Below are positions 1 through 64,000 of a stretch of DNA of 64,000 nucleotides, piece after piece. Each line of letters opens with the position of its first letter. Within the stretch, counting starts at the first letter, position 1. The stretch covers positions 496,001 through 560,000 of the forward strand of contig NIVC01000416.1 of the NCBI GenBank assembly GCA_002269645.1. Reading direction: 5' to 3'. The position numbers and the translations under genes were made by a program. The stretch is from Macrostomum lignano. Its lineage: Eukaryota. The notes below the pieces were generated by a model, which did not search any database, was not told where the DNA came from, and worked only from the letters and a program-made list of their open reading frames with translations.

Positions 1-375
1 TGACCTGAAATGCATTGTAAAAATGCGAGAGAAAAAACTCACTGACTGAATTTCAATTGTGATAAAGATTGCATCACAAGTTGAAAACAGTGTCAAAGAA
101 ATGCACACACGACTTGATTAAAATTGCGTAACAATATTGCTAACTTAAATTGAGACTGATACTGGCTGACTGAGAAATTGATTATGTCATAACTTTTACT
201 CTAACTCACTTGCTGTAAGAATTAAATTATAAGGGCCACAATTCACATTCTCCAATTAAAAAGAGATAGCCCAGATGCGAACAGACTGGAATGCTAAAGT
301 AGCGACCTGAGTTCGAATCTTAGTAGTGCAAAAATTTTTTTATTAAAACACCTTAAAAACACAAAACTGCTAAAC

Positions 376-2330
376 ATAAAAGAAGCGCAATGTCAAACAT
401 AGAAGAGCAACCATGTCGAACATTAAAGAGCCACCATATCGAACATAAAAGAGTTTTCATGTCAAACATTAAAGAGCCCCCATGTCGAACATTAAAGGGC
501 CACCATATCGAACATAAAAGAGCTATCATGTCAAACATTAAAAAGCCACCATGTCATCCATAAAAGAGCCACCATTTTGAACATTAAAGAGCCACCATTT
601 CGAACATTAAAGAGCCACCATGTCAGACATTAAAAAGCCACCGTATCAAACATAAAAGAGTTACCATGTAGAATAAAAAAGAGCCACCATGTCGAACATA
701 AAAGAGCCACCATGTAAAACATTAAAGAGCCACCATGTAAAACATTAAAAAAGAGCCACCATGTCAAACCTAAACGAGCCACCATGTCGAACATTAAAGA
801 GCCACCATGTCAAACATAAAAAAGCCATCATGTCAAACCTAAAAGAGGCATCATGTCGAACATTAAAGAGCGACCATTTTGAACATTAAAGAGCCCCATT
901 TCGAACATTAAAGAGCCACCATTTCAAACATTAAAGAGCCACCATGTCAAACATCAAAGAGCCACCATGTCAAACATCAAAGAGCCACCATGTCAAACAT
1001 TAGAGCCACCATGTCGAACATTAAAGAGCCACAATGTCAAACATAAAAGAGCCACCATGTCAAACATTAAAAAACCACCATGTCGACCATATACGTGATT
1101 CCATGTCGAACATTAAAGAGTCACTATATCAAAAATTAAAGAGCCACCATGTCAAACATCAAAGAGCCACCATGTCAAACATTAGAGCCACAATGTCAAA
1201 AATTAAAAAGCCACCATGTCAAACATAAAAGAGCCACCATGTCAAACATAAAAGAACCACTATATCAAACATTAAAGAGCCACCATTTCAAACATAAAAG
1301 AACCATCATGTCAAACAGAAAAGAGCCACCATGTCAAACATTAAAGAGCTACCATGTCGAACATTAAAGAGCCACCATGTAAAACATAAAAGAGCCACCA
1401 TGTCATACATTAAAGAGCCATCGTGTCGAACATTAAGGAGCCACCATGTCGAACATTAAAGAGCCACCATGTCAAAGATTAAAGAGCCACCATGTCAAAC
1501 TTTTGAGCCACCATGTCGAACATTAAAGAGCCACAACGTCAAAAATTAAAAAGCCATCGTGTCGAACATTAAGGAGCCACCATGTCGAACATTAAAGAGC
1601 CACCATGTCAAAGATTAAAGAGCCACCATTTCAAACATAAAAGAGCCACTATGTAAAACATATATGACTCTATATAAAACATATACGTGACTTCATGTCG
1701 AACATTAAAGAGCCACCATGTCAAACATATAGGAGACTTTATTTCAAACATAAAAGAGCCACCATGTTGAACATTATAGAGCTACCATGTCAAACATTAA
1801 AGAGCCACCATATCAAACATTAAAGTGCCATCGTGTCGAACATTAAAGAGCCACCATGTCAAACATTCGAGCCACCATGTCGAACATTAAAGAGCCACAA
1901 CGTCAAAAATTAAAGAGCCACCATGTCGAACATTAAAGAGCCACCATGTCAAACATATATGTGACTCCATGTCGAACATAAAAGAGCCACCATGTAGAAC
2001 ATTAAAGAGCCACCATGTCAAACATATAAGAGACTTTATTTCAAACATAAAAGACCCACCATGTTGAACATTTAAGGGCTACCATGTCAAACATTAAAGA
2101 GCCACCATATCAAACATTAAAGAGCCACCATGTCGAACATAAAGGAGCCACCATGTCGAACATAAAGGAGGCACTATGTCGAACATAAAAGAGCCACCAT
2201 GTCGATCATAAAGGAGCCACTATGTCGAACATAAAAGAGCCACCATGTTGAACATTAAAGGGCTACCATGTCAAACATAAAAGATACACAATTTCAAACG
2301 TAAAAGTTTGCGAATTTTAAAGGAGCCACT
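376..2330 (+). repeat. 23-bp satellite array (AAAGAGCCACCATGTCAAACATT)n
   Basis: Direct tandem periodicity of 23 nt with many variant monomers. Confidence 0.95.
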
Positions 2331-2366
2331 ATAATGCTAAGGAAATTGTCGCACTAGCTACTTATT

Positions 2367-3185
2367 ATGCTATCTAGGATGCTATCTATCTGGGGGATGC
2401 TTGCTAGCTTGTATCTTGGGGATGCTTGCTATCTGGGGGATGCTTGCTATCTGGGGGATGCTTGCTATCTGGGAGATTCTTGCTATCTGGGGGATTCTTG
2501 CTATCTGGAGGATGCTTGCTATCTGGGGGATGCTTGCTATCTGGGGATGCTTGCTATCTGGGGATGCTTGCTATTTGGGTGATGCTTGCTATCTGGTGGA
2601 TTCTTGCTATCTGGGGGATTTTTGCTATCTGGAGGATGCTTGCTATCTGGGGATGCTTGCTATTTGGGTGATGCTTGATATCTGGGGGATGCTTGCTATC
2701 TGGGGATGCTTGCTATTTGGGTAATGCTTGCTATCTGGGGGATGCCTGCTATTTGGGGATGCTTGCTATTTGGGTAATGCTTGCTATCTGGGGATGCTTG
2801 CCATTTGGGTAATGCTTACTATCTGGGGGATGCTTGCTATCTGGGGATGCTTGCTATTTGGGTGATGCTTGCTATCTGGGGATGCTTGCTATCCGGGGGA
2901 TGCTTGAAATCTGGGGGATGCTTGCTATCTGGGGGATGCTTGCTATCCGGGGGATGCTTGAAATCTGGGGGATGCTTGCTATCTGGGGGATGCTTGCTAT
3001 CTGGGGATGCTTGCTATTTGGGTGATGCTTGCTATCCGGGGATGCTTGCTATCTGGGGATGCTTGCTATTTGGGTGATGCTTGCTATCTGGGGATGCTTG
3101 CTATCCGGGGGATGCTTGCAATCTGGGGGATGCTTGCTATCTGGGGGATGCTTGCTATCTGGGGGATGCTTGCTGTCTTGGGATG
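2367..3185 (+). repeat. 17-18-bp G-rich minisatellite (GGGGGATGCTTGCTATCT)n
   Basis: Direct tandem repeat; it produces the LGDACY/GGCLLS artefact ORFs. Confidence 0.95.
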
Positions 3186-3345
3186 ATTTCTTTTTGCATT
3201 GCACTTCATTTGAGTAGTTTGTCTGTTTTCTTTGTGAAAGCTTTATTTGGCTATTTTCTTATTACTTGTAGAGAACAGAGATTCTATACAGATGTCCCCC
3301 AACGGGGGGCGAAGATTGCTAGTCCTATATACTAAAAATGAAAAT

Positions 3346-3378
<33 letters not shown>

Positions 3379-3756
3379 AATCGATTAGAGAAAAAATGGC
3401 TTAACCGATTTTCATTAAGCTTGCACTGTTCGATCAGAAATTTTCCCGTGACGGTACATGTGTCTTGGCTAAGAAATTGCTCGATGCTAAAGGCATTAAA
3501 TACTCGAAAAACATGCTTTTTTGCAAAGGTCAAGCAAACTTTTCGACTTGAAATGCATTGTAAGAATGCTAGAAAAAAATTGACTGGTTGAATTCTGATT
3601 CTAAAATAGATTGCATCATAACTGAATTGTAACTCCGACTTGAATTGCGTCACAGTATTGAAAATGCAGTGTGGAAGCGAAACACCAGACGTGATTTAGA
3701 TTGCGTAACCATATTGTTAACTGATACTGACTGACTGAGAAATTGATTATGTCATA

Positions 3757-6700
3757 GGAAAAAAACATAGGAGCGTCCTGAAAAAATCATAAAAGCGTCA
3801 TGTAAAAATCATAGAAGCGTCATGTAAACAATCATAGAAGCGTCCTGCAGATATCGTAGAAGCGTCATGAAATAATCATAGAAGCGTCATGTAAAAAATC
3901 ATAAAAGCGTCATGAAAATATCATAGAAGCGTCATGTAAAAAATCATAGAAGCGTCATGTAAACAATCATAGAAGCGTCATGTAAAAAATCATAGAAGTG
4001 TCATGTAAACAATCATAGAAGCGTCATGTAAAAAATCATAGAAGCGTCATGTAAAAAATCATAGAAGCGTCATGCAAAAAATCATAGAAGTGCCATGTAA
4101 AAAATCATGGAAGCGTCATGTAAAAATCATAGAAGCGTCATGAAAAAATCATGGAAGCGTCATGTAAAAAATCATGGAAGCGTCATGAAAAAAAATCATG
4201 GAAGCGTCATGTAAAAAATCATAGAAGCGTCATGTAAAAAATCATGGAAGCGTCATGTAAAAATCATAGTAGCGTCATGTAAAAAATCATAGAAGCGTCA
4301 TGTAAAAAATCATGGAAGCGTCATGAAAAAATCATAGGAGCGTCATGAAAAAATCATAGAAGCATCATGTAAAAATCATAGAAGCGTCCTGCAGAAATCG
4401 TAGAAGCATCATGTAAAAATCATAGAAGCGTCCTGCAGAAATCGTAGAAGCATCATGTAAAAATCATAGAAGCGTCATGTAAACAATCATAGAAGCGTCA
4501 TGTAAAAAATTGTGGAAGCGTCATGAAAAAATCATAGAAGCGTCATGTAAAAAATCATAAAAGCGTCATGAAAATATCATAGAAGCGTCATGTAAAAAAT
4601 CATAGAAGCGTCATGTAAACAATCATAGAAGCGTCATGTAAAAAATCATAGAAATGTCATGTAAACAATCATAGAAGCGTCATGTAAAAAATCATAGAAG
4701 CGTCATGTAAAAAATCATAGAAGCGTCATGCAAAAAATCATAGAAGTGCCATGTAAAAAATCATGGAAGCGTCATGTAAAAATCATAGAAGCGTCATGAA
4801 AAAATCATGGAAGCGTCATGTAAAAAATCATGGAAGCGTCATGAAAAAAAATCATGGAAGCGTCATGTAAAAAATCATAGAAGCGTCATGTAAAAAATCA
4901 TGGAAGCGTCATGTAAAAATCATAGTAGCGTCATGTAAAAAATCATAGAAGCGTCATGAAAAAATCATAGAAGCGTCATGAAAAAAACATAGGAGCGTCC
5001 TGAAAAAATCATAGAAGCGTCATGAAAAAATCATAGAAGCGTCATGAAAAAAACATAGGAGCGTCCTGAAAAAATCATAAAAGCGTCATGTAAAAATCAT
5101 AGAAGCGTCATGTAAACAATCATAGAAGCGTCATGTAAACAATCATAGAAGCGTCATGTAAACAATCATAGAAGCGTCATGAAAAAATCATAGAAGCGTC
5201 ATGTAAAAAAAGCATAAAAGCGTCATGTAAAAAATCATAGAAGCGTCATGTAAACAATCATAGAAGCGTCATAAAAAACCATAGAAGAGTCATGTAAACA
5301 AGCATAGAAGCGTCATGTAAAAATCATAGAAGCGTCCTGCAGATATCGTAGAAGCGTCATGAAATAATCATAGAAGCGTCATGTAAAAAGCATAGAAGCG
5401 TCATGTAAAAAATCATGGAAGCGTCATGTAAAAAATCATAGAAGCGTCATGTAAAAAATCATGGAAGCGTCATGTAAAAATCATAGTAGCGTCATGTAAA
5501 AAATCATAGAAGCGTCATGAAAAAATCATAGAAACGTCATGTAAAAATCATAGAAGCGTCATGTAAAAATCATAGAATCGTCATATAAAAAGCATAGAAG
5601 CGTCATGTAAAAAGCATAGAAGCGTCATGTAAAAAATCATGGAAGCGTCATGTAAAAAATCATAGAAGCGTCATGTAAAAAATCATGGAAGCGTCATGTA
5701 AAAATCATAGTAGCGTCATGTAAAAAATCATAGAAGCGTCATGAAAAAATCATAGAAACGTCATGTAAAAATCATAGAAGCGTCATGTAAAAATCATAGA
5801 ATCGTCATATAAAAAGCATAGAAGCGTCATGTAAACAATCATAGAAGCGTCCTGCAGAAATCGTAGAAGCATCATGTAAAAATCATAGAAGCGTCATGTA
5901 AACAATCATAGAAGCGTCATGTAAAAAATTGTGGAAGCGTCATGAAAAAATCATAGAAGCGTCATGTAAAAAATCATAGAAGCGTCATGTAAGAAATCAT
6001 AGAAGCGTCATGTAAAAAATCATAGAAGCGTCATGTAAAAAATCATAGAAGCGTCATGTAAAAAATCATGGAAGCGTCATGAAAAAATCATAGGAGCGTC
6101 ATGAAAAAATCATAGAAGCATCATGTAAAAATCATAGAAGCGTCCTGCAGAAATCGTAGAAGCATCATGTAAAAATCATAGAAGCGTCATGTAAACAATC
6201 ATAGAAGCGTCATGTAAAAAATTGTGGAAGCGTCATGAAAAAATCATAGAAGCGTCATGTAAAAAATCATAGAAGCGTCATGAAAATATCATAGAAGCGT
6301 CATGTAAAAAATCATAGAAGCGTCATGTAAACAATCATAGAAGCGTCATGTAAAAAATCATAGAAGCGTCATGTAAACAATCATAGAAGCGTCATGTAAA
6401 CAATCATAGAAGCGTCATGTAAAAAATCATAGAAGTGTCATGTAAACAATCATAGAAGCGTCATGTAAAAAATCATAGAAGCGTCATGTAAAAAATCATA
6501 GAAGCGTCATGCAAAAAATCATAGAAGTGCCATGTAAAAAATCATGGAAGCGTCATGTAAAAATCATAGAAGCGTCATGAAAAAATCATGGAAGCGTCAT
6601 GTAAAAAATCATGGAAGCGTCATGAAAAAAATCATGGAAGCGTCATGTAAAAAATCATAGAAGCGTCATGTAAAAAATCATGGAAGCGTCATGTAAAAAT

Positions 6701-8075
6701 CATAGTAGCGTCATGTCAAAAATCATAGAAGCGTCATGAAAAAATCATAGAAGCGTCATGAAAAAAACATAGGAGCGTCCTGAAAAAATCATAGAAGCGT
6801 CATGAAAAAATCATAGAAGCGTCATGAAAAAAACATAGGAGCGTCCTGAAAAAATCATAAAAGCGTCATGTAAAAATCATAGAAGCGTCATGTAAACAAT
6901 CATAGAAGCGTCCTGCAGATATCGTAGAAGCGTCATGAAATAATCATAGAAGCGTCATGTAAAAAGCATAGAAGCGTCATGTAAAAAATCATGGAAGCGT
7001 CATGTAAAAAATCATAGAAGCGTCATGTAAAAAATCATGGAAGCGTCATGTAAAAATCATAGTAGCGTCATGTAAAAAATCATAGAAGCGTCATGAAAAA
7101 ATCATAGAAACGTCATGTAAAAATCATAGAAGCGTCATGTAAAAATCATAGATTCGTCATATAAAAAGCATAGAAGCGTCATGTAAACAATCATAGAAGC
7201 GTCATATAAAAAGCATAGAAGCGTCATATAAACAATCACAGAAGCGTCATGAAAAAATCATGGAAGCGTCATGTATAAATCATAGAAGTGTCATGTAAAA
7301 AATCATGGAAGCGTCATATAAAAAGCTTAGAAGCGTCATATAAACAATCACAGAAGCGTCATGAAAAAATCATGGAAGCATCATGTAAAAATCATAGAAG
7401 TGTCATGTAAAAAATCATGGAAGCGTCATGTAAAAAGCATAGAAGCGTCATGTAAAAAGCATAGAAGCGTCATGTAAACAATCATAGAAGCGTCATGAAA
7501 AAATCATAGGAGCGTCATGAAAAAATCATAGAAGCATCATGTAAAAATCATAGAAGCATCCTGCAGAAATCGTAGAAGCATCATGTAAACAATCATAGAA
7601 GCGTCATGTAAACAATCATCGAAGCGTCATGAAATAATCATAGAAGCGTCATGTAAAAAGCATAGAAGCGTCATGTAAAAAGCATAGAAGCGTCATGTAA
7701 ACAATCATAGAAGCGTCATGAAAAAATCATAGGAGCGTCATGAAAAAATCATAGAAGCATCATGTAAAAATCATAGAAGCATCCTGCAGAAATCGTAGAA
7801 GCATCATGTAAACAATCATAGAAGCGTCATGTAAACAATCATCGAAGCGTCATGAAATAATCATAGAAGCGTCATGTAAAAAGCATAGAAGCGTCATGTA
7901 AAAAGCATAGAAGCGTCATGTAAACAATCATAGAAGCGTCATGAAAAAATCATAGAAGCCTCATTTAAAAACTAATGAAAGCATCATTTAAAAAATTAAG
8001 AAGCATCATGGAAGAATAAAAGAAGTGTAAAGTAAAAATCAAAAGAAGCGTCATGTCAGACATGAAGGATGTCAT
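3757..8075 (+). repeat. 22-23-bp satellite array (CATAGAAGCGTCATGTAAAAAAT)n
   Basis: About 4.3 kb of tandem monomers; blocks of variant monomers recur (e.g. GTGCCATG near 4090, 4746, 6527), implying higher-order duplications. Confidence 0.97.
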
Positions 8076-8842
8076 GTAAAAATGAAATGCAGCTATAATG
8101 CTGTGCTGGGAAGAAAAACTGAGACGTAAAGGCTCTCAGAGAATAACTGAGATTACGAGGGGGGGGGTTGTTTCTGGGATCTCAAAGCAAAAGTCAGAAG
8201 CTACTTCAAAGTTCATGTACTTTACTCAATTTTTTATTGCATTCTTTGTTGGCTCGCCATGGGGGGGGTGCTGATAGAAGAAGAGTCATGTAAAAAATAA
8301 AAGTAGCACTATGTATACATAAAAGACAAGTCATGTCGAAGTTAAAAGATTCATTTGGGAATTGCTACGATGTCAAAGCTTGGTGGAAATCGTTATAGTG
8401 CTGTGATTCTTAAAGAAGGAATCACTAAAATGTCAAGGCTTAGGGGAGAAGAATTGCTGAGATTTCAAGGCTTTAGGTTGGGTTAAAGTTAGGTTTAGGT
8501 CAGGTGTGGGTTGAGGGTTATATTTTATCGGGTTTCAAGGTTAACAGTGGATTTTTTAGATTTCAAGGTTTATGGGGGCCATCGCTGACATGTCAAAGCT
8601 TACGGACGGGGGGGGGAATAGCTGAGATGTCAAGGCTCACGGGGGTATAAATGAGATTTCAAGGCTAAAGTCAGAAGCTACATGTAGTTTATTGAAAACT
8701 TTTTATTACATTATTTGATGCCTCCTCAGGCGAGGGATCGCTGATAAAAAAGCGTTATGTAAAAAATAAAAGAAGCTTATCGCTATAATGCTGTAGCAGT
8801 GCTATAATGACTCTTAGAGAGAATTACTGAAATTTCAATGCT

Positions 8843-8887
8843 TTAGGGTTAGGTTAGGGTTAGGGTTAGGGTTAGGGTTAGGGTTAG
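8843..8887 (+). repeat. Interstitial (TTAGGG)n tract
   Basis: About 7 near-perfect TTAGGG units inside Helitron-like element 2. Confidence 0.85.
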
Positions 8888-9351
8888 AAGGTTGACAGAT
8901 ATTTTTAGATTTCCAAGGCTTATTGGGGGCATTGCTGAGATGTCAAGGGGGGAAGTTGATATGTTAAAGCTGGGGGGGGGGGAATTACTGACATGTCAAG
9001 GCTTACAAGGTTTGACAGGAGATTTTTTAAGATTTCAAGGATACATGTAGCTTATTAAAAAAACGTGTATAGCATTTCTTTGGCTCCCCAACGGGGGGCG
9101 TAGATTGCTAGTTAATTCTAAATTTTATTTTATGATTATTAGTATTTGTCTGAACGGCACTGGCTCCTTATTCAAGCACTGACCAGATTTTTTGTTAAGA
9201 TATTGCATCATTCGCTGATTGCATGACATTGCTTACGAGCGAAGAGCTGCATATAATTTTAAGCCTTGCTACAGCGTTGCAAAAAGCAAGGAAAATGAGA
9301 ATTTATCATTTTCGAGCAAAATGTACGCGTATGTTAAATTTGGTGATGGGA

Positions 9352-9712
9352 GGGGGCGTAGCCCAGCGGTCTAGCGCAGGCTCTGGTGTGCCAGCGACCC
9401 AGGCTCGATTCCAAGTGCAGTCACATTAATTTGGGGCTGAATTGGAATCTCGGCTTGGCTCTGCTCGTGCAATTAACGGCCTTGAGAGCCAACCCCCAAG
9501 GCGCAGTGAAGTGTACATGCCTAACGATAAAATAAAGTTAGGGCCGCTGTACACTCCTGTGTGAGTGTGTGCCTGCGTACGTATCCGCGCGCTTGTGTGC
9601 CTGCTCAGGGGAGTCGGCGGAATGGGCAGTAATGCCTCTCGCCGGTTGTGTGCCAATGTCGCTTAAAGTGCGCCAGGGTGCACACAACCCCCCTGCCACT
9701 AATAAAATAAAT
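9352..9712 (+). mobile_element. tRNA-derived SINE, family 1
   Basis: A box TAGCCCAGCGG, B-box-like GGCTCGATTCC and an AATAAAATAAA tail; a second 5'-truncated copy is at about 53870-54105. Confidence 0.75.
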
Positions 9713-10844
9713 TGGTGATGTAATTTCCATAAGCACCCGTTTTGATATATTTGTTCTTTTTCTGATTGCTCGGTTATATTACTAACAAACGTTTACTATT
9801 GCACACAGAAAATTACAGTTAGAAAAAACTTTTCAATCAGTCTTGCATGCAATTTCTACACTAATATAATTCATTTTAGATAAAAACAAATCTACGAGCT
9901 AAATAGTTGCCGAAATTTAATTAACTGAAAGATTTAAAAATTTTTGTAAGGATTTTGTAAAACTGATGCGTTCGACCTGAGAAAGCTGAGAGCAGATATT
10001 TTTCAGCCAGCCGAGACCCCTACCATGACTTGGTGATGGGGCAAGCAGCTGTGGAAGCTTCTTGTTTGGCCACTTTGTCTTCGGTCTGCCGATCGGCAAT
10101 GCAGCTCCGGCTTCCAGGTGGCATCCGGCTACCCGACGGCACAGACAGCATGCAGTTGGTCCCCTGATCTCGTTTTCTTCGTACGTCACGACTTTTCAAA
10201 AAAACCAAAATTTGTAGTCTGGGCAGCAGGCCCTGGCAACAGCTGGGAGAAACTTTTTGCAGCTAGCAGTTTGCGCAAAAGTAACCGCTGGACGCGAGCT
10301 GCTCCCACACGATCGAGGCAGTCTGACTTTCAACTGGTTCTCGTCGTGAGATTTTGTGCAGTTCGGCATTGCGCAGGTGTTGAATTCAAGTCTCAATTTC
10401 TAAATTTTTTAGAGTTGCTACTAAGGTGCTTCATTGCGGAGTAAAGCGCTAGTCTAAAAACTGAAAGTCCCCAACTCAGGCCATGTCCAAAGAGGTCGAT
10501 CATCATGCTAAAAGGTCTTAGCTGAAAAGATTAGTTTAAACCATCTCACAATCTTTGACCCGCGCAGCTTACTGGGCGACAACGTTAAATGGCTTTTGAT
10601 GTATACAACAGCTCCAGCTTTCTTATCATGCATAACGGTCATGTATATAGCTACCAGTGATATGTGTGGCTTGGGATAGGCCCACATGGTTTGAGCATTC
10701 TACCTTTAAGTTCACGTATACTAGCTAAGATGTGACCGAAAAGAATTTAGTTTGCTTTGTTTACTAAACTTAATCTGTCTTCTTGTGAAGCCATTTCAAA
10801 ATCTTAGCTTCAAATGCCGCAGGCTAAGGCCATGTATCTACACC

Positions 10845-11784
10845 CAGGGGCGTAGCCAGGAATTTTGATTGGGGGGGGGCCGTGAGTTAGGGGGCGCCAG
10901 CTTCTTATAGGGGGGCGCCAGTTTCTTTTAGGGGGGGGCACCAGTTTCTTATAGGGGGGGGGGGGGCGCCAGTTTCTTTTAGGGGGGGGGCGCCAGTTTC
11001 TTATAGGGGGGGGGCGCCAGTTTCTTTTAGGGGGGGGGCGCCACTTTCTTTTAGGGGGGGGCGCCAGTTTCTTATAGGGGGGCGCCAGTTTCTTATAGGG
11101 GGGGCGCCAGTTTCTTTTAGGGAGGGGCGCCAGTTTCTTATAGGGGGGGGCGCCAGTTTCTTATAAGGGGGGCGCCAGTTTCTTTTGGGGGGGGCGCCAG
11201 TTTCTTATAAGGGGGGCGCCAGTTTCTTATAAGGGGGGCGCCAGTTTCTTTTAGGGGGGGGGCGCCACTTTCTTTTAGGGGGGGGCGCCAGTTTCTTATA
11301 GGGGGGCGCCAGTTTCTTATAGGGGGGCGCCAGTTTCTTTTAGGGAGGGGCGCCAGTTTCTTATAGGGGGGCGCCAGTTTCTTATAAGGGGGGCGCCAGT
11401 TTCTTTTAGGGGGGCGCCAGTTTCTTATAGGGGGGGGGCGCCAGTTTCTTTTAGGGGGGGGCGCCAGTTTCTTTTAGAGGGGGGCGCCAGTTTCTTTTAG
11501 AGGGGGGCGCCAGTTTCTTTTAGGGGGGGCGCCACTTTCTTTTACGGGGGGGCGCCAGTTTCTTATAGGGGGGTGCCAGTTTCTTATAGGGGGGGGCGCC
11601 AGTTTCTTTTAGGGGGAGGGGGCGCCAGTTTCTTTTAGAGGGGGGGGGGCGCCAGTTTCTTTTAGGGGGGGGGACGCCAGTTTGGGGGGAGGACGCCAGT
11701 TTCTTTTAGGGGGGGCGCCAAGGCCAGAGTTGGTGATTGGGGGGGCCACGGCCCCCCTTGCCCCCCCCTCTGGCTACGCCCCTG
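10845..11784. mobile_element. hAT-type MITE with an internal G-rich minisatellite
   Basis: TIRs CAGGGGCGTAGCCAG / CTGGCTACGCCCCTG and a perfect 8-bp TSD TCTACACC (10837-10844, 11785-11792). Interior is (GGGGGGCGCCAGTTTCTTATA)n. Confidence 0.85.
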
Positions 11785-13140
11785 TCTACACCACTACGTC
11801 TATGGAGACAAAGAGCAATTAATTGGTCAAGAGGCTGACGTGCAGGTTGTGGAATGTTTGAATGAACAATTGTAAAGCAGCGCCTGGTTGCTGCAACACG
11901 ACGATATTCCACAGCGCTCAACGCGTTTTCGATGAGGCAGTTTTGGGCTAAAAGGCAGTAAGCTGTAGGCCGGGTTGGTCGAACTCCAAACAAATGACCT
12001 TCTCAGAAGCCAAACAATCTAACAGTTTAACTACGCTCGTATAACGACTTTCGGTGACTTTAATGCAGTAAAACAAATTATTGTTATACTTTTACCAAAG
12101 GATTTTTCGCAAGTTTTCGCAAAGAATTTTACATAGTTATAAAATACAAAATAAAAAAACAATATTTTTATAAACAATAAATATAGGATTTAGGAATTAA
12201 GATGAAAGGTCAACGTTAAACAGCACCACATGTTACAGTTTTCATCCTTTGAAATCATTGGTCACCAAGTGACAGCTTCAATTCAACTCCAGCAGCTATA
12301 ACTCTCCTCTCTCAGATCCGATTATCCGATCAGATTTGCCTTCTCACTAAGCTCGCAAGCGTTTAAACTGATTGAAAGTTCGAGCTAGTCGATCTTAGCA
12401 TTTCTGGCACATGAAGGCGTAGTCAAAATACCAAATTAAACGGACCCCGATAAATATTGTTCCCTCTTTATCGGTCTCCGTCTGTCCATCCACTCTTTAG
12501 CTATAGATCTTCTCTACCTTGGGGCTGACTATACTGACCCCCAGACTGTATACATTCGTTAGCATAAAAAAGTATTTAACTACGAGTAATTTCTAGATAA
12601 ATAACAGATAAAACACCTCCAGGTGAGCCCCTGACAGCTGAATAATATAAAAAATGATAGTAAAGAGCGACGGTTGGTGGGTCGGTAAAAGAACCGACCT
12701 CAGGAGATGTGCATGGTCCTAATCAGCAATCATGGATTCTTCCAGAGACATCTCGTTGCAAACCGGTTGCACACCCTCGGCTCACCCCCAGTGGATGGAT
12801 GAGCTGACCACCCCAGACAACATCCTTGACCTTCACGCCTTCGTCCGAAATACCGGCCGGATTAAGGCTACCATTCTTCTGCCAACCTGGCGATTGCTAG
12901 TGGGGCTGGGCACACCTCCAAGCTTAAATCTTGATTTCTTCTATCTTAGGGTTGCGATATGGGGCCTGGCAGCGTGATTGCGGCGCCTGCGTCCTCTTGT
13001 CAGTAGTATAAGTACGGGCGATCAAAAGCGATAACTGTCGATGACTGCTGCTGCTGCTCATGCTTGTAGATACTGTTCAGGGACACCGCTGATGACTATG
13101 TATTGTAGATCTGACTGAAGGAAACTTAATTATTGAAACC

Positions 13141-13415
13141 AAGAGGGGCGCCATAATATACAGGAGAGGGCGCCATAATATAACCGAGATGGGCGCCATA
13201 ATATAACCGAGAGGGGCGCCATAATATACACGAGAGGGGGCCATAAATAACCGAGAAGGGCGCCATAATATACACGAGAGGGGCGCCATAATATACACGA
13301 AAGAGGCGCCATAATATACACGAGAGAAACACCGCCATACTGAGCAAACTGAGGGTGGTGAGGACTTCTTGTAGACCAAAGGAAAAGGGCCCCTACCCCC
13401 TTGAATCCGCCTCTG
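13141..13415. repeat. About 23-bp minisatellite (GAGAGGGGCGCCATAATATACAC)n ending in a TIR-like CCCCTTGAATCCGCCTCTG; probable MITE half
   Basis: Tandem units share the GGGGCGCCA core with the 10845 MITE; only one TIR-like end was found. Confidence 0.55.
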
Positions 13416-13440
13416 CATGCATTTCGTAGCTTATTGGGCC

Positions 13441-16141
13441 AAATGCGGCAGGACCAAGCGAGGGCAGCGGAGCGCCCGTCGGCGTGTTGAGCGTCGGCGT
13501 GAGCGGAACCGACGAGGCCGGCTGCGTGGCGCCGCCCGTCGAGCTGCCGCGCGGGTCCACTCGGATCCTCCGGGTGGCGCCGGGGACCGCGAGGCTCAAC
13601 TGTATCGAGCCCCAGCCGTATCACAGGGAGTGCTTCGAGTCGGGACGCTGAACTGCCGGACCCTGAAGGATTCCTGGCGGAGAGGGCAGCTAGCGAAGCT
13701 AGCACTCGACCTCAGCTGCGATGTCATCTCGCTGCAGGAGGTATCCATCAAGGCCGACCCGGGAATTCACTGTGAGGACCTGGGTGCTGGCTGGACCCTC
13801 TGGTACACCTCAGCTGATCAGCGAGGTTGAGGAGGAGTTGGGGCGCTGATCGGGCCGAGGCCGCAGCAGAGCTGCTGCTGCGTCTCACTCTCTGCACGGC
13901 TGCTCCGTGTCGATGTCCGGCTCCGCGGCCGGAATGCCCGCCTGTTCTGCGCGTACGCACCGCCTGCCACCCGCCCTGATGAAGCTTAAGCCTTCTTTGA
14001 CTTCCTCTCCGAGCAGGTTGAAGCGATGGCACAGCGCGACACGGTGATCGTGCTCGGTGATCTCAACGCTGTGCCGCGCCTCTCTGAGCGGTCGCTGTAT
14101 GTAACACCACGCGAGAACGGCAACACTGGAGCGCTGGACGACTTCCTGGCCCGACATGATCTGGTGTCAGTCAACACCCGTTTCCGCCGTCCGCCTAGGA
14201 GGCTCGCGACCTTCGTGGGCTGCCAACAGTGGCGACGGAACGCGCGGAGTCGGTTCGCCACGCGGAGACTAGCACAGCTGGACCACGTGCTTGTGCGCTT
14301 CCGCGAGCGCAGCCGCGCCATCAACTGCCGCATCATCACGCCGCTGGCCTTGCGATCCGACCACCGGCTTGTCATCTGCGACCTCCACGTCCGGGACCCG
14401 CTGTACCGGCCGCCAAAGCGTCTGCAGCGGCGCTACGAGTACTACCGCGCGCTGAAGAATACCGAGACGCGCCGCCGCTTCGCGAATGCTTTCTGCACCG
14501 AACTGGGTAGTGCACGCGGCTCTGCCGAGTACGCCGCAGTCAGTGCAGCTGCACTGCCGCTGAACAGTCGGTGCCGCTAATGCGGCCTACCCAGCGGGGA
14601 CAACCGGTCTGGATGGAAGATGAGGAGGTCAGACAGGCGGCAGACAACGTGAAGCGCATCCGTCTGAGTGGCCAGCCAGCGCACGATGCAGAGGAGGCCC
14701 TGGCGCGCGTCTACCAGGAGCGGCAGCTCGCCGCCGTTGACGACGCCATTCGAGCCGTCTCTGCTGCGGGCCCTGACGCAAGGAGCCGCGTGGCCTGGTC
14801 CACCATCAACACCCTGACGGGGTGCAAGCGGCGAGCGGTGCTCAACCTGGCAGGCGACAGCCCGGACGAGCTCGGTCTGCGCACGATCTTCGCCGCCATC
14901 GTCAATGCACCGCCGCCGCCCACGCTGCCAGCTGATCTGCAACTGCCGCCTGAAACACCAGTGCCAACGGTGGAGCAGTTCAACACCAGTCCAGTCACCC
15001 CTGCCGATGCTGTGACCCTCGCCTTTAAGACCCCGGGTGGCAGGGCGCTGGGTCCAGACGAAGTGCCAATCGAGGCGCTGCGCATCAACTGCATGGCCAC
15101 TGAGGTCACCCGTGTGATCAACAGCGTGCTTGCCGGAGGTCCAGCGCCTACCGAATGGACCATGGCACACATCGTCGGCATACCAAAGAAGCCTGGCACC
15201 ACCAAGCTGGAGGAACATCGAGACATCTGCCTAATGTCCATCGCCGCGAAACTGTTCAACCGGCTCCTGATTACCCGGTTGCAGCCCGTGCTGGATCCCT
15301 ACCTGCGGACCGAGCAGAACGGGTTCCGGCCAAGACGCGGCACTGTTACGCATATCCTGGCCCTTCGGCGAGTCATCGAGAAGGCGCGCACGCGCCATTT
15401 AAGCCTGATCGTGGTCTTCGTCGACTTCAGGAAGGCTTTCGACTCGGTTGCCAGAAGCGCGCTTCCATTGGTACTCAGAGCGTACAACGTGCCGCAGCAA
15501 CTGGTCAATGCTTGCCGCAGCAACTGGTCAATGCTACGATGGCGCTGTACCAGAACACCAGAGCTGCGGTGGTGACGCCAGACGGCCTCTCGGACACCCT
15601 CGACACGTCATTCGGAGTACTCCAGGGGGACACGCTGGCGCCCTTCCTGTTTGTACTGGTTCTGGACTGGGTGCTGCGGACTGCCCTACCAACAGCCGGT
15701 GATCGAGACCGTCCTGCTTTACAACGCTGAAACATGGACGCTGATGGAGACGCTCGAGCGACAGGTCGACGCGGCGCACGCTGGCCTGCTGCGCGCTGCC
15801 TTCAAGATCGGCGGCGGCGAGCATGTCACCAACGCGGTGCTGTACACCCGAGCTCGCCTGACCCGCCCCAGCGATCTGCTTCGCCGCCGGCGGCTACAGC
15901 TGGCAGGCCACCTCATCCGCGCTGAGGCGTACTGCCCCGAGCCGGCGCAGGAGGCGCTGCTACTTGCGCTCCCGGCGCCCTTCCGGCGGGGGCAGGCGCG
16001 CACTCGGCGGTATCCGGACTGCCTGCTGGCCGATGCTGGCGCTCCCGACCAGGCCGGTGGACCGGCCTTTCTCCGCTCCCGTGCTCTGAGGCGCGACGCC
16101 CAACATCGACCCTGGGGCGTAACTTGTTGCTGTTGTTGTTG
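13441..16141 (+). mobile_element. Degenerate RTE-like non-LTR retrotransposon (APE endonuclease plus partial RT)
   Basis: APE motifs LRVGTLNCRTL..LQEV, VLGDLNA, LDHVLV, SDHRLV. RT motifs GPDEVP, EQNGFRP, FVDFRKAFDSV, GVLQGDTLAPFLF. C-terminal ETVLLYNAETWTL and GHLIR. Stops and frameshifts present, (GTT)n tail, candidate TSD TTGGGCC (13434-13440, 16142-16148). Confidence 0.88.
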
Positions 16142-16731
16142 TTGGGCCGTTGGTTTTTCACTGTTCAGCTGGAGTCCCTTGAAATTTCAATGCAAAGCCC
16201 TGACTCAATCAACCAAGTCAGAGCCAGACGGCAATTGTGGGGTGGTTGCTGTGCTGCATAGTGGAGCGGGATTGAGTTCCTCCCTCTCCTACTCTTTCTA
16301 TTCTAACCCTCTGCCTATGGCGCCATCGCCGCTAAAACAACTATAATAGGCTGCCATCCGGAGTGCTTGAGGGTTAGAGTCCATCCGGAGTCCATCCGGA
16401 GTCTTGAAGGGGGTGTTGGGGGACAATACCCCCCCCTCAAGCGCACATTTAGGGGGAGACGTATTCTCAGGCCTTCAATAAATTCCAAGGCAATTCCATG
16501 GAAATTATTTTTGAACATGGAACTAAACAAAAAAAGAAGCGTAGTAAGCTAAAATCTTTTTAAAGAGAACTAACTAACAACTGTGTATATTTTCAAAATC
16601 TGAATTAACATTTTTCGCGAGAAAACACTGAGTTAGTACCCAGCCCGGAAGGAAACCAGAGAAACAGAGGAACACCGAGGTTGGCGAGAACACAGAGGCG
16701 AAGCAACGAAGCAATTCTCACAAACGCTGAA

Positions 16732-20125
<3,394 letters not shown>

Positions 20126-20574
20126 GCTTCTGTTCTTGTAAGCTGAATTGGTTGATAATTTTAATCACGTTAACACTTTTAATACTCGTAATAGCACCGT
20201 AAAAATTTTATCAATCCATCGTTTCATCATCAGATTTTGTCACTGCATTCGTACTTTTATTTCATTCGCATTGATACTATAAAAGCCTAAAGTTTTTGTC
20301 TAAAAAATAGGATTTTTTCTTTCTCTATGGGATAGATTCTCATTGTGGGTTAATCAGAATGATTTATTAACTATCTTAATTATGACAGGATCATGACAGG
20401 TCTGTTTGCGGGTGTGTTTTTTGTGACTTTTTATTTATCTGACATCCCGATTCAATGTAATCAAACTATTCTTATTCAGCAGCTGACACATTGATCCAAC
20501 AAGTTTGCTTTCTAATGTCCTGAGAATTGGTTGTATTCGAAAAGACTCATAATTCTTGTAATAATTTCTAGCGT

Positions 20575-21150
20575 TGGTAGTTTCTAAGTATGCAGCTGAG
20601 TTGGACATTGGTAGTTTCTAAGTATGCAGCTGAGTTGGACATTGGTAGTTTCTAAGTATGCAGCTGAGTTGGACATTGGTAGTTTCTAAGTATGCAGCTG
20701 AGTTGGACATTGGTAGTTTCTAAGTATGCAGCTAAGTTGGACATTGGTAGTTTCTAAGTATGCAGCTGAGTTGGACATTGGTAGTTTCTAAGTATGCAGC
20801 TGAGTTGGACATTGGTAGTTTCTAAGTATACAGCTGAGTTGGACATTGGTAGTTTCTAAGTATGCGGCTGAGTTGGACATTGGTAGTTTCTAAGTATGCA
20901 GCTGAGTTGGACATTGGTAGTTTCTAAGTATGCAGCTGAGTTGGACATTGGTAGTTTCTAAGTATGCAGCTGAGTTGGACATTGGTAGTTTCTAAGTATG
21001 CAGCTGGGTTGGACATTGGTAGTTTCTAAGTATGCAGCTGAGTTGGACATTGGTAGTTTCTAAGTATGCAGCTGAGTTGGACATTGGTAGTTTCTAAGTA
21101 TGCAGCTGAGCTGGACATTGGTAGTTTCTAAGTATGCAGCTGAGCTGGAC
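20575..21150 (+). repeat. 34-bp minisatellite (TGGTAGTTTCTAAGTATGCAGCTGAGTTGGACAT)n
   Basis: About 17 near-identical copies with period 34. Confidence 0.95.
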
Positions 21151-23698
21151 AAGTGCATTGTAGCTTCTATACGCATTGTGTAGGCAAAGATGACGTCATT
21201 CCTCACTTTTGTGGTGATTATTCCACCCTGATTTCGCGCTAATGCAAAGGTTATGGGTAAATAGATAACAAAAAGGGGAGAAGACGTGATTAAATTTGTA
21301 CATGGGACGAATGTACATTGGAGAACAACTGTGGAATAATAGTCAAAAGTCTGGGTGAAAGTGTGTTCGATGACCAATTCACACTCCTTTAAGTTTTCCT
21401 CTTATTTTTTGTCATAATTCAATGAAACATGTTATATTACACAGCTATTATACTCGTATTAATACTCGTAATGCTAAATTTTGCACGCCAATAAGCCCTG
21501 TTTGCTATTTGTTAATATGCACTTACTCTGAACTTTTCAGAAGTGTAAAAATATACAAAAATAGTATGTGTACTCGTTACGAGCAACAAATGTTCACTCC
21601 TGCAACAAGGTAAAGTTTTTTATCCCGAGAAACCACTGTGCATGGTCAACTTTTCTCCTATCTCAGCCCCAAGTAACGCAATTCACACTACGCTCACGGT
21701 TCGTGATGCAATTTGCGTCAGAAGGACCTGGCTTAGGCTGGTGAGGAGAGAGGGGAGTGTTGTGGCCGCTAGAGTTTGGATTAAAGCTTCCACTGGGTGA
21801 CCACTGATTTCGGGCTGGGAAGCTTTTTAACATATTGCTAAGTGTATTTTGAACCTATAAATATTCTAACTAGTTTATTAATTTCAAATTTATTTGAAGT
21901 GCGCCGGCCTTCTTGTCAGTTGGTCAGGTTTAATGTAATGCAAGATAATGCAGCAGCTGGGTCCTACAGCTAAGAGAAGACAGCTAGAGAGATAAGATTA
22001 GCTTAATTCCAGAGAACCGCCGCAACCATTTGGTTGAATTGGCTCAACAAACCACAGTGCTTTCGGAATCGGATTTCCGACTAGAAGAACACTTACATGC
22101 ACCTGGCAGGCTACATGTAATGTATTTCAGCTGAAGTCATGACTGATAAAACCCAAAACATCTTAAGATCTTATCAGATTCAAAGACACGTTAGGTTAAA
22201 AATTGGCGTAAAAATAAATTACATGTAACTGCATAATCCGCAAGAAGCTTATATTAAATCTTACTGTCAAATTGTCGATCGTTGGCCGAAATTTTTGCAA
22301 TAGTGCAAGTTGCGCACCTGATTTAATTCAGTGTAGCGTATTCACTATATTATAACTATTGTATTCCAGAAACTTCCGCGTAAACACGCACTTTCTATAT
22401 TTGGTATTTTGAACTCCCGCGCACCCCTTTTTATTGTAGAAACTACTTCTCGAACTTTCCGGATTCCGGAATGTTCTATCAACACGAATGTTAATATACA
22501 GCACCCTAGCACCAATTATTCAAGTCTCTAACTCTCTCTTCTTTTCCACACGGAAAACAATCAAAGCAAAAATCAAAGCAGACAAACCACCGCTTTTTAC
22601 GCCTCGATTATTTTCCGCAAAATTACATCAGTCTAAATATACTAAATTTTTTTATTCTAAATATACTAACATGTATTTAAATGTACCGTTTGCGCTACTC
22701 GGTTTGCGCAACGAATATCCTATGAAAGTATCATTTTATTTGACCTCTAATTAAAAAATCCTCTATTTGACTGCGCAAATCTACGATCATAAATATTGCT
22801 GCTACCACCGTTCCCGTAGTCTCACTTAAATTTAGTGTCTGCTTCATATATTATACTTCATTTCTACTGAGTGCTTTACGTCTGATAGCGAGCGAATAGT
22901 TATGGATTATTTATTGTTATATTGTTGCGTTGAGCACTAACATGTACATGTACTATTGTCCAACAGATACTTTATGTACTTTATCATTCACATTAAAAAA
23001 ATATCGTTGCCTCAATAAGTGTAGGTGTTACATATATATGTAGATGTAGATGAGGTGTACATACGATCTATATGACCGTTTTATCCACTCTGTCTAGATC
23101 AAAGCTTGGATGGCATAAAATCTATCTCTGGGCCACATTCGTTAATTTTTACTACAGCCGTTCCCGGCAATTTCTATACATGTCCTTACATGTACAATTG
23201 ATGTAGAATAAAGTATAGTATAAAATAGCATTTAGCTAAAGCAAAACTTCTGTAGCAACGTGGAGCTACCATGTCATGTCTATTTTTAAACGCGCTGTCT
23301 TTCCGTTTAATGTGCAGAAAATTTAGTTCTATCTATATTTTTCCAACCTCTGTACTGGACAATGCTTTGAATGTGCTGCTCACACCATGCACGTACAATA
23401 ATAAGCGTTGCTTTAAATGCGTACTTAGGTATTTAAATTTACGCGGGTACGTTGATGTGTACATCTGTGTATAATGAATAGTGAATACATTAAAAACAGG
23501 TAAAACACGGATTCTAAATTCGGTATAAAAATTCTATGTTCTACGATTAACTTTTTGCTGTCTTTTTTGTCTTTTTTGTTGTCATTTACCAATCGCGTCT
23601 GTAAGTTTCTTATCTGAGGTATAATAAAATAAGAATAAAATATTTAAATTTATTATCGAATGTTTTTTTTTCGAATCTCTGCAGCTCTATAATTTATC

Positions 23699-26600
23699 AT
23701 GCTCCGTGAATTACTCGGCGCAACAATAAAGTTGCTCGCTATGCTATTGCTTGGCTACTACATTGAAAGGTAAGAATATGTGAAGCAAATGAATACTTAA
23801 TTACTATACATGTAGATGCTTTTAGCCAACAGGGCCAAAAGCAGCAAGAGGGAAGGCACAGGCGTGGCGACAAAGGCAGCGGACGAAACGAGTCCTGCGA
23901 TAGCGAATATATTTTATGATTTGAGGCGATTAAAAGGGAAGTCACGAAGCAACGGAATAAAAGCATTATAAGAAAATTAATAAATAAAAAATTTACGAGC
24001 CAAAGCGCTCTCGCAGCGCGCACGAGAGAGCGTGAGCGCACAAATAAAAGGGGGCCGACGCCGCCCACCCCCAACCCAACACCCCCGCCTGCCGGCCGGC
24101 ACCCAGCACCCCACCTTGCGGCAGGGATGCACACGCGCGGGCCGCACGCACAGACGGGCGGAGGGGGCGGCCCCGTCGGCTAAAAACGATTACAGAGTCG
24201 GTTAAAACCGGCCCCTGAAATCGCAACCATATTATCGTACAGCATTGAATTTTTGGTTTTCTTGCAGAGCTCATGCTGGAGACTACTTCTGCTTTCCACA
24301 CGGCACTCGACTGATTGACATCAGCAGCAGTACCAGCATCGGATTTTCGGACCATCGGGTCGTCCCGAAAACGGACCAAGCCATCCAAGAGCTCAATAAG
24401 AATCTGAGTTGTCATTGGATTTTTCATTTCAACCTCAACCGAGATGAGTTAATCCTTGTTCTGAGTGGATTCAACGTAGGCAAAGCGGAGTTCTATCGCC
24501 AAAGACTGGGCCGATCCGCAGAGTTGACAGGCGTACAGCCTCCGAGAATGCGGTACCGTCTTGATGCACCAGCTGAAAGTAGTGAGTATTGGAGGGGAAC
24601 AAATTAACTTAATTAGCTACGAGTACTACGGAATGCAGCACGAAGTGGACTAGAGTTGGAACCGCTGGAAGAGACGTTGCTAGATGGTACATGTATGTCT
24701 AATTGGCTTAGGCATACATATTGGCTTAGACTATGAGTCGTAGATCAAATATTCAGACAAGTGCATACGAGCGTACGGCTCATAATAGACTGCAGAAACG
24801 ATTTTGCCCAAAGCCGTTATAGCTTAACAGTAGAACAATATACGGAACTCCCTGACATTTTCTTGCTGCACCGGAACGGAGCAATGCAGGCACACAAAAG
24901 AAATTCAATAACACGGACTAACCCGGTGCACCTTCTCAAACAAGAATCAAGTCGCCAGCCCCCGGACTGTCGAGATATTCGACGGTTTTGCCAGAAGTTC
25001 GGATTTTTCCGAAATTTTTCCAATAAGTGCTGGTGTATTCAATGCATCCCTGTGCGTCAGTCAATACTGCGCCTCACTGCAGCCTTGCCAAGCCTCCTAA
25101 TTTCATCAGCACATTGACTACAAGGGTCTGCATCGGCTCTGACTTTTACTCGAGGCAGATTTGTTTTCATTGTTCTTTCAATGTCCCTCCATAAACCATT
25201 GTAAGACATCTAGAGAAGCAAAAATACGAATTGAGGCTTATTAGGAATATCGATTTTTTCATAATTAAATCTTTGCAAACAAACCTACATGTCATAGATT
25301 TCATTTTTCTAGAAACAGAATGTCCCCACTGTGCACTAGTCGTCCGATTATATGCCATCCAACTGACTTTTAGCATGATTATTAAAAAATCAAAATGCAC
25401 GTTCATGTGTCCACTGGTCCTCATACTCGTATTGCAGAATGTTCTTTGAACGAAAGTCGAGGTTGGAAGACGGTTGATGAGACAACTCTGGAAATTGTGC
25501 AAATTTCAAGCAGGTAAATTTTTTTATTTTGACTGTTAACAATATATTTCTGAAATCGGGAAGAAATCCGAAAGATAAAAACTGTCAATATTTTTGTTAA
25601 AACGGTTTGGTAAAAGGTTATAAAAGTAAATCAAATCAGATAAAATTAGAATTCGGTACAATACATGCCTCCTGGCTCACAGATTGCTCAGCGAAAGTGG
25701 GTTTAAATCATTACATAATGCCTTGATAGGGCAATCGAAGTAGTCGAAGAACATCAAGACCGAACATTTTGGAAATCATGTATTTAGTACAGGGGTTTGG
25801 CAAACGTTTTACCTCAAGGGCTAGATATGAAATGGGGCTCAGAGAGGAGAGAAGTGAGAGAGATGAGAAAAAGATGAGAGGGAGATTAGAAATAATGGAG
25901 TTGATAAGAGACACAAACCTTAGGCGAGCCGGATTGCTATTGTGAAGTTTCAAATGACCCGAGGGCCGGATAGAGAGGCTTTACGGGCCGGACTTTGCCG
26001 AACTCCTTATTTCGTATAAACATGCACCGCATTTAACTAATGGTGTGAATTTTGGTTCTCAATCAATCTGAGAAATCTGTTAAGCTTATAAACACATGCA
26101 GATTTGATGTCTTCATAGCAATAATATTTGTAGATCAGTGTGCTAAAACTATTATAACTAGAACGTAGGGATCGTCTCCTAGTATAGGCTAATATCGCAT
26201 TCTCAGCTCAGATACACATCGAATTTTCAGAAGCAAACTGTCCATTGAGTTCGATCAAGCGACAGGCAGTCAACATGATTTACAAGGGCTCAGAATCCAG
26301 CTAATGGAACCACAGACCTGCGACAGAGATGTGGTATATTTCGATGGCAACTGTTACATGATTGCACCGGTTCGCAGGTCTCTGATTGACCAACTGGCTG
26401 TTATCAATCGAGAAAGCAGAGTCGCGCAGCTTGCCAGTTTCAATAGCTCCATCACTATGCGGCAATTCTTGGCTCAAAGTGAGATTTTTTAGTGTGTTTT
26501 TATTGAAAATCTTTAAAAATGGCTATAGACAGTGGGTATAGATAATGAGAATTTGTTCGGACTTGATAGATTCTCGATTCACTGTGAATAAAATGAGTCA

Positions 26601-27938
26601 ATTTCTCAATGTGAAAAGTGTGTCCATAGTTATACAGTTATACATGTACATGTTGCAGTGCTGGGCCTCGGAGACAGACTTGCCATACACTACTTAGAAG
26701 GAAAAAAGCAAACTTGGATACCCCTAAATGGCCTCGTCTTTTTTACAAAGGCCTCTTTTATTGAATAGCTCAGTAATTCCAAGCTTCTTCTTCTACAGAC
26801 TTAAAGGCTCTTATTTCTAGGAAAACGACGATTAAATAGAGAATTTCAAACAAAGTATTCTGTAACTTGATTTCTACACACGATTTTTAAAAAACTAAGT
26901 AGAAGTTTAACGGGATTGACTTTATTGTCTATGGCCGAGTACAGTTCTATGGCACAGTGGCTGCTGCTGCAGCGAATCAAGATTCTCGACTTGATCATTG
27001 ATTTATAAAAATATTCAGCTCTTTTTTCAACAATGAATTGAGTTTTACTCAAGTTTAAGCATCTTTTCTTTAAGCAGAGTTTGAAACGATCTTTTTAAGC
27101 AAATAATCACTTTACGAGACTCAGATTGGTAGTCAATAACATTTCTTGTTCATCGAAATTTTCAGGCCAACGCGACCGCATCGGATCCGGCTTCGACGTG
27201 CACAGCAAAGTCCCGATGAACCTTTCGCAACCAGCTCGAATCGGGTTGTTTTATGATGGCGGAAACAAATCCATATATTATCTGGGGCGTAGTTCGAGCG
27301 ATCTGTGCGAGATGAATCTGCTCACTGACGCCCACAAGCTGTAAGCCAATGGAATAAGTCGTTGTACTGTACAGGTATTGCAAAAATATCGGCTTACCTG
27401 ATCCAAAATTTATTCTTTAATCTTTTGTAGATTTTACACGGTGGAATCAGCAGACAATCGAGTATTCTGTGGATCGCTGAGAACTGCTGCAGCGGTAGGA
27501 TTAATCGAATTCAGAAATTGCAGCGAGTCGCTTCCTGCGCTAATCAGTTTTCCAGACGATGGCGGCAAGACCAGCTGTTTCAGCTGCAGCTCTACCTTGC
27601 TGAGCTCTATTCGAGCTCTAGATCCGAGTCCTACGGATGTCCCTGAGCAGAATAAAAGCCTGAAACCAAATGGCGCCGTGGATAAAAATATTTCGAGAGC
27701 AATTGCTTTGGCAACACTCGCTTTCCTTCTACTCGTAGCTGCTTTGGTTTTACGCAAGGTTTGTGCAAAAAAGGAAAAAATACCGGACAAAAGGAAAACT
27801 CAAGAGCCGCCCTATGGAGACAATTCGCCGGAACAAAGTTTGCCGCTGAATAACCAGCCAGACAGAATGGGAACAGCTGACGAGAATGGCTATTACTCGT
27901 ATCCTTTAGGAGAATCTGATATATACGATTCGATATAA
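23699..27938 (+). CDS. Receptor paralog 2: signal peptide, CUB-like, C-type-lectin-like, TM, Tyr-containing tail (about 465 aa)
   Basis: Manual exons 23699-23769, 24268-24581, about 24617-24694 (least certain; implies a 35-38 nt intron), 26231-26478, 27166-27340, 27431-27938. Peptides MLRELLGATIKLLAMLLLGYYIER, LSCHWIFHFN..LILVLSGF, GLRIQLMEPQTC..YFDGNCY, QLASFNS, TM AIALATLAFLLLVAALVL, tail ..DENGYYSYPL..DIYDSI*. Confidence 0.75.
25790..26008. mobile_element. Degenerate hAT-type MITE
   Basis: Imperfect TIRs CAGGGGTTTGGCAAAC / GACTTTGCCGAACTCCTT; TSD ATTTAGTA vs ATTTCGTA (7/8). A related internal sequence recurs at about 37880-38015. Confidence 0.55.
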
Positions 27939-29957
27939 GATTCGTCAGCTAGTGAAATCCTCTGTAGAAATACCTCTGTAGATCTATACGGCATTGTCGA
28001 AAATGACAGCGCTTACAGCTTTACCGACGGTTGTTGTATTAATTTAGCGATATTGCATTTGAGATGCAAAAAACTTAATGATATTTGCGATCGAAATATG
28101 TTGCTAAAATTTAGTTTGAATGAACAAATTGTGTCACAATTAAATATTGCGCTATACAGCTTATCGTCAAATAAATCACCATTGTTCAACAATAACTTAC
28201 GAGTAGCCAGCCCCTTCTGTCGAGCCGCCGCTAAATTTCCTTCGTGTTTTACTCCCATAACGTCCTGATCTGAATTGAAATCTGAATGAAGTCAATATAC
28301 TAAAACTGGTGTTTTTTGTTTGTGTGTTTGTGAGTATGTATGTTCGATAACTCCTCTTAAATTACTGGCAAGTCAGCGTTGAAAATTATACTCGTATGGA
28401 AAAATGATATATTATATCATTAATTAGATATAACCAGCGATTAGTAGCAGTGTACGTGTAGTTACCTTCTTCTGCACTCGAGCTTGCCTTCAACAATTTT
28501 ACACAAAAAATTTACGGCATACTAAAATTAATTTATTAATTACTATGCTGACGTAAATTATACTACTACTAGTAGCTAAGGGTTTTTGGTTTTGAATAGT
28601 GTTTTAAGAACTGAAAGATCATAGCTTATCCGTTTTAGTGACAAGAGAGAGTTCAAATGCCGACGGAAGTGACACTGGCAGACATTCTATCCCCCGTGAA
28701 ATACCTCGTGGTATCATAGCTGCAGAGATCTGTTTAAAATACCTCGTCAGGTCCACAGACTCGATAGCTAGGCTCGTAGGCTACATGTACATATCGATAC
28801 TACTTAGGTACCTGTACTTCAAATTGAAATAGACGTTACAATAAATATAGAAATTACTATTGGACCACGAGGTCACGATGCCAGGTGTACGCTGATAATC
28901 AAAATTATAATCTCTTCTAGAGTACCAGCTACTCGATTGAACACTTCCCGCCAGAGTTGCTGTAGCTATGTACAGAACCTTGAACAGTGTTGTCTGGGGT
29001 TGATGGGAAAGGCAATGAAAGGAAAAGTACAACGACAACGAATATAATAACTGTTGCAAGATACTCTCCTCTCCAGAAGCGGAGTGAGACAGTGTTTTGT
29101 TTTTTTAAGATTGTAAATTTTAGAACAAGCAATAGGGGTTAAAAGATTCTGCCTAGATTTAGTACGAGTATATTAGAAGCGCTAAATAAAAAGCAAAATA
29201 ATGTGGAGCTTGCATCAGTTCGCTTTTCTTCACCAGGTGAATTGCGTTTCGTGTTACATGATTGCATCGGTAGAGCGGTGTACGCTGCACAAAGCTGTGC
29301 CCGCCTGCCAGATGATGTGCGGAGGCTGATGTGACGCGTCGGTGTCAGAGCCAAGTGCCAGCCAGGTCAGGATACAGCATGTTTATAAGAAGTCGGTCCC
29401 AGCGGTGGTAGCTTTGGGCGTGCGGCAGCGGTGAGCGGGTTAATCACGAGCCCGGGATCGGTTTTGCGGGGTGGAAACCAGTTGTGCCGGTGTGAAGTTC
29501 GGGCCTGTGTCTGTTAGCATTTCTTTTAATTATTAACATGTTCAATCGATCCCCGACTGAGTTCCCCATGAATTCGTTCAGTCTAACATATGTATAGGCT
29601 CGTACTACAGAATTAGAACAGAGCTCTCTGACAGATAAGAAACTTTCATGCTTCACTAAATAAAATAACCTTGCTTCTTTCTAACCTACTAAATTAGTGG
29701 AATTTTATTTATTATAAAGCATAAAGGTCTTTCCACCATGTAAATTTAGCCTTGGCACTGACAATCACGCCACCTCGTCAAGTGTGTTCATACTGCCAAC
29801 GCACTGAGCATAGCAGAAAGATGGCTAAAAACCTGCGCTCTGGCATAAACAATAGGGTTTTAGAGAGGCAAGATGGCTGCGCTTTCTTTCTTACATACTT
29901 CTCATTACTACATGTACATCACAAGCGATACCTACAACTTGCAAACAAAAAACGTTC

Positions 29958-32900
29958 ATGTTGATTTTTGGCGTGGTACTCGTACTTGGCTACTTTGTCA
30001 TCGGGTAAGAAACGCCTTTTCAACACATAATATCATGTAATATAACAAAACCGAATGCGTCCATTTTTAGAGCCAATGCCGGACTTTATTTTTGCTTGCC
30101 AAAGGTAGTGCGACTCGTGGACGTAAACGTCACAAATGCCGCTAACTACCACTCATTCGCCGACCATCTCGTTTTTCCGAGGCCCGATGGTGCGCCTTTG
30201 TCTTATGAGGGCCTCGACTGCCAATGGGAGTTTCTCTTCAACCTGAATAAAGACTATATAATTGTTCTTAGTGCATTCGTTCCCGACAAATCAGATTATC
30301 GAAAGCGAGTGATCAGATCGACAGGTTATTCGGAATTGCAGCAGAATTCGCTAATGCAGTACCGGATGTCTGGATGGCTGGCTACAAGTAAGCATAAATA
30401 AGCTCTTATTAAATCAGAAGTGCAAATTATTCGGAATGCGCACTATTAACTCTTTTGCAATGCCACAGAGCTTACAGAGTTTATTGATTTTTTAGCATGC
30501 TCGCCACCGTCAAACGAAAGCTTCAACTGGGAGACTGTGAATTTGAGAACACTGCAAGTTTTGCCAGTTCGAAGTGGGTACGTTCTATTCAAAGCATTTT
30601 ATCCTCCTCCCTACTTCAATTCTATTGATACTGCTGCTCACGATGATCCGTTATTTTAGAAACAAATTGTCGGTTATATTTAAACAAAGTGCTAGAGGAA
30701 AAGTAAACTCATCACCACCTGGTCTAAAAATCCAGCTGATGGAGCCGGGATTCTGCAGCAGAGACATAACGTATTGGAACGGAAACTGCTATAAAATCAC
30801 TCAAGTTGCCAGGTCTCTAACCGAAGAGTTGTTCGAAATTGACCGAGCTAGCGGAATACTACAGTTGGCCAGTTTTAACAGTTCGATCGAGCTGCACAAC
30901 TTTGTGGTTGAAAGTGAGTGATTTTAGAAATTGTCGTTCAATTTATTATCTTAACGGCTTAGCCCGTAGAATAGCCTGCTTATCTGCTGAGCATTTACGC
31001 TCCTATTACAAGCATATCATGGTTATTTAACAGGGAGCATAAGATCACAATAATAGTTTAGACATATTTGGGGGTTAGGACTGTGACGGTGTCAAATTTG
31101 TTTAAATACTTTATGGATTTTTCAAGCATAAAATTTGTGATTTTTAATGTAATTTTGATTTACTAACCTGATATATTCATATCTAATGTAATCGATACTT
31201 AAGTTTGTTTTAATTGCATCTCAAAATGAATTATTTTGAAAGTCATTATTGAGTCTCTTTTTACCGTCTGTCATTCGCGGGCTCTAGCATTGTCTAGTGG
31301 ACCAATCAAACTCCATCTATTACGCGCTAGACTGAAGGCCCTTCATCATATACTACTGTGTTTGACCGCTACAGAAGTCCACTCCTTCGTCTGTAAAGCG
31401 ATCCTGTCAATAAAATAAAAACAAATTATACATTCTCAGCTAAAACTAAAAAAAACCACTACGACTACTGCTCGCTTCGTCACAAGGACCATTAGGGCGT
31501 GGAATCTTTTTGGTTATTCACAAAACCGGAAAGTTTTATGATTTCTCTTTGTCCCCCGCAAACAGAACTGCATGGCATGAGTTAAATATTCTTTAAAGAA
31601 GACTTGCGGGCTGAACAAATTATAAAAAAATTCTTAGAATCAATCAACTCTGTGTTTCACAATGGGCTACAAATATGCAGCTCTCACTGTCGCTCTTGCT
31701 ATACTTTGGCTAGGTTCCCTTCTGTTCGAGACAGATTTATTATTCGCCTCCTACCGACCTATTAATTACATTCAATGCTTTTTTAGTTTTCTCTATTCTA
31801 CGCTCGTAATTTTTGCGAGTTAAAATTTATCAATTATAAAATTTATTGCTAGCCAGAAAGATTATAGACTTGATTTCAAGTAGGCACGGTTTCGCAAATA
31901 CCCAAAAAGCTTTCACTTCTAAAAGATCCAGATTTATATTTCTATGGACGCCACACTGGATTTTCTTGGAAATGGAGACTTAGAAACGAATATTTATCGC
32001 AGCGAAAGATCAAATATACATTTTTATAAGAATACAAGATCTATGATTGCAGCCCCCTCGTCCCGGTCAAATAAGTCACTGGTCATGAGTTGAAACATGT
32101 ATTAGTCCGGCTAAGAAACGATTTGTTTGACCATAACAACATAACAAGGATCAGGACCATAGACTATAGAGCTAGCCTATATTCCGTATCTCTGCTTTTC
32201 TTTCCTTCTTACTTCCAGTACAAAAACTTTAAGAAAACGGTGAGATCCGATTTGTTCATCTCATGCAACTCCTTGAGCACCATCAACCCATGTTGATCAC
32301 CAGACGCCCACTGTCTCTTCTTCTAGGGGCGCCATTCCATGAACGTTTTGATCATCCAAGCAGATTTTTTCTTAGTAGCTTCTGGCACATAACCATCGAC
32401 AACAGCTATGAGCTCTTTTTTTGGCGCAAAATCGAATCCTAGGTCTTTTAGATGTCCCCGTAGTAATTCCATCCGTAAACATCAAATAAAAAAATCGCTA
32501 TATCAGCGTCCATACGAGCTAGTGGCAAAGCCGTCACTAATGTTTTCAGCTTTTATACCTCATGCACAAGCGCTTCAATTACGAAAATTTCCGTACAAGT
32601 TTTTCGCATTAGGAGTGCCTAATTACTACTATGCAGTGTACTTTTGACATGTTTTAGACCAAAAGAAACGCGTTGGAGCAGGCAGGATGGCTCGAAGCAA
32701 ACAGCCGCTTAAGCTGTCAGGAGTTCGAATCGGGATGTTTTACGAAAGCAAATCCAAATCTATACATTATCTAAGTATCGACGATGGCGAATACAAAATC
32801 AAGAAGTTCAGGAATCGTCATTCGCTGTAAGCTGTGGCACAATTTGCTGCGAAAGTTAACTAGTTACTTCAGTGTGTGTACAAAAGTTTAAATAAAATGA

Positions 32901-33380
32901 TCAAATTTCAGTTTCTACAGAGTGCTGTCACCGAATCGCGCTGTGTCGTGTGGCTCGTTGAAAATTGCCGTTGAAAATTGTGGCTCGTATCAGCATAGCA
33001 CTGGCGCTTTGTTAGAATTTATCGAATTCGGAGACTGCGCAGAACCACTTCCCGCGCTGATTAGCTTCTCAGATGCTGAATTCAAAATTATCTGCAACAA
33101 CTGCAGTTCAATTTTTCGCGACTGGATGAAAGCGAAACAAATGACAATAAAAGAAAAATCCGGCACACGTACAAAGCCAAAATCAAGGGCCTCGGCTCGG
33201 TCGCCGATACCGAGACACGAACCCGCGTCTACGGGTTCAGATTCATTCGTTTTTAAAGTGATTGTTCTCTCAGTGGTTCTCTTAGTGTTATCTGTGTTTT
33301 ATTTGTTGCTGTTTCCGAGGAAATTCAGAAGCATTCACGGCTTCCATGGTTGCTCTGTGGCTTATTTTCATTGTTGTTAG
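29958..33380 (+). CDS. Receptor paralog 3: signal peptide, CUB-like, C-type-lectin-like, TM, short tail (about 445 aa)
   Basis: Manual exons 29958-30004, 30071-30387, 30496-30577, 30660-30913, 32658-32826, 32912-33380, with the same intron phases as paralogs 1 and 2. Peptides MLIFGVVLVLGYFVIGANAGLYFC, LDCQWEFLFN..IIVLSAF, GNKLSVIFKQS..GLKIQLMEPGFC..YWNGNCY, TM FVFKVIVLSVVLLVLSVFYLLLF. Confidence 0.75.
32100..32420 (-). pseudogene. Crypton-like (DUF3504-associated tyrosine-recombinase family) fragment
   Basis: The minus strand reads VDGYVPEATKKKSAWMIKTFMEW..ELHEMNKSDLTVFLKF, then after a frameshift FVLEVRRK. This resembles the N-terminal region of Crypton/ZMYM-like proteins as recalled from memory; stops are present. 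Confidence 0.45.
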
Positions 33381-34898
33381 TTTCTGTTTCGATGGAGTTT
33401 CTGAAACCGTTATTTCCACAATTCTTATCTTACTGATTATGTGTTTAATTATAAGTAAGTAGTCAAAGTAAGTAAAAAACCTTTGAAGACGGACTTTGAG
33501 CTCCGATTTAGAGCGCCGTGAGGATTTAATTTAGTTGTGAAGCACGATACTCTTAGTACCAGTAACTTTCAATAAATGTTACATGTTCTAAACATACATG
33601 TATAACAAAAAATTTAGCTTGATTTCAAGGCTGCGAAACTGACTGACGCGACGACACATAGGCTCCCCCATTGTATTGTACTTACTACTGCCAGTAGTAT
33701 GACTTTTATTCTTAACTTTTCCCCCCTATATTCGACTGGGGTAGTTACCAGCATACTGTGAATCACGTGACTGGCGCTTTTCTCATTTTTCACAGGCCAT
33801 CAATGACATGAGATTTCGGCCTATTGTTGGAATTTATACAAACGGAACGATATTTTGATAGCTAGGAACTTTACTTCCCTAAAGTATATTATGTTTCAAT
33901 CCGAATCTTTTCCCGAACTATTCCATTTCACTCTCCTCTTCATCTCCAATCCAATGCATAATTTCATGTCGATTTTGAACTTAGCATTGCTAAAACTCAT
34001 AAATCTTTAGTGCTGGCTCAGGCATCAAAAGCGGCTTAATAATTTAAGAGTTTATCAGCTGTGACTTTGAACTGCAGTCACATTAACGATTAGAAGCTTG
34101 CATATAGGTAACTCTTCTGATTTCAACAGCCGTCTGATTTTAGTTTTTCATTGCACTCAAAACTCGGCATATACTACTAGCTGCTTCTATACTCGAGCTG
34201 TGTTGAAAATTATAAACACGTAGAAATTCGTGATAAATTATAATGTATATATAAATTGTATCGCGTCCTAATAACTTTTTTTAACAGTTTGCAACATGCT
34301 CTTTGTAATAAACTCCGAGCGGATTGTTGCTATGCTAATGCTACAGAGCAACATAATATACTATTTTCAGCTTAAGAATTATTCGTAATGATGCTCGTAG
34401 TTGTTCGTAATTTTAATTTTGCGTGTTGTCTACATGTAGAACGACAGATAAAACTTGTAAGACATTTAGACTAGATAGAATTTACTCTCATCTGTTTTAA
34501 GTAAAACTGAATAAAATGTGATAGATGGCTAGATACGGGTAGAAGTGCAAACACGGTTGAAAGTATTAAAATAAAGATATGCATGCATGTAGTTTGGTTT
34601 GCATTATTCTTACAAAGGCAGTGTCATATTTTAACTGCAAAGTGACAAAACACGCGTAAAGCACTCAGTAATGCTGTGCCAAAACTTTATGCAAGTTTGC
34701 AGTCGCCAGCAGCAATACAACTTTGTCTAGAACAGATTTTATCACCACTTACAGCAGTGCAATGCATTGTACACTGTATTGCAGATTTAGAACTAATAAA
34801 TTCAGATAAATTTTTGTTTTGAAATAAATTTTCTTCCAAGCTATATTTTGAGTTTTAGTCACCTGATTTTTCACTTAGAAAATTCCTGAGACAGTCAA

Positions 34899-37800
34899 AT
34901 GAGGTCGCTTGTATGGCATCTGATTCTTATCCTGCTGTTTGGTTCGAGGGTCAGTGGAAACTGCTCCGACAAGTTAAGGACAGGTAAGTAAAGCCGCAAT
35001 CGATTTCCAACTGTGTCCTGACTTTAGAATGAGATACTGTTGATTTCTACATTTCAGTGACAGTGCAGCTGAGCAGGGCTGACGTTCTGCGCACCTGGCA
35101 ACCCAGCGGTGCGCACTGCCGTTGGTGGGAGAGTCGGCAGTCGGAGACAAACCGATTCCCTGCTGCTGTGCGGTCCGGGCCTCGGTGGTTTGTGATGCAG
35201 CTGAGGCAGCCGATGATGCTGGAGGCGGTGAGCGTGCGAGACTGGGGTGAGTGACGCTGACCGACTCATTCTCATGATGCATGATGAGGCAGAGGGAGTC
35301 TGGGACACAGAGTGTGAGACAGTGTGAAACCAGCTAGCATCTAATTAGCACTCTGAGACAGTGTGAGACCAGCTAGCAGCCAATTAGCACTCTGAGACAG
35401 TGTGAGACCAGCTAGCATCTAATTAGCACTCTGAGACAGTGTGAGACCAGCTAGCATCTAATTAGCACTCTGAGACAGTGTGAGACCAGCTAGCATCTAA
35501 TTAGCACTCTGAGACAGTGTGAGACTAGCAAGCATCTAATTAGCACTCTGAGACAGTGTGAGACCAGCTAGTAGCCAAGCACTCGTGTTGCAGATGGCCA
35601 GTGGCACGCAGCAGCTCCGGTCGGCTCGCCCGTGTCAGCGGTCGGAGCCTCGAGCCTCCCGCTGGAGCTGCAGCTGGAGGATCCGTGCCGTGCCAGCTGG
35701 GAGGCCTTCGGCAGCAGCGACCACTGGAGGCCGTTCGGAGGCGATGTCGATGCCCTACTACAGGCTCCCGTCTCTTTCATCCGACTGAGCAGCGAAATTT
35801 CGTTAAGTTGGCAGGCATTGAACATATCAGGTGAACATGTGAATATGTGCTCCTCTATCACAAAGAAGCTATAGATTAAGTTATAGTTTTTGTAGCTGTC
35901 TCAAATGTAACTCTAAAACACTGCAACTCCCAAGGTCACCCATCGCCAATGGCACTGAACATGTCACTGCACAGTGGCTACATGTACCGCAGCTACGGTT
36001 TAACCGTCAAGCAGCATTTTCATTTAAACATTGAATACTTTGTGAACTACTGCGGCACCGAGAAGATTGCGTGCTGGCTGCGAAAAAAATGAGCAGACTA
36101 AATTGAGAGCAAATCATGTGAGTTCTATTTTTAATAGACGCTGGACAGAGGCTCACGGATGAAACAAGGAAAATATCATTCATAATCGTATCATTTCTAG
36201 CTGAGCTCGGTTCGGAACTCAAACGGCATGACGACGCACAAGTTTGAGCTGAAATTTCGCAAAGGCGATCACGGCAAACTGCTTCAATGCGGCTTGCAAG
36301 CGCGACAGGAAACTGTTCTTCTGGAGGAGCCGCTGTACTGGGAAGGTGAGTCTTGAAGCCAACTTGGAAGTAGAGTTGTTGGCCTGTGAGCACTGTCTGT
36401 TGAGTCTTCTATTCTTGCTCCGCAGTTCCTACACAGACACTGAGCATAATCGAATCGACAGCTTTGGTTCTGGGATATCCGGCTGAAATCTGGGTCTCAT
36501 CGAAATCATTTCCGGAGGCCCAGCATCACTGCTTCATCAGCACTTCGCAGAATCAACGTCTGTTTCTAAAAGTCGAGAAGACGGTGAATTTTCAGACTGT
36601 TATCTGTTACCAAAATCACTTTTGGTATCATCTCCGGTGGTAGGGGGTAGTCCCACCTGGTTAGACACAGGTATCATCTCCTGCGGTAGGGGTAGTCCCA
36701 CCTGGTTAGAAACAGGTATCATCTGCGGTAGGGGTAGTCCCACCTGGTTGGACACAGGTATCATCTCCTGCGGTAGGGGTAGTCCCACCTGGTTAGACAC
36801 AGGTATCATCTCCTGCGGTAGGGGTAGTCCCACCTGGTTGGACACAGGTATCATGGCGGGCACTTGCAGTAGGGATGTCCCAGATGGTTAAGACAGACAT
36901 AGTCTTAAGCTAAGTTAAGAAAAGGACTCTCAATCAAGGTAAGGATAAGAATTGTCAGCTCAACATTTTTTTCAATCCTCCAGAGACTGTCGAAGGCTGT
37001 GGACGAAAAAAACCGAACGGTCTTCCGGGTTCAATCAAAGTTTGCCTTTAATGTTACCCAGTCCGTACTCAACCGAGACATTTTTTGCGAGTGCTCAGCA
37101 GTGTCCGGAGTGAGAAGTCTTGCGCCAGCACGGAATAAGATATCAGAAATTAGTAGTGAGTCAGATCAATTCATTATGAGTGTTCATGCGGAAAATCAAA
37201 TAAACCGATTCAACCGATTTCCAGAGCCCTGTCAGACTACCGTGAACCTTGGTTCGAAACGATACTGGCTGACTGGCGAAACCAGGTTAATTACGGTGAC
37301 CTCCACCCTCTGCAGCATTTGGAATGTTACTCACAGCTGTTACCTGGTGACAACGGACAAAATTTCTTCAAATGTTGCACTTCAAAAAGTTCAGGTACGG
37401 TTCCCTATGTATAGTAGTATAGCGACCTCTGAATCACATGTCAATTACAATACCTCGAGAACATCGAGTTCAGTGCATCCAATTAAATAATACTAATCCC
37501 CACAGCAAGAAAAGTTCAGTAGCGCACACGAGCTCCGCGTGACCGAATCAATGACGTCTCGAAACCGGTGGAAGATTCGATGCCAAGTCAATCAGACTGG
37601 AGTGATTTGTGAAGACTCCGATAGTAGCCAGGGAAACGCGGTGCCAAGTGTTTTTTGTGAGTCTGTCGTACTCGTACGGGGCAGTTATAGGCTGTCGACA
37701 TAGCAACCAAAGAGGTAATTTAAGGCCTTATACTATACTTTCACTGTACAAGGATGTACGTATCAATGCAATCACCTGTGACTAGACCTGAGAAGTCCAA

Positions 37801-40050
37801 ACTGATTGATTGGTAATGAGTACTGTTCATCGCACCAAGCCAAAAGTCAGTATTTCATAAACCCACATTAACTTTAGTTACCGTGGCTCAAGAGAGAAGA
37901 GAGAAGGGAGACGCAGGAGAGAAGAGAGCTGAGAAAATACAAACTTCGAGCGGGTGGGATTGCTATATTGTGAAGTTCCTCCCAACGGCCGGATAGAGAG
38001 GCTTCGCGGGCCGGAGAAAAAGACAAAGATCAATCTGAAGGGCTAGAGCATATGTATTTTTTACATTAATTTGTTGCTTAACTGTTGCTTATTAAACTTT
38101 CCACGAATTATTTTTAGCGTCAGAAGACAAAGCCGCTGTTGATTTGTCAGCCAAGCAGCTCACCGATAAGCACGTCTCAGTGCACGCAATTTTGACCAAC
38201 AGAAACGACCGACTACCGATTGACAACCTGACGTGCGAGTTGTTGGCTTTCACTAAGCTGAAATCTGCTCCGATGAGGGTAAGGAGAATTCATCTATTGG
38301 AATTGCTGATCTAGAATAGAGAAACCAAGCTCAGCAGATTATCCTAGAATTACGTAAAAGGTACAGTGGGCAGTAAGGCATGTAGGGTTAGAGAGTTGCT
38401 TATAACATTGCAGTTGGTTTGTTTGATAATTCTGAATTTCACCTTTTCTCTGATCTGATCTGCGGCTCTCTGTATGCATTTAGAGACGTGATAAAGGTCA
38501 CCAGGCGCGTCACCTGACATCGCGTAATTCAATTTTTCAGCAATATATTCCAATGCATCACGACGACCAAAACATCTGGAGCTCAGTTGTTGCTGTGCCA
38601 ATCATTTCTCAGGCAACCAGAATCGCAATTCACTGCTTGGCATTGCAAATTTACTTTGGCGAGACAGTATTTCAGTCAGTGTCTCAGGCTGATGTGGCTT
38701 TATTGCAAACTAATATTCAAAAAACCGACGCAAATGCACTTCAAGCATTTGCTCAGACAGAAGTTCCGGTACAGTCGAAGTGGAACCCAGATACTGACAA
38801 GTCAAACTCGATGCTGTTAATAGTGATCGCTGCGGCTGTTCAGTTGGTCATTCTGGTTTTTGTTGTCTTGGCAACATGGCGAATTGCGAAAGTAAGTTTA
38901 ACAAAATTGTATTTTGAAAGATTTAGGCAGCATATGAATGAATGAATACAAATCTGTGTTTCAAAGCATGCACATTTTGATGGCCAATTGCCAGATCACA
39001 TGCACAAAATGATTTGGGAAACTTTCGGCTTGACGAAGTCGAAAGATGTTCAAAGTAACGAGTATAATAATTGATACACCTGCCTTAATGGCAGATGTGC
39101 AACCGACAGCTCAGCCGCAGCTATTGCGCAGCGCATCTGAAGGCTGCGTACGGCTGTTCAGTCCAAGGACTGGGGGGTCGCCACACACCCTCAATTACCC
39201 CAGCTAATGCTGGCACCAATTTTACAGCTGGGTGAACTGAAGCAATGCAGAGTTAAGTGTCTTGCTCAAGGACACAAATTGTTTCAGTGGGATCAGGAAT
39301 CGAACCCCCGACCCGCCAGTCGTGAGTCAGACGCTCTAACCACTAGGCTACGACCTAGTATAGTGTAGCTACAAAGTATATCTAGATAAACACTATGGGA
39401 CGGGTCTCCCACAGACAGATTTGAAGTCACTACCATAACTGCCGGTACAGTGGCCCTGACGTAGTTTGAAAATAACGATTCACACCTACTCGTATGAGAG
39501 CCAATTCCTCCTAAAGTACAAGAGTATTTAGGCCTGACGATTATAGAAAGTCAAAGGGCCGCTGTCGTGTTAAGCGTGTGTATGAGTAGTGCAGAAGTCT
39601 GCAGCATCGCCTCAGTGCAGCTGGTTGTGAGACGATGCCACTGAAAGCGTTGTTGTTCTCCTCCAATTGTTATTGCGATTGGCCAATTAGCTCGTAAAAA
39701 CAAACTTGCAGATTCGAAATCGACGTCGCGCTGTCGCGGAAGACGAAATCAGCAGACCCAACGGCGGCAGCGATGCAGTTGAACTGACCGTCACCAACAG
39801 TGCAGAGTCTGGGGGTGCGACGGCAACAGCTGCGCCGTACGATTATCCCAGCAGCGATTGGAGCACCTTCGAGCAGCAGGATTCTGCAGGAACTGCGGGG
39901 CCAATCTATGAGCAGGTGTCTATAGACTCCGGTGCCAACAACAGACCACCACGGCAGAATCTGCCGCTACCGCCGCCGCCGCCGCCGCCGCCTGAGCAGC
40001 AGCAGCAATCTGACGAGTCTCCCTACATAAACTGGCAAGGGAGAGGATAA
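34899..40050 (+). CDS. Orphan type I receptor: signal peptide, discoidin(F5/8C)-like, about 4 Ig-like domains, TM, Tyr/Pro-rich tail (about 780 aa, 12 exons; one apparent +1 frameshift)
   Basis: Manual exons 34899-34983, 35058-35246, 35594-35830, 35896-36117, 36201-36345, 36426-36583, 36984-37155, 37225-37394, 37506-about 37610/37655, 38118-38278, 38541-38891, 39712-40050. Peptides MRSLVWHLILILLFGSRVSG, PRWFVMQLRQPMMLEAVSV, PVSFIRL, ELKFRKGDHGKLLQC, SKFAFNVT..DIFCEC, TM MLLIVIAAAVQLVILVFVVLATW. Confidence 0.68.
35315..35570 (+). repeat. 39-bp intronic minisatellite (GAGACAGTGTGAGACCAGCTAGCATCTAATTAGCACTCT)n
   Basis: About 6.5 copies filling intron 2 of the Ig receptor. Confidence 0.9.
36636..36853 (+). 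repeat. 45-bp intronic minisatellite
   Basis: About 5 copies of GGTAGGGGTAGTCCCACCTGGTTAGACACAGGTATCATCTCCTGC. Confidence 0.9.
39065..39355 (-). mobile_element. tRNA-derived CORE-type SINE, family 2 (full length)
   Basis: On the minus strand: A box TAGCCTAGTGG, B box GGTTCGATTCC, a central TGTGTCCTTGAGCAAGACACTTAACTCTGCATTGCTTCAGTTCACCCAGCTGTAAAA segment and an (ATT)n tail. Confidence 0.8.
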
Positions 40051-40224
40051 TGATGGATATACTTAGTCGTAGTACACAGAGTGATCAATTGGCATGCTGT
40101 TTATATTTAAAATCAACTTGAGTTGGTCTGAATTCCTCATTGCAGGGGACCCCCAAGGTCAGAACTAGGCAAAATTCTATCTACTAACGAACCAATGTGA
40201 GAAACCGGCTCATTTCATGTTTTA

Positions 40225-41415
40225 TATGACGCTTATTTTATGTTTGAATTGACGCTTCTTTTATGGTTTGACAAGACGCTTCTTTTATGGTTTGACATGA
40301 CGCTTCTTTTATGGTTTGACATGACGCTTCTTTTATGTTTGACTTGACGCTTCTTTTATGGTTTGACAAGACGCTTCTTTTATGGTTTGACATGACGCTT
40401 CTTTTATGGTTTGACATGACGCTTCTTTTATGTTTGACTTGACGCTTCTTTTATGGTTTGACAAGACGCTTCTTTTATGTTTGAATTGACGCTTCTTTTA
40501 TGGTTTGACATGACGCTTCTTTTATGTTTGACTTGACGCTTCTTTTATGTTTGACTTGACGCTTCTTTTATGGTTTGACATGACGCTTCTTTTATGGTTT
40601 GACATGACGCTTATTTTATGTTTGACTTGACGCTTCTTTTATGATTTGACATGACGCTTCTTTTATGGTTTGACTTGACGCAATTCTTTTATGGTTTGAC
40701 ATGACGCTTCTTTTATGGTTTGACATGATGCTTCTTTTATGGTTTGATATGACGCTTCTTTTATGGTTTGATATGACGCTTCTTTTATGGTTTGACTTGA
40801 CGCTTCTTTTATGGTTTGACATGACGCTTCTTTTATGGTTTGACTTGACGCTTCTTTTATGGTTTGACAAGACGCTTCTTTTATGTTTGAATTGACGCTT
40901 CTTTTATGTTTGAATTGACGCTTCTTTTATGTTTGAATTGACGCTTCTTTTATGTTTGAATTGACGCTTCTTTTATGTTTGAATTGACGCTTCTTTTATG
41001 TTTGAATTGACGCTTCTTTTATGGTTTGACATGACGCTTCTTTTATGATTTGACATGACGCTTCTTTTATGGTTTGACTTGACGCAATTCTTTTATGGTT
41101 TGACATGACGCTTCTTTTATGGTTTGATATGACGCTTCTTTTATGGTTTGATATGACGCTTCTTTTATGGTTTGACTTGACGCTTCTTTTATGGTTTGAC
41201 TTGACGCTTCTTTTATGGTTTGACTTGACGCTTCTTTTATGGTTTGACATGACGCTTCTTTTATGGTTTGACTTGACGCTTCTTTTATGGTTTGACCATA
41301 AAAGACTGGACATGACGCTTCTTTCAAATTTGACATGACGCTTTTTTGTTTGACATGACACCTTTTTATGGTTTGAAATGACGCTTTTATCACTTTTGAC
41401 ATGACGCTTCTTTTG
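40225..41415 (-). repeat. 23-24-bp satellite array (minus strand: CATAAAAGAAGCGTCATGTCAAAC)n
   Basis: Direct tandem repeat; the monomer is related to the arrays at 376-2330 and 3757-8075. Confidence 0.95.
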
Positions 41416-42001
41416 TTTAGAAAGGATTAATTTGCAAACCAGACATGACATCATGTAAAACATAAGACAAGCGTCACGTCAAACCTAAAAGAAAGGTCAT
41501 GTCCAGCTTGAAAATTAATCCTTTTATAGTAAATCCTTATTTTACTTGCTGGCAGGTCTGTAAACAGATGCCAAAAACCAATTGGCATAAATGACACCGA
41601 TTTCAGTGAAACCAATCAAGCTAAAGGCAATGTCAATGCCATTGACAACGTATACAGTATAGTTCGAGAACAATCCTGTGTCTGTTAAAGCAGTGCAGTA
41701 CAGATTGAAATCGAACCGTCTTCGTCTGGCCATGTCTGATGAACTCTGTTATTGTACGAGTATATGGTCTAGAGATTTGCACCATTGTCGAAAGGATTGA
41801 TTGTGCACCCAACTTATGGCTCCGCAGACCCCCCTTTAGGCCATAGACCATTGGCTAGTCTTCAATAGCTGGCTCTCTCAACTGATGGACTGAACTGCAA
41901 TCGCTCCTAAGCTCAGTTGGCTTGGACTATAAGAGTATTATGCACTGGACAGCATTGAGAACGCAACACTCTAACTACTAACTACAGTCTAACCTCTAGA
42001 C

Positions 42002-42288
42002 TAGTCTATGGTTCAAATCGAGCTCAGAAACACATGTAGCCACCCTCGCAAGAAGTGGTTATTGACTCGACGTGTCATTCGGCCAGAACAAGGAAGGCTT
42101 CGAAAAAGGGCCCCCGTTGCAACGTTTTTACCATAGACAACTAAGGAATCTTCAGTAGCCAATCGATACGAACGGGGGCTTCACGGAGCAAAATCGTACC
42201 CCCAAATTTATGGCAGATGAGCAATACACGGTTTTATTTATCCATGGGCTACACGAGCTTCTTTTCGAGCGATTTGAACCATAGACTA
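42002..42288. mobile_element. Small MITE with TIR (TA)GTCTATGGTTCAAATCG
   Basis: Perfect 19-bp inverted repeats at 42002-42020 and 42270-42288; the terminal TA may be the TSD. Confidence 0.65.
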
Positions 42289-43589
42289 TGCATTTCTAGT
42301 TAGATTGTTGCATTTTTTAATGTTGCCAAGTGTAATAAATCATTTAATCATAATTTTTCCACCTCTATGGCAGAGAAATCCCGTGAATATTGGCCAATTT
42401 TCTACAAATATCTAAAAAACATTAATTAACATTGACTTATGATACTTGTAAAGTTGCAAAAATCATTTCAGGAATAAGATTACACGCGATTTGAATGTAA
42501 ATATAGTTTTCAATCTTGAAATAATATTGATAATTTGTTCGAGTAAAATAAACCAAGAAATTATCAAACAATTACAAATAAATGCAATTATTCTACTCAT
42601 AGTAGAGTAGCATGGTGAAATTTTTTTGAACTTCATTATGTAGTATAAATAAATAAGTAATCTGCTTGTATTTTTAAGATCCAGCAAAAGCACAAGCACA
42701 CAAATAAAGACAGAAAATTTATACACAGAAAAAATCAAAGTAAAAACTGGTGCACGTTAACAATATTATAACTATGCATATTGATAAAGTATTATCGTAT
42801 TACACAATAAAATATTAATAATACATATAGAAAACAAAACAGGCAGCTTTAAAATGACATATTGCAACTCTTATAGACTACTAACAATAGTAGTAGTAAT
42901 ATAAGTACGGTATGCTGCACTGCACAAAGAGAATCAAGTATAGAGAAAACTGATATTATAGTGCAGGGTGTACTTTCAGATTTAGGAAACTTCAACTCCA
43001 ACTTACCTTAGACAGAGGTATGCCAAAAAATAAAAACTGAATTCAGACATCAATAGCACATTTATACATCTAGCCATATATTTATTCATAATACGAAAGA
43101 TTTCGATGCCTAATACTAACAGTAGTATGAATAGTAACTTACGATACCATCATAATTTTTAATCAGTCAATCCGATACGAAGAAAGAATTCGTTAACTAC
43201 ACTTTAGTGATACAATTAATCATTATAATACACGAGATAACAGAATGTTTACAGTGCAAAATGTGCCGCTAGTATAGATAACTGAAATTGTTGCCAAAGA
43301 AGCTGAATTGCGTTTAGACTGAGCATAAAGGCACTTCATTTTTTGAGCGTTTTAATAACTAAATAAGCTTTTCTTCGAAACAGAACATTTCCTTATTCCC
43401 GGTGGATAGAAACGGGCGTGACTGTCCTCAGCCAATAGAAATTTGAAGGTCGATATGTACTTATAATATCAAGAGTGTTTCAACAGGTTACACAAGAGCG
43501 CAATGGCCTTTTCTCATTTCTCACTTCTATCACTGTGGCCTCTGACCCTCATGCCCTCTCTTTCCTCATATCATTAACCCTCATACCCT

Positions 43590-44385
43590 TTTCCCTTCAT
43601 GCCTTTTCTGCACCTCATGCCCTATCTCCCTTCATGCCCACTCTCCCTTCATGCCCTCTCTCCCCTCATGCCCTCTCTCACTTCATTCCCTCTCACTTAA
43701 TGCCCTCTCTCCCTTCATGCCCACTCTCCCTTCATGCCCTCTCTCACTTCATGCCCTCTCTCCCCTCATGTCCTCTCTCCCTTCATGCCCTCTCTCCACT
43801 CATGTCCTCTCTCACTTCATGCCCTCTCTCCCCTCATGTCCTCTCTCACTTCATTCCCTTTCTCCCCTCATGCCCTCTCTCACTTCATTCCCTCTCTCAC
43901 TTAATGCCCTCTCTCCCTTCATGCCCTCTCTCCCCTCATGCCCTCTCTCACTTCATGCCCTCTCTCCCCTCATGTCCTCTCTCACTTCATGCCCTCTCTC
44001 CCCTCATGTCCTCTCTCCCTTCATGCCCTCTCTCCCCTCATGTCCTCTCTCACTTCATGCCCTCTCTCCCCTCATGTCCTCTCTCACTTCATGCCCTCTC
44101 TCCCCTCATGTCCTCTCTCACTTCATTCCCTTTCTCCCCTCATGCCCTCTCTCACTTCATTCCCTCTCTCACTTAATGCCTTCTCTCCCTTCATGCCCTG
44201 TCTCCCCTCATGCCCTCTCTCACTTCATGCCCTCTTACCCTTCATACCCTCTCTCCTTTCATGTCATCTCACCTTCATGTCATCTCTCCCTTCATGCCTT
44301 CTCTCCCTTCATGCCTTCTCTCCCTTCATGCCCTCTCTCAGTTCATGCCCTCTCTTAGTTCATGCCCTCTCTCCCTTCATCCCCT
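43590..44385 (+). repeat. 17-bp pyrimidine-rich minisatellite (CCTTCATGCCCTCTCTC)n
   Basis: Direct tandem repeat; source of the MPSLPSCPL artefact ORFs. Confidence 0.93.
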
Positions 44386-44576
44386 CTTCACCTCAACACC
44401 AACCCTCATACTCTCCCTACCATCATATCCTCACTCACCATTTTTCTCACTCTTTATTCCAATCGTACAAAGACAGTTATATATTTAACTAAGAATGTCA
44501 CAAGCCGGGAGAAAAGTACAAGCAAACAATGCATTTACAGACAGTTACATAATGAGCAAAGGCACACCTCAGGCGC

Positions 44577-46000
44577 TCACAGGAACTGGCCGCCAGCGCC
44601 ATTAGCAGCGGCAGCTGTAGACCTCACCTGTAAACTGTGCGCACTGGCCCGCAGCTCGGCTAGCCGCAGGTTCACGTCAGTCAGCCGTTTATCCCAGACG
44701 CGTCGTTCCGCTTGCAGCCGGTCGTGCAGCTGGCGCTCCTGTGCCAGACAGTCGGCCAGATTGGCCTGGCTCAGCTGCTGCAGCTCGGCTTCCTGCTGGT
44801 GCAGACGCTGTTCCAGGCTGCCGGCGCTCTGGCAGGACAGCTGCAACAGGCGCAGCTCTGCGGGGCCGGTTGGGGTGCGCTGATCTCTCTTGTCTATCTT
44901 TTGTCTATCTCTTTTGTCTATCTCTCCTGTCTATCTCTCCTGTCTATCTTTTTTGTTTATCTCTCGTCTATCTCTCTTGTCTATCTCTTCTATCTCTTTT
45001 GTCTATCTCTCATGTCTATCTCTTCTGTCTATCTCTTCTGTCTATCTCTTCTGTCTATCTCTTCTGTCTATCTCTTCTATCTATCTCTCTTGTCTATCTC
45101 TTTTGTCTATCTCTTTTGTCTATCTCTTCTGTCTATCTCTTCTGTCTATCTCTTCTGTCTATCTCTTCTGTCTATCTCTCTTGTCTATCTCTTTTGTCTA
45201 TCTCTTTTGTCTATCTCTTCTGTCTATCTCTTCTGTCTATCTCTTCTGTCTATCTCTTCTGTCTATCTCTTCTGTCTATCTTTTCTGTCCATCTCTCTTG
45301 TCTATCTCTCTTGTCTATCTTTTCTGTCTATCTTTTCTGTCCATCTCTCTTGTCCATCTCTCTTGTCTATCTTTTCTGTCTATTTCTCATGTTAATCTCT
45401 CAGGCCTATCTTTAATTTTATTATTGTTTTATTTTCCTTGCAAACTCGATACCGTTTATCCCTCACCCTCCTCGATTCCCAGCAACTACTCCTCCCAAAC
45501 CAACTGCACACCAAAGAATTCTTATTCTCACCCTTATCCAGCTCCTCAATTCGCAGCCTGTTCATCTCAATCTCGTGCTCCTGCATCAGCAGCCGCTGTT
45601 TCAACTGTCGTCTGACATTCTCCGACGCAGCTGCGTCCAGCTGCTCGGCGCTTGACGTTGAACAGTTGCTGCTGCCGCTGCCGTTGGTGTGCAAAGATGC
45701 CGGTCTCAGCTGATTGTTCTGACGCTGGGGCGGCTGCTGCTGATGCTGCTGTCCAGCCGCAGTCAGTTCTGTTCGTTGTAAAATCAACTCGGCGTGTTGC
45801 GGCGCTCGGCTTAGCGACGCCGCCATTGGTTCGTTTGGCGCCATTGGGCGTTCGCCATTTGGCCAGCGCAGTACCAGGGTGTAGCGGCCGGGTAGGCCTG
45901 CCGTCCTGGCCACGGCCATGATCACATCGTGACAGCTGGTGTCCCTGGTCACATTGCACACAGTTCTAGGCTGGCCTTCGAACCAGATGTTTAGTTCCAT
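44577..46000 (-). CDS. RASSF8: N-terminal RASSF (RASSF7/8-like) Ras-association protein
   Basis: MELNIWFEGQPRTVCNVTRDTSCHDVIMAVARTAGLPGRYTLVLRW..ERPMAPNEP matches the RASSF7/8 RA domain. Exons 46000-45532 and 44857-44577 (coiled coil; a possible further donor at 44627). Confidence 0.85.
44890..45385 (+). repeat. 13-bp minisatellite (TGTCTATCTCTTC)n in the RASSF intron
   Basis: Direct tandem repeat. Confidence 0.93.
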
Positions 46001-46084
46001 GTATAACTGGTGTGGCTGGCTTTAATACCGAATTTACAGATGGGTGGGCATGGCCTGCATAAATTTTTACATCGGAGTACATCG

Positions 46085-47255
46085 GACATCGGAGAGGTGC
46101 AATGGCAGGTCACTCTACAGCAGTCACTGTGACATCGGAGAGGTGCAATTGCAGGTCACTCTACAGCAGTCACTGTGACATCGGAGAGGTGCAATGGCAG
46201 GTCACTCTACAGCAGTCACTCTGACATCGGAGAGGTGCAATGGCAGAAGGTCACTCTACTACAGTCACTGTGACATCGGAGAGGTGCAATGGCAGGTTAC
46301 TCTACTACAGTCACTGTGACATCGGAGAGGTGCAATGGCAGGTCACTCTACAGCAGTCACTCTGACATCGGAGAGGTGCAATGGCAGGTCACTCTACAGC
46401 AGTCACTCTGACATCGGAGAGGTGCAATGGCAGCAGGGTCACTCTACTACAGTCACTGTGACATCGGAGAGGTGCAATGGCAGGTCACTCTACAGCAGTC
46501 ACTGTGACATCGGAGAGGTGCAATTGCAGGTCACTCTACAGCAGTCACTGTGACATCGGAGAGGTGCAATGGCAGGTCACTCTACAGCAGTCACTCTGAC
46601 ATCGGAGAGGTGCAATGGCAGCAGGTCACTCTACAGCAGTCACTCTGACATCGGAGAGGTGCAATGGCAGCAGGGTCACTCTACTACAGTCACTGTGACA
46701 TCGGAGAGGTGCAATGGCAGGTCACTCTACAGCAGTCACTCTGACATCGGAGAGGTGCAATGGCAGGTCACTCTACAGCAGTCACTCTGACATCGGAGAG
46801 GTGCAATGGCAGCAGGGTCACTCTACTACAGTCACTGTGACATCGGAGAGGTGCAATGGCAGGTCACTCTACAGCAGTCACTGTGACATCGGAGAGGTGC
46901 AATGGCAGGTCACTCTACAGCAGTCACTCTGACATCGGAGAGGTGCAATGGCAGCAGGGTCACTCTACTACAGTCACTCTGACATCGGAGAGGTGCAATG
47001 GCAGCAGGGTCACTCTACTACAGTCACTGTGACATCGGAGAGGTGCAATGGCAGCAGGGTCACTCTACTACAGTCACTGTGACATCGGAGAGGTGCAATG
47101 GCAGGTCACTCTACAGCAGTCCCTGTGACATCGGAGAGGTGCAATTGCAGCAGGGTCACTCTACTACAGTCACTGTGACATCGGAGAGGTGCAATGGCAG
47201 GTTACTCTACTACAGTCACTGTGACATCGGAGAGGTGCAATGGCAGCAGGTCACT
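46085..47255 (+). repeat. 46/49-50-bp minisatellite upstream of the RASSF ATG (probable 5'UTR intron)
   Basis: Period 46 (GACATCGGAGAGGTGCAATGGCAGGTCACTCTACAGCAGTCACTGT) with longer variants. Confidence 0.95.
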
Positions 47256-47831
47256 CAAAAGTTCACAAAAACCAATGAACCAAGTCTCCTATACCAAGCA
47301 AGCCTATCAAACAATGTATTAAATTAAATTATAAATCAAAATTAATAACACGATACGCAATTACCCGAGTAAAGAAGAGTAAAGTCTAGCTGGAACGTGT
47401 ATTGTTTAAACTGAGAGATGTGAAGAACATACTGGATCAGCCACAACAGACAGAAATGAAGCTATTTAATTAAACTCTTGCAGTAAAGTTATTAGGAAGA
47501 AACAGTAGTGAAGAGCCGTCCAGCCCGGCGGACAACCCACAAAAAAGAAAATAAAAGTTTGACAGAAAATGAAAAACTGAAAAAAATCTTCCATTGAATC
47601 ACAAAATTTTCAACTAGTCCAACAATGAATAAAATTTAACAAAGAAAAATTTCATGATAAAAATGGAAATCAAACTATATTTGTACAATAGATTATAATG
47701 ATCAAATAAATATAGTTAGACTTAAGCAGGTTAAACCACGCAATATCTACACTTCTCCGGGTAAGTGATAAATATCCGAGTATATAGAAATGATTGCATA
47801 TTAGTTATTGTATAGGAGCGTTACAATACCA

Positions 47832-48070
47832 GGGGGTTGTAGCCTAGTGGTCAGAGCATCAGATTCACGACTGAAATGTCTGTCCTTGAGCAAGAAACTT
47901 CACTCAGCATTGCTCACCCAGCTGTAAAATGGGTGCCAGCATTAGCTGGGGTAATTGAGGCTGTGTGTGGCGACCCCCCAGTCCTTGGACTGAACAGCCG
48001 TACGCAGCCTTCAGATGCGCCGCGCAATGGCTGCGGCTGAGCTGTCGGTTGCACATCTGGCCCTATTATA
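47832..48070 (+). mobile_element. CORE-type SINE family 2 copy lacking the B box
   Basis: A box TAGCCTAGTGG, then a deletion, then the same core and 3' region as 39065-39355. Confidence 0.75.
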
Positions 48071-48559
48071 TATCATTTCTAAGAGCGTTTACGCATCCCT
48101 ACTTACAGCTGCATCAATGCACTGCAATAAATATTGATGAATATTGATGATAGAACAGAATCTCATACATTTAGCCAATCAAGAAAATGAAGAAGAAAGA
48201 CATTTACGTACTGGTACTAGTAGTGTGTTTGCATCATTTAAACAGCAAGTGCTAAATAATAACTGACTGTACACACGATACTACTAGCACTAATAAGTAG
48301 ACAAAAAAGCAGCAAGCTCGAAGCAAAACTGCTACAAGCAGATGATCACCAAAGCCAAAAAAAGATTTGATTCTATAGAGAAAAAGTACAAATTAAATAT
48401 TGAACAAATTTTTGAACTTCCAATAAATAAATTTTGCTTCATCTGCTTAAAAACTTTATTTAGTTTTATGGAATAATGACAGCTCGTTCTGGTCATTTTA
48501 TGATCTAAAGAAGTTGACCATAAAAATCATAGTTAATAATGACTGGTAATACCAGTACA

Positions 48560-49880
48560 GGTCATAGACAATATTGAGTTAGTAATGACTGGTCATACAA
48601 GTCATAGACAATATTGAGTTAGTAATGACTGGTCATACAAGTCATAGACAATATTGAGTTAGTAATGACTGGTCATACAGGTCATAGACAATCTTGAGTT
48701 AGTAATGACTGGTCATACAAGTCATAGACAATCTTGAGTTAGTAATGACTGGTCATACAAGTCATAGACAATCTTGAGTTAGTAATGACTGGTCATACAA
48801 GTCATAGACAATCTTGAGTTAGTAATGACTGGTCATACAAGTCATAGACAATATTGAGTTAGTAATGACTGGTCATACAGCTCATAGACAAAATTAAGTT
48901 AGTAATGACTGGTCATACAAGTCATAGACAATATTGAGTTAGTAATGACTGGTCATACAGCTCATAGACAAAATTAAGTTAGTAATGACTGGTCATACGG
49001 CTCATAGACAATCTTGAGTTAGTAATGACTGGTCATACAAGTCATAGACAATCTTGAGTAAGTAATGACTGGTCATACAGGTCATAGACAATCTTGAGTT
49101 AGTAATGACTGGTCATACAGAGCAGACAATCTTGAGCTAGTAATGACTGGTCATACAGGTCATAGACAATATTGAGTTAGTAATGATACAGGTCATAGAC
49201 AATCTTGAGCTAGTAATGACTGGTCATACAGAGCAGACAATCTTGAGCTAGTAATGACTGGTCATACAGGTCATAGACAATCTTGAGTTAGTAATGACTG
49301 GTCATACAGAGCAGACAATCTTGAGCTAGTAATGACTGGTCATACAGGTCATAGACAATATTGAGTTAGTAATGATACAGGTCATAGACAATATTGAGTT
49401 AGTAATGACTGGTCATACGGCTCATAGACAATCTTGAGTTAGCAATGACTGGTCATACGGCTCATAGACAATATTGAGTTAGTAATGACTGGTCATACAG
49501 CTCATAGAAAATATTAAGGTAGTAATGACTGGTCATACGGCTCATAGACAATCTTGAGTTAGTAATGACTGGTCATACAAGTCATAGACAATATTGAGTT
49601 AGTAATGACTGGTCATACAAGTCATAGACAATATTGAGTTAGTAATGACTGGTCATACAGGTCATAGACAATCTTGAGCTAGTAATGACTGGTCATACGG
49701 CTCATAGACAATCTTGAGTTAGCAATGACTGGTCATACAAGTCATAGACAATATTGAGTTAGTAATGACTGGTCATACAGGTCATAGACAATATTAAGTT
49801 AGTAATGACTGGTCATACAGGTCATAGACAATATTAAGTTAGTAATGACTGGTCATACAGAGCAGACAATCTTGAGTTAG
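48560..49880 (+). repeat. 40-bp minisatellite (GTCATAGACAATATTGAGTTAGTAATGACTGGTCATACAA)n
   Basis: About 33 copies with period 40. Confidence 0.95.
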
Positions 49881-50030
49881 TGCTTGTCATACTGGTCATA
49901 AAAAATCTAGTTTACAATTGTAATCATTATTCTAGCCAAAACTTAGAGAAACTCTCGACACAGTATTATAAGATACACACCGGTGCACAAATTATTGAAT
50001 CAGATGAAAAGAAGCAACTCGGCTATCCTG

Positions 50031-53000
50031 TCAGAGACTATTCGTACTAGCGCTGCTCTGGAAGCCAACATTAACAGACAGACTAGAAGCAGCTGTTGCC
50101 GCGGCTTCAGCCGGAGGCGCCGAGGCCAGCAAAGCTTCGTCAGAGTTGAGCGTAGGCAGGTACAGATCCTCCATGTTGGGCAGCACGAACACGCGATGAA
50201 ATTCAGCTACGAGTTTCTTAGAGATCAGGTCGGAAATTTTCCTAGCCGTGAATTCTTTCTCGCCAATCTTCGGCCTGGAGGTGAGCACCAGCTGCGGCAC
50301 GGGGTGGAAGGCTACCCACACTCTATCGGACGGCGGGAACGGCATGTTTAGCACCAGGGTGCCGCGCAGAGAGTGAACGTCTACTGACAGTAGTATCCTG
50401 GTGTTGCTAACCGAGTCGACGGCTTTGCGAAAGAATTTGTATTTGCCTGTAAATGCAGTGCGTTTATAGCTTGGAGCATATGCTGATGAAGACTGCTTGG
50501 ATTAGCCTTGCTTCTTAGAATTGGAAGGGCGATTCTCATAGCGACTGGAGAGAGGGCGATTCTCATAGCGATTGGAGGGAGGGCGATTCTCATAGCGATT
50601 GGAGAGAGGGCGATTCTCATAGCGATTGGAGGGAGGGCGTTTCTCATAGCGATTGGAGAGAGGGCGATTCTCATAGCGAATGGAGAGAGGGCGATTCTCA
50701 TAGCGATTGGAGAGAGGGCGATTCTCATAGCGATTGGAGAGAGGGCGATTCTCATAGCGATTGGAGGGAGGGCGTTTCTCATAGCGATTGGAGAGAGGGC
50801 GATTCTCATAGCGATTGGAGGGAGGGCGTTTCTCATAGCGATTGGAGAGAGGGCGATTCTCATAGCGATTGGAGGGAGGGCGTTTCTCATAGCGATTGGA
50901 GAGAGGGCGATTCTCATAGCGACTGGAGAGAGGGCGATTCTCATAGCGATTGGAGAGAGGGCGATTCTCATAGCGATTGGAGAGAGGGCGATTCTCATAG
51001 CGATTGGAGGGAGGGCGTTTCTCATAGCGATTGGAGAGAGGGCGATTCTCATAGCGACTGGAGAGAGGGCGATTCTCATAGCGATTGGAGGGAGGGCGAT
51101 TCTCATAGCGATTGGAGAGAGGGCGATTCTCATAGCGATTGGAGGGAGGGCGTTTCTCATAGCGATTGGAGAGAGGGCGATTCTCATAGCGACTGGAGAG
51201 AGGGCGATTCTCATAGCGATTGGAGAGAGGGCGATTCTCATAGCGATTGGAGAGAGGGCGATTCTCATAGCGATTGGAGGGAGGGCGTTTCTCATAGCGA
51301 TTGGAGAGAGGGCGATTCTCATAGCGATTGGAGGGAGGGCGTTTCTCATAGCGATTGGAGAGAGGGCGATTCTCATAGCGATTGGAGGGAGGGCGTTTCT
51401 CATAGCGATTGGAGAGAGGGCGATTCTCATAGCGACTGGAGAGAGGGCGATTCTCATAGCGATTGGAGAGAGGGCGATTCTCATAGCGATTGGAGAGAGG
51501 GCGATTCTCATAGCGATTGGAGGGAGGGCGTTTCTCATAGCGATTGGAGAGAGGGCGATTCTCATAGCGATTGGAGGGAGGGCGTTTCTCATAGCGATTG
51601 GAGAGAGGGCGATTCTCATAGCGATTGGAGGGAGGGCGTTTCTCATAGCGATTGGAGAGAGGGCGATTCTCATACCGAATGGAGAGAGGGCGATTCTCAT
51701 AGCGATTGGAGGGAGGGCGTTTCTCATAGCGATTGGAGAGAGGGCGATTCTCATAGCGATTGGAGGGAGGGCGTTTCTCATAGCGATTGGAGAGAGGGCG
51801 ATTCTCATAGCGATTGGAGGGAGGGCGTTTCTCATAGCGATTGGAGAGAGGGCGATTCTCATAGCGATTGGAGGGAGGGCGTTTCTCATAGCGACTGGAG
51901 AGAGGGCGATTCTCATAGCGATTGGAGAGAGGGCGATTTTCATAGCGATTGGAGAGAGGGCGATTCTCATAGCGATTGGAGGGAGGGCGTTTCTCATAGC
52001 GATTGGAGAGAGGGCGATTCTCATAGCGATTCTTAGAGAAGCTCTAAATATCGATTTTCAAAGCAATCACACTGCATAATTGAAGCAGGCCTTCAAATCT
52101 CACCCATCAGATGGTGGAACTTCTCAGACTGGGCCACCTTATCAATAAACTTGATCACTTTGCGCGAATGCTTTCCGCCGACATTGCCAAGCGCTGGATC
52201 GTCTGTGTCGGAATCTGCGTCGCTCTGGCCACCGGACTCGTCAGTGGTGGACTCGCCAGAGTCTTCCATCTCGGAGTTGGTGGCAGCCAGGCGTTGCGGA
52301 ATCGAGTCGGTGAACGGACAGGGACCGGCGCCGGGCGAGGAGGCCGCAGTTGATGGCGGCGGCGAAGGCGCTGAGGCGATGGAGTCGGCCGAGGCTGAGG
52401 AGACGACCCTGCATTAAAATATCATAATTATTACCAACCAGTTTCCTTTTACAAGCTCGCTTTCAGAAGAATGAAACTTTACGAACTTCACAATCTTCAA
52501 TATTCCCGAACTCCAATTTTCACAAACTCCTAATCTTCACAAACTCCAATCTTCACAAACTCCAATCTTCACAAACTGCAATCTTCCCGAACTCTAATCT
52601 TCACAAACTGAAATCTTCACAAACTGAAATCTTCACAAACTGAAATCTTCACAAACTCCAATCTTCACAAACTCCAATCTTCACAAACTCCAATCTTCAC
52701 AAACTCCTATCTTCACAAACTCCAATCTTCACAAACTCCAATCTTCACAAACTCTAAGCTTCACAAATCCCAAACTGCAAACTTCACAAAGTGCAAACGC
52801 CAGACTCAAAGCTGCGACTTACCTGGCCCCAGCAGCGGACTCCTCGTGCCCGCCTGTCTGGGCCCCGCCCCGCCCCTGCAGGCGATGTAGATTGATACGA
52901 GTAACCAGACTGGCCGAGCAGCCTCCAGGATAGTCAATGTCCAGATGGAACCAGATGCCCCTGTCATTGATATGCGGCTTATGCAGTTTCCTCAGCACTG

Positions 53001-56000
53001 GTAGAGCGCTGCCAACGTGCACGGCGTCAACGCTAAGCTCTTCAATAAAGTAGGGCAGGCGAATCTTTTTCAGACGGGCGTCCATCTTGGCCTTGATGAG
53101 GTCGGCCCAGTAGGGGGTGCGGAACACGTCCCAGGTGGCCCGCTGTAGCAGGGCGTTGAGAAAGTTCAGCTCGGGCTTGTCCGCGCTGCCTAGCTGCACC
53201 TCGGAGATGTCGGCAAATCGAGTGAAGGCAGCGGCGTACTCTGAGTAGCGCTTGGCCTGCAGGGGGGACAAGCGAGGACTTTGTTCACTAATCTACTTGT
53301 AGTAGAAATATATGGAAATTAATCTAATAATTTAATCGGGGAATGAAAAGAAACCAGAGAAACAAGAGAAGGTTGTAGCTCAGTGGTAGCAGCGTCGAAT
53401 TCACAAGTAAAAGTTCGGGTTTCGATTCTCGAGCCTACTCGGAACATTTGAAACTTAATATTGATAATAATAATAATTGACAACACCTTTCCTAATTGGC
53501 AGATGTGCAACCGACAGCTCAGTTGCAGCTATTTGCGCAGCGCATCTGAAGGCTGCGTACGGCTGTTCAGTCCAAAGACTGGGGGGTCGCCACATACCCT
53601 CAATTACCCCAGCTAATGCTGGCGCCCATTTTACAGCTGGGTGAACTGAAGCAATGCAGAGTTAAGTATCTTGCTCAAGGACACAAATTTTTGGATCGGG
53701 AATCGAACCCCCGACCTTCGAGTCATGAGTCCGACGCTCTAAACCATTGGGCTAGAACCCCTAAAGATACTTAAGATACTGAACTCTCTGCATTGCTTCA
53801 GTTCACCCAGCTGTAAAATGGGTGCCAGCATTAGCTGGGGTAATTGAGGGTGTGTGGCGACCCCATAGTCAGTGGCAGCGGCCCAGGCTCGATTCCAAGT
53901 GCAGTCACATTAATTTTTTTGGTCTAAATTAGAATCTCAGCTTGGCTCTGTTTGTGCAATTAACAGCTTTGAGGGCCAACCCCCTAGGCACAGTGAAGTG
54001 TACATGCTTAACGATAAATAAAGTTAGGGGCCGCTGTACACTCCTGTGTGAGTGTGTGCCTGTACTTGTGTGAAGATGTTTAAAGTGCGCCAGGGTGTAA
54101 TAAAAGTACTTTCCCGCAATTTCTATCCTTGAATAATCAGGATCAAAGCATCTCAGCCTTACCTGATCGCCAAAGCTAGACAAAGTAGATCTTCCAGTTG
54201 CGCCGCCAGCACTGGGATCTGTCACAGCAGATTTGTACAGACTCTCCGCCTGCGGCAGGCCATTACAGGCAGCGTACAGGCGCCTGTACCAGAGCTCTTT
54301 TTCGCGAGAAGTTCTAGCAAACAAGTACAGATCGCGTTGTACACAATCGGATGCTTGAACTTGTTCAAATTTCGTATCTGATTTACCAGTAGATACAAAA
54401 GTCTTTGCGGGAGAGTTACTAGCCAATACTACATGAATAGGATATTTTTTAGACCACAGCCGTTTCCTAACCAGGCCTACCGGCTGCAGCCGCAGTTTAG
54501 CATTGGCCAAATCAAATTCTCTTGTATCTGAGAAGCTCAGCATATCCGGATTGATTAACTCGTCCGAGTAAAGAACTCGTTTAGGCACCGACTGTTGCGG
54601 ACGTTTCAAGGTCAACTGCCGACCATCCAAGCTAGCATAGACAGTGAAGGTGTGGTTCAAATGATGCCGCTCAACATCGTAACTCCAGCACTCGTTGAGA
54701 AATCCGTCTAAGCTTCGATTAGTCTGTTGCTGCTTCCGTGAGCATCTGGCAGCAGCTGCCGCAGGCGAGGTTGCCGCAATAGCCGCAGTTAGAACGCTAG
54801 CCCGAGGATTACGGCAATACTTCACGCCGGTGTAGTGCACCACAACAGGCCTATTGGCTAGAAACTCAAGGTAGAAGTACACTAGTAGACAGCAGGTGAG
54901 AGAGCAGCCAATCACAAGGCCTTTAGCCAGATCCGGCAGTGGCAGAGGTGTGGCCAGCACAATAGACAGCGCCGCTGCTAGCAGAGTGAATAGCAGAGGC
55001 AATTTCTGAGCCAGCGGATTCGGTGGCGGAGCATCTGTGCGAATAACTCGAACATCCGGCTGGCTGGACTCATCTGGGCTGAATGGCCACGGCTCTGGAG
55101 CTGCTGCTGGCAGCTGGGCGCCCGAAGATGCAGCTACGGGGGTTCGCTCCTGTGATGGTGGGTTAGGCGGGAAAATTTTAGACTGTAGGCCTGGATTTAA
55201 ATATAGGCTTATGGGGTAGAGGATATCCATGTAAAGTTAAGAACAGGTTTCCGCTATCTCTATCTATTATATAACCTCTATCTTAGAATAGAGGTTCCGG
55301 CATAGCTTAAGGTTGGGTTCAGGCATAGCTTCAGGGTTGGGTTCAGGCATAGCTTCAGGGTTGGGTTCAGGCATAGCTTCAGGGTTGGGTTCAGGCATAG
55401 CTTCAGGGTTGGGTTCAGGCATAGCTTCAGGGTTGGGTTCAGGCATAGCTTCAGGGTTGGGTTCAGGCATAGCTTCAGGGTTGGGTTCAGGCATAGCTTC
55501 AGGGTTGGGTTCAGGCATAGCTTCAGGGTTGGGTTCAGGCATAGCTTCAGGGTTGGGTTCAGGCATAGCTTCAGGGTTGGGTTCAGGCATAGCTTCAGGG
55601 TTGGGTTCAGGCATAGCTTCAGGGTTGGGTTCAGGAATAGGTTCAGTGTTGGGTTCAGGAATAGGTTCAGGGTTGGGTTCAGGAATAGGTTCAGGGTTGG
55701 GTTCAGGGTTGGGTCCAGAAATAGGTTTAAGGTTGGGTTCAGGCATAGGTTCAGGGTTGGGTTCAGGCATAGGCTCAGGGTTTGGTTAAGTTCAGGCTTA
55801 GCTTACGAATGGACAGCTTCAGGTATAGATTTTTCGAATTATAGTTCATGGTTGGGGTTTAAGATTCAGAGCTCTGTATACACAGAAAATATCCCAAAGT
55901 CATGGCAGCACGAATCCAACCTCATTGTTATCCTCTTCAAGCTCGTCATTCTCTTCAACATCGGCATCGAGATTGTCACTGCCGATGAGGGGTTTGCTAG

Positions 56001-56382
56001 AATCGGTGGCAATTTTAGATGGCGCAGAAGACAGCGACAGCGGAGGAGGTGGGGGCGGTGGAGGCTGAGACGGCGGCGGCGGTGGCGGCGAAGAAGATGG
56101 CGGAGGCTGGGCAGCAGTGGCAACAGTCGATTGACGAGCGAAGGCGCTTGGCGGCCGCGGCTTCGTCTGCGGTTTCGGCACCGCGTTGAGCAAGTCTTCA
56201 AACGAGCCGCCGCCGCCAACGCCTGTCTTTCCAGAAGTTGCGGCTGGCTGCTGATGCCTCGGCGGCGAAGATGACGGCGAAAAGTCCATGTCATCGTCAT
56301 CGCCGGTGTCGCGCAGTGCAGAGAATTTAAACGTCTGGCTGCTCAAACCGCCGCCAGAAGCTGCTTTACGCCGACTGTCCAT
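50031..56382 (-). CDS. TEX2: TEX2-like (Nvj2 family) TM-PH-SMP lipid-transfer protein
   Basis: Exons about 56382-55921 (least certain, weak donor), 55182-54163, 53256-52823, 52408-52104, 50446-50031. Motifs [91 protein letters not shown]. Confidence 0.9.
50525..52030 (+). repeat. 27-bp minisatellite filling the last TEX2 intron (GGGCGATTCTCATAGCGATTGGAGAGA)n
   Basis: About 55 copies; it explains the 547-aa and 523-aa ORFs. Confidence 0.97.
52510..52790 (+). repeat. 16-bp minisatellite (CTCCAATCTTCACAAA)n in a TEX2 intron
   Basis: Direct tandem repeat. Confidence 0.9.
53465..54105. mobile_element. Compound SINE block: CORE-SINE (-) 53465-53760, inverted partial core (+) about 53780-53865, 5'-truncated family 1 SINE (+) about 53870-54105
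   Basis: Sequence similarity to 39065-39355 and 9395-9700. Confidence 0.8.
55310..55790 (+). repeat. 24-bp G-rich minisatellite (TCAGGGTTGGGTTCAGGCATAGCT)n in TEX2 intron 1
   Basis: Direct tandem repeat; source of the PEPNPEAM artefact ORF. Confidence 0.95.
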
Positions 56383-57087
56383 TTCCGACTAGCCCTATAC
56401 AAAAATATCCTTACTTAGCTATTTACGCTACTAACAGTAGAGTAGAATAGAAAGCGCGTCTTGCGTCTGCCGGGAAAAATTACGACAAAAAAGCAATAAA
56501 TTACAATTCCGGCGGCATGAATTGAAACGTTTGATCAAGTAGATAGAATTGCCGCCAGATACAAAACATACAATCCAGATCTTCTAAGCCTAAAAATCCA
56601 TGGTTCTTAGTTGTTATACTACTAACTAAGGCACTTTCCAATCCAGATACTAATCCCTGGTGCAACGCAACGCCTTTGGCGACATCATTCCACAGCACCA
56701 GCACATACAAGCGCGCCAATACTCCATGGACCGTAGTTTCATCTATTCCTATAGAATAATTAGTTGATCAAGAAGTCAAAACACGGTGTCTGATGGCAAT
56801 AAAAGTGCATAAATCGTTTATTGATCATTTTTAAGTCTAATAAATAAACATGGATAACCCATATTTCTATTTAACTATTACTATGACGATGCCTCGTAAC
56901 CATAGAAACCGAGGCTCTCACCTGTTCTCACAAGGACAGTTTGTGAATTTATGATACACATTAGAATTCTAGTTGCTTTGAGTGTATGCCAACTACAACT
57001 AAAAGAAAAACTCGTGGCTATCATTAATCCATCATGTATTAACGAAGGCTATTAGTCTCTCTATGCTCATTCTGATGCAGTTCAATT

Positions 57088-57494
57088 TTAAGGCTCCTTG
57101 CCGTCGAAAAATTTCCCCAGAAAATCTGTCGGCTTGGGCGTAACAGTCTGTTTGAAGTAGTCCATCACGTGAGTCTTCTGCTTCCACATGTGAGCGGTTT
57201 CCACCAGTTCCATCTGGCCCTGCAGTTGCGGAAATTGATTGACAGATGGCTGGTTAGGCTACAGGAGACAGACGACCAAATACAGCAATGCTGTGCAGAG
57301 ACGGACAAACAGAAAACTGACAAACAGACAGACAGATAAAGTCACAGTCACATAGAGACAAATCTTTACATGCGGACTGAAAACATGGCATATTTATACA
57401 GACAGACAGACAGACTGACACTAAGAGAGAAAGATACTAAGACAGACAGACAGACAGAGAGACAGACACTAAGACAGATAGAAGACAGACACTA

Positions 57495-57549
<55 letters not shown>

Positions 57550-57876
57550 GACACTAAGACAGACAGACAGACACTAAGACAGACAGACAGACAGACAGAC
57601 AGACACTAAGACGGACGAGCTCACCTTAGCAACCAGTAGATCAATAACTCGGATATCGTTGACCTGGCGATACTTCTCGAAGTTCTCCCGCAGCTTCCTC
57701 CTGCACATTGGCAATGTCAATGGCACATCGTACTCCCTGATGATGTAGGGCAGCTGGCGGAACCAGGCTCTGTAGAGGTTCAACACTCGACGACGGGCGT
57801 CCTCACTGGTAGCTGAGAAGACCGGCTTTGCCTCCTTGACAGCCTGCCGGATAAGGGTGCCGCCTGCGCTAGACAT
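57088..57876 (-). CDS. NDUFA6: NADH dehydrogenase 1 alpha subcomplex subunit 6 (LYR-motif protein)
   Basis: Exon 57876-57625 (..[33 protein letters not shown]) and exon 57219-57088 ([36 protein letters not shown]); the intron contains (CAGA)n. Confidence 0.95.
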
Positions 57877-58145
57877 TAGGCATGGGGGCAGTTCGGGTAG
57901 CTGTGTTGCAAGGGCACGCAGTTAACCTTATTGACCTACCTATTTATTATTTCAATTATTTCAAATGTAGATAACATATATACTTAGTGAAGTTTAAATA
58001 TTAAATATTTCACTGTAAAGTGGGTTAAAAATAGCACTATTTGGTTTGCTTTTATAACAAAAAATACCCATTTTAAAGTTTAACAGTTTAGATCAATATA
58101 TCTAATCTAATCTAATTTATATAAGTGTAGTGATCCGCTAGTTGA

Positions 58146-59011
58146 TGTTAGGCGTCCCACTTTGTCAGCAGTCTCCCTCGCCCTCGCCCTGGGTTGCTGT
58201 CCGCCGCTGGTCAGCTTCCCGCCCCCCCCCCTTGGCCTGTTCTGCCCTTCTGCGTCTCTGTTCTCAGTCCTTAGCTTCTCTGCTGTGGGCTGTCTCTGTT
58301 TCGTTCCCGTCCCGTTTTCCTCTGTCATGTGAGCAAGTCACATGACAGACTCTGCGTTCTTCGAGTCCTAAAGTGCAGTAAACATGTTTACTGCACTCGT
58401 TGGCCCTGTTTACCGGGAGAATCACGTGCTTTTGGACCCCTCCCTTCTCTGAGGAGAGGAGTGACTCATGTTGCTAAAAATAGCACTCTGGCCGGAGACC
58501 TCAAGTGACGTCAGTTCTAAAAATAGAACAAGTCACGAGGTCTTGTGCGTGGGTGTTTCCTGGCTATAGCCTATAAATAGGATCCCTCTCCCCTTGTTTC
58601 TGTCAAGGCTTCTTATCTGTGGAGAATTCACTAAGATCCTGTGTGCGTCAGTGTCTAACTAAGTGCCCTTTGCGTATACTGAATCCGTTTGTACTGGTCT
58701 GACTGAGACCCCACTAAAGCCCAAGCCTAAGGGAGGCTAACACTGCCTTCCCAGCCACCCCTGAGCCCGGCGGGGATCTGCTGATCAGGACGCCTTGTTC
58801 ATTAATCTGCAAATCTGCACACTGTGCTGAGTTCGTTGACTTGTTTATTTTGTTCCGACGGGAAGCTCACCTCACCGAAGGCCAAGACCTGAAGGAACTG
58901 GTGGCAGCACTACCTACGCTACTGAGAGTTGAGAGAACTTCCCACTGAAGAGGCTCGAGTCTTAAGGTAATTTTAAGCGCCTAAACTGGGAAAAAACACC
59001 ATTCTATAACA
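58146..59011 (+). mobile_element. 5' LTR of an LTR retrotransposon (866 bp)
   Basis: TGTTA...TAACA terminal inverted repeat and an internal TATAAATA near 58572; followed after 1 nt by an 18-nt PBS. Confidence 0.8.
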
Positions 59012-59012
59012 T

Positions 59013-59030
59013 TGGTGGCAGCGGTGGGAT
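59013..59030 (+). promoter_or_regulatory. Primer-binding site complementary to the tRNA-Leu 3' end
   Basis: TGGTGGCAGCGGTGGGAT is the reverse complement of ATCCCACCGCTGCCACCA, the 3' end of eukaryotic tRNA-Leu(AAG/TAG) including CCA. Confidence 0.88.
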
Positions 59031-59685
59031 TCAAAGACATACCAGGCCACCCCAAGAAAACCCCAAGTACAACATAAGCAAATTCAACCATATATACATT
59101 TATAAGGTTGATATATTTGGACATATATACATTAACAAATTATACCAATATAGCATTTTGCCATCCATTTGAGCTAACACACATTGAATTTAATCCCAGA
59201 TATGCTTGCCATATGTAATAGAGCTTTTGTCTATGGTGGTCAGGCTGGCATAGTGGTATTTAACTTGGTCCAACAAATTTCCTTCAAAGATATAGTTAAA
59301 AGCTAAAGCTAAAAGTACAACAAGGGTTAAAGGATAGAGTTACACCAAGTCAAGCCCACTAGTTCAACCATAGACAACTTTTGCAATAGAAAGAAAAAGA
59401 GCAGAAGCATCAGAAAAGAACAAAGGCATAAACACTAAAAGGCAAAAGCAAAAGAATCAGAAGCAGAGTTGACAACAAAAGAAACAGTACTGACACTAAT
59501 AGATAATTAAATAATTGTTAAATAACTGTTACATAATTATCTATTCAGTGATGCATGTTATTCTGATTTTGCAGTCAGTCCTGATTGCAGCGCATGGGCA
59601 TTTTGGCGGACGGCGTCCGGCGCGGATCTAATACGGCGCGGCGCGGCGCGTACGGCGCGCGGCGATTAGTACGGCGCGGCGCGGT

Positions 59686-59749
59686 ACTAATTAGATGCCG
59701 AGGCATTTAGGCTTGATAAGACAGTCATAGTTACTCCTGCCGTTTACCC
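59686..59749 (-). other. 28S rRNA-like fragment (H69-H71 region), copy 1
   Basis: The minus strand reads GGGTAAACGGCAGGAGTAACTATGACTGTCTTATCAAGCCTAAATGCCTCGGCATCTAATTAGT, versus the conserved eukaryotic LSU GGGTAAACGGCGGGAGTAACTATGACTCTCTTAAGGTAGCCAAATGCCTCGTCATCTAATTAGT; about 57/65 identical by manual alignment. Confidence 0.85.
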
Positions 59750-60673
59750 AAAACTGCGTTAATTTTGCTTTAGGGTTTCTTTCACAGGTAAGTCATTTCA
59801 CAGCGTGGCGCAGGTTGTGCAGGCGTCTGGCGTACTTAAGCCATGCGCTACAATAGGGCAGTCAGTCTGTGGATCAATTTTCCTACTTTTTGGGATATCC
59901 CTTGTACTTTATATTTTTATAGAAAAGAAGACAAATTTTATTTGGATCCATGATATAATACAATGTAATAATGTAATGTAATGTAATGTAATAATACAAT
60001 ACAATACAATTTTCTAATTCTAAGAACTAACCAATTTTTTGTATTAAAAAAAGAAAAATGATAGCTTTTAAGTCCATAGAATAAGGGACTCAAGCAACAA
60101 AGGCAAAAATATTTGACACTATATGCACACTTGGTTGAAATTGAAAAAGTAAGGTTAAGGTAAAGAAAATGTTTTCACTTTCAATACAAAGGAAACTCTT
60201 AAGTCTCTAGGGTCAGGGACTCAAAAAACATTTTTGACACTATATCCACATTGTGATTGGGATGGTAGAGGGCTTAAATTAAGATAAATGAAGCCAATGG
60301 GAAGCTATCTAACATTTGCCACTATCAAAATAGGCTAGAATTGCCACTAGTTCAACCATAGACAACTTTTGCAATAGAAAGAAAAAGAGCAGAAGCATCA
60401 GAAAAGAACAAAGGCATAAACACTAAAAGGCAAAAGCAAAAGAATCAGAAGCAGAGTTGACAACAAAAGAAACAGTACTGACACTAATAGATAATTAAAT
60501 AATTGTTAAATAACTGTTACATAATTATCTATTCAGTGATGCATGTTATTCTGATTTTGCAGTCAGTCCTGATTGCAGCGCATGGGCATTTTGGCGGACG
60601 GCGTCCGGCGCGGATCTAATACGGCGCGGCGCGACGCGTACGGCGCGCGGCGATTAGTACGGCGCGGCGCGGT

Positions 60674-60737
60674 ACTAATTAGATGCCGAGGCATTTAGGC
60701 TTGATAAGACAGTCATAGTTACTCCTGCCGTTTACCC
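60674..60737 (-). other. 28S rRNA-like fragment (H69-H71 region), copy 2
   Basis: Same sequence within the second unit of the 988-bp duplication. Confidence 0.85.
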
Positions 60738-62321
60738 AAAACTGCGTTAATTTTGCTTTAGGGTTTCTTTCACAGGTAAGTCATTTCACAGCGTGGCGCA
60801 GGTTGTGCAGGCGTCTGGCGTACTTAAGCCATGCGCTACAATAGGGCAGTCAGTCTGTGGATCAATTTTCCTACTTTTTGGGATATCCCTTGTACTTTAT
60901 ATTTTTATAGAAAAGAAGACAAATTTTATTTGGATCCATGATATAATACAATGTAATAATGTAATGTAATGTAATGTAATAATACAATACAATACAATTT
61001 TCTAATTCTAAGAACTAACCAATTTTTTGTATTAAAAAAAGAAAAATGATAGCTTTTAAGTCCATAGAATAAGGGACTCAAGCAACAAAGGCAAAAATAT
61101 TTGACACTATATGCACACTTGGTTGAAATTGAAAAAGTAAGGTTAAGGTAAAGAAAATGTTTTCACTTTCAATACAAAGGAAACTCTTAAGTCTCTAGGG
61201 TCAGGGACTCAAAAAACATTTTTGACACTATATCCACATTGTGATTGGGATGGTAGAGGGCTTAAATTAAGATAAATGAAGCCAATGGGAAGCTATCTAA
61301 CATTTGCCACTATCAAAATAGGCTAGAATTGCCACTAGACTGCAGAAGAAGCTTCTTAGAAACCAACTGATAAGTAAGCCATTGCCTTCACAGACGTTGA
61401 TAAGAATTATAGATTTTTTTATTTAATGACTTAAAAACATAAAAAAATATATTAGGAGAGAAAAGAAGAGATCAAGAGAAAGGAAAGAAAAAAGAAAAGA
61501 TAAAGGAAAAACAAAAAAGAGGGGAGAGGAGAAGAGAAAAGAGAGAAAAGGGGGCAGAGAAAATAGGGGAAGAGGAAAGGAAAAAGATAAGAAAGAAGAA
61601 AAGAGAAAATAGTCAAAAAGGCAATTAAGTTGACAACAACAACAACAACAGTATACTTCTTTTGCTAGCCATGCAATGGCTAAACAGGAGAGAGAAAACA
61701 AAGAGAATAAGACATAGACTTTAAAAAGTCATACCCCTGCTTTGGTCTAGACTTTAAAGTACTAGTATTAGTCAAAAGCTAGTCAGGGTAGGCCTATCTT
61801 ACCATTTGCATTTGGCCTTGCCAATATGGTCTTTGCAGCTTAAGAAATAGCTTCATATAGCAGCTAAGGTTAGATGGCTTCTAATTAGATAACATAGTAG
61901 ATTAAAAGGCTATATCAGGTTTGCCTTTATATAGAGTGCAATATTGGTCTTGTTGTCTAAACCCTATTGTAGCTAAGGTAGAGCCTACTAGATACTATCC
62001 TTTCCTGCACCAAACTGCACTATTGTGCTAAACTATACTTGCACTATTGAAGGCCAATCCATATTAGACATTTTCTATAATAATGGCCATTAATTGCAAT
62101 AAGATACCTAGACCAGTCAGGATTGTTTACCATATACCAATGTAATTCATAAGATCTTAAGTTTAAGCTACTAGAAAGAATTCCAAATTGAATTGAATTC
62201 TACATGGAATCTTGCATTGAATTAAGCATTAGGCTCGAAAAATCAATTAAAAATTAAAAAAATATAGGCTTAAAATAGCCCTTACTTTCTTTTGAATATT
62301 AGGGTCATTCTACAGATGCAA

Positions 62322-63448
62322 CCCATTTTGGCAAAGGAATTTTCAGCAAAAAATGCTTTGGTAGAATGAATCTTTAGTTTAAAATTAAATATTTCAGTGA
62401 AAAAAGTGACTAGTTTGGCAAAAAGTTGGGCTATATATTTTGCAAATAAACCATTTTGATGATTAAAGCATTTAGTTTATTTAAATTGTTTATTGCTACA
62501 ATTTATTTGCAGTTAAAAAATTAAAAACTAATGACTTAGCTTGTAGCCCATAGTCTGGATCATGCTAAGTGCATGCCCAAACAAAAATTGAATAATTACG
62601 AATGCATGCCAAAAAAAATTAGAGTATGCCCATTCTCAAAAATATGCTAGTCTTGCAACATAAAACAAAAACTGCTTTTTTACATTGTGACAATAAATTA
62701 CCTTTTTTAAATTATATAAAAGACCCTTATTAACAAATAATTTGGTTGATTTTTATGCTATTTTGGCAAAACTATTTACAATAGAAAATTGATACATGCA
62801 AAAATTTGTTTAAATGCTTTTTATGAGCTTAAAAAACTAGAAAGCTTCAAATTTATACCTAAATATCAGCTTTTTTGATTTTTTAATTCACAATAACTCT
62901 TATATATAATTCTATAAAGTGCATGTCAGGTGTGCACACATACTATTTTTTCAAGAATGATATATACCAACTGTGCATGCCTAATTTTGGCATGCAAAGC
63001 CAATGCACGCCCAAATTTTCAGGCATACACCAGGCTTACATGATCCAAAGTGTGGCTTATAGCTATGTTATATACATGGAATCTATTGATATGCAGTTGA
63101 TGGATTAGGGATAATGATGATATGGTTTTTTAGATTTTTAGTTCCTAAAATTGTATTTTGAAATCCTACCATAATGGAACAGAAACTAACAAAACAACTA
63201 AACTAAATTAAATTGTGACAAAACAAAAACAAAAAATCACAATAGGCCTGGGGCCTAAAATTAGTCTTTAAATAAAGTTAGTCATTCTTTTTTTAACTTT
63301 TGTCTAAAACAACAAAAACTCTTCAGCAAAGCTTGGAACATATCTTTTGCCAAAATGGTCAGCTTTAAACGAAACGGTCATTGTAAAAGTACTTTTTGCC
63401 ATAAATTCTATAATTTACTTCTGCTGAAAATTCTTTTGCCAAAGAGGG
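62322..63448. mobile_element. Old piggyBac-like non-autonomous element nested in the LTR interior
   Basis: Imperfect TIRs CCCATTTTGGCAAAGGAATTTTCAGCA / TGCTGAAAATTCTTTTGCCAAAGAGGG; the right flank is TTAA and the left flank is degenerate (GCAA). Confidence 0.45.
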
Positions 63449-64000
63449 TTAAAACCAATTCTACGATAGGATCTCAATGTTTTTTAACTTAAAGCACTTG
63501 TAACTTTTAGACCATACTATACTAGATAGAACAAAGCTGCAAAAAGCAAGCTGTGTCAAACTTTTACTAGGCCTAGGCCTAGCTCAATATTTTTCACTAT
63601 TATTAAAAAATGACCATTATATTAGCATAGTTAATGCTCTGCTATAGCTATATGTGTTCAGTTGTTTTAGAATTCATAAGCAGCTATGTGAAAAATATAG
63701 GCCTAGAACTAGAGTATAATTATAATACAAACATTCGTGCAATATACATATTAGAATGCAAATTTACATTTTGCTAAGCTAAGATGAGATTTCTATTATT
63801 ATAAATTATATAAAAATAAAATATATGATGTTAGCCATATAAAGCACTACTACACTACAGTCAATAGTAGTGTAGTATGATGTGCTAGCAACATTACTGG
63901 TTTTAGGATGCATTCTATGATTCTACTTTCTTTGCTTTGCCATTGGCCTACCTAGCCATAGGTTAGGTAAGGACCGTAAGGTAGGCCTAAGGTAGGCCTA

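Follow-up and report, generated by a model that had tools for sequence, protein, structure and literature searches.

A family of predicted surface proteins in Macrostomum lignano with a near-identical head cassette and a diverged Ig-like stalk

We report the analysis of a 64,000-nucleotide stretch of the genome of the flatworm Macrostomum lignano (assembly GCA_002269645.1, contig NIVC01000416.1, positions 496,001 to 560,000, forward strand), referred to here as the window, and of one gene within it. The gene looks genuine; it encodes a surface protein that crosses the membrane once, and its 12 exons run on the + strand from an ATG at 34899 to a TAA ending at 40050. All 12 exons carry AG acceptors and GT donors with compatible phases, the introns being of phase 1 at domain borders and of phase 0 within domains; the splice sites, the phases and the open frame thus bear out the 12-exon phase-compatible chain of the original prediction. 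The product consists, in order, of a signal peptide, an N-terminal domain of ~140 amino acids (the head), four Ig-like domains (the stalk), a transmembrane (TM) helix and a tail of 113 amino acids, and its ectodomain holds eight N-x-S/T sequons. The features of the locus are as follows.

19090-33380, + strand: three paralogous type-I TM genes with a putative C-type-lectin-like ectodomain, at about 19090-20125, 26286-27938 and 30721-33380
34899-34983, + strand: exon 1, holding the start codon, the signal peptide (aa 1-20) and Cys22, which is conserved
35058-35246, + strand: exon 2, first half of the head (TVQLSRADVLRTWQPSGAHCRWWES...RWFVMQLRQPMMLEAVSVRDW), inside the homogenised block
35247-35593, + strand: intron 2, conserved together with its flanking exons
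35594-35830, + strand: exon 3, remaining half of the head; homogenised over the initial ~135 nt (as far as about 35730, ...LELQLEDPCRASWEAF) and divergent beyond
35935-36041, + strand: exon 4, first part of Ig-like domain 1, ending at a donor that is not ancestral, GTGAAC at 36042
36083-36089, + strand: A7 homopolymer, which puts the ancestral exon 4 frame into a TGA
36201-36345, + strand: exon 5, second part of Ig-like domain 1 (...KFELKFRKGDHGKLLQC)
36426-37155, + strand: exons 6 (36426-36583) and 7 (36984-37155), Ig-like domain 2, Cys290/Cys342
37225-37656, + strand: exons 8 (37225-37394) and 9 (37506-37656), Ig-like domain 3, Cys394/Cys447
38118-38891, + strand: exons 10 (38118-38278) and 11 (38541-38891), Ig-like domain 4 (Cys511/Cys557), juxtamembrane stalk and TM helix
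39712-40050, + strand: exon 12, cytoplasmic tail, then the stop codon
39838-39849, + strand: tail motif YDYP
39904-39918, + strand: tail motif IYEQV
39961-39993, + strand: tail poly-Pro stretch
40024-40035, + strand: tail motif YINW

The UniProt fragment P0001 (A0A1I8GGG2), which we take to come from a separate ML2 assembly, is 100% identical to the window protein over the aligned part and agrees with it in the splice junctions of exons 3 to 11, except for the exon 4 acceptor. There P0001 and all paralogs favour 35935 over 35896, so that the window protein has 754 rather than 767 amino acids. Within it, aa 1-20 form the signal-like segment and aa 616-638 (nt 38811-38879) the TM segment. The DNA of exon 1 is not conserved among paralogs, and intron 6 contains a 45-bp tandem repeat. 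The analysis found no transcripts that support the window copy, and a collection of 15 billion proteins contains no full-length model of it; its expression is presumed. The GenBank gene models of the paralogs derive from an RNA-seq transcriptome assembly (PMC5730564).

The original prediction overlooked a break of frame in Ig-like domain 1. Because the A7 run interrupts the ancestral frame, the window chain closes only via the weaker GTGAAC donor at 36042. Exon 4 of the paralog continues to a GTGAGC donor ("...CWLLRSEGRLSAVH", then gtgagc), and with A6 instead of A7 the window exon would read ...VNYCGTEKIACWLRKNEQTKLRANH to a GTGAGT donor at about 36117-36118. As assembled, the break leaves Ig-like domain 1 without its first cysteine, Cys236 standing alone and its partner lying in the frameshifted segment. 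On one alternative reading the frameshift is real and the window copy is a decaying or non-functional paralog, whose chain is saved only by a fortuitous cryptic donor. The TGA falls in a frame that the closest paralog, P0002, keeps open; the substitute donor is weaker than the ancestral GTGAGT; P0001, presumably of independent assembly, skips the same exon 4 segment; the window copy has no full-length record among the 15 billion proteins; and at least one other copy of the family (L2e) has a frameshifted head. We nevertheless regard decay as unlikely. The remaining exons all have open frames and canonical splice sites, and the window protein has kept its tail motifs, which it shares with P0002. 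Most of Ig domain 1 is naturally missing from the paralogs P0008, P0009 and P0013, which suggests that a member can do without it, and assemblies based on PacBio reads commonly contain homopolymer indel errors.

For the stalk, the evidence of fold is taken from P0002 (41–47% identical to the window protein) and not from the window protein itself. The AlphaFold2 model of this paralog has four beta-sandwich domains over residues ~200–600 (pLDDT 70–90), followed by a TM helix, and a Foldseek search with it returned 654 PDB matches (E<=1e-3) with multi-Ig ectodomains at their head; the best of these are SYG-2 D1-D4 (3.7e-12), the IgM BCR, PirB, KIT and ICAM-5. In the window protein, domains 2 to 4 each have a pair of cysteines ~45–60 residues apart, the spacing typical of the B and F strands of Ig domains, and domain 3 is the best conserved of the stalk (EPC..., SxWNVSHSC, VNQSG). 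The prediction of about four Ig-like domains is thus upheld by the P0002 model and its structural matches, with the reservations that no Pfam Ig-family profile matches the window protein and that domain 1 lacks its first cysteine. Among relatives, Pfam C2-set_2 scores 21.4 bits in P0037 (cut-off 21), 16.9 in P0046 and 15.1 in P0026. A stalk of four Ig-like, C2-set-like domains, each spread over two exons, is therefore supported at the level of a paralog model.

The gene had been called an orphan, a description that no longer holds. A profile search of 1.84 billion representatives (E<=1e-3) retrieved 36 proteins (clusters); names were looked up for ten of the weaker clusters, every one of which is from M. 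lignano, as are all 21 named matches of a further search. On these searches, the window gene is one of a large family seen in M. lignano only and often arranged in tandem arrays, a fast-diverging family that probably numbers dozens of copies. The original prediction had left room for a diverged ortholog of nephrin/Kirre, DDR or contactin; the protein is no such ortholog, since the search of the 1.84 billion representatives gave no relative from another species among the matches that were looked up by name. Pfam finds neither Fn3 nor kinase in the window protein, which has a TM helix followed by a cytoplasmic tail in place of a GPI signal. Protein identity to paralogs is 30–45%, and outside the cassette described below blastn detects no DNA similarity. 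L002 carries a co-oriented array of at least six diverged members, each beginning with the cassette. Such arrays are mis-merged in the current annotation, one "gene" covering 77 kb; some annotated models are fused to lectin-like neighbours, and the UniProt names of family proteins are spurious.

Lectin-like neighbours also lie upstream of the window gene. Of the "three lectin genes" described there, the three co-oriented paralogs are present, and their likeness to C-type lectins is weak. Pfam gives nothing for them at E<=10; a five-sequence profile of their family, compared with the PDB, has C-type-lectin-like domains (CTLD) as all 20 of its 20 matches (E 0.003–0.1; CD69 0.003, DC-SIGNR 0.006 and NKG2A 0.014 the best), which cover the N-terminal half of the domain.

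The most unusual feature of the gene, which the original prediction overlooked, is that its head belongs to a near-identical cassette, intron included. With blastn against other loci, only 35050-~35730 of the window gene matches, at four loci and with 91–98% identity. The block takes in exon 2, the whole of intron 2 and the initial ~135 nt of exon 3 (35058-~35730), and is 92–99% identical among at least 11 copies on different contigs; polishing a multicopy PacBio assembly with short reads could have raised these values somewhat. The blastn set held 13 matches, of which 11 were analysed. Mean pairwise identity is 96.6% in exon 2 (11 copies), 92.7% in the 5' 70 nt and 99.5% in the 3' 40 nt of intron 2, and 92.3% in the first 132 nt of exon 3; it is 56.6% in the remainder of exon 3 and 54% in the 100 nt upstream of the block, so that the flanks (54–57%) are at alignment background. 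In all copies the similarity sets in exactly where exon 2 begins; the right border lies within exon 3 and is variable (35708-35739; 35834 in L001). Exon 2 has a GC content of 0.65 and a GC3 of 0.76, and the GC3 of exon 3 is 0.82 in its first 132 nt and 0.56 thereafter; overall, GC3 is 0.76–0.82 inside the block against 0.44–0.65 in other exons. Within the block pS is 0.037 and pN 0.028 (pN/pS ~0.8), and 60 of 171 site pairs are incompatible by the four-gamete test, the variants being mosaic among copies. Intron 2 contains a minisatellite with a 39-bp unit (35315-35571, 6.6 copies), and its length, which ranges from 152 to 1400 nt among copies, seemingly follows the minisatellite content.

Near-identity that includes an intron, a pN/pS of ~0.8, raised GC3 and mosaic sites together point to continuing gene conversion of a common head, and a hallmark of that process, a near-identical block with non-coding DNA and abrupt borders in otherwise diverged paralogs, is found here. 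Judged from these sequence comparisons, recurrent interlocus gene conversion is most likely the cause of the near-identity, and the conversion is probably GC-biased. A different history, in which the block is a recently spread exon cassette placed by exon shuffling or as a mobile unit before unrelated Ig-stalk genes, would agree with the fixed left border at the first base of exon 2 and with the occurrence of the intron minisatellite outside the family too (L001 4510-5578). We consider it very improbable. P0038 and P0043 have divergent, non-homogenised heads in the corresponding place, the former with 37% identity to the window head and the latter with an hhalign P=0.0037 over 98 columns, which argues that the head is ancestral to the family; moreover, the right border varies between copies within exon 3, the variants are mosaic, and inspection short of a dedicated search showed neither terminal repeats nor target-site duplications.

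The architecture first proposed for the protein stands in its signal peptide, beta-rich head, Ig-like domains, TM helix and Tyr/Pro-motif tail; the discoidin, or F5/8C-like, identity of the head is not established, since it comes down to one short WLQVDL-type motif and sub-threshold scores. The head region contains Cys22, Cys49 and Cys123. Pfam PF00754 (F5/8 type C) has no match at E<=10 in the window protein or in six homogenised heads, and the divergent head of P0038 reaches 13 bits (E=0.11; cut-off 28.2). Comparison by hhalign gives P=0.065 against factor VIII C2 and E=0.18 over 22 columns against a six-sequence discoidin profile. In factor VIII C2 the strand WLQVDL is the part to which the head motif "W...(x)WLxxxL...V..V" aligns, and no cysteine that could form the closing disulfide of a discoidin domain lies near the C-terminal end of the head (about aa 165–171). 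The protein thus resembles DDR1/2, the neuropilins and Caspr in having an N-terminal beta-rich domain of ~140 aa with a WLxxxL-type motif, but differs from them in its sub-threshold scores and in lacking the kinase, CUB or laminin-G context and the flanking disulfide pair. Discoidin domains fold as an eight-stranded jelly-roll beta-sandwich; for the head, AlphaFold2 reaches no fold with confidence (pLDDT ~25 within the full-length model, and 47 for a strand-rich model of the head by itself), Foldseek with the pLDDT 47 model returns nothing below E=0.4, and no homologue of the head is detectable outside M. lignano. It may be a new extracellular domain. Since it has neither a confident fold nor a detectable homologue outside the species, that it binds a ligand is a guess.

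The TM helix and the 113-aa tail with Tyr motifs and YINW were located as predicted. The tail of P0002 repeats the motif order of the window protein, from YDxP through another Tyr and a Pro-rich stretch to YINW, and the pattern Y[DE]xP...Yxx[ILV] recurs in four of the five tail classes of the family. Tails of the YDxP/YxN, ITIM-like SVYLVL, YEDPDxYxxI and HYDLDG types occur among its members. If phosphorylated, the tyrosines of the window and P0002 tails would be expected to recruit SH2 adaptors of the Crk/Nck and Grb2 types, and the poly-Pro stretch partners of the SH3, EVH1 or profilin type; these SH2 and EVH1 docking roles are putative, resting on motifs of four or five residues that can arise by chance.

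It is possible, though we think it doubtful, that the window protein is a cell-adhesion molecule whose invariant head binds homophilically or between paralogs, in the manner of nephrin/SYG-2 or ICAM, and whose tail links to actin. The same head on many paralogs would permit mutual binding, and YDxP-type and poly-Pro motifs are typical of actin linkage; in nephrin, tail tyrosines in YDxV/P-type motifs recruit Nck. The ectodomains of SYG-2 (an ortholog of nephrin), ICAM-5, nectin and contactin are among the best Foldseek matches, SYG-2 being the best of all, and nephrin/SYG-2 and Kirre/SYG-1 are built like the M. lignano protein in that several C2-set-like Ig domains precede one TM helix. However, that match is generic and 12% identical, the M. 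lignano protein has an extra non-Ig head and no Fn3 or PDZ-binding features, the Foldseek matches as a whole are generic multi-Ig (9–14% identity), immune receptors (IgM BCR, PirB, LILRB3, KIT) are equally among them, and the tail classes diversify like those of immune-type receptor families.

With moderate confidence we favour the reading that the locus holds a member of a Macrostomum-restricted family of type-I receptors with a conversion-homogenised head, a diverged Ig stalk and a Tyr-motif tail. Stalk and tail have diverged deeply, the head cassette is near-identical between copies on different contigs, and the borders of conversion seem pinned at the edges of a protein segment that is itself constrained. 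On this proposal all members would show the same head, probably binding the same ligand or partner, coupled to different stalks and several tail types.

Lineage-specific families of IgSF-like receptors are common in invertebrates. The Hydractinia Alr family is a lineage-specific IgSF receptor cluster with cryptic Ig domains (PMC9546547); like the present family it is large, species-restricted and tandemly arranged, and its members are type-I TM proteins with Tyr-motif tails and Ig-like domains seen by structure prediction only, but its membrane-distal domain is variable where that of M. lignano is constant, and the two have no sequence homology. In immune-type receptors such as Siglec-5/14, Siglec-11/16 and CEACAM, which are paired or form multigene groups, the 5' exons for ligand binding are homogenised by gene conversion (PMC4042635, PMC5701461, PMC2832619). 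The likeness to these extends to a near-identical membrane-distal domain, intron included, a sharp 3' drop in identity, differing tails and clustered genes. The M. lignano head, however, is a domain without recognisable fold rather than an Ig V-set domain, the copies number at least 11 (probably dozens) on several contigs against two or three, and the stalk Ig domains are deeply diverged too. An activating partner with a charged TM residue, as in paired receptors, was not seen in the M. lignano family.

By analogy, we suggest tentatively, as an idea that is less probable than not, that M. lignano possesses dozens of receptors with a constant head and variable stalk and tail, maintained by GC-biased conversion and interspersed with lectin-like genes, as a counterpart of the paired activating and inhibitory receptors of vertebrates. 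The conversion might be seeded by the intronic 39-bp minisatellite, stalks and Tyr-motif tails would branch out into several classes of signalling, and the receptors might serve immune, self/non-self or mating-partner recognition. The family inverts the usual pattern, in that the membrane-distal domain is frozen and the remainder diverges, and since the conserved block spans an intron it offers a clean case, found in nature, of concerted evolution confined to one domain. M. lignano is a model for regeneration and sexual conflict in which transgenesis is possible; should the members bind one ligand through their head and signal in different ways through their tails, the family would be a first flatworm candidate for recognition of the paired-receptor type.

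The gene at 34899-40050 of the window, which is genomic DNA of the free-living flatworm Macrostomum lignano, carries no annotation and belongs to an uncharacterised family. This family is best read as one of IgSF-like receptors restricted to the species, whose members share a head evolving in concert and have diversified stalks and tails. By head we mean the N-terminal domain of ~140 aa (exons 2-3), by stalk the Ig-like domains and by tail the cytoplasmic part. On the + strand, an ATG at 34899 and a TAA ending at 40050 enclose twelve exons that can be linked: the acceptors are AG, the donors GT and the phases compatible.

Exons of the window gene
34899-34983, + strand, exon 1
35058-35246, + strand, exon 2
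35594-35830, + strand, exon 3
35935-36041, + strand, exon 4
36201-36345, + strand, exon 5
36426-36583, + strand, exon 6
36984-37155, + strand, exon 7
37225-37394, + strand, exon 8
37506-37656, + strand, exon 9
38118-38278, + strand, exon 10
38541-38891, + strand, exon 11
39712-40050, + strand, exon 12

The product, of 754 aa, has a signal-like N-terminus, an ectodomain with eight N-glycosylation sequons, three successive modules of ~100 aa, each with a cysteine pair at a spacing of 46-53 residues, a TM segment (aa 616-638) and the predicted 113-aa tail with YINW. Its introns are in phase 1 between modules and in phase 0 inside them, the classical layout of shuffled extracellular domains. The UniProt fragment A0A1I8GGG2 (P0001, 442 aa) is 100% identical to the product over the aligned part and shares the junctions from exon 3 to exon 11. 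Given the exon chain, these product features and this agreement, the original prediction of 12 phase-compatible exons is essentially right; its observations are largely confirmed and its interpretation is partly supported. Exon 4 has a second possible acceptor, at 35896; it would add 13 aa that occur in no paralog, and it is unused by P0001. We found no transcript evidence for the window copy, no record of three full-length models (754, 767 and 779 aa) by exact-sequence look-up, only noise (TMEM154, the poly-Pro of Tob1) when the 767-aa model was compared with Pfam and PDB sequences, and no RNA gene in the locus by Rfam or ARAGORN.

Exon 4, in Ig-like domain 1, carries a frame defect. In P0002, the closest full-length paralog (locus L001), this exon extends to "...CWLLRSEGRLSAVH", followed by gtgagc; the window counterpart reads "...IACWLRKK" and then stops, an A7 run at 36083-36089 bringing TGA into frame. 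With one A fewer, exon 4 would read "...VNYCGTEKIACWLRKNEQTKLRANH" as far as a strong GTGAGT donor. As assembled, the chain closes solely via a GTGAAC donor at 36042, use of which removes ~25 residues including the first cysteine of the domain. The extra A may be a genuine mutation or an error in the homopolymer. The same segment is skipped in P0001, and this would be independent support if the A0A1I8 entries come, as we presume, from the earlier ML2 assembly. The gene is possibly damaged in Ig-like domain 1, and a rival account would make it a decaying copy; some paralogs lack most of this domain anyway.

A word-indexed protein search with the window product gave 21 matches, all of them from M. 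lignano, and an exhaustive HMMER search by profile among 1.84 billion cluster representatives gave only 36 proteins at E<=1e-3 (23 at E<=1e-30), the source names of ten weaker clusters being M. lignano in all ten cases; the M. lignano protein P0038, used as query, found itself only. The gene, proposed earlier as an orphan, is thus one of a family. None of the matches named in either search belongs to nephrin, Kirre, DDR, contactin or any other named family, and orthology to nephrin or DDR was therefore rejected; a diverged ortholog of such a family, which would have refuted the original reading, did not appear among these matches. The automatic UniProt names of family proteins (VWFD, PLAT, Spatacsin_C, DUF2531, NPHN, F5/8 type C) are mutually inconsistent and should be ignored. 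Neither the literature nor two supplementary data sets yielded anything on the family or its gene IDs.

Paralogs were compared at four loci of assembly GCA_002269645.1. At one of these, L002, at least six diverged members stand in tandem and in the same orientation, and the array is mis-annotated: a single GenBank "gene", that of P0011, stretches over 77 kb of it (L002 10001-87216), its model joining the 5' part of one member to the 3' part of another and passing over at least four paralogs in between. The GenBank models of this assembly derive from an RNA-seq-guided transcriptome assembly (PMC5730564), so that paralogs such as P0002, P0011, P0012 and P0016 are transcribed with this exon structure.

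Pfam returned nothing beyond noise for the window protein. An AlphaFold2 model of P0002 (41-47% identical to the window product, ~95% in the head), built on a 13-member family alignment, has four beta-sandwich domains at residues ~200-600 (pLDDT 70-90), then a TM helix and a disordered tail. Foldseek against the PDB gave 654 matches at E<=1e-3, led by SYG-2 D1-D4, the IgM B-cell receptor, PirB/LILRB3, KIT and ICAM-5 at 9-14% identity, which, judged from the model, is a generic multi-Ig signal rather than orthology. Among distant relatives, Pfam C2-set_2 scores 21.4 bits on P0037 (cut-off 21) and 15.1 bits on P0026. Model, Foldseek matches and C2-set_2 scores together support the predicted count of about four Ig-like, C2-set-like domains. 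A role in adhesion is a rival to that of receptor for such a protein.

The head (aa ~29-171) is modelled at pLDDT ~25 in full-length P0002; modelled alone, from a seven-sequence alignment including the divergent P0038 head, it reaches 47 and appears strand-rich. Its profile found only noise among PDB sequences (de novo TIM barrels, the EP3 receptor) and, in a word-indexed search, only short M. lignano fragments, whose automatic names (DUF2531, Bgal_small_N, NPHN, F5/8 type C) we discounted as unreliable because they are mutually inconsistent. Three weak matches align with the discoidin "WLQVDL...V" strand. PF00754 scores 13 bits (E=0.11) on the P0038 head; hhalign gives a weak P=0.065 against factor VIII C2 (this sequence confirmed against the PDB). 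With a discoidin profile of six sequences, of which that of factor VIII C2 is the PDB-confirmed one, hhalign aligns 22 columns at a weak E=0.18. In P0043 the head diverges further still; hhalign shows its homology to the family head (P=0.0037, 98 columns) and gives a weak P=0.075 for it against the same discoidin profile. The discoidin or F5/8C-like label predicted for this domain thus keeps its matches at one strand, but PF00754 stays below its cut-off of 28.2 and Foldseek with the head-alone model found no match; on sequence comparison the label is a lead, not a result.

When the window gene was compared by blastn with the four paralogous loci, the sole matching segment was 35050-~35730, which occurs 13 times in them at 91-98% identity, values that short-read polishing could inflate slightly. 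This cassette comprises exon 2, intron 2 and the first ~135 nt of exon 3 (35058-~35730).

Identity along the cassette and its flanks (mean pairwise over 11 copies)
100 nt upstream of exon 2: 54% (alignment background)
Exon 2: 96.6%
Intron 2, first 70 nt: 92.7%
Intron 2, last 40 nt: 99.5%
Exon 3, first 132 nt: 92.3%
Exon 3, rest: 56.6%

The left border is the first base of exon 2 in all copies, and the right border lies within exon 3 directly after "...EDPCRASWEAF", varying by ~30 nt (100 nt in L001). The coding part has pS 0.037 and pN 0.028 (ratio 0.77), with differences that are mostly singletons. In the block GC is 0.65-0.71 and GC3 0.76-0.82; the other exons have GC 0.44-0.60 and GC3 0.44-0.65. 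In the four-gamete test 60 of 171 pairs of informative sites fail, and the variants H/L67, T68 and R/D95 are shuffled within one stalk subfamily (P0008 versus P0009 and P0013). Purifying selection alone was rejected as the cause of head identity: it would not conserve intron 2, whose conservation matches that of the exons, and pN/pS stands at ~0.8. The conserved intron, the near-neutral pN/pS, the mosaic variants and the raised GC together point to recurrent interlocus gene conversion of the head cassette, probably GC-biased. A rival reading takes the block as a recently spread cassette; against a recently inserted mobile element, however, a divergent head in the same place in P0038 and P0043 shows the head to be ancestral. 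The borders coincide with the edges of the invariant protein segment, which fits a model whereby selection on that segment would preserve the homology required by conversion, the trapped intron 2 being carried along.

Intron 2 holds a 39-bp minisatellite (TGAGACAGTGTGAGACCAGCTAGCATCTAATTAGCACTC) at 35315-35571 and ranges from 152 to 1400 nt among copies, seemingly tracking minisatellite content; the repeat could be a recombination or conversion hotspot. About 27 further units lie outside any cassette, at L001 4510-5578, just upstream of a lectin-like gene. The DV1 genome is partly duplicated (PMC5730564), and the copy pairs L2a/L4a and L2f/L4b are recent duplicates, which leaves ~9 independent cassette lineages. 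In copy L2e (L002 55680-56395) exon 2 is frameshifted and the donor position lacks GT, so that at least this array member appears to be a pseudogene or to contain assembly indels.

The tails fall into several classes.

Tail motifs in the family
Class 1 (window, P0002): YD[YV]P, then [IV]YE[QR], a Pro-rich stretch and YINW
Class 2: YDYP, then SVYLVL (ITIM-like)
Classes 3 and 4: Y(Y)EDPDxYxxI, one ending SPYVNY
Class 5: acidic, GHY[DE]LDG...FVxY
Distant P0043: VVYAQV and TEYTEI (ITIM/ITSM-like)

The pattern Y[DE]xP...Yxx[ILV] is repeated in the first four classes, other similarity being scant, which suggests constraint. SH2 domains prefer pYxxP (Crk), pYDxP/V (Nck) and pYxN (Grb2), and poly-Pro is bound by EVH1, SH3 and profilin.

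Other features of the window are as follows.

13400-16350, + strand, ORFs with endonuclease-like and reverse-transcriptase-like motifs (e.g. FVDFRKAFDSV) in a GC-rich stretch (GC 0.65); probably a non-LTR retrotransposon with broken frame
17940-18610, 43470-45620, 50380-52080 and 55260-55790, both strands, long coding-looking ORFs that are actually tandem repeats (including PEPNPEAM units)
19090-33380, + strand, three upstream paralogous type-I TM genes with CTLD-like ectodomain and Tyr-containing tails
36624-36854, intron 6, 45-bp tandem repeat, 5.2 copies, 92% identity
39287-39360, - strand, intron 11, tRNA-like stretch (tcgtagcctagtggttagagcg...ggttcgattcc) resembling the head of a tRNA-derived SINE
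40219-41413, directly 3' of the gene, 24-bp satellite (GTTTGACATGACGCTTCTTTTATG), ~45 copies
45392-46000 and 52819-55230, - strand, further apparently genuine coding exons, among them a 433-aa ORF whose N-terminus is rich in proline and alanine

The tandem-repeat ORFs would mislead ORF-based gene finding, ARAGORN called no tRNA in the intron 11 stretch (Rfam giving a sub-threshold chance match only), and the downstream minus-strand exons seem unrelated to the receptor locus. The three upstream genes (about 19.1-20.1, 26.3-27.9 and 30.7-33.4 kb), the second with a tail reading ...GYYSYP...DIYDSI, are paralogous to each other and to the N-terminal parts of P0007 and P0014, UniProt models in which a lectin-like gene is fused to a receptor. 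The predicted lectin cluster stands as three co-oriented paralogs: Pfam found nothing in them, but with a five-sequence profile all 20 PDB matches were C-type lectin-like domains (CD69 at E=0.003, DC-SIGNR, NKG2A). By this profile similarity they are CTLD-like only, and sugar binding is putative. Members of the lectin-like family flank receptor genes in L001 and L002 too, so the association is recurrent.

The nearest invertebrate parallel lies in cryptic-Ig receptor clusters such as Alr of Hydractinia (PMC9546547), where the distal domain is variable, whereas in M. lignano the distal head is shared. In paired Siglecs and CEACAMs ligand-binding exons are homogenised by conversion and the tails differ (PMC4042635, PMC5701461, PMC2832619), and the M. 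lignano family likewise has homogenised distal exons and differing tails. The head, probably maintained by gene conversion, is the point of real interest at this locus; from the analogy we infer that it may bind a common ligand or partner, with the different tails giving different outputs.
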